In this document: piece by piece, positions 1 to 59,909 of the stretch | Numbering within the stretch: the stretch's first letter is position 1 | Layout: every line of letters starts with the position of its first letter | DNA from: Polyangia bacterium | GTDB taxonomy: Bacteria > Myxococcota_A > Polyangia > JAAYKL01 | Assembly: GCA_050304755.1 (NCBI GenBank) | Contig: JBNLED010000067.1 | Coordinates: forward strand, 1 to 59,909 | Direction of reading: 5' to 3' | Length of the DNA: 59,909 nt | Notes under the pieces: generated by a model | Database searches by the model: none | Told to the model about the DNA's origin: nothing | The model's input: only the letters and a program-made list of their open reading frames with translations | Position numbers and translations under genes: made by a program

Positions 1-3
1 CTC

Positions 4-2007
4 TTGTTCCTGCTCCCGAGGCGGTACGACGATCGGCGGGAGGTGACCCCCATCGCCGCGCTGGAGCCGGGGCGGCGGCAGCTCACCCGGGGGGCGGTGA
101 GCGGCGTCCGCTGCTTCGGTCCCCCCTGGCGGCAGAGCCTCGAGATCGTGCTCGAGGACGGGGAGGATACGGTCTCCCTCATCTATTTCTCCAAAAAACG
201 CCCCCGCCGGGACGCGTTCGAGAAGGGCGCGATTATTCGGGCCGCGGGGCTCGTGGGGGAGTACAAGGGCCGGCGCCAGATCCCCCACCCCGTGATCGCC
301 CGGGAGGCGGAGGCCAGCGGCGCGATGGAGCGGGTGGTGCCCATCTACCCGGAGGTCCCGGGGGTGGCCGGGCGGATCGTGGAGAAGGCGGTGCGGGCGG
401 CGGCGGCGCGGGCCGAGACCATCGTCCGGGACCCGGTGCCGGAGGCCCTCCTCGCCCGTCGCGAGCTGCTGCCCCTGGCCGAGGCCCTCCGCATGGTGCA
501 CGTGCCCCCCGCCGACATCCCCTCCGAGGATCTGCGGGCCTGGGTGGAGGGCTCCTCCCCGGCCCACCGGCGCCTGATCTACGACGAGTTCTTCTTCATC
601 CAGCTGGCCCTGGCCCTGCGCCGCGGCCGAAACGACGCCCGGACGGCGCCGGTCATGGCGGCGGTGCCGGCGCACCGGGACGAGCTGGAGAAGCTCGTCG
701 GGTTCGCGCCCACCGCGGCCCAGCGGCGGGTCATCGGCGAGATCGCCCGGGACCTGACGGCCCCCCGCCCCATGCAGCGGCTCCTCCAGGGGGACGTGGG
801 CTCGGGCAAGACCTTCGTGGCCCTCGCGGCCATCCTCCAGGCGGTGCGCTCCGGGCACCAGGCCGCCCTGATGGCCCCCACCGAGATCCTGGCGGAGCAG
901 CACATGCGGACCCTGCACCCGGTGCTCCGCAAGCTCGGGATCCGGGCGGTGCTCCACCTGGGGGGCGCCCGATCGTCCGCGCGCAAGAAGACCCTGGCGG
1001 CGCTGGAGAAGGGGGTGGCCCACGTGGCTGTCGGCACCCACGCCCTGCTCCAGGAGTCGGTGCGGTTCTTCCGGCTGGGGCTCGCCGTCGTGGACGAGCA
1101 GCACCGGTTCGGGGTCTCCCAGCGGCTGGGGCTGGTGGGCAAGGGGCCTGAGGGGGCCACCCCCCACCTGCTCGTGATGACCGCCACCCCCATCCCCCGC
1201 ACCCTGGCCCTCACCGTGCACGGCGACCTGGACGTCTCGGTGCTGGACGAGCTCCCCCCCGGCCGCACCCCGGTGAGGACCGAGGTCTGGTCCGGCGAAC
1301 GGCGGGGGGAGGTCTTCTCGCAGGTGGCGGCCGCCCTCGAGCGGGGGGAGCAGGGGTACGTGGTCTGTCCCATCATCGAGGAGTCCGAGGTCCTGGACGT
1401 GCGGGCAGCGGAGGCGGTCTTCGAGGAGCTCACGGCGCGCTTTCGCGGGCGCCGGGTGGCGCTCCTCCACGGGCGGCTCAAGGACGAGGACAAGGAGGGG
1501 GTGATGGCCGGATTTGCGGCGGGCGAGATCGATCTGCTCGTCACCACCACGGTGGTGGAGGTCGGGGTGGACGTGCCGAACGCCACGGTGATGGTGGTGG
1601 AGGGGGCCGAGCGGTTCGGCCTGGCCCAGCTCCACCAGCTGCGGGGGCGGGTGGGCCGCTCCAACCTGGCCTCGGCCTGTCACCTCGTGTCGGACCCGAA
1701 GAGCGAGGACGCGATGGAGCGGCTGGCCGTGCTGGCCCGGACCAACGACGGCTTCGAGGTGGCCGAGGCGGATCTCGCCATCCGGGGGCCGGGGGAGCTC
1801 TACGGCCGGCGGCAGGCGGGGCTCCCGGGGTTCCGGTATGGGCACCTCCAGCGGGACGCGGAGATGCTGACCCTGGCCCGGGAGGACGTCCGGTCGCTGC
1901 TCGCGGCGGATCCGGCGCTCCGGGGGCCCGACGTGGCCCGCCTCAGGGAGGAGCTGGCCCGGCGGGTTCTGGCGGACGAGGCCCCGGTGGGGGAGGAGGC
2001 AGGGTGA
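4..2007 (+). CDS. recG: ATP-dependent DNA helicase RecG; 5' end probably truncated by the window edge.
   Basis: The ORF runs from window position 4. It carries a Walker A motif (GDVGSGKTFVA), the DEQHRFG helicase motif II, and a C-terminal QLHQLRGRVGR motif typical of the RecG/Mfd superfamily 2 helicase core. Confidence 0.85.
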   Translation: MFLLPRRYDDRREVTPIAALEPGRRQLTRGAVSGVRCFGPPWRQSLEIVLEDGEDTVSLIYFSKKRPRRDAFEKGAIIRAAGLVGEYKGRRQIPHPVIAREAEASGAMERVVPIYPEVPGVAGRIVEKAVRAAAARAETIVRDPVPEALLARRELLPLAEALRMVHVPPADIPSEDLRAWVEGSSPAHRRLIYDEFFFIQLALALRRGRNDARTAPVMAAVPAHRDELEKLVGFAPTAAQRRVIGEIARDLTAPRPMQRLLQGDVGSGKTFVALAAILQAVRSGHQAALMAPTEILAEQHMRTLHPVLRKLGIRAVLHLGGARSSARKKTLAALEKGVAHVAVGTHALLQESVRFFRLGLAVVDEQHRFGVSQRLGLVGKGPEGATPHLLVMTATPIPRTLALTVHGDLDVSVLDELPPGRTPVRTEVWSGERRGEVFSQVAAALERGEQGYVVCPIIEESEVLDVRAAEAVFEELTARFRGRRVALLHGRLKDEDKEGVMAGFAAGEIDLLVTTTVVEVGVDVPNATVMVVEGAERFGLAQLHQLRGRVGRSNLASACHLVSDPKSEDAMERLAVLARTNDGFEVAEADLAIRGPGELYGRRQAGLPGFRYGHLQRDAEMLTLAREDVRSLLAADPALRGPDVARLREELARRVLADEAPVGEEAG

Positions 2008-2008
2008 G

Positions 2009-4972
2009 ATGCTGAGTCCCCTCGCCGCAGCCCTCCGGGCGGGGCTCGTCGCCGGCGCCCTCCTCGGCATCGCGGACGTCTTCGCCCTCGCCGCCGCCCG
2101 AGAGATGTTCTTCGATACGAGGGAGCTCGCCAGGACCGCGGCCTGGGCCCTGGGGATGGACCTCGGCGCGGGGATGCTGGTCGCCGCTCTCCTGCTCGGC
2201 CTGCAGCGCCTCCTAGAGAGCGTGTTCAAGAAGCTGCGCTGGGAGCAACGCACCCTCCTCCCGGCGGCCCTCGTCACCGCGCTGGCCGCTGGCCCGCTGG
2301 CCGCGCTGCTGTTCCGGCTCACCAGCGGTCCCCAAGCGAGCGGGATGTCCGGCCGCTGGGCGCTAGTGGTTCTGGGGGCGATCCTGCTGGCGGCGCCGGT
2401 GGGGGCCGCGCTGGTGCTCCTGCCGCGGTGGGCGGATCGGGGCTCACGGCGGGGGGCTCTCGGCGTCGCGACCCTCGGGACGATCGCCGCTCTCCACGCC
2501 GCCGACGCGGCGGTTCTGGTGAGGCTCTACCCCGCGTTTCACTATGCCCTCACCGCGCTGGCGTTTACCGCGGGCGCCTTCGGGGCCGCCCTGGTCTGGC
2601 CCCGGACGGGCTTTCCTCGCCTCCTGCTGACGGCCTCCGCCGGGATCCTCGGGCTCGCCGCGGTCGCCCTCTTCCTGGCCCTCGGTACCCAGAACCCCCG
2701 ATACGTCATCGGTCACGCGACCGCCCACGCCGCGGATATCCTGGTGCTCACGCGGGCCGTCACCCCGTTGGACGCGGAGGCGGTCCTCGATGCCGCCGAG
2801 GACGAGGTGTCGCCGGACGAGCCGTTCGTCCCGGCGGGGCTCATCGCCCGTCCCGGCGCGGACCTCGTCCTGATCACGGTGGACGCCATGCGGTACGACC
2901 GGCTCGCCCTGCTCGGCGCCCGCCGGGAGGTGACGCCCCACATCGACGCCCTGGCCCGCCGGTCCGTGGTCTTCTCCCGCGCATACACCCCGGTGCCCCA
3001 CACCTCCTACGCCGTCACCTCGCTTTTGACCGGCAAGTACACCCGGCCCCTGTTCGAGGTGCCCGGCGCCCCGAAGCGGCACGAGACCTGGCCGGAGATC
3101 CTCCACCGGTTCCGCTATGAGACCTCGGCCTTCTTCACCCCCGCGATCTTCTTCATCGACAAGGAGCGCTTCCGGCCCTACCTCGAGACCGGCGCCGGCT
3201 TCTCCTACCGGAAGGCGGGGAGCCGGCTCACCGCGGAGGAGCGGGTGGATCAGCTCCTCGAGCACCTGAGGGACAAACAAAAGAGCGGCAAGCCCCACTT
3301 CGCCTGGGCCCACTTCTTCGAGGCCCACGAACCCTACGATCCGCAGTGCCGCCGGTTCGGCGACGGGCCGGAGGATCGCTACGACTGCGAGCTCTCCACC
3401 GTGGACAACGCCCTCGGCCGGCTCTTCGAGTACCTGGATCAGCAGCGCCCGGACGCGATCGTCGTTGTTACCTCGGACCACGGGGAGGAGTTCGGCGACC
3501 ACGGCGGTAAGTACCATGGCACCACGCTATACGATGAGCAGGTGCGGGTCCCCCTCGTGATGAAGATTCCAGGGGTGGAGCACCGGATCATCGACGCTCC
3601 CGTGAGCCTGGTGGACCTCCTCGGCACTGGCCTCGCCCTGCTCGACCTCCCGGTGCCCGCCCGGGTGCGCTCCCGGAACCTGGTCCCCCTCATCGCCGGC
3701 GTGCCGGTCGAGACCGAGGCCTTCGCCGAGGCCCACGACGAGATTATGGCGGTGAAGGATGGGTACAAGGCGGTGTGCGACACCCGGGACGATCTCTGCC
3801 GGCTCTACGATCTCGCGGCCGATCCCGGGGAGCGGCGCTCCGTCGCCGCCGAGAACGAGGAGCGCCTGCGCCGGATGAAGGGGCGCATTTACGCCTGGCG
3901 GAAGAGCCACGCCGAGGAGGAGCTGCGGCCCGTGGTTACGGCCGAGGGGGTGGAGGGATGGCCCGCCGCCATCGAACGGGCCCTCGCCGGAGACGAGGAC
4001 GTCGCGGCGGATCTGGTGAAGATTATCAACGGACGGGGGGCGGCGCGGATTCGCCGGAAGGCCGCGGAGCTCCTGTTCTCGACGGGGAGCGGGGGGACGG
4101 ATTCCGAGGGGACCCTCACCTGGGAGGGAGAGGCGGACGCGGTGGTGGCGGCGTGGATCGCCCTGATCCAGACGTCTTCGAAGCCCGCGGAGGCGCTCCG
4201 CTTCCTGGCCGGGGCGGCGCCCGGGCTCGAGAAGGGCAGCGGGGTGGCGCGCGCCGTCTCCCTGGCCCGGCTCGAGGGGGGGGACAAGGGGGCCGCGCGG
4301 GACGTCCTCGACGTGGCCCTCGACGGGCTGGCCCCCGTGCCGGAGCGGCAGCGGGCGCTGGCCCTCCTCGAGACCGCGGGGGATCGGTCGATGGCGGCGG
4401 AGCTGATGTCGCTGATCAACACCTACCAGATCTCCCTCGAGGTGATCCACGCCCTGGCGGCGCTGCGGGCGAAAACCGCCCTCGACGCCATCGTCACCCG
4501 GCTGAAGCGGGAGCGGTTCTCCGAGCGCAAGGCCGCCATCATCGACTCCCTGGTCCTGTTGAATGATCGTCGCGCCGCCCCGGCCCTGGCCGATGAGCTC
4601 CTGAACGACGCGCCGCCCCCTGGAGCGATCCGCGGCCTCGCGGCGTTGGTCAAGGCGTCCCACACGGGCCGTGACGTCGCCACCTCGGACCGGTCCCGGC
4701 GGGTGACGCTGTTCAAGGTCGACACCGGAGCGCTCACCGTCCGGGCGGACCGGGTCAAGCGTCTGGTCGTCGACACCACCGCGCACGCCGAAGGGGCCGG
4801 CGTCGTCGCCGCCTGCAGCGGCGAGACGCTGACCGTCCCCGTGGACGCCGCCGGTCAGGCGACGGTGGACTTCAGCGCGTGTAGAAGCGATGAGAAGCGG
4901 CTGACGATAACCCTCGGCCTCTCCCCCGCAGATCTCGACGCGGAGATAAGGCACGCCGCGGTGACACCGTAG
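2009..4972 (+). CDS. Polytopic membrane protein of the sulfatase / alkaline-phosphatase superfamily (LTA-synthase or PEA-transferase-like) with a C-terminal HEAT/armadillo-like repeat region.
   Basis: A GGAGG Shine-Dalgarno sits 6 nt upstream of the ATG at 2009, 1 nt after the recG stop. The N-terminal ~270 aa are strongly hydrophobic multi-TM. The following domain has the sulfatase-type motifs ITVDAMRYDRL and VVVTSDHGEEFGDHGG. The C-terminus holds repeated alpha-helical 'AAELL/AALRA' units ending in HALAALRAKTALDAIV. Confidence 0.6.
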   Translation: MLSPLAAALRAGLVAGALLGIADVFALAAAREMFFDTRELARTAAWALGMDLGAGMLVAALLLGLQRLLESVFKKLRWEQRTLLPAALVTALAAGPLAALLFRLTSGPQASGMSGRWALVVLGAILLAAPVGAALVLLPRWADRGSRRGALGVATLGTIAALHAADAAVLVRLYPAFHYALTALAFTAGAFGAALVWPRTGFPRLLLTASAGILGLAAVALFLALGTQNPRYVIGHATAHAADILVLTRAVTPLDAEAVLDAAEDEVSPDEPFVPAGLIARPGADLVLITVDAMRYDRLALLGARREVTPHIDALARRSVVFSRAYTPVPHTSYAVTSLLTGKYTRPLFEVPGAPKRHETWPEILHRFRYETSAFFTPAIFFIDKERFRPYLETGAGFSYRKAGSRLTAEERVDQLLEHLRDKQKSGKPHFAWAHFFEAHEPYDPQCRRFGDGPEDRYDCELSTVDNALGRLFEYLDQQRPDAIVVVTSDHGEEFGDHGGKYHGTTLYDEQVRVPLVMKIPGVEHRIIDAPVSLVDLLGTGLALLDLPVPARVRSRNLVPLIAGVPVETEAFAEAHDEIMAVKDGYKAVCDTRDDLCRLYDLAADPGERRSVAAENEERLRRMKGRIYAWRKSHAEEELRPVVTAEGVEGWPAAIERALAGDEDVAADLVKIINGRGAARIRRKAAELLFSTGSGGTDSEGTLTWEGEADAVVAAWIALIQTSSKPAEALRFLAGAAPGLEKGSGVARAVSLARLEGGDKGAARDVLDVALDGLAPVPERQRALALLETAGDRSMAAELMSLINTYQISLEVIHALAALRAKTALDAIVTRLKRERFSERKAAIIDSLVLLNDRRAAPALADELLNDAPPPGAIRGLAALVKASHTGRDVATSDRSRRVTLFKVDTGALTVRADRVKRLVVDTTAHAEGAGVVAACSGETLTVPVDAAGQATVDFSACRSDEKRLTITLGLSPADLDAEIRHAAVTP

Positions 4973-5208
4973 ATCCCATGAAGGGCCGCTGAGGCCGGCG
5001 AACCTCTTGAAAAACAAACCACTTTTCTGAACGATGTTCTGCTGTGATCGGAACCTGTTGAAGGTAAAAACGGGGTAGTCAAGGTCCTCGATGTTCTCAT
5101 TCGTCCTACCCGTTCCACGACTCTTGATGGATTTTTGAAAATGTTGGTTAATGCGGGTTATGGTTTCTCGTCGCGACGGTTTCCGCCGACCCACAACAGA
5201 GGAGGCCC

Positions 5209-5400
5209 ATGTCCACACCCACCTTCAACGCCGAAGATCGCTCCCTGCTCCACCGCGGCTACCCGCACATCCGCCTGCTGGTCGCCGATCATCCGGACGA
5301 CGCGCCCAAGAAGATCGCGAAGGCGACGGCGAAGGTCGTGAACGCCATCGACCCATGCCTTATGTTCGGCGGGAGAAGAAATGCAACCGAAACGCAATGA
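5209..5400 (+). CDS. Candidate small protein (63 aa) of unknown function.
   Basis: A strong SD (AGAGGAGG) lies 5 nt upstream of the ATG. The first ~50 codons have very high GC3 typical of real genes in this genome. The ORF ends overlapping the start of the downstream lipoprotein gene. No recognisable domain. Confidence 0.3.
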   Translation: MSTPTFNAEDRSLLHRGYPHIRLLVADHPDDAPKKIAKATAKVVNAIDPCLMFGGRRNATETQ

Positions 5401-7795
5401 AACGTCTCTTGTGATGAAACAACCATCGGCCATCGCCAATATCTCTCGGTGGGTGCTGACCGCAACGGCGCTGACCCTTACCGCCTGTGGCGGGTCGTCT
5501 TCCGGTGTTGACGCCGCTCAGGGAATTGCAGGGGGCGGCGCCGATGGGACGACGGAGCACTGCGCTGGGCGCGACTTTCTCCTGCAACGATGGGGCGACT
5601 GCGGCTGGGTCCGGTCAGTGAGCGCCGACGGGCGGTTCGCCGTGCTCATGGGGTATGGCCCGGTGTGCGTGGTAGATATGGAACACGAGGCCGTCATTGC
5701 GACAGCAGACCACGCCCCGGATCGCTATGTGGAGATGAGCCCCGCCGGTGATCGGGTGGTCTTCTCGGGGGACGGCGGGTTTGTGCTCGACGTGGCGAGC
5801 GGGTCCACGGCCCCCCTCGGAGAGGAGGCCGACTGCGAGCTGGCCCCGCGGTTCAGCGCGGACGGGGGCACCCTCTACTTCGGCCGGCTCAGGCGCCCCG
5901 ACATGATCTGCGATGCCATGGCGCGGGACCTGGCCACCGGGGCGGATCGATCGCTTGTCCCGCGGCGGAACCCGCCAAGGAACCGACCAGGTGCCCCCGA
6001 CGACTTCTATTGGGCGGTGAGCGAAGACGGGCGGTTTCGGGTCAGCCTGCGGGCCGGGCGTCTGCTGGTCTGGGACGGCGAGCGCCGGGACGCGGGGCCG
6101 CACATCGAGGTGCCCCTGCCGAAACCGAAGCGGCCTTCCGACAAAAAACGCGAGGGAATGATGGGGTTCGCCCCATGGAGCCATCGCCTGGCAGTGGCGT
6201 GGGGCGGAAGGACCGCAGCCTTCGATCTGCCGGCCGTCCGGCCTATCTGGAAGCTGGACTTCGTCACCGAGCAGATGGCCTTTGACCGGCGGGGCAAGCG
6301 CCTGGCCCTGATGGGCGGCGAGGAGTCCGAGGAGGAGACGCTGCGGGTGGTGGACGCGTCCACCGGCGGTATCGTCCGCGAGGTCGCCGGCAGCTGCGAC
6401 GATCCGGCCTTCAGCGCTGACGCCGCTCGGGTGGGGTGCGGCAGCCCGGATCGGCGGGTCGTCGATCTCGAGTCGGGGGAGTGGCTGGACGAGGTGGTCT
6501 CCAAGGGATACTGGGACGCCCGCGGCCGCGCCTTCGTGGCCGTCCGGGGGCGTATGGAAATCCGCGACCAGGGCTCCGGGGCGCTTTTACGCGGCTTCGA
6601 TGTTTCCCCGGCCATTCGACGGCGTCTCGACGCCTTCAGGGTATACGATGAGCCCTTCTCCCTCGTCTCGGTCGTCGACCGCGTCACCGGTCCGGCCGCG
6701 ATGATCGGCTGGAACGCGGATACCCTCACCCCCCGCTGGATCCACCGGCAACAACGCGAGCGGCCGGTGTTGGCCAAAGACGGTCCGGCGGTCGTTTCCC
6801 ATTCGGGGAATCAGTACCGGACGCTCGATCTCGAGACCGGCGAGCCCCGGGACGGAGTCGCACCCCGCGGCTTCCTACCGAAGGGGATCTACCCCCAAAC
6901 CCTCCGGATTCCCTACGTGGCGGACGCCGTGGCGACCTGGCGGGACTACCGGCTGACCGTCACCCGCGGGGGAGAGGAGCGGATTTTCCCGGTCAACCTC
7001 AGGGGCGCAAAGCGGGATACGGCGCGGCTCATCGCGACGGAGATCCCCGGCGTGCTGGTGGCGTTGCTCTACAAGGCGGGACCCGAGCCGGACTGTTGGC
7101 ACGACGGCAAGCACTACGAGTGCTCGGAGGTGTATCCCGGCGACGAAGGCCCGGATGTCGGCCCCCACCTCTTCCGCATCGACTGGCGGCGGGGCGAGTC
7201 CCGCGAGATCGCCTGCCAGCGATCGCCGATCCAGATCGTAGGGGAGCTGATGCTGGTCACGGAGGGGCCGAGGCAAATAGAGATCTACCGCCTCGGCACG
7301 GGACAGCGTTTGAGTGTCATCGAGGCGGCATACAAAGACGCCGAGGTGCGCCCCGGAAGCCGGACCGTGGCCCTGTGCACCCGGGACGAATTGGAGAAGA
7401 CGCCCCGGCTGGTCGTCCTCGAAACCGAGACTGACGAGACGCTTCTGAGCGAGCCAATGCCCTGCGAACGAGTCGAGTGGATCGCCGGCGGCCGCCTCCT
7501 GCAGGTCCTGGGCAGAGGGAGCGTCCGGCTGATCGATGTAGACCGCGGCGCCCGTCTCCTGATCGAGCAGTACGAGCTGGGAGATCGCGACGCCCCCGCC
7601 CCGGCCCTCCTGGTACGGCATACCGACGGAAGCTTCGACGCCCCCGAAGACCTCCGAGAGGTGGTGGGCTACCGGGAGCGGCGCCCGAACTGTGAGGAGC
7701 GGATCGTTACTGGTGATGAAGCCGTCGCCCGCGGCCGAGCGGCGGGGCTGCTCCGGGATTTCTTCGGGAAACCGAGCCCCGCTGCACTGGATTAG
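5381..7795 (+). CDS. Large lipoprotein with repeated beta-propeller-like (TolB/PD40-like) segments; function unknown.
   Basis: The N-terminus has a lipoprotein signal with lipobox LTACGG; an alternative in-frame start MKQPSAIAN at 5414 fits the signal peptide better. Repeated D-G-(R/x)-F / 'SADG' beta-strand-like motifs occur throughout. Codon usage is consistent with coding. Confidence 0.6.
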   Translation: MQPKRNETSLVMKQPSAIANISRWVLTATALTLTACGGSSSGVDAAQGIAGGGADGTTEHCAGRDFLLQRWGDCGWVRSVSADGRFAVLMGYGPVCVVDMEHEAVIATADHAPDRYVEMSPAGDRVVFSGDGGFVLDVASGSTAPLGEEADCELAPRFSADGGTLYFGRLRRPDMICDAMARDLATGADRSLVPRRNPPRNRPGAPDDFYWAVSEDGRFRVSLRAGRLLVWDGERRDAGPHIEVPLPKPKRPSDKKREGMMGFAPWSHRLAVAWGGRTAAFDLPAVRPIWKLDFVTEQMAFDRRGKRLALMGGEESEEETLRVVDASTGGIVREVAGSCDDPAFSADAARVGCGSPDRRVVDLESGEWLDEVVSKGYWDARGRAFVAVRGRMEIRDQGSGALLRGFDVSPAIRRRLDAFRVYDEPFSLVSVVDRVTGPAAMIGWNADTLTPRWIHRQQRERPVLAKDGPAVVSHSGNQYRTLDLETGEPRDGVAPRGFLPKGIYPQTLRIPYVADAVATWRDYRLTVTRGGEERIFPVNLRGAKRDTARLIATEIPGVLVALLYKAGPEPDCWHDGKHYECSEVYPGDEGPDVGPHLFRIDWRRGESREIACQRSPIQIVGELMLVTEGPRQIEIYRLGTGQRLSVIEAAYKDAEVRPGSRTVALCTRDELEKTPRLVVLETETDETLLSEPMPCERVEWIAGGRLLQVLGRGSVRLIDVDRGARLLIEQYELGDRDAPAPALLVRHTDGSFDAPEDLREVVGYRERRPNCEERIVTGDEAVARGRAAGLLRDFFGKPSPAALD

Positions 7796-7808
7796 TAGTT
7801 TCCATTCG

Positions 7809-7837
7809 TTGACAGACAATATCAGGGGCGATATCTT
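7809..7837 (+). promoter_or_regulatory. Candidate sigma-70 promoter (TTGACA-N17-TATCTT) that would give a leaderless or near-leaderless transcript for the ORF at 7844.
   Basis: TTGACA is at 7809-7814, followed by a 17-nt spacer and TATCTT at 7832-7837. The ATG at 7844 is about 7 nt downstream of the -10 hexamer. Confidence 0.25.
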
Positions 7838-7843
7838 TGCAGA

Positions 7844-8212
7844 ATGTCAACACCCAACGCCCTGACGGTTTCTCGATACCGCGCATTTGCGAACAGTGAA
7901 ACACTACCTCTGCGTCCCCTGACGCTGTTATATGGGCGAAACAATTCGGGCAAGAGTGCCCTGACAAGAGCCCTCGCCCTGATCGGGGCGTCAGTTGAAG
8001 AAGGTTCTCAAAACGCAATTGCAATGCATCAGCCTGTGATTCGCGGTGGTCAATTCAAAGATATCGCATGGCAGGGTGACCGTAGGCATTGTAGGGGGAT
8101 GGCGTCCTTTCTTCAATGCTCGTGGCATCTCGTTCCGTTCGGTTCCGCACGCCAGGTGAGAAGGTCATTCTCGCACGAAGTCCGCGGCGGCGTGCGGGTC
8201 AGCGCAGGATGA
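7844..8212 (+). pseudogene. Truncated or decayed P-loop ATPase (AAA_21/OLD/abortive-infection-like N-terminus); only the first ~65 aa look native.
   Basis: The N-terminus LTVSRYRAFANSETLPLRPLTLLYGRNNSGKSALTRALALIG is a typical ABC/AAA_21-type Walker A start. The remaining sequence is low-complexity nonsense and the ORF is only 122 aa. Local GC is clearly lower than the surroundings. Confidence 0.4.
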
Positions 8213-8388
8213 TACACCTTGTGTCTCGCGACAACGGACCCCGATGTCTGTGTCCGTTTTACACAAGCTGCACCGTCCCGCGCTGATCATACCCGTTTGA
8301 TATCAAACATAAATTGGCATTCTCCATTGTTTTCGGGACCGATCGTTTTTGCGAAAAAAACCGAAACCCTAACAAAGGAGAATGCACA

Positions 8389-8520
8389 TGGATCGGTATA
8401 TCGGAATGGATGTCCACTCGGCAAGTTGTACGGCCGGCATCTTGAGCGCCAAGGGGAAACGGCTGAGCTCGACGGTGCTCGAAACCAACGGCAAGGCCCT
8501 GGTGGAATTTCCCCCTTGAA
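8389..8520 (+). mobile_element. IS110-family (DEDD) transposase N-terminal fragment, 43 aa, truncated by a stop.
   Basis: An AAGGAG SD lies 7 nt upstream. The peptide MDRYIGMDVHSASCTAGILSAKGKRLSSTVLETNGKALVEFPP matches the conserved 'IG(I/M)DVH(K/S)' catalytic-Asp start of DEDD_Tnp_IS110. It ends at a TGA at 8518-8520. A 13-bp direct repeat (gatctctttctgc, two copies) follows immediately at about 8527-8553. Confidence 0.4.
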
Positions 8521-8703
8521 AGGGGATCTCTTTCTGCGATCTCTTTCTGCGCGGAAGATCCGCTCCCCGTGCGACCGCCTCGTGATGAAAATTCAGGTAG
8601 ATATAGAATCGGTTGGTCGATGTGCTAAAACTACAACAATTTATCGAATCTGCGGTTCCAAAAAGCTCGTGCCGTTTCTTTTAGGGAGAACAATAAGAGC
8701 GTT

Positions 8704-10764
8704 GTGATGAGACAAGAAGACAACGACGAGACGGTCTGCGAGGACGAGCCGAGCGCGCTACGGCGGCGGGTCGAAACGCTGGAGCGCGAGCTTGCCGAGG
8801 CCCGGGCATCATCCGGACACGGTCCCTCCCCCGAAGGCGCGGATCTGTTCGACGCGGTGTTCAACGGCATCGATGTCGGCCTGTTCGTCGTGAATGTTTC
8901 CGAGGGACCGTCGTTTCGGTTCGAGGCGATCAATAGCACGCAAGAGTCCTTGATGGGCATAACGAACGATGCGGTGTCCGGTCGCGCGCCCCGCGATCTC
9001 GAATACCATTTCGGCAAGCCCGTGGTGGATCGCATCGTCGGTCTCTATATCCGTTGCGTTCGGGAACGCCGGCCCATCGAGACCCTGCTCAACATCGATT
9101 TCCCCGGCCCCGATGAGTGGTGGGTGAACCGCGTCGCGCCCCTCGTTGACAAAACGGGGGTCGTGTATCGGCTGGTGGGAACGAGCACCCGTCTCACGGA
9201 GCGGAAGCGCATAGAAGACGCGCTTCGAAAGAGCGAATCGGTGCTGCGTACGATCATCGAAAACTCGGCGGTCTCGATCGTTCTTGTAGGGCCGGACGGC
9301 GTCCCTGTCGTGGTAAATCGAGCCTTCGAACGCCTCCTCGGCTACTCGACGGACGAGTTGCGGCGGATGCCGTTTTCGGAGCTGACCCATCCGGAGGATT
9401 TCAAGGCGGAGATCGCCCTCTTCCGCGAGGTCCTCGAGGGGCGACGGGATACATACACCCTTGAGAAGAGATCCTTCCGAAAAGACGGCGCCAGCATCTG
9501 GGTGAAGGTGAGCGCGCGGGCCGTCCGTGACGACGACGGGCGGGTGACCCATCTGGTCGTGGTGGGGGAGGACATCACCCCGCGCAAGGCCGCCGAAGCG
9601 GAAAAGGCCGCCATCGAAGCCCAGTATCGGCAGTCCCACAAGATGGAGGCCGTCGGCCAGCTCGCCGGCGGCATCGCTCACGACTTCAACAACCTCCTTA
9701 CGGTAGTGACGGGTTACGCGGACATGGCCCTCCTCGAGATGAACGAGAGCGATCCCCTCCGCCGTCCGCTCAAGCAGATCCTGGACGCGGGCGACAAGGC
9801 GACCACGCTCACCCGTCAGCTGCTGGCGTTCAGCCGGAAGCAGATGTTGGATCCGAAGCCCGTCGACCTCGACCGGACCATCCGGGAGCTCGCCAAGATC
9901 CTGAAGCGGCTCATCGGCGAGAACATCCAGCTGCGCACCCACCTGGCCGGCGATTTGGGATACGTGCACGCCGATCCGAGCCAGCTGGAACAGGTCGTCA
10001 TGAACCTCGTCGTGAACGGGCGGGACGCCATGCCGGACGGGGGGGTGATTACCGTCGAGACATGTAACCTCGGAGAGATCCATATCCCGTCGGATGAAAC
10101 CGGCGGGTACGAGGGCCCCGGCGTAGCGCTCGCCGTCTCCGATACGGGGACCGGGATGTCCCCCGAGATCCAGGAGCGGGTCTTCGAGCCGTTCTTCACC
10201 ACCAAGGAGAAGGGCAAGGGGTCCGGGCTGGGGCTCGCCGTGGTCTACGGCATCGTCAAACAGAGCGCAGGCCATATCGCGGTAGAGAGCGAGCCCGGGC
10301 GGGGCACCACATTCCGCATCGTGTTCCCGCGCATCGCCGACGAAGAGATCCCCGAGGTCTCCTCCGCGTCCGCGGCCGCGGACTGGCGCGGGAACGAGAC
10401 CATCCTCGTGGTGGAGGACGAGGACTCGGTACGGGAGCTTGTCGTCACCATGCTGTCCTCGGCCGGATACACTGTGGTATCTGCCTCGAACGCCGGGGAG
10501 GCGATCCTGGAATGCGAAAAACACGCCGACGCCATCAGCCTGATGGTTACAGATATCGTCATGCCGAAGATGACCGGCGTCGAGCTGTCGGATAGGCTCG
10601 CTCGGATCTGCCCGAAGATGAAGGTGCTCTTCATGTCGGGCTACACCGAACACATGTCCATGCAAGGGGGCCTGGATCCCGAGGGGCGATACTTCATCCC
10701 CAAGCCGTTTACCGCGATGGCGATCTTGAAGAAGGTGAAGATGATCCTGAATAGGGGGGCGTGA
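8704..10764 (+). CDS. Hybrid sensor histidine kinase: PAS domains, HisKA, HATPase_c, and a C-terminal receiver (REC) domain.
   Basis: PAS-like segments occur in the N-terminal half. The H-box is GIAHDFNNLLTVVTGY. HATPase motifs include DTGTGMSPEIQERVFEPFFTTK and GSGLGLAVVYGIVKQ. The C-terminal receiver has ILVVEDEDSVRE and DIVMPKMTGVEL. Confidence 0.85.
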   Translation: MMRQEDNDETVCEDEPSALRRRVETLERELAEARASSGHGPSPEGADLFDAVFNGIDVGLFVVNVSEGPSFRFEAINSTQESLMGITNDAVSGRAPRDLEYHFGKPVVDRIVGLYIRCVRERRPIETLLNIDFPGPDEWWVNRVAPLVDKTGVVYRLVGTSTRLTERKRIEDALRKSESVLRTIIENSAVSIVLVGPDGVPVVVNRAFERLLGYSTDELRRMPFSELTHPEDFKAEIALFREVLEGRRDTYTLEKRSFRKDGASIWVKVSARAVRDDDGRVTHLVVVGEDITPRKAAEAEKAAIEAQYRQSHKMEAVGQLAGGIAHDFNNLLTVVTGYADMALLEMNESDPLRRPLKQILDAGDKATTLTRQLLAFSRKQMLDPKPVDLDRTIRELAKILKRLIGENIQLRTHLAGDLGYVHADPSQLEQVVMNLVVNGRDAMPDGGVITVETCNLGEIHIPSDETGGYEGPGVALAVSDTGTGMSPEIQERVFEPFFTTKEKGKGSGLGLAVVYGIVKQSAGHIAVESEPGRGTTFRIVFPRIADEEIPEVSSASAAADWRGNETILVVEDEDSVRELVVTMLSSAGYTVVSASNAGEAILECEKHADAISLMVTDIVMPKMTGVELSDRLARICPKMKVLFMSGYTEHMSMQGGLDPEGRYFIPKPFTAMAILKKVKMILNRGA

Positions 10765-11099
10765 TCTCCCCCATGAAACCGCAGGGCGGGATCCGGCCGG
10801 CGTCGGCGAATGAGACACCTACCTGGAAAAATAGATCTCGGAGTACCCGCCGAGTTCTGGACGCTCTATTCGCGTTGTCGCCTTTTTCGTAAAGACCCGG
10901 TTTGGACCGCACGGCTAGAACACACACGTCGCGGGGCAACCGTCGCCGTCGACGGTGTTGCCGTCGTCGCACTTCCTCGACACCTTCCCGGAGGTACCCA
11001 TCGCCGCAGCGCGCTTCCTCGCAAGTGTACAGGCAGGCCTTTTTGAAACACCCTCCTCGCGGGAGTGCCAGGGTGAGGCTCTTGAGAAAGCAGGCGGTG

Positions 11100-11131
11100 G
11101 CTCTTGAAAAAGAGGGCAGAGGCTCCTGCCG
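11100..11131 (-). terminator. Possible intrinsic terminator downstream of the 1086-aa gene.
   Basis: The minus-strand transcript would read GGCAG-GAGCCU-CUGCC (5-bp stem) followed by CUCUUUUUCAAG. The stem is short, so this is weak. Confidence 0.25.
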
Positions 11132-11145
11132 GAGAGATGGGGGTG

Positions 11146-14100
11146 TTAGTCGATATCGGGCTCGACTGGGCAGAGGTGATCCACGGCGAACTCCTGGCCG
11201 CCGATGGCGACCTGGGTCACCTCGCCCTCGAGCCGCAGGATACCGGTACCCTGGTTGATGCAGCCGAACCCTTCGCACTGTACCAGCACGCCGCCGACTT
11301 CGACCCCGTCGAGATCCTCGAGGTCGTCCGCGTTGCGGAAATCGCCATTGACCTCGAGGTTGACGTTGCCGCCAAACGCGCCGAAGGCGAGGGTGAGGCC
11401 GTGGGGGAGCACCGGGAATTCGAAGATGGCGTTGATGTTGCTGATCCGGAAATCCTGACCGGAGGCGCCGGCCGCGCCCTCGTCCGCCACCATTGCGGCG
11501 CCCTCGTCGGTCCAGGTGAGATCGAAATACTGAAATTCGTCGAAGAAGATGTCGATACCGGAGTCGTTGAGGGTGTCCCCCACCCCGTACGCGCTGTCGA
11601 GGAGGGCGTCCTCGAAGTCCAGGCAGGGGGGATCCGGGGCGACGATCTCATACCCCTCCTCGGCCACGTCGCTCGGCACCATCCGCTCGGCGACGGCGAG
11701 CGCCATGAGAACCTTGTCGTCGATCACCGGGATGCACGCGCCGGTGTAGACCGGGGACGCCGGTGTGGGAACCGTACCGTCGGTGGTGTAGTGGATCTCC
11801 GCGTCCTCGGTCTCGCATGAGAGCTCGACACACACGGAGGTGGAATGGGTCCCCCCTGCGGGATCCATCACGGGGGTCGCCGCCTTGGGCAGGGGCTCTG
11901 ACGGGCAGATGTCGTCAATGACGAACTCCTGGCCGCCGATGCTGAAGCTGTTGATGGGCCCGGTCAAATACAATGCGCCGAGTCCCCGACCGCTGCAGCC
12001 GGGACCGTCGCAGTACAGGTGGACGCCCCCGATGATCGCGTGTTGCAGGTCTATGAAGTCCTCCTCGTTTCGATGATCGCCGTTGATGTTGATATTGACG
12101 TTTCCGCCGTACTCGCCAAAGGCGATCCGCATCCCTTCCAAGAACGGAAAGTCGAAGGCCAGGTTGATATTGTTCACCCACATCTCCAGCCCGGATCCCC
12201 CGGCCATGCCGTCGGTCGACATAGTGGTGCTCCCATCGGCGGTCCATAGGTCGTTCATCCACTGAAAGGGTATTGCCTCCACATCGATTCCGGAGTCGAT
12301 GAAGACGTCCCCCACATGAAACACGTCGTCGTCCCGGCGCGCTTCGAAGTCGACGCAGGGGATCTCCGGCGTCTCGATGGTATAGGTCTCCTCGACTTCA
12401 TCGCTGTCGATCATGAGGGGATGAACCGCGACGGCGTGGAGGACCGTGTCGTCGATCACCGGGACACAGGTGCCGGTGTAGAGAAACGAAGCGGTGGAAG
12501 CCGGGGATCCGTCCCTGGAAAAATAGATGCTCGCCCCGGGTGTCTCGGTCTCCATGTGGACACACTGGGAGCTCGGGTACGCACCCCCCACCGGGTCCAT
12601 CGTCGGGGGGGCCACCTTCTCCAGGTCATCCGCCGGGCAGATATGGTCAATGACGAATTCCTGTCCACCGATGCTGAAGTCGTAGACGGCGCCGGAGAGA
12701 TGCAGGGTCCCGGTGCCCTGACCGCCGCAGCCGGCACCCTGGCAGTAGATCGCGACGCCGCCGATAAGGCTCGGCAGATTCGCGAAGTCCTCCACGTTTT
12801 GGTGGACGCCATTGACACGGATGTTGATGTTCCCCCCGAACTCGCCGAACTGTAGGGTCAATCCGTGGGGCAGGGCAGGAAGGTCGGGCGTTACATTGAT
12901 GTTGCTCACCCAGAGATCCTGTCCCGAGCCGCCGGCGTCCCCTGCGCTGCTCACCGACGCCATGCCCCCTGCCGTCCAGATGTCGTTTGACCACTGGAAC
13001 TCGGTGAAATGGACATCGTATCCGGAGTCCGTCAGCGTATCCCCCACGTGGTATTCGGTCCCCACCGCGGGCGCCTCGAAATCGATGCACGCCAACGCCG
13101 GGTGTTCGATGACATAGGCCTCCTCGGCGATGTCGCTATCAGCCATCCAGTCGTGCCTGGCGAAAGCCCGAATCACTATGTCGTCGTAAACAAAAACACA
13201 AGCACCGGTGTACAGGGTTGACAGCACTGTGGGGAGGCTCCCGTCGGTGGTGTAGTGGATCGTGGCGCCGGGGGTCGAGGTGGTGATGTTCACGCAGATG
13301 GAGGTATCATACGCGCCGCCAACGGGATCCATCTCGGGGGTCGCCACCTTCTCGAGGGGGTCTGCCGGACAGATATCGTCGACGACAAACTCCTGGCCGC
13401 CGATGCTGAAGCTTCCGATTGTCCCTGCGAGCAGCAAGCTCCCGCTCCCCTGACCGTTGCAACCGAAACCCTCGCAGTAGAGGATCGCCCCGCCGATCGT
13501 CTCTCCGTGGAGATCCTCGAAGTTATGGGCGTTTTGCTGATCGCCGTTGATACTGATATTGACGTCTCCACCAAAATCGCCGAACCGGAGTATGATCCCA
13601 TCTGACAGCTCGGGGAAATCGATTTCGACGTTGATGTTACTCAACCAGAGCTCTTGTCCTGAACCGCCGGCCTGTCCCTCGTCCCCGACCGCGGCTTGTC
13701 CCATGTTGTAAAGGGTATTGTCGCTCTGAAGAAACGGTGCAAAGCCGATATCCACCCCCGAATCCGATGTCGTATCCCCGACATGATAGATTTCATCCAA
13801 CGGGAGATCCTCGAAATCGACACATTCGGGTTCAGGTGGACTGCCGGTACCGGTGTCAACGCCGGTGTCCTCTCCGGTTCCGGTATCAAACCCGCCGGTC
13901 CCGGTATCCGTTTCTGTGTCTGTATCCGCATCTGTATCGGTGTCGGTGTCAGCGTCCGTATCCGCGTCCGTATCTGCGTCCATATCAGCATCTGTATCCG
14001 CATCCGTGTCGGCATCTGTGTCCGCATCCGTATCTGCGTCTGTGTCGGCATCCGCATCTGCGTCTGTGTCGGCATCCGTATCTGCGTCCGTGTCGGCATC

Positions 14101-14406
14101 TGTGTCGGCATCCGTATCGGCATCTGTGTCGGCATCCGTATCGGCATCCGTGTCGGCGTCCGTATCGGCATCCGTGTCGGCATCCGTATCGGCATCCGTG
14201 TCGGCATCCGTATCGGCATCCGTGTCGGCGTCCGTATCCGCATCCGTGTCGGCGTCCGTATCCGCGTCTGTGGATGTATCGTTTTCAGAACCCGCGTCGT
14301 TTTCCTCACTGTTGCGGACGTCACAGGCCGCGCCCAACAGGAGAAACAACACAGCAACGGGAATGACCCGCCAAGCTGGGTTAACGTTATTGGCTCTCAT
14401 TTTCAT
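11146..14406 (-). CDS. Large secreted or lipoprotein (1086 aa) with an N-terminal (DADT)n tract and four repeats of an unknown beta-rich domain plus a CHB_HEX_C-like domain.
   Basis: A GGAGG SD precedes the ATG at 14406. The signal peptide has LLGAAC. About 125 aa of perfect DTDA repeats follow. Four repeats of about 210 aa each start with a conserved C-x-DFE...YHVGDT...AGGSGQ(E/D)LW(V/L)SNIN...FGE(F/Y)GGN(V/I)NI...GCxGxG...FSIGGQEFV(V/I)DxICP block. Each then continues with (I/V)(H/Y)(Y/F)TTDGSxPT...YTG, which resembles the chitobiase / beta-hexosaminidase C-terminal domain. Confidence 0.7.
13890..14280. repeat. Coding microsatellite with 12-bp period (gacgccgacacg-type, reading as DTDA on the minus strand), about 390 bp.
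   Basis: The near-perfect period is directly visible in lines 13921-14280 as 'gtatccgcatccgtgtcggcatcc...'. It encodes the (DADT)n tract of the 1086-aa protein. Confidence 0.75.
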
Positions 14407-15030
14407 TGCTACCTCCTCATTTAGGCAAGCTAGTTGATCTGGGCGCAGGGTTTGGAAATCCCCTGGCTATCATTGTGCTGAAAGCTCAAATGGAAGAACC
14501 GTGCCAAGCTGGACAAATTGAAGCTAGAGTATGAAATGAAAGACTTTTTTGCTTTATGGCGTTTTCGACCGCAATAGTTCTGAGGTATGGATTCAGCACC
14601 AAACTGCAACCTGTGTAACGTTACAAGATTACGCCGGTTACCGGGTGGAGCGACAAAGCAAATAACCTTCCTGACCCCCCTATACGGCACAAACTGCACC
14701 TGCCGACGATGCACAGTCTGTCCTTTGGGCAATGCCCATCCGACCCAGAAGACGTGCAGGAGTCTCTACGGCAGGTGCAGGCGTTTCAGCATGTGCGAAA
14801 GACCGAGGGCCGGGAGGCGTGTCCCGCGGGATGGGAGCCGGGCAAGCCGACCCGCAAGGTCGGACCGGATCTCGTCTGGAGAGTCTGGGAAATCTGCAAA
14901 GCGGCTGCTTTACCGACAGTTCAAGGAGCGCTATATCACCTTTGACCCCGGTGTCAGATTGGTGATTTCCGGCCGTGAAAAGAGCCCGTGCACCAGGCCT
15001 TTTTGCGTGTGGATATCGTAACGGAACGAT

Positions 15031-15834
15031 TCAGTCCGGTACGGTGGAATATCCCCTCTGCGTCCACGCCTCGATTCCTCCCTCCATCACCCATACCATC
15101 GGGTAATCGTATTCAATAAGCGTGTCGTATGCGGACTCGCTTCTCACACCCCTCCGACAGTAGAGCACGATGTGCTTGGCGGCATCCACCAGATCCAGGT
15201 TGGCTGCGAGAGTGTCCCAAGTTATCTTGAGAGAACCTTCGATGTGTCCCAAGTTATAGAAAACCTCGTCGACAACGTTTATCAGCAACATATCCTGATC
15301 GGCGGCCGTGAGGCGCTCGTACACCTCGTCGACGGTAATATACTTGCCGTCCGGCCACGGAGTAGAGACACCGGCATCCCCCTCTTTGAGAGAATCGGTG
15401 CCGACACCGGCGTCAGTCTCCGCATCGGTGACGATTTCGCTGTCCGCTGGCCTGTCCGTGTGGGAGTCCCATTCGGAGTCCGTGCCCTCACCGGAGTCTG
15501 CACCCCGGATCGTCTCTGTTTCCGTCAAGGTTTCAGAATCCCCCGAATCGGTCGTGCCCGTCTCCGAATCCGTCCCTGTGTCCGGCTGTGTGTCCCCACT
15601 GGCGGTATCCCCATCAATAGCGCGGGACTCGGTATCCCTATCAATAGCGCCGGACTCGGTATCCGGCTCCGCCCCGGATGTTCCGTCGGTGCCGTCGTCA
15701 GTGTTGCCAGTAGGAGCGTTGCTCTCCGAATCGGTTTCGGTATCGAGGGTTGGGGTCACATCGTGATTGTCCTCGGCGCATCCGCCGAGCAAAAGAAGCA
15801 GGAACGACCCAATAATGGAATAGAGATGTGCCAC
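15031..15834 (-). CDS. Lipoprotein with a long acidic Thr/Asp/Glu/Ser-rich linker and a C-terminal rhodanese (sulfurtransferase) domain.
   Basis: The signal has LLLLLGGC. Low-complexity D/T/E/S/G repeats span about aa 30-150. The C-terminus matches the rhodanese domain across ITVDEVYERL...LINVVDEVFYNLGHIEGSL...IVLYCRRGVRSESAYDTLIEYDY, including the active-site CRRGVRS loop. Confidence 0.7.
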   Translation of the reverse strand: MAHLYSIIGSFLLLLLGGCAEDNHDVTPTLDTETDSESNAPTGNTDDGTDGTSGAEPDTESGAIDRDTESRAIDGDTASGDTQPDTGTDSETGTTDSGDSETLTETETIRGADSGEGTDSEWDSHTDRPADSEIVTDAETDAGVGTDSLKEGDAGVSTPWPDGKYITVDEVYERLTAADQDMLLINVVDEVFYNLGHIEGSLKITWDTLAANLDLVDAAKHIVLYCRRGVRSESAYDTLIEYDYPMVWVMEGGIEAWTQRGYSTVPD

Positions 15835-15956
15835 GACCTTCTTTTCTTTAATCCACTCCTATTCTCATATCACCTACGCGGTCCGCTAAAAATAAAAAAA
15901 ACAGGAAAATTAGAAAAAGTAGATCATCTATTTCGAATAATGAAAAACACGGAAGC

Positions 15957-16010
15957 GAGGGGTGTAGAGTAGCCAGCAGGTTACCCGGCCAGGGCTACTC
16001 TATACCCCTC
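15957..16010. repeat. Long inverted repeat forming a hairpin (18-bp stem with one G-U, 18-nt loop); possible terminator or protein-binding palindrome.
   Basis: GAGGGGTGTAGAGTAGCC at 15957-15974 pairs with GGCTACTCTATACCCCTC at 15993-16010. It lies 14 nt downstream of the stop of the minus-strand gene 16024..17013 and about 120 nt upstream of the start of the minus-strand gene 15031..15834. Confidence 0.5.
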
Positions 16011-16023
16011 ACTTCTGCACTTC

Positions 16024-16956
16024 TTAACGGGTGACCCAGCCGAACGGCCCGTTCGGATCGAAATAGGGGGCGAGCTCGTCGAAGCGCAGAAGGTACTCCT
16101 CGGACGGCGACAGCGCTTGGATGGCGTGGGGCAGCCCGAAGTCGAACCGGAACACCAATCCGTCCTTTTTGACAAAAAAAAGCTCCAGATGTTGGGCTAG
16201 AAAATGGACCCCCTCACCGTACGTTTCTTGCATAAACTCTTCGAACTTTGCGCGATCACTCGAGTTGCTCAGGTTATTCGCGACAGCTTCCTGAAGGCGA
16301 TGGTCGACGAGGGCGGCAACGTGGGCGAGGGCATCCTCGCGGAAGATGGTCGACGCCGGCAACCGCTCGCCGTTGGTATCGAGAGTGATGTCTTTGTGCA
16401 CACTCACCGGATAGGCGCCGCCGTCGTCCTCGAGGAAAAACGTCACGCTCAAGATATCGTGATCGTCGAAGTTCACCGTTGAATCCATTTTGAATACCTG
16501 GCACTCGAAGGTGTCGTCCCCGTCGCGCTGATAGACCATCTCGCGCCAGGTCTCATCCAGAGCCCGTTGTACGCGGTCATTGCTGTCTACGACCGGCACC
16601 TCGAGAACCGGGAGACAGTTCCCCGTACAATGATCCAGCACGATGATCCTGGATTGGACGGACGGGCTCAACCGGGAGGGCGGACGCTGGTGCATCTGGG
16701 CCGCGGTCAATGTAGCCGCGTCTTTGGATTGAGAACAGACTGGTATGGGAGTCGTCATTGTATCTTCGCGCGATGGTTCTACGGAGGTTGAGCCCTGATC
16801 GCGATCTGTTGCTGCCTCTCGGGTAGACGCCGATGGTGCCGTGGGGGTCGTGACCACCGCGCGAGATGCCTCCTGCGCAGGTCTGCTTTTGGAGAGACAC
16901 GCCGTAACAAAAAACATCCCGTAACAAATAAGCCCGCTCAGCATTCGACCGCTCAT
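16024..16956 (-). CDS. Secreted or lipoprotein with a DUF3298 / RsiV-ectodomain-like C-terminal region (weak call).
   Basis: The probable start MSGRMLSGLICYGMFFVTAC (lipobox) lies inside the longer track ORF that extends to 17013. A Ser/Thr/Pro-rich linker follows. The C-terminal ~200 aa are a mixed alpha/beta region (FFLEDDGGAYPVSVHKDITLDTNGERL...) reminiscent of DUF3298 / DUF4163. Confidence 0.45.
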   Translation of the reverse strand: MSGRMLSGLICYGMFFVTACLSKSRPAQEASRAVVTTPTAPSASTREAATDRDQGSTSVEPSREDTMTTPIPVCSQSKDAATLTAAQMHQRPPSRLSPSVQSRIIVLDHCTGNCLPVLEVPVVDSNDRVQRALDETWREMVYQRDGDDTFECQVFKMDSTVNFDDHDILSVTFFLEDDGGAYPVSVHKDITLDTNGERLPASTIFREDALAHVAALVDHRLQEAVANNLSNSSDRAKFEEFMQETYGEGVHFLAQHLELFFVKKDGLVFRFDFGLPHAIQALSPSEEYLLRFDELAPYFDPNGPFGWVTR

Positions 16957-17384
16957 AGAACTTCCTCTACATTGAATTGGCGAATTTAACAACAATGCGG
17001 AATCTGAGGACATGCCGGAGCCCGCGATCTCATGATTGTTTTCTCTCGTCGGGCGAAAGGAGCCGCACCCTTCTCATTTGGGACAACCGGTCCTTCGCAG
17101 TTGGGGCACGAGTGGGTGACTGTATTCATTGCAACTCCTGAGGAAAATTGAAAATTCGTTCCTCTTCGTCGGTCAATCCTGAGCGTCTCAGCTTTGTCAA
17201 CACCCGGGGTTCCGTGGTCGGTCACAGGTCGAGTCCTTCTGTTACAGGCGCGTGGGTTCTGCCGTTGACTCTGAGTCATACCACAAAGAATCGAGCGATA
17301 GCGACAATGTTCCCCCGGCTGGACGCAATGGGTGCCATAAGAGTCAACGACCGTCTCGTGATCGCCCTTCTTCTCGGCGATCCG

Positions 17385-18542
17385 TCAGTCGGGTATCGGA
17401 AGACAAGCCGGGACGCAATCATCGCATTCCGGACAGGAGGACGTACCGCAGTCGTAGCACCTGTGACCGTTGTCGCATTCACCATCGGATTCGCATCCCG
17501 GTTCTCCCCAGGGGCGGCAGGTGACGGTATTGACGCAGCTCCAGCACCCGTCCCGCACCGCGGTGATCTCGAACGCCGGATCGCAGTCGGGCATGGGGCT
17601 TTGGCAGTCCAGGGCGGTTCCGTCATCACAGCGGGTGTTCCTGTCGGTGATGGTGATGGTCAGATCGCCGGAGCGCGGGACCGTGAACGCCGTGGAATAG
17701 CGCGCGCGTGTTCCGGCCGCGACCATCATCCCGTAGATGCCCGTGGTCTCCGGCGGATTGCACGGGATCTCCAGGGCGCACTGAACCTCATTGTAGACAT
17801 CGACGAAGGCGCGGTACGCTCCTTCGAGGGGATGGTCATCGTAATAACAGGGGCAGCCGTCCTCGCAGTGATCGGAATTCAGCTTGTAGAGATCGCCGGA
17901 CCACTCCACCTCGTAACGCTCCCCTGGGGCGATGGCGATGGTGAAGGGATAGTATTCGCACATGACGCAGCAAACCTGTGTCACAGACTCATCGCACCGG
18001 TCCATGCAGTAGGGGGGCTGCAATTCGACCTCGCCCCACTCACCGTCGTTGTACTCTCCGACCAGCGGAGCGATGCCGTCGATGTACTTCATGTTCGGCG
18101 TATCGTTGACGATGATGACGATCACCGGCGATTGGTCCACCGGTGGGGCCGTGTCCGTATCCCTATCCGAATCCGCGTCAGAATCCGCATCTGAATCCGC
18201 ATCCGTGTCCCCGTCGGTGTCCCCATCCGTATCGGTGTCCGTGTCCGTATCGGTATCAACATCCGTGTCGGTGTCCGCATCAGTATCCGCGTCGGTGTCC
18301 GCGTCTGTATCCGCGTCGGTGTCCGCGTCGGTGTCCGCGTCGGTGTCCGCGTCAGTATCCGCGTCGGTGTCCGCGTCAGTATCCGCGTCGGTGTCCGCGT
18401 CGGTGTCCGCATCCGTATCCCCGTCGGTATCTCCGTCGGCACCGCCGGTGTCGGTGTCCCCGGGCGGATCCGAAGTGTTTGATGTCCAACATCCCGCAAT
18501 AACGAGACCGATCAATAACGACCCTTTCACGAGCATGTGCAT
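17385..18542 (-). CDS. Lipoprotein with a (DTDA)n acidic tract and a C-terminal Cys-rich domain; function unknown.
   Basis: The signal and lipobox are LVIAGC. About 95 aa of DGDTD / DADTD repeats are encoded by the 12-bp-period DNA repeat at about 18160-18460. The C-terminal ~230 aa contain more than 20 Cys, including CxxC pairs. Confidence 0.6.
18160..18460. repeat. Coding 12-bp-period microsatellite ((DxDT)n on the minus strand).
   Basis: Visible as 'gtccgcgtcggtgtccgcgtcagtatccgc...' iterations in the sequence. Confidence 0.7.
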
Positions 18543-18691
18543 GAATAACCTCCTGCCGGGTAGCCATGCAGGGGACGTGCCATCCGCCGTTCGGCGAACC
18601 GTCCGTTAAACCGACGTGACTATTAAATTTTCCACCCTGAAAAAAATCGTGTCCGGAAATGCGTCGACAAAAATAGACAGTGTAGGAAGTT

Positions 18692-19144
18692 TCAGGGGGT
18701 TTCAGCGGGGCTCAATACACCGAAGATGATCGACGGAAAGGTCCGATTCAGGGTCTTGCTCTCGAAGTCCTTCATCACGAGGGACTGGATGATCTCCACC
18801 GGCTCCCCCTCCTCGAGGGAGGTCTTCGGAACCGCCGCCCACACCTCCGCTCCGGCCTCGTTCCGGAGGCGGATATAGGTGTATCGGGTGACGTCAATGG
18901 TCTCGAGCGCCTCGCCCTTGATGCGCACCGCCGGCTCGGTCCCCGCGTTGTCCGGGGGCATCATGCCCGGCCTGTCGTGAACCGGCGGCATGGCGGGGGG
19001 GGTGGCGGCCGGCGGCGTCTGCGGGGACTGCGCGACCGGTCCCGTGGCCCTCCCGAGGTGTTCGACGGATGGCGCCAGCGTCTCCTCGCCTTTACAGGCA
19101 TGGGTCATGGCGACGAGGCACAGTATCAACATTGTTCGCGGCAT
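18692..19144 (-). CDS. Small secreted protein with a Pro/Met-rich segment; function unknown (possibly metal-binding).
   Basis: The likely start MPRTMLILCLVAMTHAC is a signal peptide (ATG at 19144; the track ORF extends to 19168). The PPAATPPAMPPVHDRPGMMPP region is Met/His/Pro-rich. The C-terminal ~90 aa are beta-rich. Confidence 0.5.
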   Translation of the reverse strand: MPRTMLILCLVAMTHACKGEETLAPSVEHLGRATGPVAQSPQTPPAATPPAMPPVHDRPGMMPPDNAGTEPAVRIKGEALETIDVTRYTYIRLRNEAGAEVWAAVPKTSLEEGEPVEIIQSLVMKDFESKTLNRTFPSIIFGVLSPAETP

Positions 19145-19311
19145 TGGTGACTCCTCATCAGGGGACATTCTACTCTGGTATACGGTGGCGCCCCGCGGAT
19201 TTCCAACTCCATTTTCAATGAACTGTCAAGGCGTGGGCGCAATGGGTTGCTAAATCCGGTAAATCGTTGCATTCTGCCTGGCGTATCGAGAGCGAACGAG
19301 GCGTAGTCAAC

Positions 19312-20373
19312 GTGAAAATCACCGCCAATATGGTCACCGTCACCCGAATCGTCCTCATGCCGATCCCGGGATATCTGCTTTACGGGGGGGCGAGTGAGCT
19401 GTTCGCGGCGCTCCTGCTCATCATCGTCCTGGGGCTCACCGATTGGATCGACGGCATCATGGCCCGGCGGGAGGGGCCGTCCGTCCTCGGGGGGCTCCTG
19501 GATCCCATCGCGGACAAGATCTTCATCGCGGTCATCTACCTGCCCCTGACGGATCGGGGGGCCATCCCCCTCCTCTTCACCGCGTGCATCTTCTCACGGG
19601 ATTTCATCGTCACCGCCCTCCGCACCAGCCTCAGCCTTCGGGACGCCCCCATGCGCACCTCGAAGCTCGCCAAGTTCAAGACGGCGATACAGATGGTGGG
19701 GATCGGCTATGTCATCCTCTACCTGGCCTACGAGCAGACCCCGGACGCCTTTATGGTGTGGTTCTTCATCGTGGGGCCCATCGCCTTCCCCCTGGGGCTC
19801 ATCCTGTACCGGCTCTTCAAGGGGCAGCCGCAGGGCCTGCGGAGCTTCACGATGATGCTGCTGATGATCTTCGCCGTCGGCCTGAAGATCTTCCTGGGCA
19901 TCCACCTCGCTATCATGGTCACCCTCTTTATCATCACCGCTATGACCGTCATCAGCGGATTCTCCTACCTCGTGGACGCGTGGAGCGCCTTCAAGGGGGA
20001 GCCCAAGGCGCGGGAGACGGTTCAGTTCATCGTCGACGGGGTGCTGCTGCCGGTCCTGTTCGTGCTCCTCCTCCCGGCGTACGACGGGGGCCTCATGAGC
20101 GCGGCCGTCATCCTCATCGTCACCCTGGAGCTGACCGTCGGGGGGCTCGGGAACCTCCTGGCGAGCGAGAAGACGCCCCGGACCTTCGGCGCGAGCTCCG
20201 CGAAGTCCCTGGGACAGACCGCGCTGGCGGCCGCCGCGCTGATCTTCGCTCATCTCGGGGGCGCCCTCGTGCTGCCGGGAAAACTCTGCATCGGCCTCGC
20301 GCTCGTCATCTCCACCATTTACTGCGGGGTATCGTTCTGGCGTCACCGGAAGGTGTATCTGTCGGCGATATAG
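19312..20373 (+). CDS. CDP-alcohol phosphatidyltransferase family protein (PgsA-like) with an extra C-terminal multi-TM extension.
   Basis: The diagnostic motif D-x2-D-G-x2-AR...G-x3-D-x3-D is present as DWIDGIMARREGPSVLGGLLDPIADKI. The protein is hydrophobic throughout. The start is ambiguous between a GTG at 19312 and an ATG at 19330; the track ORF begins at 19267. Confidence 0.75.
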   Translation: MKITANMVTVTRIVLMPIPGYLLYGGASELFAALLLIIVLGLTDWIDGIMARREGPSVLGGLLDPIADKIFIAVIYLPLTDRGAIPLLFTACIFSRDFIVTALRTSLSLRDAPMRTSKLAKFKTAIQMVGIGYVILYLAYEQTPDAFMVWFFIVGPIAFPLGLILYRLFKGQPQGLRSFTMMLLMIFAVGLKIFLGIHLAIMVTLFIITAMTVISGFSYLVDAWSAFKGEPKARETVQFIVDGVLLPVLFVLLLPAYDGGLMSAAVILIVTLELTVGGLGNLLASEKTPRTFGASSAKSLGQTALAAAALIFAHLGGALVLPGKLCIGLALVISTIYCGVSFWRHRKVYLSAI

Positions 20374-20598
20374 CTTCCCGGTTCCATTGCCCGGCGGAGC
20401 CTGTGTTTTTCGCCGTGGAGGCCGTTTTTTTTCTTGATACCCGCTCTTTAAAATGTAAATACAACGGTTCATTGGAGGCGGCGGTAACGGTTTCCGGTGA
20501 GTCATATACAGAAGTCACAACGACTTGATACAATTGATGAACCCGCTGCCTCGAGTTAACGACACCACCACTGGAAACGAGCTTTTGTAGGAGGAGAG

Positions 20599-21147
20599 AT
20601 GGTCGAGCTTCGATTTCACGGCCGTGGAGGTCAGGGGTCCGTTACATCGGCGGAGCTGTTGGCCCTGGCGGCCATCGCTCAAGGTAAGTACGCCCAGTCA
20701 TTTCCGAAATTCGGTCCGGAACGCCGCGGGGCGCCTGTGATCGCATACGCTCGGATCAGTGACAAACAAATTCGCGATCGAACGGAGGTTCAGAATCCCG
20801 ACGTGGTGATTGTCCTGGATCCCTCCCTGCTCAGCATCGTCGATACATCCAAGGGGATGCCGGAAGACGGAATTCAAATCGTCAACACCACCCACTCGGC
20901 GGAGCACCTCCGGAAGGAGTTCGGGCTCAAGGGAAAGCTCGTCACCCTCAACGCCAACAAGATCGCGTCGGAGGAGATCGGCCGGGTCATCACCAACACC
21001 ACGATGCTCGGGGCGGCCATCCGCGCCACCGGGCTGGTGGATCCGGAGGCTATCGTCGAGCAGCTCAAGGTCCGCTTCGGGCGTATCGCCGAGGGAAACA
21101 TCAAGGCATTCAAGCGCGCGCATAGTGAATGCGTATGTGAGGAATAG
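20599..21147 (+). CDS. porG: Pyruvate:ferredoxin oxidoreductase gamma subunit.
   Basis: A GGAGGAG SD is present. The N-terminus FHGRGGQGSVTSAELLALAAIAQGKYAQSFPKFGPERRGAPV is the characteristic PorG start. It is followed by delta, alpha and beta subunits in the canonical order. Confidence 0.85.
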   Translation: MVELRFHGRGGQGSVTSAELLALAAIAQGKYAQSFPKFGPERRGAPVIAYARISDKQIRDRTEVQNPDVVIVLDPSLLSIVDTSKGMPEDGIQIVNTTHSAEHLRKEFGLKGKLVTLNANKIASEEIGRVITNTTMLGAAIRATGLVDPEAIVEQLKVRFGRIAEGNIKAFKRAHSECVCEE

Positions 21148-21158
21148 AGGAGGTTCAC

Positions 21159-21452
21159 GTGTCCAGGCAATCTGCCAATCCTAAATGGAGAGAGTTGGCC
21201 CTCGGCATGGCGATCATCGAGCCCGGTTCGTCCCGTTACAATCGAACCGGGGACTGGCGATCGAGCCGGCCGGTATGGGAATTCGAGAAGTGTGTCAAGT
21301 GCGGCGTGTGCGCGGTTTTCTGCCCTGAAGGGTGCATCGAGATGCAGAAGGACGGGCTCCCCCTCGCGGACATGGAGTACTGCAAGGGATGCGGCATCTG
21401 CATCCTGGAGTGCTGGACGGGCTGCATCGAGCTTAAAGAGGAGAAAGATTAA
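21159..21452 (+). CDS. porD: Pyruvate:ferredoxin oxidoreductase delta subunit (two [4Fe-4S] ferredoxin motifs).
   Basis: Two cluster motifs are present: CVKCGVCAVFCP and CKGCGICILECW. It is 97 aa and sits between porG and porA. Confidence 0.85.
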   Translation: MSRQSANPKWRELALGMAIIEPGSSRYNRTGDWRSSRPVWEFEKCVKCGVCAVFCPEGCIEMQKDGLPLADMEYCKGCGICILECWTGCIELKEEKD

Positions 21453-22645
21453 TGGGCGAACGAAAGGGAATGGAAGTCTCAATCGGGATCGCCGAGTCGG
21501 CGGCCGCCTGCGATTGCGACGTGATCGCCGCGTACCCGATTACCCCGCAGACCCACGTGGTTGAGCATTTATCCGAAATCGTCGCGGACGGCGAGCTGGA
21601 CGCGGAGTTCATCCCGGTGGAGTCCGAGCACGCCGCCATGAGCGCCTGCATCGGATCCGCCGCCGCCGGCGCGCGGACCTTCACCGCCACCGCCAGCCAG
21701 GGCCTGGCCCTGATGCACGAGGTGCTGTTCATCGCCTCGTCGCTCCGGCTGCCCATGGTAATGGTGGTCGCCAACCGGGCGCTCTCCGCGCCCATCAATA
21801 TCTGGAACGACCACTCGGACGTCATGACCGAGCGTGATGTCGGCTGGATCCAGGTCTTCGCCGAGAACGGCCAGGAGGCCGTGGATCTGGTGGTCCAGGC
21901 TCACAAAATGAGCGAGGACAAGCGCGTGCTGCTGCCCGTGATGGTCCACTTCGACGGGTTCATCCTGAGCCATATGGTGGAGCCCATCGAGGTGATGACC
22001 AAGGACGAGGTCAAGCAGTACCTCCCGGACTACGAGCCCCAACAGCGGCTCGACATCGACAACCCCATGTCCCTCGGCCCCGTCGGGATGCCCGAGGTGT
22101 ACACCGAGGCCAAGATGGCGGGGGAAGAGGCGCTCCGGAGCGCCTACGGCCCTATCGTCGAGGCCTTCGACGGATTCGGGAAGCAGTTCGGACGCAAGTA
22201 TCGCCCGGTGGAGACCTACCGGGCGGAGGACGCCGACGTGCTCTTCGTGAGCATGGGCGGCGTCTCCGAGACGGCCATGAGCTGGATCGACAGGGAGCGG
22301 GAGAAGGGAGAGAAGGTCGGCATCGTCCGGTTCAGGCTTTGGCGGCCGCTCCCCGCGGACGATTTCCTGGCGGCGGTCAAGAACGCCAAGTCCCTGGTCG
22401 TCATCGACCGTCACTTCTCCCCCGGCGGGCCCGGCGGCCCGGTGGCCCAGGAGATTAAGTACCTCTTGTACAACCAGGACAAGCGGTTGCCTCTGGTGGA
22501 GGTGGTCGCCGGTCTCGGCGGGCGGGACGTCACCTTCGCGGACTTCGATGACATGTACGCGCGTGGAAAGTCCGCCGCCGGCGGCGGCAAGGTCGGACCG
22601 TTCGAGCTGATTCAGGCGAGAGGAGGGCATTATGGAGAAGTTTAA
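21452..22645 (+). CDS. porA: Pyruvate:ferredoxin oxidoreductase alpha subunit.
   Basis: A 397-aa POR/KOR alpha-type protein (IAESAAACDCDVIAAYPITPQT...). Its start overlaps the porD stop (ATGA-type coupling). Confidence 0.9.
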   Translation: MGERKGMEVSIGIAESAAACDCDVIAAYPITPQTHVVEHLSEIVADGELDAEFIPVESEHAAMSACIGSAAAGARTFTATASQGLALMHEVLFIASSLRLPMVMVVANRALSAPINIWNDHSDVMTERDVGWIQVFAENGQEAVDLVVQAHKMSEDKRVLLPVMVHFDGFILSHMVEPIEVMTKDEVKQYLPDYEPQQRLDIDNPMSLGPVGMPEVYTEAKMAGEEALRSAYGPIVEAFDGFGKQFGRKYRPVETYRAEDADVLFVSMGGVSETAMSWIDREREKGEKVGIVRFRLWRPLPADDFLAAVKNAKSLVVIDRHFSPGGPGGPVAQEIKYLLYNQDKRLPLVEVVAGLGGRDVTFADFDDMYARGKSAAGGGKVGPFELIQARGGHYGEV

Positions 22646-23582
22646 CGTATACGCGGCCCGTCTTCTGCCCAAGGAAGACTTCGTGGAGTGCGGTCACCGG
22701 GCGTGCCAGGGGTGCGGCGAGGTGCTCGCCATGCGGCTGGTGCACAAGGCCATGGGGCGGAACACCATCGCCTGCTCGGCCACGGGGTGCATGGAGATCA
22801 TCTCCTCCCCCTATCCGGAGACCGCCTGGAACATCCCCTGGATTCACGTGGCCTTCGAGAACTCCGCGGCGGTCTGCTCCGGAGTGGAGGCCGGCTACAA
22901 GGCCCTGATGCGAAAGGGGCGTTACCCGAAGCGCAAAATCAACTTCGTCGCCTACGGCGGTGACGGCGCCTCGGCGGACATCGGCCTGCAGTGGATCTCC
23001 GGCGCCATGGAGCGCGGCCACGACATGACCTACGTCTGCTACGACAACGAGGCGTACATGAACACGGGGATCCAGCGTTCCAGCGCGACCCCCTTCGGCG
23101 CGGCCACCACCACCAGCCCGGCGGGGAAGGTCGTCAAGGGGCAGCAGACCTGGAAGAAGAACATGCCGGAGATCATGGCGGCCCACAACATCCCCTACGT
23201 GGCCACCGTCAACCCGAGCTATCCGTTCGATCTGTTCACCAAGGTTCAGAAGGCCGTCAATACCCCCGGACCGGCCTATATCCATGTCTACGCTTCCTGT
23301 CCCACCGGGTGGCGCATGCGCCCCGAGCTGGCGGTTCAGGTCGGCCGCCTCGCGACAGAAACCGGCGTGTTCCCACTCTACGAAGTGGAAAACGGTAAGT
23401 ACAAGATCAATTACGAGCTGGACGAATTCAGGCCGCTGAGGGACTACCTCAAGGTCCAGGGGCGGTTCCGGCATCTTTCCGATCACGTGATCGATGCCTC
23501 TGAGAAGCGCCTGCGAAAAGAGTACAAGCTGCTCCAGGCCAAGGTTCGCATGACGACGGAGGAGAGCGATGGAGAAGGCTGA
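22632..23582 (+). CDS. porB: Pyruvate:ferredoxin oxidoreductase beta subunit (TPP-binding).
   Basis: The N-terminal Cys cluster is CGHRACQGCGE. The TPP-binding GDG motif reads AYGGDGASADIGLQ. It overlaps the porA end. Confidence 0.9.
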   Translation: MEKFNVYAARLLPKEDFVECGHRACQGCGEVLAMRLVHKAMGRNTIACSATGCMEIISSPYPETAWNIPWIHVAFENSAAVCSGVEAGYKALMRKGRYPKRKINFVAYGGDGASADIGLQWISGAMERGHDMTYVCYDNEAYMNTGIQRSSATPFGAATTTSPAGKVVKGQQTWKKNMPEIMAAHNIPYVATVNPSYPFDLFTKVQKAVNTPGPAYIHVYASCPTGWRMRPELAVQVGRLATETGVFPLYEVENGKYKINYELDEFRPLRDYLKVQGRFRHLSDHVIDASEKRLRKEYKLLQAKVRMTTEESDGEG

Positions 23583-24315
23583 GAAGAAGATGGTAACGTT
23601 CAAGATCAACGGCGTCCCGGTGAAAGCCGAGGCCGGCGACAATGTGCTGAACGTTGCGAGGCGAAACGGATTCGAGATCCCCTCCCTCTGTCACCACGAG
23701 GCGGTCACCCCCTACGGCGCCTGCCGGGTCTGCCTGGTGGAGATTACCAAGGGCGGCCGGAAGAAGATGACGACGTGCTGCAACTACGAGGTGCTCGACG
23801 GCATCGAGGTGGTCACGGACACCGAGGCCATCCGCCGCCACCGCGCCACGGTGCTGGAGCTGATCATGGCGGAGGCCCCCGGGAGCGAACGGGTGCGCCG
23901 GCTCGCCGCCGAATACGGCGTCACCGAGAGCCGCTTCGCCCGCAAAGAGGACTCCGACCGGGAGCGACACGACTGCATCCTCTGCGGCCTCTGCGTCCGC
24001 GTCTGCGAGGATATCGTCGGGGTTCACGCGCTGGCCTTCAACGGTCGCGGCGACAAGAAGGGCGTAGGCGGTCCGTTCCTGGAGGAGCCCAAGGCCTGTA
24101 TCGCCTGCGGCGCCTGCGCGTGGGTCTGCCCCACGGACTGCATCGGCTTCGTTGAAGAGGACGGCATGCGCAAAGTGGTCCGCTGGGGCCGCGCCCTGCC
24201 CCTCGAGAAGGACGAGAACGGTCGTCCCTTCGCCCCCAAGTTCCAGCTCTTCCACTTCACGCAAAAGGCCGGTCTCAAGCCGGATTTCTACAAGAAGGCC
24301 CCGGGCGAGCGGTAA
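23569..24315 (+). CDS. Polyferredoxin resembling the N-terminus of NuoG / HndD / FdhA: [2Fe-2S] domain, His/Cys3 [4Fe-4S], and two classic [4Fe-4S] motifs.
   Basis: The [2Fe-2S] Fer2_4-like start is VTFKINGVPVKAEAGDNVLNVARRNGFEIPSLCHHEAVTPYGACRVCLVEI. Two further cluster motifs follow: CILCGLCVRVCE and CIACGACAWVCP. The gene overlaps the porB stop by 14 nt and is therefore co-transcribed. Confidence 0.7.
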   Translation: MEKAEKKMVTFKINGVPVKAEAGDNVLNVARRNGFEIPSLCHHEAVTPYGACRVCLVEITKGGRKKMTTCCNYEVLDGIEVVTDTEAIRRHRATVLELIMAEAPGSERVRRLAAEYGVTESRFARKEDSDRERHDCILCGLCVRVCEDIVGVHALAFNGRGDKKGVGGPFLEEPKACIACGACAWVCPTDCIGFVEEDGMRKVVRWGRALPLEKDENGRPFAPKFQLFHFTQKAGLKPDFYKKAPGER

Positions 24316-24367
24316 AGATCGCGCTACGCGCCGACCCTTTCTCTATCTATAGTTTCCGCCGTTGCGT

Positions 24368-25597
24368 TCAACCGGCTTTGGTACGCTCCGAGTCGAGGGT
24401 CTTGCCGGCGCCCCGGCAGTCGGAGCAGTGGGTGGGCTTGGCCCAGGCCCCCAGGGAGACCATCAGCTGGTGCTCCTTGGGCCACACGATGGGGGCCTGG
24501 CAGGCCCCGCATTCGAGGGTGATGGTCTTGGCCTCCTGGAGGAACTGCTTGCACTGCTTGCACGAACGGCGGGGGGGGCTCGTGTGTCCCCGCCGTATCG
24601 CCGAGAGATGGTTTTCCCGGTTCCAGATCCAGGTGTTGTCACAGCCGTCATTCTGGCAGGGGACGCTCTTGTCCTCCATGGTGCCGATCTCCTCGGCGCA
24701 CGCGTTGCAGAGCCGACGGGGGGGATCGGTGTTCCCCTTGACGGCGGCCTCCAGCTGCATCCCCCGGGACCATGTCCAGGTGTTCTCGCAGCCGGTCACC
24801 CGACACCGCACCGGCCGGTCGGTGAGGCGCTTGAAGCGTCGGAAGCACTCGTCGCACATCCTACCCCCGGGCTCGCCGTTGCCGAAGCGCTTGGCCTCCG
24901 CCTGCATGAAACGGGTCCAGACCCAGGTGTTCTCGCACCCCTTGACGCGACACACCTGCTCTTTGTCTTCCGCGTCCCCCATGGCGTCCAGGCAGTCGAC
25001 GCACATCCGCTTCGGCGGCTCGGTCATCCCCCGGGCGGCGGCCTCCAGCTGCATTCCCTTGGTCCACGTCCAGGTGCCCTCGCACTCCCGGACGCGGCAC
25101 GGTACCTGAATCTCCTTCAGCTTGCGGAACTTCTGATAGCACCCTTCGCACATCCGGGCCGGGGGCGCGGAGGTCCCCTCCCCGCCGTCCGCGGCCATCC
25201 GCTCCATGGCGGACCAGGTCCACTTGTTGTCACAGCCCCTCACCCGGCAGGTCACCTCGACGCTCTCCACCGCCTGGGACTTGCCTTTACATGCCTGACA
25301 TATCCGATCCCGGGGGGGCTCCGTGCGTCCCCGCTTGAGCGCCGCGAGCCGGGCCGCCTTGGTCCAGGTCCAGGTGTTTTCGCAGGAGTCGTTGGCGCAG
25401 GGAACCTCCCGGTCCTCGAGCTCGTTGTACTTCGCGTAGCACTCGGGGCACATCCGGGCCGGCGGGTCGGTTTTGCCCTCCCGCATCCAGCGCAGCTGAT
25501 CGACCCCCTCCCATATCCATGTCTTCTCGCACCCGCGCGTACGGCAGGGCATCACCTTGTCCTTCATCCCGCTGAACAACGATGCTTTCAGAGTCAC
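24368..25597 (-). CDS. Cytoplasmic protein built from about 8 tandem 45-48-aa Cys4 repeats (zinc-ribbon-like); family not recognised.
   Basis: Each repeat reads V-(P/T)-C-x3-(G/D/E)-C-(E/D)-N-(T/K)-W-(T/I/V)-W-(T/S)-x15-20-PP-x-R-(M/I/L)-C-x2-C, for example VPCRVRECEGTWTWTKGMQLEAAARGMTEPPKRMCVDC. There is no signal peptide and no TM segment. It lies convergent to the por operon. Confidence 0.7.
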   Translation of the reverse strand: MTLKASLFSGMKDKVMPCRTRGCEKTWIWEGVDQLRWMREGKTDPPARMCPECYAKYNELEDREVPCANDSCENTWTWTKAARLAALKRGRTEPPRDRICQACKGKSQAVESVEVTCRVRGCDNKWTWSAMERMAADGGEGTSAPPARMCEGCYQKFRKLKEIQVPCRVRECEGTWTWTKGMQLEAAARGMTEPPKRMCVDCLDAMGDAEDKEQVCRVKGCENTWVWTRFMQAEAKRFGNGEPGGRMCDECFRRFKRLTDRPVRCRVTGCENTWTWSRGMQLEAAVKGNTDPPRRLCNACAEEIGTMEDKSVPCQNDGCDNTWIWNRENHLSAIRRGHTSPPRRSCKQCKQFLQEAKTITLECGACQAPIVWPKEHQLMVSLGAWAKPTHCSDCRGAGKTLDSERTKAG

Positions 25598-25699
25598 GTC
25601 ACACTCCTTTGTCCCATGACGGTGGTCTCGATAAGAGCGCGTGCGCCCATCCGCCGACTGGAGTTCTATCGTGAAAGCCCCATCACAGCAAGGGGGAGC

Positions 25700-26104
25700 T
25701 CAGCGAACCAGCCCCAGGGTGCGCATGATGGTGGGGAGAAGCCAGCCGTAACCGAGCCCCCAGAGCAGGTTGAGGGTGACGGACTCGGCCGCCCCCCCCT
25801 TGACGACCTGCGTGCGGACGATGACCGCGCCGATGCTGAAGAGCGCGGTGAGGCCGACGGCGGTCCAGAACAGGATCCGGTCGGCGCTCGCCCACCACCC
25901 GGTGGCGAGATAGAACCCCGTCGTCACCACCACGCCGAACAGCAACGCCGCCATGGTGAATGCGAAGGAGAAGAGCCGCCGGTTCGGGACAGGCCCGGCG
26001 GCGCCGTCCTCCCCGACCGCGAGCTGATCGTAGCGGAGCCATACAATCAGAAAGGTCATGCCCGTGACCCCCAGGACGATGAGCATCGGAAATACCAGTT
26101 TCAT
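25700..26104 (-). CDS. Small integral membrane protein (134 aa, about 4 TM) translationally coupled to the upstream TetR gene.
   Basis: Only the C-terminal part of the 348-aa track ORF is credible: MKLVFPMLIVLGVTGMTFLIVWL.... Its ATG at 26104-26102 overlaps the TetR TGA at 26103-26101 (ATGA). The rest of the track ORF overlaps tetR in another frame. Confidence 0.5.
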   Translation of the reverse strand: MKLVFPMLIVLGVTGMTFLIVWLRYDQLAVGEDGAAGPVPNRRLFSFAFTMAALLFGVVVTTGFYLATGWWASADRILFWTAVGLTALFSIGAVIVRTQVVKGGAAESVTLNLLWGLGYGWLLPTIMRTLGLVR

Positions 26105-26673
26105 GGTTGTTCTCCTTTTGAAACGGGGATGGATTTCCCCGGATGTTTCATTCTGTGGAGGCGAAAGAACTCGTGGAAGAGCGCGCTCAGTACCTCCATT
26201 GAAAACGGCGGGTGCACGGCCAGGCTCCCGATGATGATGCAGTAGAACGTCCGGGCCGCCGTCTCCGCTCGGGGGCCGCTCCGCAGTCGGGAGAAGACCT
26301 CGGTGAGAAAGGCGATCCGCAGCGCGTCGAGTCGCTCCATATGCTCGCGGGCGACGGGGTTCGAGACCGCCCACGCGCGGATGGCGATCTCCGGCAGGGG
26401 GCTCCGCTTCTCGAACTCGCCGAGCAGCCCGAGGAGCACCTTGACGGGGGTGTCGCTCCTCTCGATGGCGTGAATGATCGCCGTGGAATCCGCCTCCCAC
26501 GCCTCGAGCAGCTTCACCTTGAAGTGTTGGATATTCTTGAAGTGGTGGTAGAACGAGCCCTTGGTCACCCCGAGGACCTCTGTCATCCGATCGATGGTGA
26601 TGGCCGAGACCCCCTCGGTGCCGAGAATCTCCAGTCCGGTCGCGATCCATTTTTCCTGAGTCTTGGGGGACAT
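26101..26673 (-). CDS. TetR/AcrR-family transcriptional regulator.
   Basis: The N-terminal helix-turn-helix is GLEILGTEGVSAITIDRMTEVLGVTKGSFYHHFKN. Length is 190 aa. Confidence 0.85.
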   Translation of the reverse strand: MSPKTQEKWIATGLEILGTEGVSAITIDRMTEVLGVTKGSFYHHFKNIQHFKVKLLEAWEADSTAIIHAIERSDTPVKVLLGLLGEFEKRSPLPEIAIRAWAVSNPVAREHMERLDALRIAFLTEVFSRLRSGPRAETAARTFYCIIIGSLAVHPPFSMEVLSALFHEFFRLHRMKHPGKSIPVSKGEQP

Positions 26674-26688
26674 GTCGCCTCTCTTTCA

Positions 26689-26741
26689 ATACCATACTAT
26701 ATGGTATGTTATCTGCCGACATACCATACCCCAGGGTATGT
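26689..26741. promoter_or_regulatory. Two operator-like palindromes upstream of tetR, probable autoregulatory site.
   Basis: The first inverted repeat is ATACCATA-cta-TATGGTAT at 26689-26707. The second is ACATACC-N9-GGTATGT at 26719-26741. The half-site ATACCATAC recurs as a direct repeat. They lie 16-68 bp upstream of the tetR ATG at 26673. Confidence 0.4.
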
Positions 26742-26792
26742 TTCAAACGATTTCTATTGGGGTATCTACAATGTGCAGGGCGCGGGATATCG

Positions 26793-28202
26793 TCAGTGGA
26801 TGGGTACTGCGGCGAGGTGATCCGCCCCTTCGACGGGCTCGAGCCGTGCCCTGACGAGCCCGCCGGGCGCGAGGTCCCCAGCCGCGAACGCCACTTTGAC
26901 GAAGGTATCGGTGAGCCCCCGCCACTTCCCGTCCCTCTGCTCCTCGACGATCACCTCCCGTACCTGCCCGCGGTGGGCCGCCCTGAAGGCCGCCGCGGTT
27001 CGCTCCCCCAGCGCTCTGACCGCCCGGTTCCGCTCTCGGACCGCCGTCTTCGAGGGCCTCCCCGCGAGCTTCGCGGCGGCGGTGCGGGGTCTCGGAGAGT
27101 AGGAGAAGGCGTGGACGTACGCGGGGTTGAGGGCCTCGAGGGTCGCCATCGTGTTTCGAAAGGCCGCCTCGTCCTCCCCGGGGAATCCGAGGAGCATGTC
27201 GGTGCCGATGGCGATGTCCGGAACGGCGCGTCTCAGGGCGTCGACGGTGGCCAGGTACTCCCCGGCGGTGTAGCCCCGCCGCATGGTCGCGAGGATACCA
27301 TCATCACCGCTTTGGAGGGGCAGGTGGAGATGGGGACAGACCCGGTCGTGCTCCCGGACCACCTCGATGAGGGCCGCGTCCACGGACCAGGGCTCGATGG
27401 AGCTCAGCCGGATGCGCCCCGGGGCGATCCGATCCGCCGCCTCGGCGACGAGCGCCGCCAGGCTCGGGCGGCCTGAAAGATCCTTGCCCCACGCGCCGAG
27501 CTGAACCCCGGTGATCACCACCTCTCCCACGCCCCGTTCCACGAGCCGATCGATCTCCTCGAGTACCTCCGCCACGGGCGTGGACCGCTCCCGCCCCCGC
27601 GCCCGCGGCACGATGCAGTAGGCGCATCCGTGGCTGCACCCGTGCTGAATTTTTAAAAGGGCGCGGGTCCTGCCGCCCAGGGGTTCGAGGGCGTCGAGCG
27701 ATCCGGGGCGCGGTGATGCGCCGGCGATGTCGTGGATCCAGTCCGCCAGGGCGCGGGGATCCGCTTCGAGGCCCCCGCGGGTTTCGATCCGCTCGTCGAT
27801 CCCCTGCCCGAAGCCCTCCACCGCGTTTACGGCGCACCCCACGAATACGACGCGGGCGTCGGGCGCGCGTCGGAGGACTCGGCGGGCCTGTTTCCGGCAA
27901 TCCCGCTCTGCTTCGGCGGTGACGCAACAGGTATTGATGATGACAACATCGACTTCATCGGTAGTATCGGAGATTGTGACGATATCACGGTCCAGGTACC
28001 GCACCAGGGCGCCGCTGTCCGCCTGGTTGGCCCGGCACCCCACCGTAGTGATGGCCACCCTGAGGGGATTTCGATTACCGCTTTCAATCACTTTATACCT
28101 CTCGGTCCACCGAGCCCGGCAAGAGATAGCAGAACTCGGTCCCCGCAACAATGCCTCCCTCCCGAAGCCCTTCAACGTATACGAGCTCAGCCGGACGATC
28201 AA
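26793..28202 (-). CDS. MiaB-family radical-SAM methylthiotransferase (MtaB/RimO-like) with a C-terminal TRAM domain.
   Basis: The N-terminal MTTase domain has VAITTVGCRANQADSGAL. The radical-SAM motif is CSHGCAYCIVP. A C-terminal TRAM-like beta domain is present. The track ORF starts at a TTG and the true start is probably about 30 codons downstream. Confidence 0.8.
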   Translation of the reverse strand: MIVRLSSYTLKGFGREALLRGPSSAISCRARWTERYKVIESGNRNPLRVAITTVGCRANQADSGALVRYLDRDIVTISDTTDEVDVVIINTCCVTAEAERDCRKQARRVLRRAPDARVVFVGCAVNAVEGFGQGIDERIETRGGLEADPRALADWIHDIAGASPRPGSLDALEPLGGRTRALLKIQHGCSHGCAYCIVPRARGRERSTPVAEVLEEIDRLVERGVGEVVITGVQLGAWGKDLSGRPSLAALVAEAADRIAPGRIRLSSIEPWSVDAALIEVVREHDRVCPHLHLPLQSGDDGILATMRRGYTAGEYLATVDALRRAVPDIAIGTDMLLGFPGEDEAAFRNTMATLEALNPAYVHAFSYSPRPRTAAAKLAGRPSKTAVRERNRAVRALGERTAAAFRAAHRGQVREVIVEEQRDGKWRGLTDTFVKVAFAAGDLAPGGLVRARLEPVEGADHLAAVPIH

Positions 28203-28277
28203 TCGGGTGGGGGCGACCTCCTCCGGAGAGGGAGAGGCGCTCCTCCATTAATGTCACTCAGTCCCTGTTTCTGGGGG

Positions 28278-28655
28278 CTATTTCTTTGCGCTGGTTCGGC
28301 GGTGATCGACGAACCGCTTCATGTCCCCGAGGCCGCCGCCGTTCTTTACGCTGGTGAAGCCGTTCGCCAGGAGGATCTGCTTGGCGACGGCGGAGCGGCT
28401 TCCGGAGCGGCAGTAGACGATGATTTCCTTTTTGGCGTCCAGTTGGTGTAGCCGGCGTTCCAGGTCCCCCACCGGGATGTTGACCGCGCCGGGGAAGTGC
28501 CAGGCGGCGAATTCCCTCGGCGTGCGGACATCGATGACCTGGCTCGAAGCCGGAACGGATTGTACCTCGGAGGCCGAACCGCATCCCGCGACCGCGGTGA
28601 TGAGAGCGACCGCTGCGAGGGTCAGGGGGATCTTGAATGGCGTTAGGGTCCGCAT
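28278..28655 (-). CDS. Single-domain rhodanese lipoprotein.
   Basis: The start MRTLTPFKIPLTLAAVALITAVAGC has a lipobox; the track ORF is over-extended upstream. The rhodanese motif is IDVRTPREFAAWHFPGAVNIP...IIVYCRSGSRSAVAK with an active-site Cys. Confidence 0.7.
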   Translation of the reverse strand: MRTLTPFKIPLTLAAVALITAVAGCGSASEVQSVPASSQVIDVRTPREFAAWHFPGAVNIPVGDLERRLHQLDAKKEIIVYCRSGSRSAVAKQILLANGFTSVKNGGGLGDMKRFVDHRRTSAKK

Positions 28656-28672
28656 GGGGGGGCTCCGGCGGT

Positions 28673-29005
28673 TCAGTTGATCTCTTTTTCGAGCATCGCC
28701 GAGAAGTCGCCCTTGGGCCGCGCGCCGATCACGACGTCCTTCACCTCGCCGCCGCTGAACAGCGCCACCGTGGGGATGGAGCGGATTCCCATGGCCGAGG
28801 CCACCTGTCGCTCGTTGTCCACGTTCACCTTGACCACCTTGGCCTTGCCGGCGTACTCGACCGCCAGCTCCTCCAGCACCGGACCCACCATGCGGCACGG
28901 TCCACACCAGGGGGCCCAGAAGTCCACCAACACGGGCACTTCACTCTTACCCACCACCTCGTCAAAGTTCGAATCGGTTCCTTCTACGATGTTATTGGCT
29001 GCCAT
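28673..29005 (-). CDS. trxA: Thioredoxin.
   Basis: The [11 protein letters not shown] active site is present. An AAGGAG SD precedes the ATG at 29005. Length is 110 aa. Confidence 0.85.
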
Positions 29006-29084
29006 ATCACTTCTCCTTTTTGGGGGCGCTGTTGCCGTTTCGTAAGGAGGAGCCACTAAGGTCGGGAAGGGTGTCGTAAAAAAG

Positions 29085-29522
29085 TCAGGCGCCGCGTTTC
29101 TCGATAAAGATGACCCGGTTCTCGTCGAGCTCCCGGTTGAGCTGCTGGCGGGCTCGGTCGACGGCCTCCAGATCGTTTCCCTGGAGGGCCTCGTGGTAGG
29201 TGACCAGGAAGGGCAGGTCGTCCAGAATCTCCTCGAACAGGGTTGCCTTGTCGGGGACGACCTTCGCGCGGGGGACGAGCTCGCAGTCCACGGTGCTGGC
29301 CAGTATCCTGAGGGCCGACATGGCGATCTCCTTGCCCCCGTTTTCCACCAGCGCCTTGAGGAGCTGCTCCAGCCGGTCGATGGGGTTCCGCTTGGGATCC
29401 GCGGAGAAGTCGGGATCCTGGGCCCAATAGTCGATCATCCGCGAGCTCCGGTTGCCGTAGATGGGATAGATGGCCTTCTTCAGGATCTTCCGGGCCCGTT
29501 CGTAGACTTCCCAGCTCCTCAT
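29085..29522 (-). CDS. Hypothetical cytoplasmic protein (145 aa), last recognisable gene of the pspA-containing operon.
   Basis: It starts 5 nt after the pspA stop on the same strand. It looks alpha-helical with no known motif. Confidence 0.5.
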
Positions 29523-29527
29523 GGGCG

Positions 29528-30217
29528 TTACTGGCCTTCTCCGCCGGCCAGCTCCGCCTTCAGCGCCTCCAGCTCTGCGTCCGCGTCCGTCATGTCGAGC
29601 TTCTCGAACGCCTTCTGGAGCTCCACATCCTCGGTGTCTGCCATGTCGTCATAGGCCTTGGCGAGGGCCTCCTCCCGCGCCACGGTGTCCTCGAACCGCT
29701 GCAGGGACTGGAAGGCGTTGTCCCCCTCGGAGACCCCGGCGAGGGCCTTGGCCACCTTCTTCTGGGCGTTGGCGGCGTTCTTCCGGGCGATGAGGGTGGC
29801 GGAGGTGCGCCTGGCCTCGGCGATCTTGTTGCGCAGCATGTCCACCTGGGATTTCAGCTTGGCCCGGACCGCGTCCGCGTCCGCCACCCCCTTCTCCATG
29901 GACTGGGCCAGGCGATCGCACTCCCCCTTCTTGGCCAGCGCCTTCTTGGCCAGCGCTTCGTTTCCGGCCTCGAGGGCCTTCACCGCCTTCTGTTTCCAGT
30001 CCGCGGCGGCGTCCTTGTTCTTCTCGTACTCGGCCACCAGGCGGTTGTGGTTGCTCATCGCCTCGGCGGAGGCCTTGATCACATTGTTCAGCTCGGTCTC
30101 CATGTCCCGGATGGTCTGCTTCAGTGTCGTCTCAAAGGTTGCGTCTTCCAAAACATCCATCCCCTGGTGGGCCTTGCCCTTGAAAACCCGTGACAAACGG
30201 TTGAAAAGTCCTGACAT
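29528..30217 (-). CDS. pspA: PspA/IM30/Vipp1-family membrane-stress protein (phage shock protein A).
   Basis: The N-terminal amphipathic helix MSGLFNRLSRVFKGKA is followed by a long coiled coil with the typical PspA heptads, ending (D/E)...ELEALKAEL. Confidence 0.85.
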   Translation of the reverse strand: MSGLFNRLSRVFKGKAHQGMDVLEDATFETTLKQTIRDMETELNNVIKASAEAMSNHNRLVAEYEKNKDAAADWKQKAVKALEAGNEALAKKALAKKGECDRLAQSMEKGVADADAVRAKLKSQVDMLRNKIAEARRTSATLIARKNAANAQKKVAKALAGVSEGDNAFQSLQRFEDTVAREEALAKAYDDMADTEDVELQKAFEKLDMTDADAELEALKAELAGGEGQ

Positions 30218-30266
30218 TTTTCGTCTCCTTCTTTATCGCGCCCGAACCGGCCGGGCGCTCTCACGC

Positions 30267-30686
30267 CTACTTCTCCAGCAGGTCCTTTGCCATTACGGTG
30301 TCCACCAGCAGGAAGTTCAGGCACGAGAGGATGTCGTCCCGATCATCATCCCCCATCTCCTGGAGCTTACAGAAGTTGTTCAGCGTGATGGCGACCTTGT
30401 CCTCCCCGAGGGGATACAGCTTGAACGCCGAGGTGGAGATGCCGTTATCCGACATCAACATGGCCTGCATCTGATCGGGGGTGATCTCGGATGACTTCAC
30501 CACCTTGCAGGACACGGTGTTGAAGAGCACGTCGTTTTCGAGCACCGATGTGATCAGGACGCTGCTCTCGAGATCGCGAATCTGAAGCGATGAGTCGTCT
30601 GATCCGACGATCTCGTAACCCGCTTCCACCAGCAGGGCGCGGACCTCGTCGATGCCGATTTCCACGCTCTCTTGTCGATTACTCAT
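30267..30686 (-). CDS. YbjN-like (putative sensory transduction / T3SS-chaperone fold) protein, first gene of the pspA operon (weak family call).
   Basis: It is 139 aa and acidic. The alpha/beta pattern resembles E. coli YbjN (DVLF...V..KV; AFKLY....KVAITLNNFC). Confidence 0.4.
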   Translation of the reverse strand: MSNRQESVEIGIDEVRALLVEAGYEIVGSDDSSLQIRDLESSVLITSVLENDVLFNTVSCKVVKSSEITPDQMQAMLMSDNGISTSAFKLYPLGEDKVAITLNNFCKLQEMGDDDRDDILSCLNFLLVDTVMAKDLLEK

Positions 30687-30800
30687 TTTCCTTCTCCTTT
30701 TTTACGTTTCACCTATTGTCGCATTCACTCGCTGAACGAAGCGAACCGAAGTCCCTGTCTGATGAGTAGCTCCCATAGAGAAGATACAAGCACCAGGGTT

Positions 30801-30817
30801 GGCAACCTCTGCGCCCA
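30801..30817 (-). promoter_or_regulatory. Candidate sigma-54 (-24/-12) promoter for the YbjN-like / pspA operon.
   Basis: The minus strand reads tGGGcgcagaggTTGCc, with GG and GC spaced 10 nt apart, about 115-130 bp upstream of the YbjN-like ATG. The plus strand also reads TGGCA-N..-GCGC, so orientation is ambiguous. GG-N10-GC occurs by chance in high-GC DNA. Confidence 0.2.
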
Positions 30818-30938
30818 CGTCCTGCTCTCAAGATAAAGCTATTCGGAATAACAGGCAATTTCTAAAACCCCGAGATTTGAACTTCGGATCGGAGTGGTGC
30901 GACCAGGTTTCCCCCCTCTCTCAATTCGGCAATCCCCC

Positions 30939-31005
30939 GGTTGCGATCGGGTCTCCCCCCAAGTTGCGATCGGGTCTCCCCTCGGTTGCAATCAGGTCTC
31001 CCCCC
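30939..31005. repeat. Tandem direct repeat A: three copies of about 22 bp (GGTTGCGATCGGGTCTCCCCCC).
   Basis: The copies are at 30939-30960, 30963-30983 and 30984-31005, with one to three substitutions each. They lie in the divergent intergenic region between the pspA operon and nfeD-floT. Confidence 0.85.
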
Positions 31006-31024
31006 TGGGAAATGTGCGCAAAAC

Positions 31025-31113
31025 GCAGGGGGACACCTCGTGAAAAGCAGGGGGACACCTCGTAAAAAGCAGGGGGACACCTCGTAAAACGCAGGGGAAC
31101 ACCTCGTGAAAAC
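31025..31113. repeat. Tandem direct repeat B: four copies of 22 bp (GCAGGGGGACACCTCGTGAAAA).
   Basis: The copies are at 31025-31046, 31047-31068, 31069-31090 and 31091-31113. The core GGGGGACACC is nearly the reverse complement of the repeat-A core GGTCTCCCCCC. Confidence 0.85.
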
Positions 31114-31379
31114 GCGATTTTGCCGCCAAAACACTCCCGCACGATTGATGAAGCGCACCTTCGTCCAAACGTCCATCTTCTCCATTCCATCCAATCTCCG
31201 AGCCTCCCCGGCAGAGTTCTATTATGAAAAAATTTGAACTTATCAAACCTCACTTTCCGGGTTACAGTTATCACTGCATTCACCTCGCTGAGCTTGAAAA
31301 ACTCGTGCGTTACCTCTGGCCCTTTGAAGGGGGCCGCCCGGCGCATCGATTGCGGTCCCTGGGAAGGAAGGAGACTTTG

Positions 31380-32156
31380 ATGGAACAGCTCGGATTACTC
31401 GCGGCGGCCATGTTCGCCCCCATTAATCTGGGATACACGATTCTGTTGATTGTCATCCTCATCTACTGGGGCCTCGTCATCATCGGGGCGTTGGGCATCG
31501 ACTCCTTCGACTTCGATCTGGACAGCGATGTGGACGCCAACCTGGATGTGGACGCCAACCTGGATGTGGACGCGGATATGGATGTGCACGCGGACGCGGA
31601 TGTGCACGCGGATGCGGATATGGATGCGGACGCGGACGCTGACGCCCACGCCGACGGAGACGGCGACGCGGATGCCCACCACGGCGGCTTCCTCCACGGG
31701 CTGCTCACTTTCTTCAACCTGGGGGAGGTGCCACTGATGGTGTTCGCCAGCGTCCTCGTGCTGTGTATGTGGGCCATCTCCATGACGGTGAACGTGGTGC
31801 TGAACAACGAGTCTTTTATACTGGGGGTGCCCCTGTTCGCGGGGAATCTGTTCGTGAGCTCCATCGTCGCGAAGTTCCTGACGACCCCCATCAAGCACGT
31901 CTTCCGGGCCCTCGACAAGGCCACGGATATCGAGCCGGGACACGACGTCCTCGGCCAGACCTGTGTCATTTCCACCAGCGAGGCGACCGATAGCTTCGGT
32001 CAGGCGACCATCGAGACGGACGGCGCGCCGCTTATCCTCAACGTGGTGACCTACCGGGGAGAGACTTTAAAAAAAGGCCAGGAGGCCGTGGTGATCGACT
32101 ATATCAAGGACAGACGGGTGTACACCGTAAAAAGCAGATGGGACGAGGAGGAGTAA
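31380..32156 (+). CDS. NfeD / YqiJ-like membrane protein (flotillin partner) with an internal Asp-rich tract and a C-terminal OB-fold.
   Basis: A GGAAGGAAGGAG SD lies 6 nt before the ATG at 31380; the track ORF starts earlier at 31224. Two TM blocks flank a D-x-D-x acidic insert ([22 protein letters not shown]...). The C-terminal soluble beta domain ([36 protein letters not shown]) is typical of NfeD short homologues. The stop abuts the flotillin start. Confidence 0.6.
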
Positions 32157-32157
32157 G

Positions 32158-34374
32158 ATGTCGGGAATAGTACCTGGAACAATCGTGTTGAGCCCCTTCG
32201 AGGGGCTGGATCCCACAATCATATTCGGAGCGGTGGGGATCATCGGCGCCATCATCCTGTTTGGCCTGCTGTCGATGCTCCTCAAGTGTTACAAAAAGGT
32301 GAACCAGGGCACGGCCCTCATCCGGAACGGCATGGGGGGCACCAAGGTGAGCTTCTCCGGTATGATGGTATTTCCGGTGATCCACAAAATGGAGATGATG
32401 GAGATCTCCGTCAAGCGGGTGGAGATCGACCGGATGGGGCAGAACGGGCTCATCTGCAAAGACAACATGCGGGCGGACGTCAAGGTGGCGTTCTTCGTCC
32501 AGGTCAACAAGACCCCCCACGATGCGCTCAAGGTGGCCCAGGCCCTCGGGTGCGTCCGCGCCTCCGATCCCCAGTCGCTGATAGAGTTCTTCGACGCCAA
32601 GTTCTCCGAGGCCCTCAAGACCGTGGGCAAGCAGTTTGACTTCGTCGAGCTCTACAACAACCGGCAGCGGTTCAAAGAGGAGATCCTCAAGGTCATCGGC
32701 ACGGACCTCAACGGGTACGTCCTGGACGACGCGGCCATCGACTACCTCGAGCAGACCAGCATCAAATACCTCGACCCCAACAACATCCTGGACGCGGACG
32801 GTATCAAGAAGATCACTGATCTCACGGCCAAGCAGGCGGTGCTCGCCAACGACATCGAGCGGGAGAAACAGAAGATCATCAAGAAGCAGGACGTGGAGGC
32901 CAAGGAGACCATCCTCCAGCTCGAGAAGCAGCAGGCCGAGGCCGAGCAGACCCAGGCCAGGGAGATCGCCGAGATCACGGCCCGCCAGACCGCCGAGGCG
33001 ATGAAGGTGCAGCAGGAGGAGCGGCTCAAGGCGGAGAAGGCCCGCATCATGTCGGACGAGGAGATCGCCATCGCCGAGGAGAACCGGCAGCGGCAGATCA
33101 TCGTGGCGGCCAAGAACAAGGAGCGCACCACCGCGGTGGAGACCGAGCGGGTCAAGAAGGACCAGGAGCTGGAGGCCACCGAGCGGGAGCGTACCGTCAC
33201 CCTGGCGCAGATCGAAAAAGAGAAGGCCGTGGAGGTAGAGAAGCGGAACATCCAGGAGGTGATTCGCGAGCGGGTGAACGTGGAGCGGTCCGTGGTGGAG
33301 CAGGAGGAGAAGATCAAGGACACCAAGGAGTTCGCCACCGCGGAGCGATCGAAGAAGGTGGCCATCACATTGGCGGAGGAGCAGGCCGAGCAGGAGAAGA
33401 TCAAGGTCGTCAAGATCGCGGAGGCCTCCAAGGAGGCGGCCGACCTCAGGGCCAAGGAGCAGATCATCATCGCCGAGGGGCAGCGGGCCGCGTCCGAGAA
33501 AGAGGCGGACGCCCGGAAGATCATCGCGGACGCCACGGCCCAGGAGGAGGCGGTCAAGGGCTTCGGCGAGGCCCGGGCGCTGGAGGCCAAGGCCGAGGCG
33601 CAGGAGAAGTACGGCACCGCGGAGGCGGCGGTCATCGAGCGGAAGGCGACGGCCGAGGCCAAGGGGCTCGAGGCCCAAGCCGTGGCGATAGAGAAGCAGG
33701 GGATGGCCGAGGCCAAGGTTATCGAGAGCAAGGGGATCGCGGTGGCCAAGGGGGAGGAGGCCCACGCGGTGGCTGTGGAGAAGCTCGGGACCGCCGAGGC
33801 CAATGTCTCGCAGCGGAAGTTCCACGCCGAGGCCAAGGGCATCGAGGAGAAGGCCGGGGCCATGAAGCTCTTCGACGACGTGGGTAAGGACCACGAGGAG
33901 TTCAAGCTCAGCCTGGAGAAATCCAAGGAGGTCGAGCTCGCCCAGATCAGCATCCAGACCGAGATCGCCAAGGCCCAGGCGGGCATCGTGGGCGAGGCCC
34001 TCAAGCACGCGAAGATCGACATCGTGGGTGGCGAGACGACCTTCTTCGACAAGATCGTCAGCTCCGTCACCGCCGGCAAGTCGGTGGATCGCATCGTGGA
34101 CCACAGCGGGCTGCTCACGGATGTCCGGCTCTCCCTGCTCGGCGACAAGACCCAGTCCCTCGTCCGCAAGCTGAAGGACGCGGTGTCCAAGTCCGGCATC
34201 GACTCCGGGGACCTCAAGAACCTCTCCGTAGCCGCCCTGCTCTCCAAGATGATCATGAAGGCGGACGACGACCGGACCATCTCACTCCTCGGCAAGCTCT
34301 CGGACACCGCCAAGGAGCTCGGCCTCAATCACGAGAACGCCGCGTCGGTCCTCGGGGACACCAAGAAGAAGTAA
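32158..34374 (+). CDS. Flotillin-like SPFH/Band-7 protein (YqiK/FloT-type) with a very long Glu/Ala/Lys-rich coiled-coil region.
   Basis: An N-terminal TM hairpin is followed by the SPFH core NQGTALIRNGMGGTKVSFSGMMVFPVIHKMEMMEISVKRVEI...DVKVAFFVQV. About 400 aa of EA-repeat coiled coil follow. Total length is 738 aa. Confidence 0.85.
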   Translation: MSGIVPGTIVLSPFEGLDPTIIFGAVGIIGAIILFGLLSMLLKCYKKVNQGTALIRNGMGGTKVSFSGMMVFPVIHKMEMMEISVKRVEIDRMGQNGLICKDNMRADVKVAFFVQVNKTPHDALKVAQALGCVRASDPQSLIEFFDAKFSEALKTVGKQFDFVELYNNRQRFKEEILKVIGTDLNGYVLDDAAIDYLEQTSIKYLDPNNILDADGIKKITDLTAKQAVLANDIEREKQKIIKKQDVEAKETILQLEKQQAEAEQTQAREIAEITARQTAEAMKVQQEERLKAEKARIMSDEEIAIAEENRQRQIIVAAKNKERTTAVETERVKKDQELEATERERTVTLAQIEKEKAVEVEKRNIQEVIRERVNVERSVVEQEEKIKDTKEFATAERSKKVAITLAEEQAEQEKIKVVKIAEASKEAADLRAKEQIIIAEGQRAASEKEADARKIIADATAQEEAVKGFGEARALEAKAEAQEKYGTAEAAVIERKATAEAKGLEAQAVAIEKQGMAEAKVIESKGIAVAKGEEAHAVAVEKLGTAEANVSQRKFHAEAKGIEEKAGAMKLFDDVGKDHEEFKLSLEKSKEVELAQISIQTEIAKAQAGIVGEALKHAKIDIVGGETTFFDKIVSSVTAGKSVDRIVDHSGLLTDVRLSLLGDKTQSLVRKLKDAVSKSGIDSGDLKNLSVAALLSKMIMKADDDRTISLLGKLSDTAKELGLNHENAASVLGDTKKK

Positions 34375-34401
34375 CGTCGGAGCGAATCGGAAGGCCTGGA
34401 C

Positions 34402-37400
34402 ATGGCTGAAGCAGAAGCGAAAAGAGAAGAAACTAAGGAGCAGCTCGCCGGCGGCACCTACGAGATCATCCGGAACCGCCTGAACAACCACGCCGAGGCC
34501 CTCCGGGGACGGCTCGACGCGCTCAACCAGGCGCGGAAAGAGGTGTTCGGATCCATCGAGTCCGCGCTCATCGCCCAGGAACGGGTCACCACCGACAACA
34601 ACTGCGTCCCGCGGGATATGGTGTGCATCGGGGAGCAGTTCCTCTTCGGCTACAATGTCCACCTGGGGCTCAAGAGCGAGTTCAAGGTAGGGGACGTGTT
34701 CTCGGTCTACAGCTACGCGGATCACGCCTTCACCAAGACCGAGCTCACCCTCATCAAGGACAAGCAGTTCCAGGAGGACTTCCGGAATCTCTACCATTAC
34801 TACAAGGCGACCTCATTCTCACAGTTCGCCCGCATCGGCACCAGCCTGTTCATGGTCTTTAGGGTGGGCAAGGACACGGATGCTATCAAGACCTTCAAGT
34901 GGGTGGTGAACGAGGACCACACCCTCACCTATGTGGACAACCGCAGCGACCACGAGTACAGGTTCCCGCCCCAGCACGAGTTCGAGTGGCGGCGGGCGAC
35001 CCGCGATCAGCACCGGGGGGGGGAGTTTCCCCACGTCTCCATCGACGACCGCATTTTTGTGGAGACCACCGGCGGGGACCTGACCGTCAAGGTGGAGGAC
35101 AATACGGAAACGGGCGCCGGCATCTACGCGGAGCCGGTGGACGATCCCGACCAGACCCTGGACGACGCGGAGTTCCACTACGCGGTCCTGGGAAACCTGA
35201 TCCTGCTGAAGATCAAGCCCTACCGGGAGGAGGCGTACCGCTACATCGTCTATAACGAGAAGGTTCAGGAGGCGCGGCGCATCGACACCATCAAGGACGC
35301 CTGCGTGCTCCTCCCCGAGGACCACGGCATCATCTTCTCCAACGGCTACTACCTCCAGAACGGCGAGTTCAAGCTCTTCGAGAGCGAGCTCTCGGACATG
35401 CACTTCCGGAAACGGATCTCGTCGCCCAACGGCGAGGATACCCTCTTCGTGTTCTTCAACCGGGAGAGCGGCACCTACATGCTGCTCGCCTACAATATGA
35501 TCGAGCAGACCGTCGCCACCCCCACCGTCTGCAACGGCTACTCCACCTTCGAGAACGGCGAGATGATCTACTTCAAGTCGGACGGGGAGCCCAAGAAGCA
35601 CCACCCCATCCAGATCTGGCAGACGCCCTTCGTGAGCGCCAACTACGAGGCGCCCCAGAAGAGCGATTCGTTCCTCTACAAGCTGGGCAACCGCGACATC
35701 GTGCGGGCCATGGCCGCCTGCCGCGCCGTGCTCAACCTGGTGGGCAAGGAGGAGAGCTACGCCAACGTCTATGTGGACATCTCCCGGGAGGCCAACGACA
35801 TCCTGGATGCCTACTTCTGGCTCGACAAAGAGGAGGCCGAGAACCTGAGGGAGCCCCTCGAGGGGATCCGCCGGGCCGCCGGGAACGCCATCGAGGAGTT
35901 CGAGAAGGTGGTCCGGCTCCGGAAGGACACCGCCGAGCAGGTGGGGGCCGCCTCCGCGGAGATCAAGGAGATCCTGTCCGGCATCGCCACCCGGCGGTTC
36001 GCCGATATCGGCGACTTCGTGGAGCTGCTGGCCCGCCTCCGGACGGTGCGGGGGCGGACCATCGGCCTCAAGGAACTGCGCTACGTGGACCTGGAGGAGG
36101 TGGCGGCGCTGGAGAAGGTGGTCGAGGAGAACACAGCGAGCCTGGCCAATCGGTGCGTGGCGTTCCTGCTCTCCGATGAGGCGCTCGCGCCCTACGAGCA
36201 GAAGGTGGTGAAACTAAAGGCCGCCATCGAGCCGGTCAAGACGGTGAAGGACGCCAAGTCCCTCGAGTCGGAGATCGTCACCTCCGGGGGTGAGCTGGAG
36301 ATGCTCATCGAGATCGTGAGCAACCTCAAGATTGAGGACGCCCGGGATCGCACCAAGATCATCGACGGGATTTCCGAGATCTACGCCACCCTGAATCAGG
36401 CCCGCTCCACCCTGAGCAACCGCATCAAGTTCCTGGCCTCCGCCGAGGGGGAGGCGGAGTTCGGCTCCCAGATCAAGCTGCTGGACCAGGCGGTGATCAA
36501 CTACCTCGACGTGTGCGACACGCCCGAGAAGTGCGACGAGTACCTCACCAAGATAACGGTTCAGGTGGGGGAGCTGGAGGGGCGCTTCTCCGATTTCGAC
36601 CAGTTTATCATAGAGCTCACCGAGAAGCGGGACGAGATCTACAACGCCTTCGAGTCCCGAAAGCTCTCATTGGTAGAGGCGCGGAACAAGAAGACCGACG
36701 CCTATCTCCGGAGCGCCGAGCGGATCCTGTCGGGAATCAATACCCGGGTACAGCAGCTCACCACCGTCGAGGAGATTAACGGCTACTTCGCCTCCGACCT
36801 CATGGTGGACAAGGTCCGGGATATTATCGAGCAGCTCCGGGAGCTGGACGACATCGTCAAGGCGGACGATATCCAGTCGCGGCTCAAGACCCTGATGCAG
36901 GATACCCTCCGTCAGCTTCGGGATCGCAACGAGCTGTTCGTGGCGGGGGAGAACGTCATCAAGTTCGGCGAGCACCACTTCTCGGTGAACACCCAGGACC
37001 TGGCCCTCACCATCGTGGACCGGGAGGACGGGCTCTACCTGCACCTCACCGGCACCAACTTCTTCGAGCGGATCGACGACCCGCGGATCGAGGAGACGAG
37101 GCCGGTGTGGGACCAGCAGCTGGTCTCGGAGAACGAAGAGGTCTACCGCGGCGAGGTCCTGGCCTACGCCATGCTCAAGGCGCTCCGGGGGGATCCCAAG
37201 GCGTTCGAGGACGCGGCATCCCTCAATGAGGAGTCGCTGGTCCCTGAGGTTCGGGAGTTCATGGCGCCCCTCTACGCCGAGGGGTATGTCAAGGGGGTTC
37301 ACGATGTGGACGCGGCCAAGTACCTGGCGGTGCTCCTCCGAATGGAGGCCACCATCGGGCTGCTCCGGTTCCACCCGCGGGCCAGGGCCCTGGCCATGCT

Positions 37401-39675
37401 CTACTGGCACCAGCTGGGACAAACGGGGAAAGAGCGGCGTGCCGCTTTGGGCTCCAAGCTTCGAGGCGTCGGGGAGATCAACAAGATTTTTCAAAGTCGC
37501 AGGCAGCGGGCGCAGTACCTCCCGGAGCTTCAGACCGAGCTGGAGAATTTCACTCGGGAAGCAGGGCTCTTCGATATCATTTATTGTGCACCGGCGGCCG
37601 AGTATCTCTTCGATGTCCTCACCAACGAGGAGCGGTTCGCCATCAGCGGGGAGGCCCACCGGATCTACCGCGGCCTCATGGATCACCTGGACCGGCGGGG
37701 CGCAACGAAAGCGCTGCAAGAGCCCCTCGACCAGCTGGGGGACCGGTTTGCCGACGCGCTCGTACTGCTCAAGGATTGGGTATCTGCCTTCCTCGAGAGC
37801 CGTCATGAGGAGGCATCCGATGACTACATCGAAGAGGTGGCGGTGCTGTTTATCAACGGCCTCTTCGACAGCCAACTCGTGGTCAGCGCCGAGGTGGAGC
37901 AGGAGATAGTCGGGCTGGTGGGGGATCACCCGGTGCTCGTCGAGGGAAAGGTGACCCTCAACTACAACCGCTTCACCATGAAGCTGACCCGGTTCGAGAT
38001 GGAGACGGTGCCGCTCTTCGAGGCGCACCAGCGGCTGAAAAAAGAGATCGTCGAGGAGGCCACCGATGCGCTCCGGCTGGAGGAGTTCCGCCCGCGGATT
38101 CTCAGCTCGTTCGTGCGCAACCGGCTCATCGACAAGGTGTACCTGCCCCTGGTGGGGGATAACCTGGCCAAACAGATCGGCGTGGTGGGCGCGGAGACCC
38201 GCACCGATCGGATGGGGCTTTTGCTGCTCATCTCCCCGCCGGGCTATGGCAAGACCACCCTGATGGAGTATATCGCCAACCGCCTTGGGGTCATCTTCAT
38301 GAAGATCAACGGCCCCGCCATCGGTCACAAAGTGACCTCTCTCGATCCCGGGGAGGCGCCCAACGCGGCGGCCCGGGAGGAGATGAAGAAGCTCAGCCTC
38401 TCCTTCGAGATGGGCGACAACGTGATGATTTACCTGGACGACATTCAGCACTGCAACCCGGAGTTCCTTCAGAAGTTCATCTCCCTCTGCGACGCCCAGC
38501 GAAAGATCGAGGGGGTGTACAAGGGCCGGACCCGGACCTACGACTTCCGCGGGCGGCGGGTCTGCGTGGTGATGGCGGGCAACCCCTACTCCGAGAGCGG
38601 CGAGGCGTTCAAGATCCCCGACATGCTGGCCAACCGGGCGGACACCTACAACCTGGGGGACATCATCGGCGAGAGCGACGAGGCCTTCAAGCTCAGCTAC
38701 CTGGAGAACGCCCTCACCTCGAGTCCGGTCCTCGGGAAGATGGCCGCCAAGAACTTCAAAGACGTGTACGGCATCATCCGGGCCGCGGCGTCGGGGAGCC
38801 GGGAGGGGATAGACTTCGAGGGGAACTACTCGGGGCCGGAAATCGAGGAGTACATCTCGGTGATGAAGAAGCTCCTCAAGGTCCGCGATGTGATCCTGAA
38901 GGTCAACCAGCAGTACATCTACTCGGCGGCCCAGGCGGACGAGTACCGCACCGAGCCCCCCTTCAAGCTCCAGGGATCGTACCGGAACATGAACCGCATC
39001 ACCGAGAAGGTGCTGCCCATCATGAACGACGAGGAGCTCGTCAACCTGGTGAACGACCACTACGCGAGCGAGTCCCAGACCCTGACCACCGCCTCCGAGG
39101 CCAACCTGCTCAAGTTCAAGGCGCTCACCGACGCCCTCACCGGGCCCGAGGCCGACCGCTGGAACGAGATTAGGAGCACCTTCAACCGGAACCAGCTCCT
39201 CGGCGACGACAGCGATCCCATGCGCCAGGTCATCGCGGTGCTCAGCACGTTCCGGGAGGGGCTCGGCGCCATTCAGGGGACCCTGGAGAGCGGCATCGAG
39301 CAGATGGCGAACAGCCAGCCCATTGTTATTGAGACCTCCCGGGCGGTCTCCCTCGATACTTCCGAGGAGGAGTCGACGGGAATGTTCCAAGCACCGGAGA
39401 GGACCATCCCCGCGGCGGAGAGGACCGTTCCGGTATCAAAGAGGACGGTTCCCGCGGAGGAGACCGTCCGCGTATCGAACACCGATCCCCCACCGGAGGA
39501 CAAGCCCCCGCAGGCACAGAAGAGCGCTTCGCCGTCATCAAAGAAAGCGCTCCGGTCATCGGTGAAGTCGCGCGCCCCGTCCGACCAGAAGACGAGCTCC
39601 CCGGCTCCCAAGAAGGGGGCCTCGACGTCCGCGGCGGCACGGCGGATCATCAATATTCATGACGAGGAGGAGTAA
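34402..39675 (+). CDS. Giant protein (1757 aa) with one MoxR/AAA_5-like ATPase module near the C-terminus; function unknown.
   Basis: A continuous ORF with good codon usage. A GGAAGG SD precedes the ATG, which is 27 nt after the flotillin stop. Walker A LLLISPPGYGKTTL is at about 38230. Walker B MIYLDDIQH is at about 38430, and a MoxR-type sensor region VCVVMAGNPY...IPDMLANRADTY follows. The N-terminal ~450 aa look beta-rich, the middle ~800 aa helical, and the C-terminal tail is Pro/Ser/Lys-rich with three ERT(I/V)P repeats. Confidence 0.7.
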   Translation: MAEAEAKREETKEQLAGGTYEIIRNRLNNHAEALRGRLDALNQARKEVFGSIESALIAQERVTTDNNCVPRDMVCIGEQFLFGYNVHLGLKSEFKVGDVFSVYSYADHAFTKTELTLIKDKQFQEDFRNLYHYYKATSFSQFARIGTSLFMVFRVGKDTDAIKTFKWVVNEDHTLTYVDNRSDHEYRFPPQHEFEWRRATRDQHRGGEFPHVSIDDRIFVETTGGDLTVKVEDNTETGAGIYAEPVDDPDQTLDDAEFHYAVLGNLILLKIKPYREEAYRYIVYNEKVQEARRIDTIKDACVLLPEDHGIIFSNGYYLQNGEFKLFESELSDMHFRKRISSPNGEDTLFVFFNRESGTYMLLAYNMIEQTVATPTVCNGYSTFENGEMIYFKSDGEPKKHHPIQIWQTPFVSANYEAPQKSDSFLYKLGNRDIVRAMAACRAVLNLVGKEESYANVYVDISREANDILDAYFWLDKEEAENLREPLEGIRRAAGNAIEEFEKVVRLRKDTAEQVGAASAEIKEILSGIATRRFADIGDFVELLARLRTVRGRTIGLKELRYVDLEEVAALEKVVEENTASLANRCVAFLLSDEALAPYEQKVVKLKAAIEPVKTVKDAKSLESEIVTSGGELEMLIEIVSNLKIEDARDRTKIIDGISEIYATLNQARSTLSNRIKFLASAEGEAEFGSQIKLLDQAVINYLDVCDTPEKCDEYLTKITVQVGELEGRFSDFDQFIIELTEKRDEIYNAFESRKLSLVEARNKKTDAYLRSAERILSGINTRVQQLTTVEEINGYFASDLMVDKVRDIIEQLRELDDIVKADDIQSRLKTLMQDTLRQLRDRNELFVAGENVIKFGEHHFSVNTQDLALTIVDREDGLYLHLTGTNFFERIDDPRIEETRPVWDQQLVSENEEVYRGEVLAYAMLKALRGDPKAFEDAASLNEESLVPEVREFMAPLYAEGYVKGVHDVDAAKYLAVLLRMEATIGLLRFHPRARALAMLYWHQLGQTGKERRAALGSKLRGVGEINKIFQSRRQRAQYLPELQTELENFTREAGLFDIIYCAPAAEYLFDVLTNEERFAISGEAHRIYRGLMDHLDRRGATKALQEPLDQLGDRFADALVLLKDWVSAFLESRHEEASDDYIEEVAVLFINGLFDSQLVVSAEVEQEIVGLVGDHPVLVEGKVTLNYNRFTMKLTRFEMETVPLFEAHQRLKKEIVEEATDALRLEEFRPRILSSFVRNRLIDKVYLPLVGDNLAKQIGVVGAETRTDRMGLLLLISPPGYGKTTLMEYIANRLGVIFMKINGPAIGHKVTSLDPGEAPNAAAREEMKKLSLSFEMGDNVMIYLDDIQHCNPEFLQKFISLCDAQRKIEGVYKGRTRTYDFRGRRVCVVMAGNPYSESGEAFKIPDMLANRADTYNLGDIIGESDEAFKLSYLENALTSSPVLGKMAAKNFKDVYGIIRAAASGSREGIDFEGNYSGPEIEEYISVMKKLLKVRDVILKVNQQYIYSAAQADEYRTEPPFKLQGSYRNMNRITEKVLPIMNDEELVNLVNDHYASESQTLTTASEANLLKFKALTDALTGPEADRWNEIRSTFNRNQLLGDDSDPMRQVIAVLSTFREGLGAIQGTLESGIEQMANSQPIVIETSRAVSLDTSEEESTGMFQAPERTIPAAERTVPVSKRTVPAEETVRVSNTDPPPEDKPPQAQKSASPSSKKALRSSVKSRAPSDQKTSSPAPKKGASTSAAARRIINIHDEEE

Positions 39676-39714
39676 GGCCTCTGAGCAGAATCAACGCGAC
39701 GCGGCCCTGAGGCG

Positions 39715-41031
39715 CTAGCGAAGCGCGACGCGAGCGGCGTAAGCGTCCACCGCCTCCAGCGCGGTCGCGGCCGCCGCTTCCCGCCGCTGCCGTTTCCCCT
39801 GTCCCCGCTTTTTCGGCGGCGTATCGATCATCATCCACACGACGTTGGAGGGTTGGAAGTTTGCCGCGGGGAGGGTCAGATACCGCAGCAATCCACCGAT
39901 GGCCGTGGTGGGAGGTGGGGGCTCCAGATCCGTCCCTCGGATTTCGGCGGCGATGAACAATCCCGCCATCAGACCGCAGGCGATGGACTCCACGTAGCCC
40001 TCGACCCCGCTGATCTGGCCGGCCAGGGTGATTCGGGGAGAGGACTTCAACCGCAGGCGGCGGTCCAGGATTTCAGGCGCGTTTACGAAGGTGTTCCGGT
40101 GGACCTGACCGTATCTCTCGAACACCGCCCGCTCCAGGCCGGGGATGAGCCGGAAGATCCGTTTCTGCTCCGGTCGGGTGAGCCGGGTCTGGAAGCCCAC
40201 CAGGTTGAACGCCGTGCCCTCCCGGTCCTCCCGCCGCAGCTGGACCACGGCGAAGGGCCGCCTGCCGGTTCTTGGATCCGTCAGACCAACGGGCTTGAGG
40301 GGGCCGTGGGCCAGGGTGAGGGGACCCCTCCGGGCGATCTCCTCCACCGGAAGACACCCCTCGAAGAACGGCGCGTGCTCGAAGTCTTTGAGGGCGACCT
40401 TTTCGGCGGCGAGCAGCGCCTCCACGAACCGGAAGTACTGCGCCTCGTCCATAGGACAGTTGAGGTAGGCGCTGTCCTCGGCGGGATCCTCGTACCTCGA
40501 GGCGGCGAACACCACCTCCCGGTCGATTCGGTCCCCGGCGACGAGGGGGGCGATGGCGTCGTGATAGTGGAGCAGGGCGCCGTGGGACGAGAGCGCCTCC
40601 GCCAGCCCGCCGCCGGTGAGGGGGCCGGTGGCGACGATGACCCGATCGTCCGGAAGTCGCTCGATGGTTTCAGTGGATATGGTGATGTTCTCGTGGCTGG
40701 AAACCGCCGCCTCCACGGCCTCGGAGAAGAGGACCCGATCGACCGCAAGGGCCCGCCCCGCGGGAACTGCGGTCCGCTCCGCCACGCGCATCAACAGGGA
40801 CCCGAGCCGTTTCAGCTCCTCCTTGAGCAGGCCGACGGCGGAGGAGAGCGCGCCGCCGCGGAGGGAATTGGAGCAGACGAGCTCGGCCAGCCGCGGGGAG
40901 CTGTGCGCCGGGGACATCCGCTCTGGTTTCATCTCCTTGAGGACCACCGGGAGCCCTCTCTCGGCGAGCTGCCAGGCCGCCTCGCATCCCGCAAGCCCGC
41001 CGCCGACCACGGTAATGGGGTCATTCGTCAT
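39715..41031 (-). CDS. trmFO: Methylenetetrahydrofolate--tRNA-(uracil54-C5)-methyltransferase TrmFO (Gid).
   Basis: FAD-binding motif ITVVGGGLAGCEAAWQLAERG is followed by the signature ELVCSNSLRG. Length is 438 aa. Confidence 0.85.
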   Translation of the reverse strand: MTNDPITVVGGGLAGCEAAWQLAERGLPVVLKEMKPERMSPAHSSPRLAELVCSNSLRGGALSSAVGLLKEELKRLGSLLMRVAERTAVPAGRALAVDRVLFSEAVEAAVSSHENITISTETIERLPDDRVIVATGPLTGGGLAEALSSHGALLHYHDAIAPLVAGDRIDREVVFAASRYEDPAEDSAYLNCPMDEAQYFRFVEALLAAEKVALKDFEHAPFFEGCLPVEEIARRGPLTLAHGPLKPVGLTDPRTGRRPFAVVQLRREDREGTAFNLVGFQTRLTRPEQKRIFRLIPGLERAVFERYGQVHRNTFVNAPEILDRRLRLKSSPRITLAGQISGVEGYVESIACGLMAGLFIAAEIRGTDLEPPPPTTAIGGLLRYLTLPAANFQPSNVVWMMIDTPPKKRGQGKRQRREAAAATALEAVDAYAARVALR

Positions 41032-41285
41032 TACGAAATGCTTCTAGCACGATAGGGGAGATTGCAAAATGCTTCTGATTGTTGACCACCACGTCGGACG
41101 ACGGAACGAACTGCTAAGTTGTCGATATTGCTTGTGTGTTTGGCGTGTCCTGTGCTCCCTTGTTTTCTACTGAGCCCGGAGCACGGCAGATTTATTGATA
41201 AATTTTATATCTTGTTTGTACGATACTTAAGAATATAATTGAGCAAAAATCGTCTATTCGACCAGACAGTAGAACCAAGGAGTCA

Positions 41286-41531
41286 ATGAGTATGAAAAAG
41301 ATACTGCTAACCCTGATTTTTGGCACCATGTTCGCCGCCACGATGCTCTCGGCAAACGGCAAGCACAACAAGGCCCACCTCAGCATGAAGGGAAAGGACG
41401 ACGCGAAAATCAACTGCGTCTACTGCCACAAGACCGCGAAGATAGCGAAGAAGAAGGGGCAGGATCTCAAGCAGTTCGACTCGAGTCCCTACTGCTCGGG
41501 CAAGGGCTGCCATCCCGTCCCGCCGAAGTAA
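41286..41531 (+). CDS. Small secreted mono-heme c-type cytochrome (about 55-aa mature protein) in a low-GC islet.
   Basis: The signal peptide is MKKILLTLIFGTMFAATMLSANG. CVYCH is a CxxCH haem-binding motif, and a second CSGKGCH (CxxxxCH) lies near the C-terminus. An AAGGAG SD is well spaced for the second ATG at 41292. The surrounding ~350 bp are AT-rich, unlike the rest of the window. Confidence 0.55.
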   Translation: MSMKKILLTLIFGTMFAATMLSANGKHNKAHLSMKGKDDAKINCVYCHKTAKIAKKKGQDLKQFDSSPYCSGKGCHPVPPK

Positions 41532-41556
41532 CCAAGGCGGCCGACCTGTTCGGCGA

Positions 41557-43158
41557 TCACCGTTTCAAGAAGAGCTTCAAAGTGTGGGCGGCCTCTTTCG
41601 TGTCGAAGGGGCAGTCCTTCAGCTCGTCCCGTCGGCTCACGGCCTCGAAGGTCTGATCCAGAAAATTCATGAAGTCTTCGCAGGCGGTGATGACGTTGGA
41701 GACCTGCTGAATTTCCAGCACGGCCCCGTCCCGCAGCCGATCCACGAGCTGCATGAACTTGTCGAACTCGGCGTAGTCGGAGTAGCGGAGGAGCTGGTAC
41801 CCCATGGTGCGGAAATACCCTACGAACTCCCGGACGAACCGGAAGGTGTTCATCCCGGACCAGCGATCGGTGGTCTTGATGGTTCCCCGGGTCTTCTCGA
41901 TGAAGGCCCGAAGCACCTTCTGGAACATCCAGATGTCCCGCCGCAGCCGATTGGAGCGCTCCTTCGCCGAGACGAACTGGACGAACACCCGCTTCCCCTG
42001 GAGCGTGGGATCGAACTCCCGGGCGAGGAGGATCGTGGCGTTCTGGATGAACGCGGTCAGAGAGGTGCAGGCCGCAGCGGTCCGGTCGGTGAACTGCTTC
42101 CAGCTGTCGATGGCGCCGATGGCCGGGATCTGCTGTTCATAGGATTTGATCTGTTCGAGGCGGAGCTGATCTCCCGTCGAAACGAGCAGCTCCTTGACGG
42201 CCCGGAGCCGTTTGAACTCATCGTGCAGGCCGGCGTACCGCGATGAGAGGGTGACGGGGGGCAGCCGATCATAGAGCTTGGCGAATCCCGAAGAGAGCCA
42301 GCGGGAGGCCTCCCGCTTGAAGAAGATGATGAGCGCCCGGGTGTCGGAGCGCAGCACCGCGAGCCAGGCGAGCAGCACCCGCGGGGGGACCTTCTGGCTG
42401 ATGGCGCGGCGGATGCATCGCATGTACTTGAGCAGCCGGAACATGGAGAGGAAGGTGAGGGTCATCACCCGCCTCGCGGGTTCGCTCTCGATATTCTGGA
42501 TCAGGTGGAGCATCCGGTCCGGGTGCACCTTGTCGAACTCCTCCCGGAATTCCAGGGCGGCCAGGGGGTCGAAGAAGGTCGACCGGTGGATCTCCCGCTG
42601 GGCCAGATGGATGATGTTCGAGAAGAGCCGAAAGGAGACGTGGGGCAGCCTGGAGAGGCCGTCGACAATCTCGAGCAGGTTGCTGAAGCCGCCGATGATG
42701 AGCCTCAGGCTCTGGTTGGGGTTGTCCTGATCCAGGGACTGCTTCACCATCTTGAAGCGGGCCTCGTCCTGGCCGATGATGCTCTCCAGATACCGCTGGA
42801 AGATCAGGGAGCTCCCCTGGGTTCGCGAGAGCTTCCGACCAACGGAGATGATTCGCCGGATGATGTCGCGGGCGATGGCGAGCTCCTCCTTGAACGCCCT
42901 GGCCACCGCCGGCTCTCCCCGGAGCGGAGGCCCGGGATGGTTGACCGGGTTGCCGAAACAGATGAGCCCCTTGAGCAGCATCTCGAACTCGAAGAAGACG
43001 TTCTCCTTGTCCGGGAGGATCAGGCCGTCGAACCAGATGGCCCTCGCCGCGGCGTGCTCCTTTCTCAACCACCGGGATCCCTCGATGAACTCGATGTAGT
43101 AGTTGCGCTTCCCCGACGGCCTCTCCTCGGTTCTGTCATCGTTGAGGCTGACGCTCAA
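41557..43158 (-). CDS. Hypothetical protein (533 aa), translationally coupled to ruvB.
   Basis: The ORF is in a consistent frame with no recognisable motif and is predicted alpha-helical. Its start overlaps the ruvB stop (43155-43158). Confidence 0.5.
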
Positions 43159-44189
43159 AACAACCTCCCCTGAGAGGGACCGTCGAAGGGTAGCCCCAGG
43201 TGCTCGTATGCCCTCCGTGTGGCGACCCGACCGCGGGGGGTCCGTTTGAGATAGCCGTTCTGGATGAGGTAGGGCTCGTAGACGTCCTCGACCGTGTCCC
43301 TGGGCTCCGCCACCGCCGCGGCGATGGTCTCGATCCCCACCGGGCCGCCGTCGAACTTGTCGATGATGGTCAGGAGAATCCGGCGATCCATCTCGTCGAA
43401 CCCGGCGCTGTCCACGTCCAGCCGTTCCAGGGCGTATTCCGCCACCTTCAGGTCTACCCGGCCGTCCCCCTTCACCTCGGCGAAGTCCCGCACCCGCCGC
43501 AGCAGCCGGTTGGCGATCCGCGGTGTTCCTCGGGCCCGTTTGGCGATCTCCCGGGCCCCCTCCGGGGCGATGGGGACGTCGAGCAGCTTGGCGGATCGCA
43601 GCACGATCTGTTCAAGCTCCTCGGGAGGGTAGTAGTCGAGCCGGAGGGTGACGCCGAAGCGGGAGAGCAGCGGCGAGGTGAGGAGCCCCGTGCGCGTGGT
43701 GGCCCCGACCAGCGTGAAGGGCTGGAGGGGGAGCTTGTAGGAGGCGGCGTGGGGTCCGTCTCCGGCGACGATGTCAATCTCGAACTCCTCGATGGCGGGG
43801 TAGATGTTCTCCTCCACGATGGGGTTGAGGCGGTGAATTTCATCGATGAAGAGCACGTCCCGGTGCTCCACTTTGCTCAGCAGGGCGGCGAGGGAGCCCT
43901 TATGCTCCACCGCGGGGCCGGAGGTCATGTGAATCTCCACGCCGAGCTCCGCCGCGATGATGTGGGCGAGGGTGGTCTTCCCGAGGCCCGGGGGACCCGA
44001 GAGTAGCACGTGGTCGAGGGGTTCGCTCCGCCTCCGGGCCGCCTCGATGTAAACCTTGAGGTTCGCCTTGTGCCGGGTCTGTCCTATGTATTCATCGAGG
44101 GTGCGGGGCCTGAGCGTGAGATCGAAGACCCGATCCCCGTCCTCCATGACGGGCTCGAGAACGCCGCGATCAGGGGGCGAAGAGTCCAT
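43155..44189 (-). CDS. ruvB: Holliday junction branch-migration helicase RuvB.
   Basis: The Walker A region is [23 protein letters not shown]. Other conserved RuvB motifs are present ([25 protein letters not shown]). Confidence 0.9.
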
Positions 44190-44192
44190 GGC

Positions 44193-44780
44193 CTAACGCT
44201 CCTTCAACATCCCGAGGGCCTCCCGGAGGGCGATCTCGAAGGGGGCCTCCTGGAGCCCCTTCTGGCGGATCTCCGCCAGCACCCGATCCACCTGACCGGC
44301 CTTGAATCCCAAATTCTGGAGGGCCGAGCCGAGCTCGGACAGCATGCCCGTTCGCGCTCCGTCCGGCTGCTCCTTGGAGGGCTTCAGCTTCCCCCCCAGC
44401 TCCAGGATCATGCGCTCCGCGGTCTTCTTTCCGATGCCCGGGATAGCCGAGAGCCGTCTCGCGTCCGATTCCCCGATGACCCGGGCCAGCTCCTGTCCCG
44501 ACAGGCCGCCGAGCACGGCCAGCGCCAGCTTGGGGCCCACGCCGCTCACCTTGAGCATGGTCTGGAACGCGACCTTGTCGTTCTTGGAGTCGAAGCCGAA
44601 CAGCTTGAAATCGTCCTCCCGCACATAAGTATGAATGTGGAGGGTCGCCGTCTCCCCCGCCTTGGGGAGCCCGGCGAGGGTGCTGAGGGGAACCCAGACC
44701 TGGTATCCCACGCCCTGGACATCCAGGAGCACCGACTCCGTGTCCTTGTCCGCTATCTTCCCCTGAAGGCGACCGATCAT
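44193..44780 (-). CDS. ruvA: Holliday junction DNA-binding protein RuvA.
   Basis: The N-terminus MIGRLQGKI...LLDVQGVGYQVWVP is the RuvA OB domain. Two HhH motifs (GVGPKLALAVL and IPGIGKKTAERMILEL) follow. The track ORF is over-extended by 12 codons. Confidence 0.85.
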   Translation of the reverse strand: MIGRLQGKIADKDTESVLLDVQGVGYQVWVPLSTLAGLPKAGETATLHIHTYVREDDFKLFGFDSKNDKVAFQTMLKVSGVGPKLALAVLGGLSGQELARVIGESDARRLSAIPGIGKKTAERMILELGGKLKPSKEQPDGARTGMLSELGSALQNLGFKAGQVDRVLAEIRQKGLQEAPFEIALREALGMLKER

Positions 44781-44955
44781 GCGAGGAGCATACCGCCAAA
44801 GGTGCCCGGTAAACAAGTTTGGATTCGAAATAAGTAATCGGCGTCGTTGAACAAATTCATCTTCGCAAATACCGGCTTCCGGTCATTTGGCTATTGGCTT
44901 TTTACAATGAATACCGTATGCCATCGATTGTTGTCTCTAGTACAAGGAAATGTAA

Positions 44956-46902
44956 ATGACAGACCCTCGTTCGAGCAGCTCCACAGAAGAATCCCCTAAG
45001 AGAAAGCAGCGATGGAAGGTGATGGATGAGGCCCGAGATTGGACGCTCTCCATCCTGGCGGTCTTCATCGCAATCAAGGTGGCGATGGTGGTCACCGAGC
45101 CTTCGATTGAGCTCAAGTGGTATGAGTGGTTCCTCGCGCCGGCGTCTTTCACCTATCAGAACCTGATCGCTTCTCTCGTGGTTTTCGCCGTTTACATCGG
45201 GGTGATGCGGGTCAAGCGTCTGAACCGTCCGGCGCGCCTCGCGACGCTGGGGCTCATGGGAGTGGCGCAGATCGTCCTCACGTTCGTGCATATCGCCTCC
45301 CTCAGGGTGGAGCACATCATCCGGACCTATCCGACCTTCGAGATGACCGAGGCGGACTCAGAGGCGAGCATTTTCACCTCCTCGCTGCTGGATGTCTCGA
45401 ATCTGCCCTATACCCTCTCCGGTCTCCTCCTCTCGGTCCTTGCCATCGTGGCGCCGCTCCTGCTCTTTCGCCGTCTGAAGCTCGCCTCGTTGCGCGTGAG
45501 CTGGCGAAGGTGGCTCGTTATTCTCGCCGTCTGGATCGGCCTCGGGGTGGGGTGCGAGATGGGGATCTCCAGCGACGTGGGGGTCGCCACCGCCGATCCG
45601 TTCATCCATTACCTCGCGGACCTGGCGTCGAAGAAGCTCCCCGGGGGGGGCTCCTCCAAGGTCAAGGGATTCGATACCTTGCCCATATATGGAGAGCAAA
45701 AGGTGATGAGGACCTCTCGGCACTTCGAGCACCTCAACGAGTGGCGGGCGACCAAAAAGAACGTCCTGCTCATCGTCATGGAGTCCTCGCCGGTTCGCCA
45801 GATCAGCTTCATGAGACCGGTCGAGGGGGGTAAGGATACCATGCCGAACCTGAGGAAGCTCCGGAAGAACATGTTGACTCTGGAGAACCACTACAGCGTC
45901 CATCCGACGAGCATGAACGCCCTGTTCTCTATCGGCTGCTCGCTCTATCCCAATCCCGGCGGTGGTATCATTACCCACATCAACCCGCGAATTCCCTGTC
46001 ACTCCATCTCCGAGGTCTTCGCCAAGGCCAAGTACAAAACGGCGCTCTTTCACTCCGGCAAGTTCTCCTTCTGGGCCAAGCGGAAGTTCTACAATAACCG
46101 TGGGTTCTCGATAATGAAGGACGCCAAGTCCATGCCGGGGCGGCAGAAATCCAAGCAGTTCAAGTGGGGGATAGACGAGCTGACCACCGCTCGCGCGGTC
46201 TCGAATTACATCCAGAAGAACAAAGATACCCCCTTCTTCATTCAATACATCCCGGTGTTCCCCCATGTCCCCTACGACAACCCGGAGGGGGATCACGCCG
46301 TCTTTCCGAATCGTCGTCCCGAGGACAAGTACCATAACTCCCTTAGATACGCGGACAAGGCGTTTCAAATTGTCTTCGACGGGCTTCGCAAGGCGGGCGT
46401 GTTGAAGGACACCCTCGTCGCCATCGTTGGGGATCACGGCGAGGCGTTCCTGGAGCACAAGGGGAACCGGGTCCATTCGATCTATGTATACGAGGAGAAC
46501 GTCCATGTGGCCGCCGCTCTCTACAACCCCATCCTCTTCCCCAAGCACCGCGCGGTTCACCGGGTCACCGGGCATATCGATCTGCTGCCGACCATCGTCG
46601 ATATCGTCGGACTCCCCGCGGGAGAGGTCTGGGAGGGCCACAGCCTGCTGAAGGACGCGCCTTCTCCCCTCACCTATTTCTATGCGGATTGGGGGCCCAA
46701 GTTCATCGGGATGCGAGACGGCCAGTTCAAGGTCATTTACGATCTGAAGAAGAGTCGCTTCGAAATCTACGATCTGAAAAGCGACCCCGAAGAGAAGAAG
46801 AACCTCGCGGATCGCTTCAAGAAACGGTTGGAGCGGTATCGCCATGTCCTCACGAAGTGGAGAGAGTACCACATCAAGCTCATCCCGAATCTCGGCAAGT
46901 AG
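44956..46902 (+). CDS. Membrane-anchored sulfatase / alkaline-phosphatase-superfamily protein (LTA-synthase-like architecture).
   Basis: An N-terminal ~5-TM region precedes the catalytic domain. That domain has LLIVMESSPVRQISFM (an S-x-P-x-R-like signature) and VAIVGDHGEAFLEHKGNRVHS (a metal-binding DHG motif). Confidence 0.7.
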   Translation: MTDPRSSSSTEESPKRKQRWKVMDEARDWTLSILAVFIAIKVAMVVTEPSIELKWYEWFLAPASFTYQNLIASLVVFAVYIGVMRVKRLNRPARLATLGLMGVAQIVLTFVHIASLRVEHIIRTYPTFEMTEADSEASIFTSSLLDVSNLPYTLSGLLLSVLAIVAPLLLFRRLKLASLRVSWRRWLVILAVWIGLGVGCEMGISSDVGVATADPFIHYLADLASKKLPGGGSSKVKGFDTLPIYGEQKVMRTSRHFEHLNEWRATKKNVLLIVMESSPVRQISFMRPVEGGKDTMPNLRKLRKNMLTLENHYSVHPTSMNALFSIGCSLYPNPGGGIITHINPRIPCHSISEVFAKAKYKTALFHSGKFSFWAKRKFYNNRGFSIMKDAKSMPGRQKSKQFKWGIDELTTARAVSNYIQKNKDTPFFIQYIPVFPHVPYDNPEGDHAVFPNRRPEDKYHNSLRYADKAFQIVFDGLRKAGVLKDTLVAIVGDHGEAFLEHKGNRVHSIYVYEENVHVAAALYNPILFPKHRAVHRVTGHIDLLPTIVDIVGLPAGEVWEGHSLLKDAPSPLTYFYADWGPKFIGMRDGQFKVIYDLKKSRFEIYDLKSDPEEKKNLADRFKKRLERYRHVLTKWREYHIKLIPNLGK

Positions 46903-47121
46903 CCTCCATTCTTCCATCCGATAGTCGGCGGTTTTTCCCATCGCTCATCCTGATTGTTGCTCCGGATATTGTGTCGATAGTGGCACATTATGGCACATGT
47001 TTTGTGCCTAGAATCTTAAATATCCAAACAATGCAATTGTTTATGGCTTAAAGCCAAGTTGGCATAAATAATGCTGATTCCCTGTGCCAGACCACGAGGA
47101 CCGAGATTCGGGGAGGCCAAT

Positions 47122-49656
47122 ATGAGACAACCTTATTACTTCGTTTGGATTTTTATTTCCGGGATGGTGGCATCCACTGTCGGATGTTGGAGCCAGAAGC
47201 CGGAGAAATTTTCAGGGGACAGCGAGGCGATCGAGACAGAGGAGGAGACGGAACCGCGGGACGCAGAAGAGCGGGAGACCGATCCGCTCTCAGAATGCCT
47301 CCAATTGAAAGAGGTGATGACCTCGGAGGTTTCCCCCGCGGGGGTGCGCACCGTGTTTCAACTGCTCGATTGCGACGGTTCCCCCATCACCGATCTCCGC
47401 GATGACGAGCTCACGGTGCTCCTCGATGGGGAGGAGATCCGCGAGGAGGGGGATCGGGCCTCCGTGCTGACCCAGGAGGTGGAGTTCTCCAACTACGCCC
47501 TGCTGCTCCTCGACATGTCGGATTCAATCGTCAACACGGGCACTTTGGATTCGATGGTGGCGGCGGCCCGGGCCCTGGCCTTCGAGCTCATCGACCAAGA
47601 GGTGAAGATCGCCATCTACCGGTTTGCCGGCCCCAACTACTTCGCCGAGGTTCAGCCGTTTACCCTCGACGAGGCGGCCGTCGACGACGCCCTGGACGAG
47701 CTGGCGACGTCTGACGGGCTGGGGACCACGGATCTCTACGGCGCCATTCCGCGAGCTATCGACGCTTTGGAGGCCGAGGGGGCGAGCGAACGAGTCCTGA
47801 CCTCACGGACCCTAATCGTCTTCACCGACGGTACGGACGAGGCCATGACCGCCACCTTCGACAGCACGAACCAGGCGGTTCAACGCTCAAAGGCGCAGGT
47901 GTTCACCGTGGGGATGGGGGAGGCGGTCGACCGGAACGAGCTGTCCACCCTGGGCAAGAACGGCACCGCCTGGGCCGAAGACGCGGATGCCCTGAACGAC
48001 GCCTTCGAGGAGGTCTCCCGCCAGATCGTGGATCGGGCCAGGTCGCACTACCTGATCGGCGTCTGCAGTCCGCGGGCGCAGGGCATCCGGACCCTCACCA
48101 TCGCGGTCGAGCGGGAGGAGAAGCGGGGGGCGTTGGAGGTGACCTACAACGCCTACGGGTTCGATATCGTCAGCTGCGATGCCGAGACGGTGGCGTTCCC
48201 CTGCAGGGAGCGGGAGTGCGGCACCATCGACGGATTTTCATGCGGCGTCTGCGGCACCGGGGAGCTCTGCAATGAGGAATATACCTGTGAGCAGGTCTGC
48301 TCGGAGGCGTTCGAGTGCGGTTCGCGCAACGGCGTGGATTGCGGTGACTGCACGGACCGGGGGGCGGAGTATGCCTGCGGTGACGATCACCGCTGTGTGG
48401 TGCCGTGCGAGGAGGCGGAGTGCGGGGTGTTGCTGGGGGTGGACTGCGGCGACTGCAGTCACCTCGGCGAGACCTTCGGGTGTGACGAGCAGCATGCGTG
48501 CGTGGACGCCTGCGCCGACGCGGAGTGCGGGATCGTGGATGGGGTGGACTGCGGCGACTGCGGTCACCTCGGCGAGACCTTCGGGTGTGACGAGCGGCAT
48601 GCGTGTGTGGACGCGTGCGCCGACGCGGAGTGCGGGATCGTGGATGGGGTGGACTGCGGCGACTGCGGTCGCCTCGGCGAGACCTTCGGGTGTGACGAGC
48701 AGCATGCGTGTGTGGACGCGTGCGCCGACGCGGAGTGCGGGGTGGTGCTCGGGGTGGATTGCGGGGATTGCGGTCACCTCGGCGAGCGCTTCGGGTGTGA
48801 TGACGACTACCGCTGTGTGGATGCGTGCGGGGCCTCCGAATGCGGCACTCGCCTCGGGGTGGACTGCGGTCCCTGCGCCGACGGCTTCGAGTGCTCGCCG
48901 GACGATGTCTGCGTTCCGGTGTCGCTACCGGATATCTCCTGGGCATTCGTCCCCGGCGCGACAGTGACCCTTGGCTGCACCCTCGTCACCGATCCCGACT
49001 GTGACGTCGACGAGGTCGCCCACGACGTGCAGCTCTCGGACTTCTGGATCATGGCCTCCGAGGTCACCGTGGAGAATTACGACGCCTGCGTGGCGGCCGG
49101 GGCCTGCGACCCGCTGCTCATCGACACGGGCGATGAGTGCAATAGAAACGCGAACCGGCCCTCCCATCCCATCAACTGCATCGAGTGGGAAGGGTTGCGA
49201 CAGTTCTGCGACTTCATCGACAGCGAGATCCCCACCGAGGCCCAATGGGAGCGGGCCTATCGGGGAGATCACGACGGTAACCTCGAGCCCTACTGGATCT
49301 ATCCCTGGGGGAGCTCGCCGGCGCCGAGCTGCGATCGGGTGGTGATGAATGACGGCGGTCCGGGATGCGGCACCGCGGGAACCCTTCCCCGGGGGAGCCT
49401 GCCGGCGGGGCTCTTCGATCTGTACGACATGGCGGGCAACGTGGCGGAGTGGACGCGGGATTCCTACGCGGAGTCCTTTGCCGGCTGTGGTGATGGGCCT
49501 TGCGTGAATCCGGAGGGCCCGGAGCTCGGTGACGAGCGGGTCGTCCGGGGGGGATCGTTCAACGACATGTTCAGCTCCGCGTTTCGAACGGCAAAGCGGG
49601 ACAAGGCCGCGCCGGACAGCCGCTCGGCGGCCATCGGTGGGAGATGTGTAAAATAG
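47122..49656 (+). CDS. Secreted or lipoprotein combining a vWA-like domain, five tandem Cys-rich repeats of about 40 aa, and a C-terminal formylglycine-generating-enzyme (FGE/SUMF1, DUF323) domain.
   Basis: A GGGGAGG SD lies before the ATG at 47122. The signal peptide is MRQPYYFVWIFISGMVASTVGC. The vWA-like fold shows LLLLDMSDS...TLIVFTDGTDEA. Five repeats of ECGxxxGVDCGDCxxLGETFGCDEQHACVDACADA follow. The FGE signature is FWIMASEVTVENYDACV...HPINCIEWEGLRQFC...WTRDSY...RVVRGGSFNDMFSSAFRTAKRD. Confidence 0.7.
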   Translation: MRQPYYFVWIFISGMVASTVGCWSQKPEKFSGDSEAIETEEETEPRDAEERETDPLSECLQLKEVMTSEVSPAGVRTVFQLLDCDGSPITDLRDDELTVLLDGEEIREEGDRASVLTQEVEFSNYALLLLDMSDSIVNTGTLDSMVAAARALAFELIDQEVKIAIYRFAGPNYFAEVQPFTLDEAAVDDALDELATSDGLGTTDLYGAIPRAIDALEAEGASERVLTSRTLIVFTDGTDEAMTATFDSTNQAVQRSKAQVFTVGMGEAVDRNELSTLGKNGTAWAEDADALNDAFEEVSRQIVDRARSHYLIGVCSPRAQGIRTLTIAVEREEKRGALEVTYNAYGFDIVSCDAETVAFPCRERECGTIDGFSCGVCGTGELCNEEYTCEQVCSEAFECGSRNGVDCGDCTDRGAEYACGDDHRCVVPCEEAECGVLLGVDCGDCSHLGETFGCDEQHACVDACADAECGIVDGVDCGDCGHLGETFGCDERHACVDACADAECGIVDGVDCGDCGRLGETFGCDEQHACVDACADAECGVVLGVDCGDCGHLGERFGCDDDYRCVDACGASECGTRLGVDCGPCADGFECSPDDVCVPVSLPDISWAFVPGATVTLGCTLVTDPDCDVDEVAHDVQLSDFWIMASEVTVENYDACVAAGACDPLLIDTGDECNRNANRPSHPINCIEWEGLRQFCDFIDSEIPTEAQWERAYRGDHDGNLEPYWIYPWGSSPAPSCDRVVMNDGGPGCGTAGTLPRGSLPAGLFDLYDMAGNVAEWTRDSYAESFAGCGDGPCVNPEGPELGDERVVRGGSFNDMFSSAFRTAKRDKAAPDSRSAAIGGRCVK

Positions 49657-49677
49657 TTTTTAGCCCGAAACGGGCGA

Positions 49678-51573
49678 ATGGAGGAGAAGATGACAAGCCA
49701 TAAAACCTTATTGATGATGGTGTATTTCCTGGGGATCGTTGCGACGGGGTGCTCGTCAGAGCCCGACAGCCCCCCGCCGTCTGGAGAGGCGAATCCCGCG
49801 GACACAGGGGGCGCGGGGGACTACAGCGACGGGGATTCCGATGGCGACGCAGATGGGGACGCAGACTCCGATACAGATACAGATACAGATACGGACTCGG
49901 ACTCGGATACGGACTCGGACTCGGATACGGATTCGGATGCAGACACGGATTCGGATGCAGACACGGATTCGGATGCAGACACGGATTCGGACGCGGATAC
50001 GGATACGGACTCGGACTCGGATACGGATTCCGATTCAGATACGGATACGGACAGCGATTCTGACGGCGACACGGACACGGATGCGGACACGGACGCGGAC
50101 GTGGACGCGGATACGGACGCGGACGTGGACGCGGATACGGACGCGGACGTGGACGCGGATACGGACGCGGACGCGGACGGCGATACGGACGCGGATACGG
50201 ACACCGCCGAGGCGGACACCGAGGAGCCCGAGTGCGATCCCGAGGCCCAGGAGACCTATTACCTCTCCGCGGATGACTCGAACTCCATGGCCTCCCCGGT
50301 GGTGGCGCGGTGGCAGATCAACGCCGGCGGTATCGTCACCGCCGATATCCGGACCTACGAGTTCCTCAACTACTACACCTTCGACTATGAGCCCGCCGAG
50401 GCGGGCTCGGTGAGCATCTCGGCGGAGATGCGCCCCCTCGAGAGCGAGGGGAATCCGGAATACGAGCTGCAGATCGGCGTTCGTTCCGAGGATCGGTTGA
50501 ACGACGCCCGGCGGCCCCTCAACATCACCTTCTCGCTGGATACGTCGGGCTCCATGTCCGGCTCGCCGATAACGCGGATGAAGGCCGTGTTGAGGGCGAT
50601 CGCCGCCAACCTGCTGGACGGGGACGTGGTGTCCATCGTCGAGTGGAGCAACGTCACCGCCGTTCCCCTGGACTCCCTGACGGTTTCGGGGTCGGACGAT
50701 CCTACGCTCCTCGCGGCCATCGAGGGCATCGTGAGCGGAGGGAGCACGGATCTCCAGGGCGGGCTCCAGCGGGCCGCCGAGCTGGCCAACGCGAACTACA
50801 ACCCCCACGCCATGAACCGGGTGGTCCTGATCAGCGACGGCCAGGCCAACACCGGCATCACCGACCTCGATCTCATCGCCGATCTGTCCGAGGACACGGA
50901 GGGGGAGGGCATCTACATGCTGGGGGTGGGGGTCGGCAACGGGTATGACGACACCCTCATGGACAGGGTGACCGACAAGGGCAAGGGCGCCTACATCTTC
51001 ATCGATACCGAGGCGGAGGCCGAGGTCATGTTCGGGGACGAGCGGCGGTTCGTGTCCAATCTGGATATCGCGGCCCGGGCGGTGCGGGTCGGCCTGACGC
51101 TTCCGGTGGGGTGGTATCTCGATGTCGAGAAGTTCCACGGCGAGGAGGTCTCCACCAACGCCTCCGAGGTCGAGCCTCAGCACCTGGCCCCCAACGATGC
51201 GATGATCTTCCATCAGATCGTCGCGACCTGCGGGGATATCGCGGTGAGCGATGATGACGCCGTCCGCGTGGAGGCGAGCTACCGCGATCCGGCGACCCTG
51301 GAGGAGAAGAAGGATACCCTCGAGGTTCCCCTGGGAGACCTCTTCGAGGCCGGCAACATGGCCCTGAAGAAGGGCAGCGCTATCGTCGCCTACGCCGAGG
51401 CGCTGGACCAGATACAGACCCTCTATACGTCCATGAACAACTACGGAGAGATCGTCGCTATCCTGGACGAGGCCATGGCGACGGTAGAGGCGGCCCAATC
51501 CGCGCTGGCCGATCCGGAGCTCGCCGACATCCTCGAGCTCATGGCCATCTACCGCGGCAAGTTCGACAACTAA
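49678..51573 (+). CDS. Secreted von Willebrand factor A domain protein with an N-terminal (DSDTD)n acidic tract.
   Basis: The signal and lipobox are IVATGC. About 125 aa of D-S/A/T-D repeats are encoded by a 12-bp-period DNA repeat at about 49825-50205. The vWA MIDAS reads [14 protein letters not shown] ... [12 protein letters not shown]. Confidence 0.7.
49825..50205. repeat. Coding 12-bp-period microsatellite (gacacggattcg / gacgcggatacg variants).
   Basis: Directly visible in lines 49861-50200. Confidence 0.7.
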
Positions 51574-52547
51574 TCGAAATCATCAGCGACACCCGGGCTG
51601 GCGCCCGTCGGATGGGACGCGAAGGCCAGGGGATCATCGTCCGGCAGCCCGGCGGCGATTCGCACCGCCGAGATCCCCTCGCTCGGTGGACCCGCCCCGC
51701 CGCGGTAGGTGCTGACGAGAGCGGCGTCGGCGTCGTAGAGCTCGATGGTCTCGGCCTCGGAGTTCTTCAGACCGTTGGAGGCGATGGAGCCGTCGAGGAC
51801 GATGTGGAGAGCGTTCGCGGCGAGGGGCGTCTCACCGGGGGCGCCGGGATCGTAATCCGGGGAGGTGATGACGGCCGTCTGTCCGGGGGCGAGCAGCATC
51901 CCGGGCGGAATCAGGTCGCCGTCAGCGTCGCCGTTATCGTCGATCATCCATCCGGAGAGGTCCGCCGCCGCCTCCCCGAGGTTGACGATCTCCACGAACT
52001 CCTGGTCCGGCTCCGCGCCGAGGGGATCCGCGAGGATCTCGGTGATGGCGATGGGGACACCGTCGGCGGTCCGGATTGGGATCTCCACGCCGGCCTCGTT
52101 GCCGTTGACATCCCGAGCGGTCACTGTCGCCGTCGCCTCCATGCCGCTCGGGCCGAACAACCCGCCGTGGTGGGCAGCGTCCCACGCCTCGGAGAAGACG
52201 CGGGACTCCCATCCCGCCGGGCCTTCAAGCGCCACCGTCGCCGGCTCATCGGTCTCGAACCGGAGCGAGATCCCGGCGGGGCCCGAGGCGACGCAGAACC
52301 CCTCGACCGTATCCTCCTCCGAAGCGCACGCCAAACCAATGATCGACGGCGGGGTGCTGTCCGACGGATTGGTCGCCGGCATCCCGGGCCCGTTTTCCGG
52401 CCCCCCTGCTTCCCCGCCGAAGTCGTTACCGGTCTCCTGTTCCGTGTCGAACGGCTCCATGTCGTCCAGGAGCTCCAAATCCAGACATCCGACCGCCGCC
52501 AGCATGAAGAGATACGTTGAAATTCCAATTGCGTTGCTTTTTGTCAT
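51570..52547 (-). CDS. Lipoprotein with a lamin-tail (LTD) domain.
   Basis: The probable start [21 protein letters not shown] has a lipobox; the track ORF runs to 52601. The LTD signature [39 protein letters not shown] is present. Confidence 0.6.
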
Positions 52548-52745
52548 CTGCGCCTTCCTTCCCGGCGCGGACTCTCCACGCCTCGCCCTCCTATCGGACA
52601 CTTCGCGCGGATTGTTGCCTGTCCAGATTGAATTTTCTGATTTTCGGAGAATATCGCCATGCCCTTACCGGACGATTTTCGCGCGTCGATTGAGAACACT
52701 TGTGCGGCCGTCTTCGCCGTGGATGACCCGGCGCTCCAACAGATA

Positions 52746-53939
52746 CTATGAGGCGGCGGGGCGGACGGGCAGCCTGAAGCGAAAGGTCGTGCCCTCATCC
52801 GAGGTTTCGAAGTCGACCCGGCCCTTGAGGTATCGCTCGCCGATGAGCTTCATGCTGTAGGTGCCGAGCCCGCGCCCCTTCTCCGTCTTGGTGGTGAAGT
52901 ACCGCTGGAAGATGCGACGGGCCGCGGTCTCGGGGATCTTCGCGGCGTTCCAGACCTCGAAGAGGTGCGCACCGTTTCGAAGGGAATGGGTGAGCCGGAC
53001 CTCTCCGCCCGGGTCCGTCGCCTCCAGGGCGTTCTTCACCATATTGACGATGATTCGGGAGAGTAGGGGCGGGTCTGTCCGGATGATCATGTCGGTGCCG
53101 TCGGATCGGGTGATCAGGCGGATCTCCTTGGTCACGAAGAGCCGATAGACGGTCTTGCGCGCGGTCTGAAAGATCTGGCCGATGGTGGTCTTCGATGACC
53201 TCAGGGTGTACTCGTTGTTCTCCATCGCGATGAGATCCCGATGGGAGTAGATGCACTCCAGGAGGTAGTCCGAGATGGAGACGATCTCCCGGGCGAAGGG
53301 GTGGCTCTCCTCTTCCGTAGATAGCAGATCGGCGTATCCCTGCAGCCCCTGGAGGTAGTTCAGGATATCGTGGAGGAAGACCCGCTGGAGCGCGTAGAAC
53401 AGTTTCTTTTCGCGGATGTCCTGAAAGGTCACGATGGTGAACTCATGCCCGTTGGCCGAGACCGGCCCGGCGCGGACCAGGAACTCCACCGCCTCGTTGT
53501 GGTGGTCCAGCTGCCGGGTCAAGAAGCACTCCTCCTCCACAAAGCTCCCTCGGGTTTGGCTCTCCACCACCGCGAGCACCGCTCCGCATGCCCGACAGGC
53601 GGGTCCGGTGCCGCAACCGTTCGGTGCGTTCTCGACATGGATACACCGGAAGGCCTCCCCCGGTCTGAGGCCGAGCACCTCTTCGGATGGCGAGATGTCG
53701 AGCATGGCGAACAACGCATCGTTGGCCGCGACGGCTTGCCGATGCCGGTTCAGAATGAGCGCGACCCCGCCCAGGGTTTTTAGTATCATGCTGGTAATCG
53801 GATGCTCGCATGCGACGTTGATCTGGGATTCCAGGAGGTCGAGATCCGCCCGTTCAGGACGCGCGAAGTAGGTCGCCTGTTGGCGGTCTTTTGCAGATGC
53901 GATGACGGTTTTACCGGATTTGTGCGGTCCAAGGGTCAT
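52746..53939 (-). CDS. Soluble sensor histidine kinase (sensory domain with a Cys cluster, HisKA, HATPase_c).
   Basis: The H-box region is RVFLHDILNYLQGL. The HATPase G-boxes are GRGLGTYSMKLIGERY. The sensory domain has CGTGPACRAC. It lies downstream of the OmpR-type regulator on the same strand. Confidence 0.8.
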   Translation of the reverse strand: MTLGPHKSGKTVIASAKDRQQATYFARPERADLDLLESQINVACEHPITSMILKTLGGVALILNRHRQAVAANDALFAMLDISPSEEVLGLRPGEAFRCIHVENAPNGCGTGPACRACGAVLAVVESQTRGSFVEEECFLTRQLDHHNEAVEFLVRAGPVSANGHEFTIVTFQDIREKKLFYALQRVFLHDILNYLQGLQGYADLLSTEEESHPFAREIVSISDYLLECIYSHRDLIAMENNEYTLRSSKTTIGQIFQTARKTVYRLFVTKEIRLITRSDGTDMIIRTDPPLLSRIIVNMVKNALEATDPGGEVRLTHSLRNGAHLFEVWNAAKIPETAARRIFQRYFTTKTEKGRGLGTYSMKLIGERYLKGRVDFETSDEGTTFRFRLPVRPAAS

Positions 53940-54082
53940 AGAGTTTCCCCCTATTCTCACGATGTCACTTAGTGCTGCCAGTCCATATTATCTCAGAATG
54001 GGATATTGTACACTCGTAAAGATCTCTGTTTTACCGAGAATTCGGTCCCGCCGTTAGAGGTGTCAATGGACGGGGGCAGGGA

Positions 54083-54781
54083 TCAGACAAGCTTGTATCC
54101 ATGCCCGTAGACGGTGAGGATGTAGGTGGGAGAGGCGGGATTGGGCTCGACCTTGCGCCGGAGCTTCATGATGAAGTTGTCGATGGTGCGGTTCGTGGGG
54201 TTGGCGTCGAACCCCCAGACATTGTCCAGGATATCGTCCCGCGTCACCACCTGCCCCCGGTGCTCCGCCAGCAGCTGGACGATGGCGGTCTCGTAGAAGC
54301 TGAGCAGCGTCTGCTTACCGTTCATGGTGACGGAGTTGTTTTCCACGTCGATGGTCGCATCACCGATCTCGACGATGGTGGACTCGATTCGGGACAGCGT
54401 GGAGAACCGCCGGAAGATGGCCCGGACGCGGGCGAGCAGCTCGCCGATAGAGAAGGGTTTGGTCACATAGTCGTCGGCGCCGGCCTCCAGACCGCGGATG
54501 ATGTCGTTTTCGAGAGAGCGGGCGGAGAGGATCAGGATCGGGACGACCTTGTCCCGGCGGCGGACCTGCTCACACACCTGGTAGCCGTTGATATCCGGAA
54601 GCATCAGATCCAGGATAATCAGATCCGGATGGAGATCCGCGGCCAGGGTGATCCCCCTCTCCCCGGTATCGGCTGCGGCGGTCTCGTACCCCTCGAATTT
54701 GAACGCATCCATCAGTCCGAGGATGAGGTCCTCTTCATCCTCGATGATTAGGATTTTCTGCTTTTTTTCCTCAGTTGCCAT
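54083..54781 (-). CDS. OmpR/PhoB-family response regulator (REC plus winged-helix Trans_reg_C).
   Basis: The receiver has ILIIEDEEDLILGL...LIILDLMLPDINGY...ILILSA. The C-terminal domain has PTNRTIDNFIMKLRRKVE...TVYGHGYKL. Confidence 0.85.
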   Translation of the reverse strand: MATEEKKQKILIIEDEEDLILGLMDAFKFEGYETAAADTGERGITLAADLHPDLIILDLMLPDINGYQVCEQVRRRDKVVPILILSARSLENDIIRGLEAGADDYVTKPFSIGELLARVRAIFRRFSTLSRIESTIVEIGDATIDVENNSVTMNGKQTLLSFYETAIVQLLAEHRGQVVTRDDILDNVWGFDANPTNRTIDNFIMKLRRKVEPNPASPTYILTVYGHGYKLV

Positions 54782-54850
54782 GTGGCTAGGATATCAAACC
54801 GTCCCAATCCGTCGAGGGCTATTGTGTTGTTCGGTGGAAAAGTATTGTAT

Positions 54851-56446
54851 TTATTCGTTATTTACGTCAGGCGGGGACGCCTCGGAAGGGGGTGGCGTCT
54901 CGTCAGGCGTGGACGATTCCTGGTTGTCCCCCTCTTGCCGGGGCGCGGTGGGGCCGGTGATGTGGATCTCGACGCGCTCGTTCTGCGCTCGGCCCTCCTT
55001 GGTCTTGTTGTCCGCGATGGGGTGGTCCTGGCCTTTCCCCACCGCCTCGATCCGGCCGTCGTCCACACCCCGGGAGACCAGAAACGCCTTTACGTTCTCG
55101 GCGCGACGCTCCGACGTCTTCTGATTCTTTTGTTTTCCTCCCGCGTTGTGGGTGTGCGCCTCGATGCGGATGGTCATGGCGGGATTCAAGGTCATCAGGA
55201 CCGCCACCTCCTCCAGCATCGGCACGGACCCCTCGATGATCTCGGCCTTGGCCTTGCCGAAGGCCACTTTATCCTTGAGCTCGATGCGATCCCCCTCGAG
55301 CCGGACGAAGTCGGGACAACCGTCTGTGTCCTCGACATCATTCTTTGTTTCGGGGATCATCGGACAGCGATCCTTGAGGTCCGGGATGCCGTCCTCGTCG
55401 TTGTCGGCATCCGGGCAACCGTCCTCGTCGTTGAAGCCGTCGCTGTCTTCGGCCGCGAGGGGGCACTTGTCCTTCTCATCCGCCAGTCCGTCATTGTCGT
55501 TGTCGTTGTCGGGGCAGCCGTCCCCGTCCTCGAACCCGTCCATGTCCTCGGCATCGTCCGGACACTCATCATCGGCGTTCAGGACGTCATCCTTGTCGTT
55601 GTCATTCTCGGCGCATCCCCGATTGGAGGCGACCCCGGCGACCTCCGGGCACTTGTCCTCCTTGTCCAGAACTCCGTCATTGTCATTGTCCTCGTCCGGG
55701 CAACCGTCATCATCCTCGAAATTGTCATTGTCCTCGGGGGCCAAGGGACATTTGTCATCATCGTCCTCGATGTTATCGTTGTCCGCGTCATCGGGCTTGA
55801 ACTTGCCGCCCACGGAGGCCTGGATTCCGAACGAGATGGCGTAGTACTCGAAGCCGTCTCCGATGGGCGTATGGGCGAACCGGACGAAGGGCCCCAGGTT
55901 GAAGTCCTTGGCGAGGGAGAGCTCGTACCCGAGCCCGACATTGTAACCGGCGTGCTCCTGGTTCTCATAGCTGTGGTAACCGAAGTGAGCGTCAATGAAG
56001 AGGTGTCCGGCGGCGTTCCCTCCGGGTTGGTTCAATGCGCCCTTCTTGTCGGCGAAGAGCCTCAAACGGAACCCCACGGTGGCGAACAGATCCTGAAGGG
56101 CGCCCTCGTCCCCTGAGGCGAACGCGTTGTATCCGACCAGAATGGAGAACGCGAGGGGATCGACGATGACCCAATCGATGCCAAGCGCCCCCTGGCCGCC
56201 GACCTTTCCCAGACCGCGACTGTCGAGCGCATCGCCCAGGGCGAAATCCGCCCCCGCGGTCAGCCGGACATTGAAGAATCGATGGTTGGGACGTTCGAGG
56301 GTCGCTGTTTGCGAGGGCTCCGCGCTTCGAGGGGACTGGGCCTCGGCTTCGGGGGCTGATTCTCCAAGCGCCGGAACAGCCGTCGAGACCGCCAGAATCA
56401 GTATCAGCGCCACCGCGCCAGTGAAAGGGTTACGTCTTTTTCTCAT
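54851..56446 (-). CDS. Outer-membrane OmpA-family protein with thrombospondin type-3 (Ca-binding) repeats.
   Basis: The signal peptide is MRKRRNPFTGAVALILILAVSTAVPALG. An N-terminal beta-barrel-like region precedes 8-9 D-x-D-x-D-G-x-x-D-x-x-D-x-C-P repeats. The C-terminal OmpA domain reads MTIRIEAHTHNAGGKQKNQKTSERRAENVKAFL...NERVEIHI. Confidence 0.8.
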   Translation of the reverse strand: MRKRRNPFTGAVALILILAVSTAVPALGESAPEAEAQSPRSAEPSQTATLERPNHRFFNVRLTAGADFALGDALDSRGLGKVGGQGALGIDWVIVDPLAFSILVGYNAFASGDEGALQDLFATVGFRLRLFADKKGALNQPGGNAAGHLFIDAHFGYHSYENQEHAGYNVGLGYELSLAKDFNLGPFVRFAHTPIGDGFEYYAISFGIQASVGGKFKPDDADNDNIEDDDDKCPLAPEDNDNFEDDDGCPDEDNDNDGVLDKEDKCPEVAGVASNRGCAENDNDKDDVLNADDECPDDAEDMDGFEDGDGCPDNDNDNDGLADEKDKCPLAAEDSDGFNDEDGCPDADNDEDGIPDLKDRCPMIPETKNDVEDTDGCPDFVRLEGDRIELKDKVAFGKAKAEIIEGSVPMLEEVAVLMTLNPAMTIRIEAHTHNAGGKQKNQKTSERRAENVKAFLVSRGVDDGRIEAVGKGQDHPIADNKTKEGRAQNERVEIHITGPTAPRQEGDNQESSTPDETPPPSEASPPDVNNE

Positions 56447-56552
56447 TTCGCACTCCAAGTCCGGTTGGGTTAAATACATCGAATAGTATCGCAACTTTGA
56501 AACAGAATGCTAGTTCGAACACCGAGGGAACGCAAGCACGAAAGAATTCGCG

Positions 56553-56981
56553 TCAGTGCATGAGGGATTCCCGAAGCCGTTCCCGGCTCGTGGGTTTGGG
56601 AACGAAGCAGTCCACCACCCCTCCCAGGTGAATGTGAAGATCCATGGGTTGGCTACCGGAGAAGAGCACCCGCCTTGTCTCAGGGGAGTTGCGCTTGATC
56701 TCCGTGAGGAGCCAGATGCCGTTCTCTCCGGGCATCTCGTAGTCCGTGAGGACGGCATCGAACGCTTTCTTGCCCAGAATTTGGATGGCCTCCGAGGCGC
56801 TGGACGCGGTTGTGATGTGCCACTCGTCACAAAGCAGACGCTGTGCGACTCTGAGCACCTGGGCATCATCATCGACGATGAGGAGGGTGGGCCTTTCCTG
56901 TTTGGACTTCCTGCGAATCGTGTAGGGAGGGAACAGCCGCCATCGTTTTTTCTGATGAGATCTCAGCCGCCTCATGTTCAC
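56553..56981 (-). CDS. Stand-alone CheY-like receiver domain protein.
   Basis: The receiver motifs LLIVDDDAQVLR...AVLTDYEMPGENGIWLL...RVLFSGSQP are present. Confidence 0.7.
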   Translation of the reverse strand: MNMRRLRSHQKKRWRLFPPYTIRRKSKQERPTLLIVDDDAQVLRVAQRLLCDEWHITTASSASEAIQILGKKAFDAVLTDYEMPGENGIWLLTEIKRNSPETRRVLFSGSQPMDLHIHLGGVVDCFVPKPTSRERLRESLMH

Positions 56982-57129
56982 ACTCCTCGATGCCCCCAGA
57001 TGATTTCCAGTAATTTTAGATTTGAACCTAACATGAACCGGTGTTCAGGGCAACAATTCAACCCAAAAAGTTCCTCCCCTATCGACTGGATTTATTAATA
57101 AATACAATAGTGATAATTCGGACTCGGGG

Positions 57130-57900
57130 CTATCGACGTTTGAATGAAGGAGACCTTTTTTCCAGAAAAGCCAACATCCCCTCTTTTTGATCCGCGGTGT
57201 CGAAGAGGACGCTGAAGGCCTGCTTTTCGAGCTCAATAGCGGCATCGATGGGGAGATCGACACCTGAATTCATGACCCGTTTGGCCGCTCCGACAGCGAG
57301 CCCCCCCCTTGAGACCATCAGCCTGACGCGATTGAGAACAACGGCTTCGAGCGCCTCGGGCTTGTGTACCGATCTCACCAGACCGATTTCCTTGGCCTTT
57401 CGGGCATCGATGATCTCTCCCGAGTAGATGAGCTCCTTTGCGGCGCCGCGCCCCACCAGCCGCGCGAGCCGCTGGGTGCCACCGAATCCGGGAATGATCC
57501 CGAGCCCCACCTCCGGCTGTCCGAACTTGGCGTCGGTGTCACAGTAGATGAGGTCGCAGGCCATGGCGAGCTCCATGCCGCCGCCGAGTGCATAGCCGTG
57601 GACCATCGCCACTACCGGTATCTCCAGCGTTTCAATGCGCGACATGACCCGGTGTCCCAGCTCGCTCAGGGCCAGAGCTTCCCGGGGGCCGAGAGCCTGC
57701 ATCTCGGAAATGTCGGCGCCCGCCGCGAAGGCGCGCCGATCTCCGGTGATGATGACGGCACAGACCGCATCATCGACGGCCCGATCGAGAGCGGACGAGA
57801 GTCCTTCGAGGACCGCGGTGTTGAGCGCGTTCAAGGCCTCGGGACGGTTCACGGTCATGGTGGCAATCGCTCCATCTTGATGGTATTTTATGGGGGGCAT
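57130..57900 (-). CDS. Enoyl-CoA hydratase / crotonase family protein.
   Basis: The start MPPIKYHQDGAIATMTVNRPEALNALN is at an ATG at 57900. The crotonase oxyanion-hole motifs are present (ITGDRRAFAAGADI ... GYALGGGMELAMACD). Confidence 0.8.
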   Translation of the reverse strand: MPPIKYHQDGAIATMTVNRPEALNALNTAVLEGLSSALDRAVDDAVCAVIITGDRRAFAAGADISEMQALGPREALALSELGHRVMSRIETLEIPVVAMVHGYALGGGMELAMACDLIYCDTDAKFGQPEVGLGIIPGFGGTQRLARLVGRGAAKELIYSGEIIDARKAKEIGLVRSVHKPEALEAVVLNRVRLMVSRGGLAVGAAKRVMNSGVDLPIDAAIELEKQAFSVLFDTADQKEGMLAFLEKRSPSFKRR

Positions 57901-58130
57901 CTCACTCTTCCTCGCCGATAGGCATACACCCGGGCTTGTCCATCCGTCGTGATTCCTTTTCAAAAAATCGGGCACCGGGGCATCATATCGGATTGAGCGG
58001 CCGGGACAAGATCCTTGTGTCGTCGGGGGGCTGGCGCCCGGTGCGACAGGGGATAATAATGAAGTAGTGTTCCGCTGTCGCGCATGGTATTGGGGGCCGA
58101 AACGGTTGTCTGATCCAAAAAAGGTGGACC

Positions 58131-58889
58131 ATGTTACTTCCGATACAAAACGAGAACGGGTTTGACTTGAGCTCCATAGCCGCCAATCTCGAAGGGCTCG
58201 AGGAGACCATCATCTTCATGCTCCTCAATCGAGCGCAATTCGCCAGAAACCAAGTCGTCTATGAGGCCGGCGCCAGCGGTTTCGAGGGGGGAGAGGGGAA
58301 GAGCCTTTTCGAGATCCGGCTCCGTCGGCACGAGGAGATGGATGCGGAGTTCGGTCGGTTCCATGTCCCTGAGGAGCGGCCGTTCATGAAGGGACTGCCC
58401 GACGCCAAACGAAGGGTGGACCTGCCGGATATGGGGCTCCACATTAAGGACTACGATGTCGTTAACGTCACGGAGAAAATCCTAGCCGCCTACCTGTCGC
58501 TCATCAGCGATATCTGTGAATCGGTGGATGACGGACAGTACGGATCCGCTGTGGAGCACGATGTGGCGGCCCTGCAGGCGATCGCCCGTCGGGTGCACTT
58601 CGGCGCGCTCTATGTCGCGGAGAGTAAATACCAGTCGGATCGCGAAATCTATCAGCGGCTGGTGCGAGACGGGGACGGGGAGAGGCTGATGCGGCGCCTG
58701 ACCCGGGCCGAGGTGGAGGAGCGGATTCTGGAGCGGATCGAAGATAAAGTGGATTCTATCCAGGCGCAGATCAATCCGCTCGTCCGAAGATGGATTCCCT
58801 CCCGCATTATCATGGGGTTTTATCGGCAGCACATTATACCGCTCACGAAAGAAGGCGAGATCCGCTATTTACTGAATCGCCGATTCTAG
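58131..58889 (+). CDS. Possible AroQ-class chorismate mutase of the long 'eukaryotic-type' form (weak call).
   Basis: It is about 250 aa and all-alpha. The N-terminal IIFMLLNRAQFARNQVVYE resembles the CM Arg-containing helix. The length fits the yeast/plant-type enzyme. Confidence 0.35.
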   Translation: MLLPIQNENGFDLSSIAANLEGLEETIIFMLLNRAQFARNQVVYEAGASGFEGGEGKSLFEIRLRRHEEMDAEFGRFHVPEERPFMKGLPDAKRRVDLPDMGLHIKDYDVVNVTEKILAAYLSLISDICESVDDGQYGSAVEHDVAALQAIARRVHFGALYVAESKYQSDREIYQRLVRDGDGERLMRRLTRAEVEERILERIEDKVDSIQAQINPLVRRWIPSRIIMGFYRQHIIPLTKEGEIRYLLNRRF

Positions 58890-59167
58890 ACCGCTTCGGG
58901 TTTAATACGATTGAACTGTCGCGAAGGCATCGCGTGCTGCTGCAAGGCGGACGACGCCCCTCCTTTTTCAGAGGAGGGGTTGTCAAGGTACTATAAACGG
59001 CGTTGATTTAGATGTTGGTTTAATAGTAAACGATACATAAGGATGCCAAGGTTCCATATGGTGAGCCCACCCGGGATTCCGGGTGTTATTATCTTCCCGA
59101 AAATACAAAGTAATTTATCGTGAAATCATCGCTAAACCATTAATCTCTTTTTTGGTACAAATACTGC

Positions 59168-59196
59168 TTGACTTTATTAAAAGGTATCTCTATATC
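59168..59196 (+). promoter_or_regulatory. Candidate sigma-70 promoter for the tRNA-tuf operon (TTGACT-N17-TATATC) with an AT-rich UP-like region.
   Basis: TTGACT is at 59168-59173, followed by a 17-nt spacer and TATATC at 59191-59196, about 120 bp upstream of the first tRNA. The region is AT-rich. Confidence 0.35.
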
Positions 59197-59319
59197 TACG
59201 CCTCGCTGCTCGCCGTACGAGTTGCGAGGTGGTGTATTTTACACTATTTTTTGTTTTGTTGTTTGAAAGTATGTATTTGGAGACTTGAGAGCGATGACTC
59301 TCGGTCCCGCATGAGCATT

Positions 59320-59392
59320 GCTGGCGTAGCTCAATCGGTAGAGCACCTGATTTGTAATCAGGCGGTTGCGGGTTCGAGTCCCATCGCCAGCT
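59320..59392 (+). tRNA. thrU: tRNA-Thr (anticodon TGT).
   Basis: The cloverleaf has acceptor GCTGGCG/CGCCAGC, D-stem GCTC/GAGC, and anticodon stem CCTGA/TCAGG with loop TTTGTAA. The T-loop is TTCGAGT, with one C-A mismatch in the T-stem. CCA is not encoded. Confidence 0.8.
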
Positions 59393-59423
59393 CTGGCACA
59401 TGTAGCCTTGAATTTTATATCTT

Positions 59424-59507
<84 letters not shown>

Positions 59508-59541
59508 CTGAGGACGGGTTTGTGTGCTGGTCAGAAGGTCA

Positions 59542-59614
59542 GCGGGAGTAGCTCAATTGGTAGAGCATCAGCCTTCCAAGCTGAGGGTCGCGGGTTCGAT
59601 TCCCGTCTCCCGCT
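59542..59614 (+). tRNA. glyT: tRNA-Gly (anticodon TCC).
   Basis: Acceptor GCGGGAG/CTCCCGC, anticodon stem TCAGC/GCTGA with loop CTTCCAA, and T-loop TTCGATT. Confidence 0.85.
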
Positions 59615-59670
59615 CTGTTGGGTTTTTCAGGTGCTTGAGCGCCCCGAGGAGTTTAACAGGAGTTTTCTAC

Positions 59671-59743
59671 GCCCACGTAGCTCAGGCGGTAGAGCACCTC
59701 CTTGGTAAGGAGGAGGTCACCAGTTCAAGTCTGGTCGTGGGCT
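59671..59743 (+). tRNA. thrT: tRNA-Thr (anticodon GGT).
   Basis: Acceptor GCCCACG/CGTGGGC, anticodon stem CCTCC/GGAGG with loop TTGGTAA, and T-stem ACCAG/CTGGT with loop TTCAAGT. Confidence 0.85.
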
Positions 59744-59785
59744 CTTTTAAGAGCCAAAGTTGGCATTAATAAAAGGAGCTTTGTC

Positions 59786-59909
59786 ATGGCAAAGGAAAAA
59801 TTTGTAAGGAACAAGCCCCACGTGAACATAGGGACGATTGGTCACATCGATCATGGAAAGACGACGCTGACGGCGGCGATCACGAAGACGCTGGCGAAGG
59901 CCGGCGGGG
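59786..59909 (+). CDS. tuf: Elongation factor Tu, N-terminal 41 codons (continues beyond the window).
   Basis: An AAAAGGAG SD precedes the ATG at 59786. The peptide [41 protein letters not shown] carries the EF-Tu G1 motif GHIDHGKTT. Confidence 0.9.

Follow-up and report, generated by a model that had tools for sequence, protein, structure and literature searches.

A tandem array of eight predicted treble-clef-like Cys4 metal fingers in a Polyangia bacterium and its possible ligands

Poly-zinc-finger arrays characterise eukaryotic regulation, and bacteria very seldom possess them. A candidate for such an array is encoded on contig JBNLED010000067.1 of a Polyangia bacterium (GenBank assembly GCA_050304755.1), of which positions 1 to 59,909 were analysed as a whole and are referred to here as the window. 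The gene specifies a protein of 409 amino acids (aa) consisting almost entirely of Cys4 repeats, and the locus raises the questions which type of finger is repeated and what kind of ligand an array of this type might bind. A preliminary description, made from the DNA alone, considered the repeats to be zinc-ribbon-like units outside any named family and proposed a nucleic-acid- or protein-binding role, which we also regard as plausible.

The gene encoding the array protein is genuine, since it is preceded by a Shine-Dalgarno site, shows a GC content of 0.89 at third codon positions (0.54 at second positions), and occurs as a copy identical at 408 of 409 residues in the sister assembly GCA_050303475.1, where the 409-aa version has been called as a gene, too. 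The two copies differ by 5 nt, and four of these differences are synonymous. An exact look-up of the window protein returned no record; the version from the sister assembly deviates by one substitution. The N-terminus MTLKASLFSG lines up with the conserved N-terminal motif of the homologues. An antisense ORF of 627 aa (24362..26245, plus strand) was discarded as a high-GC shadow. Scanning for promoters and terminators gave no signal above shuffle expectation, and a tandem repeat at the DNA level was not detected. The cytoplasmic location assumed earlier is consistent with the absence of an N-terminal hydrophobic segment in the protein sequence. The gene and its ribosome-binding site are located as follows.

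24368..25597, minus strand: complete coding sequence from the ORF listing, 409 aa, GTG start, stop codon included
25604..25609, minus strand: Shine-Dalgarno sequence AAGGAG, read from the sequence, 6 nt upstream of the GTG start

The protein comprises an N-terminal cap, seven canonical units and one divergent terminal unit, each delimited by the evidence given in brackets.

25556..25597, minus strand: N-terminal cap, aa 1-14 (family N-terminal alignment; model with a short helix spanning aa 5-8)
25409..25555, minus strand: canonical unit 1, aa 15-63, Cys 18/23/50/53 (unit HMM, 62.8 bits; strand-knuckle-strand-helix-loop-helix in the model)
25259..25408, minus strand: canonical unit 2, aa 64-113, Cys 67/72/100/103 (unit HMM, 51.2 bits; model)
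25109..25258, minus strand: canonical unit 3, aa 114-163, Cys 117/122/150/153 (unit HMM, 58.4 bits; model)
24962..25108, minus strand: canonical unit 4, aa 164-212, Cys 167/172/199/202 (unit HMM, 65.1 bits; model)
24815..24961, minus strand: canonical unit 5, aa 213-261, Cys 216/221/248/251 (unit HMM, 60.2 bits; model)
24668..24814, minus strand: canonical unit 6, aa 262-310, Cys 265/270/297/300 (unit HMM, 68.7 bits; model)
24521..24667, minus strand: canonical unit 7, aa 311-359, Cys 314/319/346/349 (unit HMM, 61.3 bits; model)
24398..24520, minus strand: terminal unit of the zf_Tbcl type, aa 360-400, Cys 363/366/391/394, C-x2-C...C-x2-C (terminal-unit HMM, 56.6 bits)

This layout bears out the tandem metal-finger array of 409 aa recognised in the preliminary description and revises its details. 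Instead of eight units and a ninth with six Cys there are seven and one, and the last holds four Cys (C363, C366, C391, C394). The first Cys residues of successive units are strictly periodic with spacings of 49, 50, 50, 49, 49, 49 and 49, which gives a unit length of 49-50 aa rather than about 47 aa. Canonical units share the signature C-x4-C ... W-x-W ... PP-x-R-M-C-x2-C. Their first knuckle, formerly written as C-x-x-G-C, is C-x4-C in the form C-x3-G-C, with the Gly present in five of the seven; W-x-W is indeed invariant in all seven, whereas only two of them contain N-T-W-T-W exactly. In total, 32 Cys account for 7.8% of the residues, and eight Zn(Cys)4 sites are predicted. The pattern C-x4-C-x(24-30)-C-x2-C occurs seven times in the protein, whereas none of 20,000 shuffled versions of it contained the pattern more than three times, and an HMM of the unit detected seven strong domains (51-69 bits each) in the six-frame translation of the window and none elsewhere in it. 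The N-terminal segment is the counterpart of a motif conserved in the family, F-[GA]-S-L-[GA]-D-x-F..K-x-V-P-C (111 members aligned), which resembles the inter-unit linker F..L.D[RK]xVPC, and it may have a capping role.

Neither Pfam nor NCBIfam contains a model that scores above its cutoff on the window protein, and the PADLOC defence models gave no match. The closest relative is PF13451 (zf_Tbcl, formerly zf-trcl), a "Probable treble clef domain" of unknown function, which reached 13.8 bits (E 0.06) at aa 360-399 only and thereby stayed below its gathering cutoff of 24 bits. The equivalent terminal unit passes this cutoff in the homologues P0010 (30.5 bits) and P0075 (24.8 bits), and PF13451 matches at E<=0.1 were found in 16 of 36 members. 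Like zf_Tbcl, which is defined by two C-x2-C pairs about 25-28 residues apart within about 45 aa, the terminal unit has the arrangement C-x2-C...C-x2-C and the same length. The seven canonical units depart from this definition by their C-x4-C first pair, and differ further by the W-x-W / Q-L / PP-x-R-M signature and the fixed 7+1 array. Comparison of 229 canonical with 36 terminal units by hhalign, in which the terminal units were those of the family and not the Pfam seed, yielded a probability of 92.9% (E 3.6e-7) over 37 columns. Judged by these profiles, the terminal unit belongs to zf_Tbcl, with the cutoff passed in homologues only, and the canonical units are a divergent zf_Tbcl subtype missed by Pfam and NCBIfam. 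The earlier remark that the repeats lie outside any named family holds for the canonical units as such and not for the terminal one. A confident match to a zinc-ribbon family of known function, named at that stage as a possible objection to novelty, was not obtained; no family of known function matches. Literature searches for PF13451/zf-trcl, NonGDSL/PF25182, and FYVE together with Myxococcota retrieved no paper.

The type of finger was addressed by structure prediction. AlphaFold2 models were obtained for the full-length protein (pLDDT 93.6, pTM 0.61) and for a single unit (pLDDT 94.6), and the order of elements in each unit is strand, knuckle, strand, helix, loop, helix. According to DSSP, C18/C23 lie between strands 14-17 and 26-29, and a helix (51-59) begins at C50-x2-C53; this pattern recurs eight times in the full-length model and again in the single-unit model. 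The units are therefore predicted to be treble-clef-like, with the first Cys pair on a beta-hairpin knuckle and the second at the N-terminus of an alpha-helix. A zinc ribbon, with two hairpin knuckles and a three-stranded sheet, is ruled out by the position of the second pair on a helix and by the single hairpin per unit, so that the earlier attribution had to be given up; Zn_ribbon_8 and DZR appeared as stray weak matches in single members only. Taken as a structural description, eight treble-clef-like metal fingers in a 7+1 layout are highly probable.

Sequence, profile and fold searches of the PDB revealed no solved structure resembling the unit or the array. Queries with the protein alone and with profiles of the unit and of the family returned only weak C2H2 matches and SGNH matches to the tail of fused homologues. 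Eukaryotic poly-C2H2 arrays (TFIIIA, CTCF, KLF/WT1, ZNF410) were the best Foldseek and HMM matches, although non-significant (E 0.001-0.2), and ZNF410 was the best PDB sequence match (E 0.0013-0.16). These proteins, too, consist of small beta-beta-alpha metal fingers in tandem, and the first half of the array unit resembles KLF/GLI-type fingers (C-x4-C-x3-aromatic...L). In contrast to C2H2 fingers, the array unit has no His ligands, its second pair is a C-x2-C on the second helix about 27 residues later, it measures 49 aa instead of 28, and its helix residues are conserved between units rather than varying. The C2H2 pattern (C-x2-4-C-x12-H-x3-5-H) is absent: the helix positions lack His, and the whole protein contains only four. 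Throughout the family, the Trp-pair positions are substituted only by V, F, L, I or Y, and they appear to match the place of the core Phe of C2H2 fingers. For both reasons, the Trp pair is probably part of the hydrophobic core and not a ligand-stacking surface.

An exhaustive search among 1.84 billion representatives identified 166 clusters from Myxococcota and Lentisphaeria, and most of the top matches show stretches of 7-8 units. Scans with the single protein found one Lentisphaeria locus in genome contigs; homologue scans found five loci in metagenome contigs and none in viral contigs. Conservation beyond the source genome, the absence of which would have weakened the novelty claim of the preliminary description, is thereby established, and the array family is real, conserved but rare, and uncharacterised. 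Among 36 homologues with 33-42% identity, each of the 32 Cys is fully or almost fully conserved, and 25 of the 36 display the 7+1 layout by the strict pattern. The array reads as old and fixed, since units of different proteins are more alike at the same position (44% identity) than at other positions (36%), and since individual units carry unit-specific signatures.

The array gene is convergent to the porG/D/A/B cluster and a gene for a 2Fe-2S/4Fe-4S protein, confirming the porGDAB-polyferredoxin neighbourhood reported earlier. A functional link was rejected because none of the examined homologue contexts shows the adjacency with por, which is probably irrelevant. No operon partner is common to all of the at least 10 homologue contexts examined. 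A MutT-type Nudix gene adjoins or lies near the array gene in two phyla; the window contains no MutT-like gene.

With these results, the explanation that we prefer, if tentatively and at somewhat less than even confidence, is a rigid zinc-stabilised scaffold for an anionic polymer, with RNA considered first. The nature of the ligand is the weaker part, and RNA or another nucleic acid is in itself a rather doubtful choice. In addition to the ligand, we infer zinc as the metal, the rigidity of the array and the surface residues involved. The product would be a cytoplasmic, non-catalytic protein of eight small treble-clef-like metal fingers, each with one structural Zn(II) predicted to be held by four invariant Cys. 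In each canonical finger, the C-x4-C pair in the beta-hairpin knuckle would lead into a short helix (R-x2-Q-L-E-A) and a PP-x-R-M loop, after which C-x2-C would open the second helix, and the tail F..L.D[RK]xVPC would run directly into the hairpin of the next unit. Together with the terminal zf_Tbcl unit and the N-terminal cap, the seven units would probably form a rigid rod of fixed length. This rod would expose the same surface seven times, namely conserved Arg/Lys around the knuckle and before C-x2-C and an Arg and a Gln of helix 1, and could thus allow multivalent binding of a repetitive anionic ligand.

Hints of a nucleic-acid ligand come from fused domains, inserts and neighbours, the last being the MutT-type Nudix gene. 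In one member, the array is joined to an SF2 helicase and TPR repeats, and R/G/D/E-rich inserts without Cys occur in 12 of 230 members; that the former concerns one protein and the latter 5% of members counts against the proposal. A subset of the family, to which the window protein does not belong, carries a C-terminal SGNH-like domain of the GDSL/"lysophospholipase L1-like" fold. In all 24 cases, as also seen in an alignment with PDB structures, an Asp or Glu stands at the position of the nucleophile Ser, and the tail would for this reason be catalytically dead. In Lentisphaeria, polymer binding might then be coupled to a dead SGNH-like domain. A parallel is the OSK domain of Oskar, which according to two reports (PMC2848206, PMC12247748) has an SGNH/GDSL fold whose catalytic triad is disrupted, belongs to a binding protein devoid of enzymatic activity, and is tied to mRNA recruitment. 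Its origin and context are unrelated to those of the array fusions.

The charge balance complicates this picture. The number of Lys and Arg exceeds that of Asp and Glu by 13 in the window protein and by 1 to 20 in the family, and eight Zn(Cys)4 centres contribute a charge of about -16. The holo-protein would hence be near neutral, unlike typical nucleic-acid binders, and the conserved Arg may simply offset the thiolate charge. The putative contact residues are identical across all units, which argues against sequence-specific reading and equally fits a purely structural role, and the missing common operon partner likewise counts against the proposal. Membrane lipids and protein partners are to be taken as serious rivals to a nucleic-acid ligand.

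Less likely than the preferred explanation is a protein-protein adaptor, in which the rod would offer docking sites to a filament, to an extended peptide or to multiple copies of one partner, perhaps within the machinery of proteostasis or of the cell envelope. LIM domains exemplify the well-established use of treble-clef arrays as protein adaptors. A near-neutral holo-charge fits a protein ligand better than a polyanion, and the constant number of units, each with signatures of its own, would suit a partner of defined geometry. In one Myxococcota clade, the array gene stands next to tig-clpP-clpX-lon in divergent orientation, and the TPR repeats of one member also point in this direction. However, this synteny is limited to a single clade with members up to 83% identical, no partner gene is conserved across clades, and neither sequence nor structure matches LIM or other adaptor fingers. 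The likeness to LIM is one of working principle only, a rigid Cys-rich treble-clef string as non-catalytic binding scaffold, whereas LIM domains consist of two interleaved fingers with mixed Cys/His/Asp ligands.

Unlikely, too, is a peripheral membrane array, in which basic knuckles similar to the phosphate pockets of FYVE and C1 domains would bind anionic phospholipid head groups through seven-copy avidity and, in Lentisphaeria, would place the lipase-like SGNH-like module at the membrane. FYVE (PF01363) matches 14 of 36 members at E<=0.1 (best 9.5e-11) and exceeds its cutoff of 27.8 bits in some homologues (P0093, 29.7 bits), weak C1_1 matches occur in five members, and the Arg equivalent to FYVE R(+1) after the knuckle Cys and that of "RVC" are found in 57% and 70% of units, respectively. 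The fold of the fusion partner and the Lentisphaeria neighbours, which include genes for an acyl-ACP thioesterase, OmpA, a polysaccharide deacetylase and a PBP, would suit this idea as well. FYVE domains are defined by WxxD, R(R/K)HHCR and RVC motifs and by eight Cys binding two cross-braced Zn. They share the treble-clef basis with the array units, and the likeness concerns CxxC spacing, a basic Cys knuckle and R-[VM]-C-x2-C-helix across the unit junction. Yet the match straddles two units and covers three of the four FYVE Cys pairs; the third pair, the HH and WxxD are missing. Of the FYVE motifs, the array shows only R-M-C in place of RVC and the Arg that follows the knuckle Cys, and it is predicted to hold one Zn per unit. 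The window protein itself scores 16.1 bits (aa 247-304), below the cutoff, PDB profile and fold searches gave no FYVE structure at a meaningful score, the SGNH-like domain has no nucleophile, and the array offers no obvious amphipathic or hydrophobic element for membrane insertion.

Quite improbable is a hitherto overlooked class of modular repeat binders in prokaryotes, a bacterial counterpart of eukaryotic poly-zinc-finger, PUF or TALE-type arrays, in which a fixed-length rod of eight treble-clef fingers could read or measure RNA, DNA or a linear polymer unit by unit, with unit-specific residues providing specificity. Least probable of all is a zinc or redox buffer or switch (cf. Hsp33, the zinc centre of DnaJ, RsrA) with 32 thiolates storing zinc or releasing it on oxidation, or in a variant an Fe-binding chain of rubredoxin-like centres linked to the POR/ferredoxin neighbours: the Cys content, the convergent por and iron-sulphur genes, a thioredoxin gene 3 kb away and a weak DnaJ_CXXCXGXG match (PF00684, 15.2 bits) would agree with it, but the por genes are not neighbours in any homologue context examined, the DnaJ match falls far short of the cutoff of 32.7 and the CXXCXGXG motif is absent from the sequence, strongly conserved non-ligand residues and a confident rigid fold typify structural sites and not storage proteins, and one metal site per 49-aa unit is probably too distant for electron hopping.

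In a setting where such arrays are very rare, the protein presents eight confidently predicted metal sites in a fixed 7+1 layout that has been kept across two phyla, and the analysis provides a profile for a C-x4-C subtype overlooked by current domain databases. If the array is a plain structural adaptor, its interest would be modest and at the level of the family; if it is a modular polymer binder, the rod could double as an engineering scaffold.

The 409-aa finger protein is the product of a real gene, since a counterpart was called independently in the sister assembly GCA_050303475.1 (locus L008) with 408/409 identity, and four of the five nucleotide differences between the two copies are synonymous third-position changes. 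The GC content of its codons is 0.89 at the third position versus 0.54 at the second. The gene and its start signals are as follows:

24368..25597, minus strand: coding sequence, 409 aa, GTG start (ORF listing)
6 nt 5' of the GTG start, minus strand: Shine-Dalgarno sequence AAGGAG (sequence read)

A 627-aa ORF (24362..26245, plus strand), antisense to this gene and to the membrane-protein gene upstream of it, was rejected as a high-GC shadow; it could be picked by a gene caller by mistake.

The protein contains 32 Cys and 17 Trp residues. The pattern C-x4-C-x(24-30)-C-x2-C occurs seven times, whereas none of 20,000 shuffles gave more than three, and a unit HMM found seven domains of 51-69 bits each and none elsewhere in the window. 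The first Cys residues of consecutive units are 49, 50, 50, 49, 49, 49 and 49 residues apart. The preliminary description was thus supported in part: in place of eight repeats and a degenerate ninth with six Cys, a period of about 47 aa and a C-x-x-G-C first knuckle, there are seven canonical units and a single divergent one at the C-terminus that holds four Cys, a period of 49-50 aa and a C-x4-C knuckle. Pairwise identity among the units is 35-43%, and a search for a DNA-level repeat found none.

Searches against Pfam and NCBIfam gave no match above cutoff for the window protein, the sole suggestive Pfam match being PF13451 (zf_Tbcl, 'Probable treble clef domain') at the terminal unit with 13.8 bits. 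In homologues, the terminal unit exceeds the cutoff of 24 bits (30.5 bits in P0010, 24.8 bits in P0075), and 16/36 members match at E<=0.1. Alignment of a profile of 229 canonical units with one of 36 terminal units by hhalign gave a probability of 93% (E 3.6e-7). On these profile comparisons, the terminal unit is a zf_Tbcl finger and the canonical units are a divergent C-x4-C subtype missed by current models. The initial remark that the repeat was not recognised as a named domain family therefore holds for the canonical units but not for the terminal one. The Pfam FYVE model also matched 14/36 members (best E 9.5e-11; P0093 above cutoff). Membership was rejected, as the match straddles a unit junction and comprises three of the four FYVE Cys pairs without the HH and WxxD motifs; it reflects treble-clef resemblance. 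No member was found with defence-system models.

AlphaFold2 modelled the full-length protein from a 36-sequence alignment with a mean pLDDT of 93.6 (pTM 0.61) and a single unit from 66 aligned units with a pLDDT of 94.6. Every modelled unit runs strand, Cys knuckle, strand, helix, loop, helix, and the C-x2-C opens the second helix. The models thus predict a treble-clef arrangement instead of the zinc ribbon proposed earlier. For the Trp residues at +4 and +6 past the knuckle, the only substitutes are V/F/L/I/Y, and C2H2 fingers carry core Phe at the matching positions; we therefore infer that the pair belongs to the core and not to a binding surface. Foldseek retrieved no similar solved structure (best E 0.06, CTCF finger arrays), and PDB sequence and profile searches gave nothing beyond weak C2H2 matches to finger units. 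Eight Cys4 treble-clef sites and a fixed, rod-like 7+1 architecture without a catalytic motif can be taken as demonstrated or strongly predicted; the ligand set and fold point to zinc as the bound metal.

A word-indexed search retrieved 92 homologues (E down to 1e-128, 28-48% identity), all annotated as 'hypothetical'; where a source is named, it is a MAG of Deltaproteobacteria, Polyangia, Lentisphaeria or Victivallales. The window comprises a complete MAG contig of 59,909 nt, and the nearest relatives of its RuvB are Myxococcota and Polyangia proteins. An exhaustive unit-profile HMM search of 1.84 billion representative proteins retrieved only 166 at E<=1e-3, of which 76 reach E<=1e-30, the top matches mostly with 7-8 matched stretches each. 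The family is therefore rare, and its unit is hardly found outside such arrays. The family was absent from the viral contigs scanned. The ligand Cys show no or almost no variation, 25/36 members show exactly seven canonical units and one terminal unit by the strict pattern, unit identity between proteins is 44% at the same position versus 36% at different positions, and several alignment columns hold unit-specific residues. The array is old and its number of units fixed, unlike that of a rapidly evolving repeat. The conserved N-terminal motif F-[GA]-S-L-[GA]-D-x-F..K-x-V-P-C mirrors the inter-unit linker F..L.D[RK]xVPC; we read it as a putative cap standing in for the absent preceding unit and as indirect evidence of a defined inter-unit interface.

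Some members deviate. In a subgroup (P0083-P0090, P0092), C-x2-H replaces C-x2-C in some second knuckles, and the units are separated by long low-complexity inserts that are rich in R/E/G/D and include poly-Arg/Lys tracts. P0203 (118 aa, on a 782-nt ENA contig) is nearly identical to the window protein over the N-terminus and unit 1, but the tail that follows bears no relation to it. Either the contig was assembled as a chimera, or a close relative has a shortened or rearranged copy.

About one third of the long members (P0003, P0010, P0013 and P0037 among them) carry a C-terminal SGNH/GDSL-like domain of ~270 aa. Its nucleophile Ser is replaced by Asp or Glu (GD[DE] for GDS) in 24/24 cases with block I found, which makes it improbable that this domain is a serine esterase. 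When aligned with solved GDSL lipases, it likewise shows GDD opposite their GDS, and the Asn of block III and the His of block V have often been lost as well. The domain resembles a pseudo-esterase, and some copies also match Pfam 'NonGDSL' PF25182. A metagenomic protein of 1769 aa (P0162), the sole such architecture found, combines six units with an SF2 helicase core (Helicase_C exceeds its cutoff, DEAD falls slightly short) and TPR repeats. R/G/D/E-rich Cys-free inserts occur in 12/230 members.

Gene neighbourhoods vary between clades. In the window, TetR, a small membrane protein and an MtaB-like radical-SAM enzyme are encoded upstream, and the por cluster lies downstream in convergent orientation, as described initially. 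In one Myxococcota clade (L002, L007, L011, L015), the family gene has tig-clpP-clpX-lon as its divergent neighbour and a MutT-type Nudix gene convergent to it; in Lentisphaeria loci, OmpA is encoded downstream, followed by a MutT-type Nudix gene. These Nudix genes adjoin the family gene or are two genes off, and their proteins share 31-33% identity across the two phyla; the window contains none. Neighbours in the other contexts examined are unrelated.

L002 7392-7796, L007 7254-7589, L003 8968-9540, L006 8829-9302: MutT-type Nudix genes (PF00293 and PF14815)
25700..26098, minus strand: predicted membrane protein, 132 aa (134 aa in L008), no Pfam match, between the TetR gene and the finger gene
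26793..28202, minus strand: UPF0004/radical-SAM methylthiotransferase (MtaB/MiaB-like); another at L012 10576-11901
31224..39675, plus strand: region of the DUF3686 ('ATPase involved in DNA repair'), DUF7902 and AAA protein, 1757 aa
2009..4972, 44956..46902, 47071..51573: two sulfatases, an FGE-sulfatase/VWA protein and a second VWA protein

The membrane-protein gene ends 102 nt upstream of the finger gene with no terminator-like site on the minus strand, and co-transcription is therefore possible. An MtaB/MiaB-like gene occurs within a few kb of the finger gene both here and at L012; the two contexts are unrelated, and the proximity may be coincidental. The DUF3686 gene is preceded by two ORFs of 310 and 738 aa, both large and without a Pfam match, and the three may form an uncharacterised system. 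The gene content is sulfatase-rich for a Myxococcota-like MAG. GC content drops from 0.74 at 1..4000 (RecG end) to 0.555 at 14001..16000, a large range for one contig, which points to islands that differ in origin or to a mis-join.

Every unit repeats the same basic and polar residues: one Arg follows the first Cys, another stands two positions ahead of the third, and helix 1 carries Arg +8 and Gln +11. If they are contacts, the ligand would be repetitive. Considering the fusion to a helicase, the inserts rich in RG, the dead SGNH-like domain, for which the OSK domain of Oskar offers a precedent (PMC2848206; abstract of PMC12247748), and the Nudix neighbours, we tentatively rank RNA or another nucleic acid first as candidate ligand of the rod. 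This idea is tempered by charge. Against a net charge (K+R minus D+E) of +13 stands about -16 from the eight Zn(Cys)4 centres, and the holo-protein is therefore near neutral; the conserved Arg near each site may serve charge compensation. On the same evidence, a protein partner, ranked second, is a rather doubtful candidate, an anionic membrane lipid, third, an unlikely one, and a zinc or redox role, last, very improbable.

No mention of PF13451 or of this family was found in the literature searched. The parent treble-clef domain was already known, without assigned function; the C-x4-C subtype and the fixed 7+1 array are new. The proteins constitute a real, conserved and uncharacterised family, and its interest would rise sharply if the rod were a true modular polymer reader.

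Follow-up and report, generated by a model that had tools for sequence, protein, structure and literature searches.

A PspA-associated locus with NfeD-like, flotillin-like and giant AAA+ genes as a candidate sub-membrane system

A contig of a Polyangia bacterium (JBNLED010000067.1) carries a PspA operon next to genes for an NfeD-like membrane protein, a flotillin-like SPFH protein and a giant AAA+ protein. Do these genes belong together, and what might a giant ATPase do beside a flotillin? We analysed the contig as one stretch of 59,909 nucleotides (hereafter the window), in which the locus comprises six open reading frames, three on the minus and three on the plus strand (Table 1). The original prediction had described two operons standing back to back around a control region of about 700 bp with two repeat arrays. 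Both parts were borne out, the minus-strand PspA operon and the plus-strand NfeD operon being separated by 693 bp that hold two arrays of the 22-nt class. The flanks are housekeeping genes, for example RuvAB and thioredoxin, with thioredoxin and rhodanese genes coming after the PspA operon.

Table 1. Positions of genes, repeat arrays and predicted protein regions of the locus in the window
Feature	Position	Strand	Basis
145-aa protein gene, third in PspA operon	29085..29522	-	ORF call
PspA/IM30 gene, 229 aa	29528..30217	-	Pfam PspA_IM30
139-aa PspA-partner gene	30267..30686	-	ORF call, family position upstream of PspA
Divergent intergenic region, 693 bp	30687..31379	.	Between NfeD start and 139-aa gene
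Array A, 22-23-nt direct repeats, core GGTCTCCCCC	30890..31005	+	About 3 good copies and 1 degenerate
Array B, 22-nt direct repeats x4, core GGTGTCCCCC on minus strand	31017..31112	-	TRF
NfeD/YqiJ/YuaF-like membrane protein gene, 258 aa	31380..32156	+	Homologue-aligned start
Flotillin-like SPFH protein gene, 738 aa	32158..34374	+	ORF, homologue Band_7 matches
AAA+ giant protein gene, 1757 aa	34402..39675	+	Pfam DUF3686/DUF7902/AAA_5
Beta-propeller, giant residues 55-410	34564..35631	+	AlphaFold2 model
Long helices, giant residues 424-1152	35671..37857	+	Model secondary structure
Single MoxR-like AAA+ module, lid and C-terminal helical extension, giant residues 1240-1637	38119..39312	+	Model
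Disordered Ser/Ala/Pro/Lys-rich tail, giant residues 1646-1746	39337..39639	+	pLDDT, composition

The three plus-strand genes are tightly joined. A single nucleotide separates the NfeD stop from the flotillin-like ATG, with GGAGGAG upstream, and the giant gene begins 27 nt after the flotillin-like stop with GGAAGG at 7-12 nt upstream, confirming the spacing and the own SD that had been noted for it. Although the maximal NfeD-like frame runs from 31224 to 32156, we placed the real start at 31380 because this Met is where homologues begin to align and is closely preceded by GGAAGGAAGGAG; the divergent spacer is therefore 30687-31379.

The NfeD-like protein has three hydrophobic segments (residues 4-44, 108-143 and 145-165), a loop rich in Asp and, at the C-terminus, a soluble domain; its gene contains an 18-nt coding tandem repeat (31527-31672). 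Comparison of the family profile with the soluble domain of Bacillus subtilis YuaF (2k14) gave only E=0.13 for the C-terminal domain, and the match of the protein to YqiJ_N (E=0.03) fell below the cut-off. The flotillin-like window protein had no Pfam match at E<=10 and no PDB sequence match. Band_7 was matched by 4 of 26 flotillin-like homologues, themselves 38-64% identical (best E=7e-14), and the family profile matches QmcA in the coiled-coil region (E=8e-4); these matches of its homologues are our reason for assigning the protein to the SPFH group. The names flotillin and NfeD, which Pfam does not detect directly in the window proteins, were recovered through homologues. The flotillin-like protein starts with one hydrophobic membrane segment (residues 15-46) near its N-terminus; the SPFH region comes next, then a long coiled coil rich in Ala and Glu, and finally a C-terminal domain. 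An 87-nt sequence repeated three times in the gene (33583-33847) encodes 29-aa repeats.

The giant protein, whose family is annotated at NCBI as 'DNA repair ATPase', was expected to contain a MoxR/AAA_5 ATPase as its only recognisable module. The ATPase is MoxR-like (AAA/AAA_5 from residue 1274, with AAA_5 spanning 1274-1398) but it is not the only module, since DUF3686 (residues 34-472, E=8e-193) and DUF7902 (593-676) also match in Pfam. The giant protein is cytoplasmic, with no TM segment in the hydrophobic-segment analysis. The HMM search and N-terminal model that had been proposed beforehand thus gave DUF3686 and DUF7902, and a beta-propeller followed by long helices. In the AlphaFold2 model (mean pLDDT 84) a helix at residues 18-49 precedes the propeller, which is all-beta over residues 55-407 and for which Foldseek returned generic beta-propellers (clathrin terminal domain, Vps18, WD40 proteins) with low overall TM-scores. 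Next come helices of up to 58 residues (424-845), a short beta-structured unit (852-890) and, over residues 916-1152, a helical domain; the AAA+ core follows at about residues 1240-1500. The closest structures of the AAA+ module are the MoxR members NorQ and CbbQ, the beta-hairpin before sensor 1 is present, and similarity to RuvB ranks lower. The C-terminal tail has pLDDT below 50 over model residues 496-596 and is not conserved in homologues. Walker B reads VMIYLDD instead of the canonical hhhhDE, with D1346 and D1347 invariant in 12 homologues, so the hydrolysis rate of the giant protein is uncertain. As originally noted, no vWA is evident: Pfam VWA had no match in the six proteins or in the conserved neighbourhood, and the only VWA gene, which lies about 7 kb downstream, encodes an FGE-sulfatase fusion.

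Homologues of the giant protein are numerous (more than 6298 at 90% clustering; 457 clusters at 50% identity, E<=1e-30) and occur in at least 568 GTDB species. Identity between phyla is 47-64%, hundreds of columns are invariant, including the beta2-alpha2 loop of the AAA+ core, and the architecture stays fixed down to 27% identity. A gene-neighbourhood check had been proposed beforehand. Among 63 loci with enough upstream DNA, from at least seven bacterial phyla, a flotillin-like gene lies directly upstream of the giant gene on the same strand in 60 (95%), and in at least 52 the flotillin-like gene is itself preceded by an NfeD-like gene; three loci (L014, L029 and L044) have the giant gene with no flotillin-like gene within 7-10 kb upstream. 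Judged by gene order, the NfeD, flotillin-like and giant ATPase genes are a conserved unit across at least seven phyla. PspA is absent from most loci carrying the giant ATPase. It is found co-directionally in the same operon in 18 of the 63, all read as Bacteroidota, and 17 of these 18 also have CesT_Tir_1. The relative L164, with proteins 69-81% identical, has the divergent layout of the window. Together with the 18 co-directional loci, the window and L164 show that two gene orders and two small-partner families have been joined to the trio.

PspA itself is a clear member of its family (Pfam PspA_IM30, residues 3-222, E=1.8e-40, 139 bits against a curated cut-off of 33.9). The 139-aa protein had no Pfam match, including CesT_Tir_1, CesT and DUF2170. 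Its family of 636 members also occurs in PspA-DUF4178-DUF350-spermine-synthase operons, and a member lies directly upstream of PspA in all four other loci read (L088, L089, L090 and L164). Profile comparison with the Bacteroidota CesT_Tir_1 family by hhalign was not significant (probability 4%). The protein had originally been called YbjN-like; Pfam does not detect this directly, and weak matches in 2 of 23 family members (best E=0.067) remain a hint. In position, the 139-aa protein takes the place of the CesT/Tir-like or YjfI-like chaperone upstream of PspA.

The 145-aa protein, a soluble one, had no Pfam or NCBIfam match, and Pfam found none in 19 members of its family, which comprises 48 proteins, all unannotated. 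It shares the motif YWAQ..NPxDR..L with a family of 155-171 aa that matches Pfam Phage_CP76 (E=4.4e-7) and adjoins NfeD-Flot-giant operons in Verrucomicrobiota and Kiritimatiellota. BLASTP of the 145-aa protein against such a neighbour gave E=4e-5 over 31 residues, and hhalign of the two families gave a probability of 44% (E=2e-4). Homologues adjoin PspA in L084, lie upstream of a Band_7 operon in L087 and are also found elsewhere. From these similarities, the 145-aa protein may be a distant phage-186-CII-like (Phage_CP76-like) HTH regulator.

In the divergent spacer (30687-31379), a search for Rfam families, tRNAs and sigma-70 and sigma-54 consensus sequences found none. TRF delimited array A at 30934-31005 (3.2 copies, score 107) and array B at 31020-31112 (4.2 copies, 90% matches, score 151). 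The arrays share the core GGTSTCCCCC in inverted orientation; it has 6 exact matches in the window, 5 of them in the arrays, against 1.08 expected, and a count of 6 was reached in 0 of 100 shuffles. The corresponding spacer of the close relative (L164/L165) measures only 248 bp, and the arrays were absent from it and from all other loci examined. They may be a lineage-specific addition to a shared control region and could contain operators, perhaps bound by the 145-aa CII-like protein.

The module had been put forward as undescribed, which is refuted by Ravi et al. 2024 (mSystems, PMC11237479), who from comparative genomics described an operon of CesT/Tir-PspA, band-7/flotillin, YqiJ/YuaF and propeller-AAA+ genes (example ANH61663.1) and proposed for this operon class a role in sub-membrane dynamics. 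The giant architecture of that class (helix, propeller, long helices, AAA+) was found in the AlphaFold2 model of the window protein, and the Bacteroidota loci of this analysis have the same form as the published operon. Based on gene content, the window locus is a rearranged member of the class. Whereas the published class is a single co-directional operon with a CesT/Tir partner, the window has two divergent operons 693 bp apart, a partner of another family that does not match Pfam CesT_Tir_1, and, in addition, the 145-aa gene and the two repeat arrays. Ravi et al. 2024 arrived at the same class assignment. Our literature search found no experimental study of the cluster or of any member, nor any mention of DUF3686.

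What could the giant protein do in such a unit? On balance, we lean towards inferring that the locus encodes a PspA-associated flotillin/NfeD/propeller-AAA+ sub-membrane system for ATP-driven cage remodelling, an explanation that draws on the gene identities of the trio, its linkage in 60 of 63 loci and its tight junctions, as well as on the divergent layout shared with L164, the strong conservation of the giant protein and its MoxR-like fold, propeller and helical arms. Against it weigh the Walker B DD, the failure of the Pfam models to match the window's flotillin-like and NfeD-like proteins, the three loci without a flotillin-like gene nearby and the absence of the arrays from every other locus examined. 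SPFH proteins form cages, as in HflK/C, which encloses the AAA+ protease FtsH, and in the SPFH-NfeD cage of QmcA-YbbJ. The flotillin-like protein and NfeD would build such a cage at the membrane's cytoplasmic face. The giant protein would form a ring through its AAA+ module, with helical arms and propellers extending to the cage or to what it contains, and would use ATP for assembling, opening or recycling the cage or the clients in it. PspA with its small partner would be an optional, co-regulated membrane-repair arm and not the obligatory substrate of the motor. A more specific proposal, which we hold only tentatively, is that DUF3686 giants in general may be dedicated, ring-forming, ATP-driven MoxR-type remodellers of flotillin cages, with propeller-tipped helical arms that would hold the SPFH/NfeD dome to open or recycle it and, in some lineages, with handover of damaged membrane to PspA. 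If this were true, SPFH microdomains would have their first known energy-dependent regulators, and bacteria a counterpart of Vps4/ESCRT-III logic made from unrelated parts.

The motor could instead act on the contents of the cage. The giant ATPase would then be a client-processing chaperone that extracts or refolds damaged or unassembled membrane proteins confined by the flotillin/NfeD cage, resembling a protease-less HflK/C-FtsH or a MoxR-type maturation factor at the membrane. NorQ and CbbQ, the MoxR relatives that match best in structure, act on specific protein complexes to remodel or mature them, and the thioredoxin and rhodanese genes after the PspA operon would fit such a role. According to Ukleja et al. 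2024 (cited in PMC13086221), Staphylococcus aureus FloA-NfeD has a stabilising effect on unfolded proteins. However, the conserved unit encodes no client, protease or vWA adaptor, and the sequence data cannot separate client processing from cage remodelling; we regard it as unlikely, but the strongest of the alternatives.

Rather less probable still is that the giant ATPase is a Vps4 analogue disassembling an ESCRT-III-like PspA polymer, with flotillin only marking the site. The shared operons of the 18 Bacteroidota loci and the divergent adjacency in the window and L164 would agree with this, as would the ESCRT-III/Vps4 analogy that Ravi et al. 2024 (PMC11237479) draw for PspA-AAA+ pairs in general.

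We consider a role of the cluster in anti-phage defence or conflict, as a large NTPase with phage-type CI-/CII-like regulators nearby, very improbable. Such regulators do occur repeatedly next to the operon (6 loci with a CP76-like one, 17 with an HTH_3/S24-like one), and PspA was first discovered as a phage-shock protein. Against this, PADLOC gave no meaningful matches, no relative was found among 2.9 million viral contigs, the window flanks are housekeeping genes, and the high conservation across phyla with a fixed architecture is unlike that of fast-evolving defence genes. That the giant protein is a true DNA repair ATPase in an incidental membrane-gene neighbourhood is scarcely credible. 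In its favour are the database names (NCBI, UniRef and Pfam use 'DNA repair ATPase' or 'ATPase involved in DNA repair'), weak similarities to RuvB_N and RuvB and, in Bacteroidota loci, a divergently oriented HTH_3 regulator that weakly matches Peptidase_S24 (LexA/CI-like), but no experimental basis for the name was found in the literature, RuvB similarity is generic to AAA+, Pfam detected no DNA-binding or nuclease domain, and we judge linkage to two membrane proteins at this frequency not to be incidental. On this result, the name that databases give to more than 6000 proteins is probably a misnomer.

How bacteria and eukaryotes assemble, open and turn over their SPFH/flotillin cages is an open question. 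A motor tied to the flotillin/NfeD pair in 95% of sampled loci is, on this linkage, an obvious candidate for the missing energy input. The giant gene is spread over many GTDB species and present in culturable hosts, including Hymenobacter, Leeuwenhoekiella, Maribacter, Pontibacter and Symmachiella, which opens the idea of a flotillin motor to direct testing. The PspA dyad joins the trio repeatedly but not obligatorily, in two gene orders and with two small-partner families, which suggests that the two membrane-integrity systems cooperate.

Among the closest known systems are Escherichia coli YqiJ-YqiK and B. subtilis YuaF(NfeD2)-FloT(YuaG), in which an NfeD-type protein is likewise followed by a flotillin with an N-terminal anchor, SPFH region and Ala/Glu coiled coil. 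These operons have no AAA+ gene, unlike the window, where the flotillin-like protein has diverged beyond the reach of the Pfam Band_7 and Flot models. HflK/HflC-FtsH, an SPFH assembly with an AAA+ motor, sets a precedent for functional coupling, which in the window is inferred from gene linkage only; FtsH is a membrane-anchored AAA protease of the classical clade, whereas the giant protein is MoxR-like and has no TM segment or protease domain. With the MoxR family (NorQ-NorD, CbbQ-CbbO, RavA-ViaA) it shares the pattern of a sensor-1 Asn-Pro and a downstream Arg motif, and it differs in its 1240-residue N-terminal extension and Walker B DD. MoxR proteins have vWA partners, whereas the giant's unit has no vWA gene or domain and its partners are SPFH and NfeD proteins.

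The locus also differs from the classical Psp system (PspF/sigma-54, PspBC) in having no PspF-type activator, no sigma-54-type promoter in the spacer and no PspB/PspC; Pfam gave no PspB, PspC or Sigma54_activat match in the six proteins, and none was recorded for the called neighbours. PMC8581546 links an SPFH protein to PspA function. In ESCRT-III/Vps4 and in the B. subtilis PspA-YdjGHI (SamGHI) system with its PspA-recruiting SPFH protein, the common element is an ESCRT-III-like PspA, for which the giant ATPase would be a possible remodeller here, although, unlike the motor of the ESCRT-III/Vps4 system, it is not of the Vps4 clade.

The 1757-aa AAA+ protein (the giant protein, or motor) belongs to a family that is large and remarkably conserved. 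It counts over 6298 clusters at 90% identity, most of which carry the name 'DNA repair ATPase' or 'hypothetical', and 457 clusters at 50% identity (E<=1e-30). Scanning one genome per GTDB species, we found relatives in at least 568 species, and the 80 loci among the matches listed come from Planctomycetota, Bacteroidota, Verrucomicrobiota, Kiritimatiellota, Desulfobacterota, Omnitrophota and Clostridia. Full-length members measure 1.6-1.9 kaa and are colinear down to 27% identity; identity between phyla is 47-64%.

Linkage was counted in the 63 loci, among the matches listed, that had at least 3.5 kb of upstream DNA. A flotillin-like gene lies within 4.5 kb upstream of the giant gene on the same strand in 59 of these 63, or 60 when L061, where it is slightly farther away, is included; the three loci without one are L014, L029 and L044. 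An NfeD-like gene is also present in at least 52 of the 63. PspA shares the operon in 18, all read as Bacteroidota, and is missing from the other 45. The original prediction was to be abandoned if homologues of the giant protein never occurred beside SPFH or PspA genes. The opposite was found, since they lie nearly always beside an SPFH gene and repeatedly beside PspA. The counts identify the flotillin/NfeD pair, and not PspA, as the constant partner of the motor; PspA is optional. L164, the closest relative that has a long contig, encodes proteins 69-81% identical to those of the window and has the same divergent layout, in which NfeD-flotillin-giant and 139-aa-PspA point away from each other.

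In 17 of the 18 Bacteroidota loci with PspA, the protein before PspA matches Pfam CesT_Tir_1 (E=1.4e-52). A divergent neighbour of about 250 aa with an HTH_3 domain and a weak Peptidase_S24 (LexA/CI-like) match (E=0.0022) adjoins the CesT_Tir_1-PspA-NfeD-flotillin-giant operon in 17 Bacteroidota loci (L025, L030, L032, L038, L039, L045, L055, L067, L068, L074, L076 and L082, among others) and may be a dedicated, perhaps cleavable, repressor. In some Bacteroidota loci, including L022, L025 and L032, an extra small ORF (107-240 aa) separates the flotillin-like gene from the giant gene. One recurring type of extra ORF, cluster c11, was seen in five loci in all, at other positions too, and was read as a putative DUF559/Vsr-like endonuclease.

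All six predicted ORFs are present in the window (see table). On the minus strand, the 139-aa and PspA genes are separated by 49 nt, and the PspA and 145-aa genes by 5 nt. The longest ORF of the NfeD-like gene spans 31224-32156; because homologue alignments begin at Met 31380 and GGAAGGAAGGAG stands directly 5' of this codon, we set the gene start there, which leaves a divergent spacer of 693 bp (30687-31379). A single nucleotide separates the NfeD-like stop from the flotillin-like start, which is preceded by GGAGGAG. The giant gene follows the flotillin-like stop after 27 nt with its own Shine-Dalgarno sequence (GGAAGG), exactly as proposed. Gene content, tight operon junctions and the nearly constant presence of the flotillin/NfeD pair beside the motor are direct observations.

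Features of the divergent locus and of the giant protein (nucleotide positions on the forward strand; residues for protein segments)
Feature	Position	Strand	Basis or description
139-aa gene	30267-30686	minus	ORF
PspA gene, 229 aa	29528-30217	minus	Pfam PspA_IM30, E=1.8e-40
145-aa gene	29085-29522	minus	ORF
NfeD-like gene, 258 aa	31380-32156	plus	start set by homologues
Flotillin-like gene, 738 aa	32158-34374	plus	ORF
Giant gene, 1757 aa	34402-39675	plus	ORF
Array A	30890-31005		22-23-nt unit, three good copies and one degenerate
Array B	31017-31112		22-nt unit x4.2
Giant protein, helix	residues 18-49		AlphaFold2 model
Giant protein, all-beta propeller	residues 55-410		AlphaFold2 model
Giant protein, long helices, longest single helix 58 residues	residues 424-845		AlphaFold2 model
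Giant protein, small beta unit	residues 852-890		AlphaFold2 model
Giant protein, helical domain	residues 916-1152		AlphaFold2 model

Downstream of the 145-aa gene and on the same strand lie a thioredoxin gene (~28673-29005) and a rhodanese gene (~28278-28655), with gaps of 79 and 17 nt (Pfam labels taken from the called genes of an identical contig), so the PspA operon may comprise five genes with a redox component. Beyond the giant gene, the opposite strand (39715-44800) encodes a GIDA/FAD-type oxidoreductase, an unannotated 533-aa protein and RuvB-RuvA, followed farther downstream by a sulfatase and a VWA and FGE-sulfatase fusion. GC content is 0.74 in the first 2 kb of the window and 0.555 at 14-16 kb, and a tRNA cluster (Thr-Tyr-Gly-Thr) occupies its right end (59320-59744).

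Among the small and membrane proteins PspA alone was directly recognisable. The 139-aa, 145-aa, NfeD-like and flotillin-like proteins gave nothing above threshold in Pfam, NCBIfam or PADLOC, and searches through their homologues were therefore needed. The 738-aa protein itself, predicted to be a flotillin, matches no Pfam model at E<=10 and no sequence in the PDB, but 4 of 26 homologues (38-64% identical) match Band_7 (best E=7e-14) and the family profile reaches the SPFH protein QmcA (E=8e-4). It has a single N-terminal hydrophobic segment and a long Ala/Glu-rich middle, and an 87-nt tandem repeat in three copies (33583-33847) encodes three 29-aa Ala/Glu/Lys-rich repeats in the coiled-coil region. 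On these homologue matches we accept it as a probable divergent flotillin-like SPFH protein. In the 258-aa protein we found three hydrophobic segments and a loop rich in Asp. Its C-terminal domain gave a weak alignment with the B. subtilis YuaF soluble domain (E=0.13), and the YqiJ_N match is weak too. The predicted NfeD identity finds its support mainly in position and topology, and NfeD/YqiJ-like is the best reading. The loop is kept in the family consensus, is expanded in the window protein and might bind metal ions; an 18-nt coding tandem repeat of about six copies (31527-31672) encodes this D/A/H-rich stretch. A C-terminal DEEE common to the NfeD-like and giant proteins was discarded as a meaningful feature, as other loci do not conserve it.

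No family match was obtained for the 139-aa protein, and its 636 relatives are unannotated. A gene of this family lies directly upstream of PspA in the window and in all four other loci read, three of which are PspA-DUF4178-DUF350-spermine-synthase operons. This slot is that of the CesT/Tir-like proteins described by Ravi et al. 2024 (PMC11237479). Only 2 of 23 family members match YbjN (E>=0.067), and hhalign against Pfam-verified CesT_Tir_1 proteins gave a probability of 4%; with such thin support, 'YbjN-like' stays a hint and not a family assignment.

The 145-aa protein has 48 relatives, also unannotated. An invariant motif, Y-W-A-Q ... N-P-x-D-R ... L, is common to this protein and to a family of 155-171-aa proteins matching Pfam Phage_CP76 (phage 186 CII-like regulators, E=4.4e-7). 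Profile-profile comparison of the two families gave a probability of 44% (E=2e-4). Members of the Phage_CP76 family are encoded directly beside the NfeD-flotillin-giant operon, mostly divergently, in loci of Verrucomicrobiota and Kiritimatiellota (L009, L042, L043, L047, L048 and L081). Homologues of the 145-aa protein itself are found beside PspA (L084), upstream of another Band_7 operon (L087) and in unrelated contexts (L083, L085 and L086). The motif and profile matches make a CII-like regulator possible.

Both predicted repeat arrays are present in the spacer, with a common core, GGTSTCCCCC, that is oppositely oriented in the two. The window contains six exact matches to this core, of which five fall inside the spacer, against 1.08 expected. 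The half-sites bound by phage 186 CII lie about two helical turns from each other, a spacing that would fit the 22-bp period. Binding of the arrays by the 145-aa protein is nevertheless a prediction in which we place little confidence. Neither the 145-aa gene nor the arrays occur in L164. The core motif is missing from the surroundings of 145-aa gene homologues, and where a CII-like protein is the neighbour the spacers contain no tandem repeats or spaced half-sites. Only 248 bp separate the two operons in L164/L165, without arrays, so the arrays and about 445 bp are specific to the lineage of the window. The spacer shows neither a sigma-54 nor a sigma-70 promoter consensus. A T-loop-like string there was rejected as an RNA gene, as the spacer holds no Rfam family or tRNA, and a mobile element was rejected because neither the rest of the window nor any fetched locus carries a second copy. 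Scanning metagenomes for a pair of cores spaced by 22 nt returned 73 contigs. Arrays of three to five copies, repeating about every 22 nt (21-23), with the same 10-nt core GGGGGA(C/G)ACC but unrelated sequence between the cores, occur on the unrelated environmental contigs L109, L131, L127, L101, L129, L146, L156, L095 and L102, the last with core arrays in both orientations. None of the six proteins is encoded on the array-bearing contigs, and chance could account for these arrays, given how many tandem repeats the collection contains.

The ATPase had been considered the only recognisable module of the giant protein; Pfam also matches DUF3686 (residues 34-472, E=8e-193) and DUF7902 (residues 593-676). 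Weak AAA, AAA_5 (1274-1398) and RuvB_N matches begin at residue 1274. Its anatomy comprises a propeller, helical arms and a MoxR-like AAA+ module. The N-terminal AlphaFold2 model (66 sequences, mean pLDDT 84) retrieved only generic beta-propellers with Foldseek (including clathrin heavy chain, IFT-A and Vps18) at low TM-scores, and we draw no homology from them. Structurally the ATPase is placed next to NorQ and CbbQ, in agreement with the MoxR type originally proposed, and the Pfam search likewise found no vWA domain. No variation is seen in Walker A (GYGKT), the sensor-1 Asn (N1394) or an Arg downstream of it (R1412). Walker B is DD and not DE (D1346-D1347; 38437-38442), invariant in 12 aligned homologues. 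Conservation is extreme and includes the loop between beta2 and alpha2, which in MoxR relatives faces the ring pore. The giant protein has no TM segment, and the motor is cytoplasmic. For the giant, 139-aa and 145-aa proteins the best database matches come from MAGs that carry the labels Deltaproteobacteria, Myxococcota and Planctomycetes.

SPFH proteins assemble into cages attached to the membrane; examples are HflK/C around FtsH, QmcA-YbbJ and flotillin-1/2. We suggest that the AAA+ module would mediate oligomerisation of the giant protein, that the protein's arms would engage the flotillin/NfeD cage or its clients, and that ATP would be spent to assemble, open or recycle the cage, with PspA and its small partner as a putative co-regulated repair arm. 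A client-extracting chaperone looks the same as this cage-remodelling model on sequence data, and we regard it as unlikely. Somewhat less likely still is a Vps4-like ATPase acting on PspA, which is weakened by the absence of PspA from 45 of the 63 loci among the matches listed and by the non-Vps4 fold. That the cluster is a defence system is very improbable: there are no PADLOC matches, searches of viral contigs gave no relatives, conservation is housekeeping-like and the flanks of the window hold housekeeping genes. The annotated 'DNA repair' role can practically be set aside, as no DNA-related domain was found in the giant protein and, with a genuine RuvB encoded nearby in the window, its RuvB_N match reflects generic AAA+ similarity alone.

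Full-text literature searches found no experimental work on the system and no paper mentioning DUF3686; the system is real and well conserved. The module is not undescribed as had been supposed, since Ravi et al. (mSystems 2024, preprint 2020; PMC11237479) defined by comparative genomics an operon class with a CesT/Tir-PspA dyad, a band-7/flotillin protein, a propeller-AAA+ protein and a 3-TM YqiJ/YuaF protein, described abbreviated operons without PspA, and proposed roles in sub-membrane dynamics and chaperone-like assembly. The window locus is a rearranged member of this class. New here are the divergent layout common to the window and its relative, a different family of small PspA partners, a regulator that may be CII-like, the lineage-specific arrays, the structural placement of the ATPase beside NorQ/CbbQ with its DD Walker B, and the quantified linkage that makes flotillin/NfeD rather than PspA the constant partner of the motor.

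Follow-up and report, generated by a model that had tools for sequence, protein, structure and literature searches.

Gene context of the arrays

Two arrays of 22-bp tandem repeats lie in the window (the whole 59.9-kb stretch of DNA that was analysed) between the divergent operons of a membrane-stress locus. The leftward operon, on the minus strand, is headed by a yjfI-like (CesT/Tir-type) gene of 139 aa (30267–30686) and includes a gene of the PspA/IM30 family (29528–30217; PF04012, E = 1.8e-40); a 145-aa ORF and a thioredoxin gene are also among the leftward genes. The rightward operon, on the plus strand, encodes a YqiJ/NfeD-like membrane protein of 258 aa with an Asp-rich repeat (31380–32156), a 738-aa SPFH/band-7 (flotillin-like) protein (32158–34374) and a 1757-aa DUF3686/DUF7902/AAA+ ATPase (34402–39675). 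The SPFH/band-7 domain was matched by PF01145 (E = 1.8e-10) when the N-terminal 260 aa were searched separately; the full-length scan missed it. The divergent psp/flotillin setting given in the preliminary description of this DNA is borne out by these assignments, with a yjfI-like/pspA operon facing left and a yqiJ(NfeD-like)/SPFH-flotillin operon facing right. This gene context is already known: the flanking genes fit the class of neighbourhood with CesT/Tir(YjfI)-PspA together with YqiJ, band-7/flotillin and AAA+ genes that is described in the part of a recent study that deals with it (Ravi et al. 2024, PMC11237479).

The first rightward gene starts at 31380 and not at an upstream ATG at 31224, because a 99.7%-identical assembly, in which the gene is called at 258 aa, has frameshifting indels between the two starts and because the proteins of relatives are 252–258 aa long; with this start, the intergenic region spans 30687–31379. 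The genes ruvAB and trmFO/gidA, together with those for a pyruvate:ferredoxin oxidoreductase (PFOR) and a MiaB-like enzyme, mark the window as chromosomal, and the named relatives of its RuvB are assigned to Myxococcota, Polyangia or ‘Deltaproteobacteria’, so that its taxonomy points to Myxococcota.

Two 22-bp arrays with an inverted core

Tandem Repeats Finder (TRF) delimited arrays at 30934–31005 (period 22, 3.2 copies, 84% matches) and 31020–31112 (period 22, 4.2 copies, 90% matches), which mismatch-tolerant pattern searches resolved into individual units on the plus strand. Array A (30939–31005) consists of three well-preserved units of GGTTGCGATCGGGTCTCCCCCC starting at 30939, 30962 and 30984, with a single additional base at 30961 between copies 1 and 2, and array B (31025–31112) consists of four units of GCAGGGGGACACCTCGTGAAAA starting at 31025, 31047, 31069 and 31091, each with an A4–5 tract. 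Every copy differs from its unit by 0–2 mismatches, and matches of that quality to either unit occurred in none of 100 shuffles. TRF, pattern searches and shuffles thus agree with the original report of two adjoining 22-bp arrays of three and four good copies, and the remark that this is not a CRISPR array also holds, as the A and B units are contiguous, with no unique spacers of similar length between them.

Remnants of further units adjoin the good copies. Two decayed A units precede array A in phase, TGGTGCGACCAGGTTTCCCCCC (30895–30916; 17/22 positions) and TCTCTCAATTCGGCAATCCCCC (30917–30938; 11/22), on the plus strand, and the 19-bp spacer separating A from B (31006–31024) is an in-phase relic of a B unit (10/22), so that about 218 bp are made of ten 22-bp units. 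The arrays are non-coding, since a period of 22 is indivisible by 3 and the sole long ORF spanning them is frameshifted in locus L001.

The two units are related through a short core. The A core, GGTCTCCCCC, and the reverse complement of the B core, GGTGTCCCCC, match at 9/10 positions, which corroborates the earlier statement that the cores are mutually reverse-complementary and gives seven good copies of GGTSTCCCCC facing two ways. Over the whole unit, A and reverse-complemented B agree at 13/22 positions, and outside the core at 4/12. When B was shuffled with its composition preserved, and every rotation in either orientation was considered, a block as good as the 9/10 core arose in 3.6% of the shuffles (p ~0.04); the inverted relation between A and B is real, yet it exceeds chance only marginally. 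Substitutions within the arrays fall mainly outside the cores.

The A4–5 tract in every B unit places these tracts in phase at about two helical turns. The predicted curvature maximum of the whole window lies here, in 110-bp segments starting at 31031–31051, which reach 95–114 degrees against a median of 16–22 under three wedge models with assumed parameters, and repeats with a period near 21 bp accumulate bend in any case. Array B is predicted to be strongly curved, while the predicted curvature of array A is unremarkable.

Predicted promoters on either side of the arrays

Conserved hexamers upstream of each operon probably mark the promoters of the two operons, as judged from their conservation among related leaders. 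On the psp side, the motif TTTTTGAAATTGC...TATCTTGAGA is common to the window and three relatives (L004, L005 and L006) and contains a −35 of the form TTGCnn, a 17-nt spacer and a −10 of the form TAtnTT. In the window, this predicted sigma-70-type promoter of the yjfI-like/pspA operon (30830–30858, minus strand) has the −35 TTGCCT at 30858–30853 and the −10 TATCTT at 30835–30830, with TTTTAGAAA before it. On the other side, TGAACTTAnCA-N17-TAnTCT is common to the window, L005 and L006, and the predicted sigma-70-type promoter of the yqiJ-like/SPFH/AAA+ operon (31240–31268, plus strand) has the −35 TTATCA, a 17-nt spacer and the −10 TACAGT, with TGAAC before it. A consensus scan of 30500–31500 for sigma-70 promoters and terminators returned no match, at criteria stricter than the conserved hexamers. 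Both conserved promoters are directed away from the arrays, which lie upstream of each of them and outside either predicted transcript. Measured from the predicted starts, the arrays occupy about −70 to −290 for the psp operon and about −160 to −380 for the yqiJ operon.

A lineage-specific insertion

The arrays are confined to the window’s own lineage. Relatives whose 139-aa yjfI-like protein is 71–81% identical have intergenic regions of 179–260 bp from which the arrays are absent; the closest relative by the YqiJ-like protein is 69% identical, and a protein-guided search of GTDB genomes returned relatives of at most 56% identity, chiefly Acidobacteriota. A survey of 49 related loci, drawn from close relatives, from 38 GTDB genomes and from three Myxococcota-like contigs that are more distant, found no comparable array with a period of 15–30 bp upstream of the yjfI-like gene (0/49), where just two weak 10–12-bp repeats of fewer than three copies occur. 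At close range, the comparison of related genomes for copy number that had been suggested at the outset showed no variation: three assemblies (the window’s own, GCA_050299055.1 and GCA_050303475.1), which are 99.7–99.8% identical overall and represent essentially one organism, do not differ in their arrays, so that this agreement spans an overall divergence of 0.2–0.3%. The arrays are not a conserved element of psp/flotillin control.

Comparison with L005 and L006 delimits what was gained. The back-to-back −35 hexamers of the two operons are separated by 24 nt in these relatives and by 381 nt in the window, and deleting 357 bp from the window restores ungapped colinearity with both, with exactly 24 nt between the hexamers. 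The restored colinearity and 24-nt gap indicate that the arrays are part of a 347-bp insertion (30885–31231) with a flank resembling a target duplication: copies of the 10-bp direct repeat ATTTGAACTT stand, on the plus strand, to its left (30875–30884) and right (31232–31241), the right copy sharing 2 nt with the −35 of the rightward promoter. Besides both arrays, the insert holds 119 bp of unique sequence (31113–31231). Its first bases are CGG and its last are AAA, and the repeat units begin 10 bp from one boundary and end 119 bp from the other.

Orthology of the repeat flanks was assessed with an anchored, ungapped identity test on the shared AAGTTCA; this was used instead of a MAFFT alignment of the intergenic regions, which had wrongly aligned the left half of the relatives’ sequences with the decayed A units. 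On the yqiJ side of AAGTTCA, L005 and L006 match the flank of the copy at 31232 at 20–23/45 positions versus 11–13/45 at the 30875 copy, and on the psp side they match the flank of the 30875 copy at 34–38/75 versus 22/75 at the 31232 copy. By itself the 10-bp repeat is statistically unconvincing, as by our own estimate a 900-bp stretch should contain about 0.4 such pairs, and its weight comes from the comparative alignment. Parsimony favours a single insertion in the window’s lineage over repeated, identical and precise deletions in the relatives.

Searches for copies elsewhere

Neither unit recurs in the 59.9-kb window, other intergenic regions included, which is also the span of the copy search in this genome. 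Exact scans found no B unit in GTDB species genomes and no B dimer in JGI metagenomes, the whole insert had no blastn match among PLSDB plasmids or INPHARED phages, and a low-stringency blastn comparison of it with the remainder of the window and the retrieved loci yielded chance matches of 11–15 nt only. A search of IMG/VR with the A and B units gave one isolated 17-mer matching the B core, consistent with chance. A dispersed REP- or MITE-like family, which the preliminary description had named as the case that would count against it, is thus represented by no further copy in the window or in the collections searched, of which those of genomes and metagenomes lack even the window’s own locus.

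More than 120 contigs emerged from a generic metagenome scan for three GGGGASAC cores spaced 21–23 bp apart; they hold likely plasmid iterons, 21-bp repeats within coding sequence and other repeats, none of which resembles A or B beyond the 8-nt core imposed by the search pattern. One recurrent family among them has 4–8 tandem 22-bp units composed of TTTGGGGAGACG and about ten lineage-specific bases; its arrays end with a truncated copy followed by TAGAC repeats and a hairpin. In contig L076, such an array stands between a toxin–antitoxin-like gene pair and a gene of 513 aa (no Pfam match), with MobC/NikA and relaxase genes farther downstream. These TTTGGGGAGACG-type arrays are likely plasmid iterons, and they illustrate what a functional 22-bp array may look like, with companions that are missing from the window’s arrays.

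Alternative explanations

The preliminary description had offered the arrays as an enhancer for a sigma-54/PspF-dependent pspA promoter or as a structured RNA leader for nfeD–floT; its description of the repeats, its placement of them in a control region and its rejection of CRISPR stand, and these two functional proposals are not supported. If the arrays were an upstream enhancer (UAS) bound by a PspF-like bEBP, they would act from 123–311 bp upstream of a GG-N10-GC match at 30802–30816; Myxococcota are rich in bEBPs, and in one relative, 57% identical, a GAF/sigma-54-activator gene lies 1.4 kb upstream of the yjfI-like gene. However, this candidate −24/−12 site (GGGCGCAGAGGTTGC, minus strand) reads GGGCGC-N5-TTGC, with two mismatches to TGGCAC-N5-TTGC, and sites that match this well are no more frequent than chance would give (31 in the sigma-54 scan versus 42 expected from shuffles). 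It is not present in the orthologous leaders of L004, L005 and L006, and in the window it falls 13 nt downstream of the conserved −10 of the TTGCCT-N17-TATCTT pair. No sigma-54-type site was found upstream of the L170 gene, and the proposed search for a bEBP/PspF-like gene gave no bEBP-type Pfam match in the 27 predicted ORFs scanned (0/27), which are about two-thirds of those in the window and lie away from its two ends. Given also that all relatives are without the arrays and that PspF-dependent control has been described in Enterobacteriaceae only (PMC9239133), we consider the enhancer highly improbable, and we caution against projecting enterobacterial psp regulation (sigma-54/PspF) onto distant phyla. 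In the minimum-energy folds, the A cores indeed form pairs with B cores, as they would in a structured RNA (a yqiJ–SPFH leader, an antisense or a small RNA) in which the C-runs of A pair with the G-runs of B, but the folds of arrays and insert are no better than those of shuffles (z = −0.31 as DNA, −0.83 as plus-strand RNA and −1.34 as minus-strand RNA) and Rfam gave no match to the arrays at E up to 1. With both conserved promoters facing away from the arrays, and no promoter- or terminator-like site returned by the stricter scan described above, such an RNA is scarcely credible.

Two further explanations give the repeats a partner protein. The equal period and inverted common core of the two arrays keep alive the idea, in line with the iterons for a regulator suggested in the preliminary description, that they are cooperative multi-site platforms (iteron-, operator- or centromere-like) for a putative protein recognising GGTSTCCCCC, whose head-to-tail occupancy at 22 bp (two turns) in opposed blocks would coat the region or draw it into a loop and could regulate both divergent promoters. 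A core retained at 9/10 in inverted orientation in otherwise unrelated units, changes within the arrays that mainly avoid the cores, and a location 70–380 bp upstream of two promoters are all consistent with such binding, as is the metagenomic family of 22-bp arrays, likely plasmid iterons, found ahead of a large gene lacking annotation, on a contig with MobC and relaxase genes. Against it, the statistics for the common core are marginal, the core has just one exact match elsewhere in the window, no candidate binder adjoins the arrays (the closest regulatory gene, of the TetR family, is 4 kb distant), and the lack of arrays in all relatives of the locus argues against any conserved regulon logic; on balance we regard a binding platform as possible but rather unlikely. 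The clean flanking duplication, for its part, keeps alive an origin of the 347-bp insert as a miniature non-autonomous mobile element or as decayed ends, with the arrays as transposase, integrase-arm or Rep sites. A length of 347 bp falls within the size range of MITEs and of attP, Tn7 and Mu ends carry 22-bp sites and attP carries arm-type sites, and blocks of 22-bp sites in inverted orientation, in 3(+2) and 4 copies, would suit such an element. The ends of the insert, compared by eye, nonetheless bear no terminal inverted repeat, and a regional inverted-repeat search listed no arms at its boundaries; the best inverted match is a 6-bp TCGGAG/CTCCGA placed asymmetrically, at distances of 4 and about 30 nt from the two ends, and the arrays are themselves placed unequally with respect to the boundaries (10 bp versus 119 bp). 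The 10-bp duplication contrasts with the 5-bp target duplications made by Tn7, Mu and Tn402, TGT...ACA termini are lacking, neither the window nor any collection yielded a second copy, and the ORFs scanned around the locus contain no transposase or integrase domain. An insert of this kind is therefore quite improbable in our judgement.

Proposed origin and significance

The explanation that we favour, to which we give about even credence, is that the arrays are a lineage-specific, insertion-borne pair of iteron-like minisatellites whose effect would be at most architectural. In this scenario, 347 bp of non-coding DNA would have been inserted, with a 10-bp target duplication of ATTTGAACTT, into the 24-nt gap between the two promoters in one uncultured Myxococcota lineage. 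Inside the insert, the 22-bp units would have multiplied head to tail, presumably by slippage or unequal exchange, to give five A units, of which the two outer have decayed, and four B units. Promoters that formerly abutted would then have been pushed 357 bp apart, and the curved, periodic array B together with copies of GGTSTCCCCC facing two ways would have come to lie upstream of both, where they might influence expression. Any function of the arrays is uncertain and probably modest. Two observations sit uneasily with a minisatellite-bearing insertion. A clean 10-bp flanking duplication is a signature of transposition, yet neither a terminal inverted repeat nor a second copy was found; and the same period with a 9/10 inverted core and a randomised remainder hints at constraint on a recognised motif rather than at pure neutral slippage.

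A reading that combines these features is that the insert is, or was before domestication, a miniature mobile element whose opposed 22-bp blocks dock a putative protein, either a transposase or Rep-like protein of the donor or a regulator that the host recruited afterwards. By landing between the back-to-back promoters, it would have rewired a membrane-stress locus with PspA and flotillin modules in this Myxococcota lineage. We think this unlikely; if true, it would be a small natural case in which promoters were rewired by an element that bears repeats and has unusual ends lacking terminal inverted repeats. Should a protein bind the GGTSTCCCCC core, a minority possibility, the arrays would represent a new multi-site operator or mobile-element end. 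If the locus holds a lineage-specific minisatellite-bearing insertion and nothing else, the finding is an ordinary one. The locus offers a natural instance of 357 bp of periodic, predicted-curved DNA placed exactly between the back-to-back promoters of a membrane-stress locus.

Comparison with known systems

The account of this gene neighbourhood by Ravi et al. 2024 (PMC11237479) is protein-focused and, in the portion that concerns these genes, contains nothing resembling the arrays. The PspF upstream activating sequences at the sigma-54 promoter of Escherichia coli pspA (PMC9239133) are alike in being repeated elements that precede a psp operon by 100–300 bp within a divergent control region. 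The present locus differs in that it has no credible or conserved −24/−12 element, a sigma-70-type promoter is conserved there, the arrays are lineage-specific and the scanned ORFs of the window gave no bEBP match.

As tandem direct repeats of 17–22 bp, the arrays have the form of iterons. The gamma origin of plasmid R6K has seven 22-bp repeats and pPS10 has four, and plasmid iterons and the TTTGGGGAGACG-type arrays share with the window head-to-tail 22-bp units in 4–8 copies, each joining a conserved core to a variable remainder, as well as non-coding sequence and a promoter downstream. The window’s arrays differ in their chromosomal housekeeping setting, where the flanking genes are yjfI-like and yqiJ-like and no rep gene, DnaA box or AT-rich unwinding region was found beside them: no DnaA-box-like 9-mer with at most one mismatch occurs in 30600–31500, and the AT-rich stretches there are the two promoters only.

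Among mobile elements, MITEs share the flanking target-site duplication, here ATTTGAACTT at 30875 and 31232. Tn7 has three 22-bp TnsB sites at its left end and four at its right end, and Mu is comparable, so that the likeness to the window extends to 22-bp units, three plus four good copies, inverted blocks and an insertion with target duplication. The resemblance stops at the arrangement: the window’s blocks abut centrally, mid-insert, its duplication is of 10 bp and not 5, its ends are not TGT...ACA, A and B have just a 10-bp core in common, and no transposase gene or second copy was found. REP and BIME elements are a poorer match, as the units are not palindromic, have no significant fold and have no copy in the window’s other intergenic regions.

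DNA with phased A-tracts upstream of promoters resembles array B and its right flank, where A4–5 tracts recur every 22 bp; in the window the tracts come every two turns and not at each turn, and the curvature is a predicted one. Finally, as head-to-tail non-coding repeats of 10–100 bp, the arrays have the form of VNTRs or minisatellites. Mycobacterial MIRUs are likewise intergenic, tandem, non-coding units of tens of base pairs with decayed outer copies. They differ from the window’s arrays, which have no copy-number difference in three near-identical assemblies and for which no dispersed family was detected, and for a MIRU-like locus the presence of two adjoining arrays with an inverted common core is atypical.

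Predicted divergent promoters and nearby regulators

Sequence comparison of both strands between the yjfI-like/pspA operon and the operon of the YqiJ/NfeD-like, SPFH/flotillin-like and AAA+ genes revealed a predicted back-to-back divergent promoter module that is common to the window (30830-30870 and 31232-31268) and to relatives without the 22-bp arrays whose proteins are about 70% identical (L005, approximately 340-440; L006, approximately 1400-1510). On one strand the module has the sequence TGAACTTAnCA-N17-TAnTCT, on the opposite strand TTTTTGAAATTGC-N17-TAtnTT, and its conserved form places the -35 hexamers 24 nt apart. Comparison of the window with the 99.7% identical assembly GCA_050299055.1 yielded 8 mismatches and 2 one-base indels in total, which cluster in a patch of about 50 bp (31250-31297) apart from a single site at 31154; the remaining approximately 3.4 kb compared had no differences. 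In the predicted yqiJ-side promoter, the patch spans the spacer, and it also includes the 30 nt that directly follow the -10 element; a third near-identical assembly, L172, has the window’s version. This pattern could have arisen by recombination of the patch, as a polymorphism in the population or as an assembly artefact.

The DNA-binding protein gene closest to the arrays encodes a TetR-family regulator (26101-26673, minus strand); it lies about 4 kb away, separated from them by MiaB-like and rhodanese genes, and no link between this gene and either array was found. In another relative, with a 57% identical yjfI-like protein (L170, 1-1629), the yjfI-like/pspA pair has a GAF-GAF-sigma-54-activator gene 1.4 kb upstream, with an AP-endonuclease gene between them, and no sigma-54-type site was seen upstream of that pair.

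Tandem repeats in coding sequence and at a related locus

Copy number differs between the window and L172, assemblies otherwise 99.8% identical, at a 105-bp coding tandem repeat of about four Cys/Asp-rich copies in a VWA and FGE-sulfatase-domain protein (window 48382-48829; L172 20527-20911), where the alignment offset jumps by approximately 102-105 bp and the protein is 861 aa in one assembly and 809 aa in the other. Among near-identical assemblies, the two non-coding arrays had no comparable copy-number variation. Long coding repeats of the Asp-rich (Asp-X)n type, with periods of 6/12/18/24/36 bp, are also present in several genes of the window (31527-31672, 13902-14272, 18154-18439 and 49850-50204), and the YqiJ-like protein encoded directly beside the arrays is among their products. 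We regard MSCRAMM/Sdr matches of window proteins as spurious, since they stem from these repeats. An 87-bp coding repeat (three copies, 71% matches; 33583-33847) sits in the Ala/Glu/Lys-rich region of the SPFH/flotillin-like protein, and it is probably because of this composition that the full-length protein had no Pfam match; its N-terminal 260 aa, scanned alone, did match. At the L044 locus, from a Bryobacterales MAG, a 19-bp repeat, GATCTTTAAAATTCAGAAC, occurs three times in tandem (2463-2520) immediately 3' of the yjfI-like gene and before the next gene.

A family of 22-bp arrays in metagenomes

A recurrent array family was found in metagenomic contigs (L076, 700-810; also L049, L050, L051, L052, L104, L119, L131, L146, L163 and L168), comprising 4-8 tandem 22-bp units, each formed by TTTGGGGAGACG and about 10 lineage-specific bases; the last unit is truncated, with TAGAC repeats and an (AAC)n/(GTT)n hairpin beyond it. 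The L076 array is flanked on one side by a toxin-antitoxin-like pair and on the other by a 513-aa gene without a Pfam match, a putative novel Rep, beyond which are MobC/NikA and relaxase genes. These metagenomic arrays are likely the iterons of an undescribed mobilisable-plasmid family.
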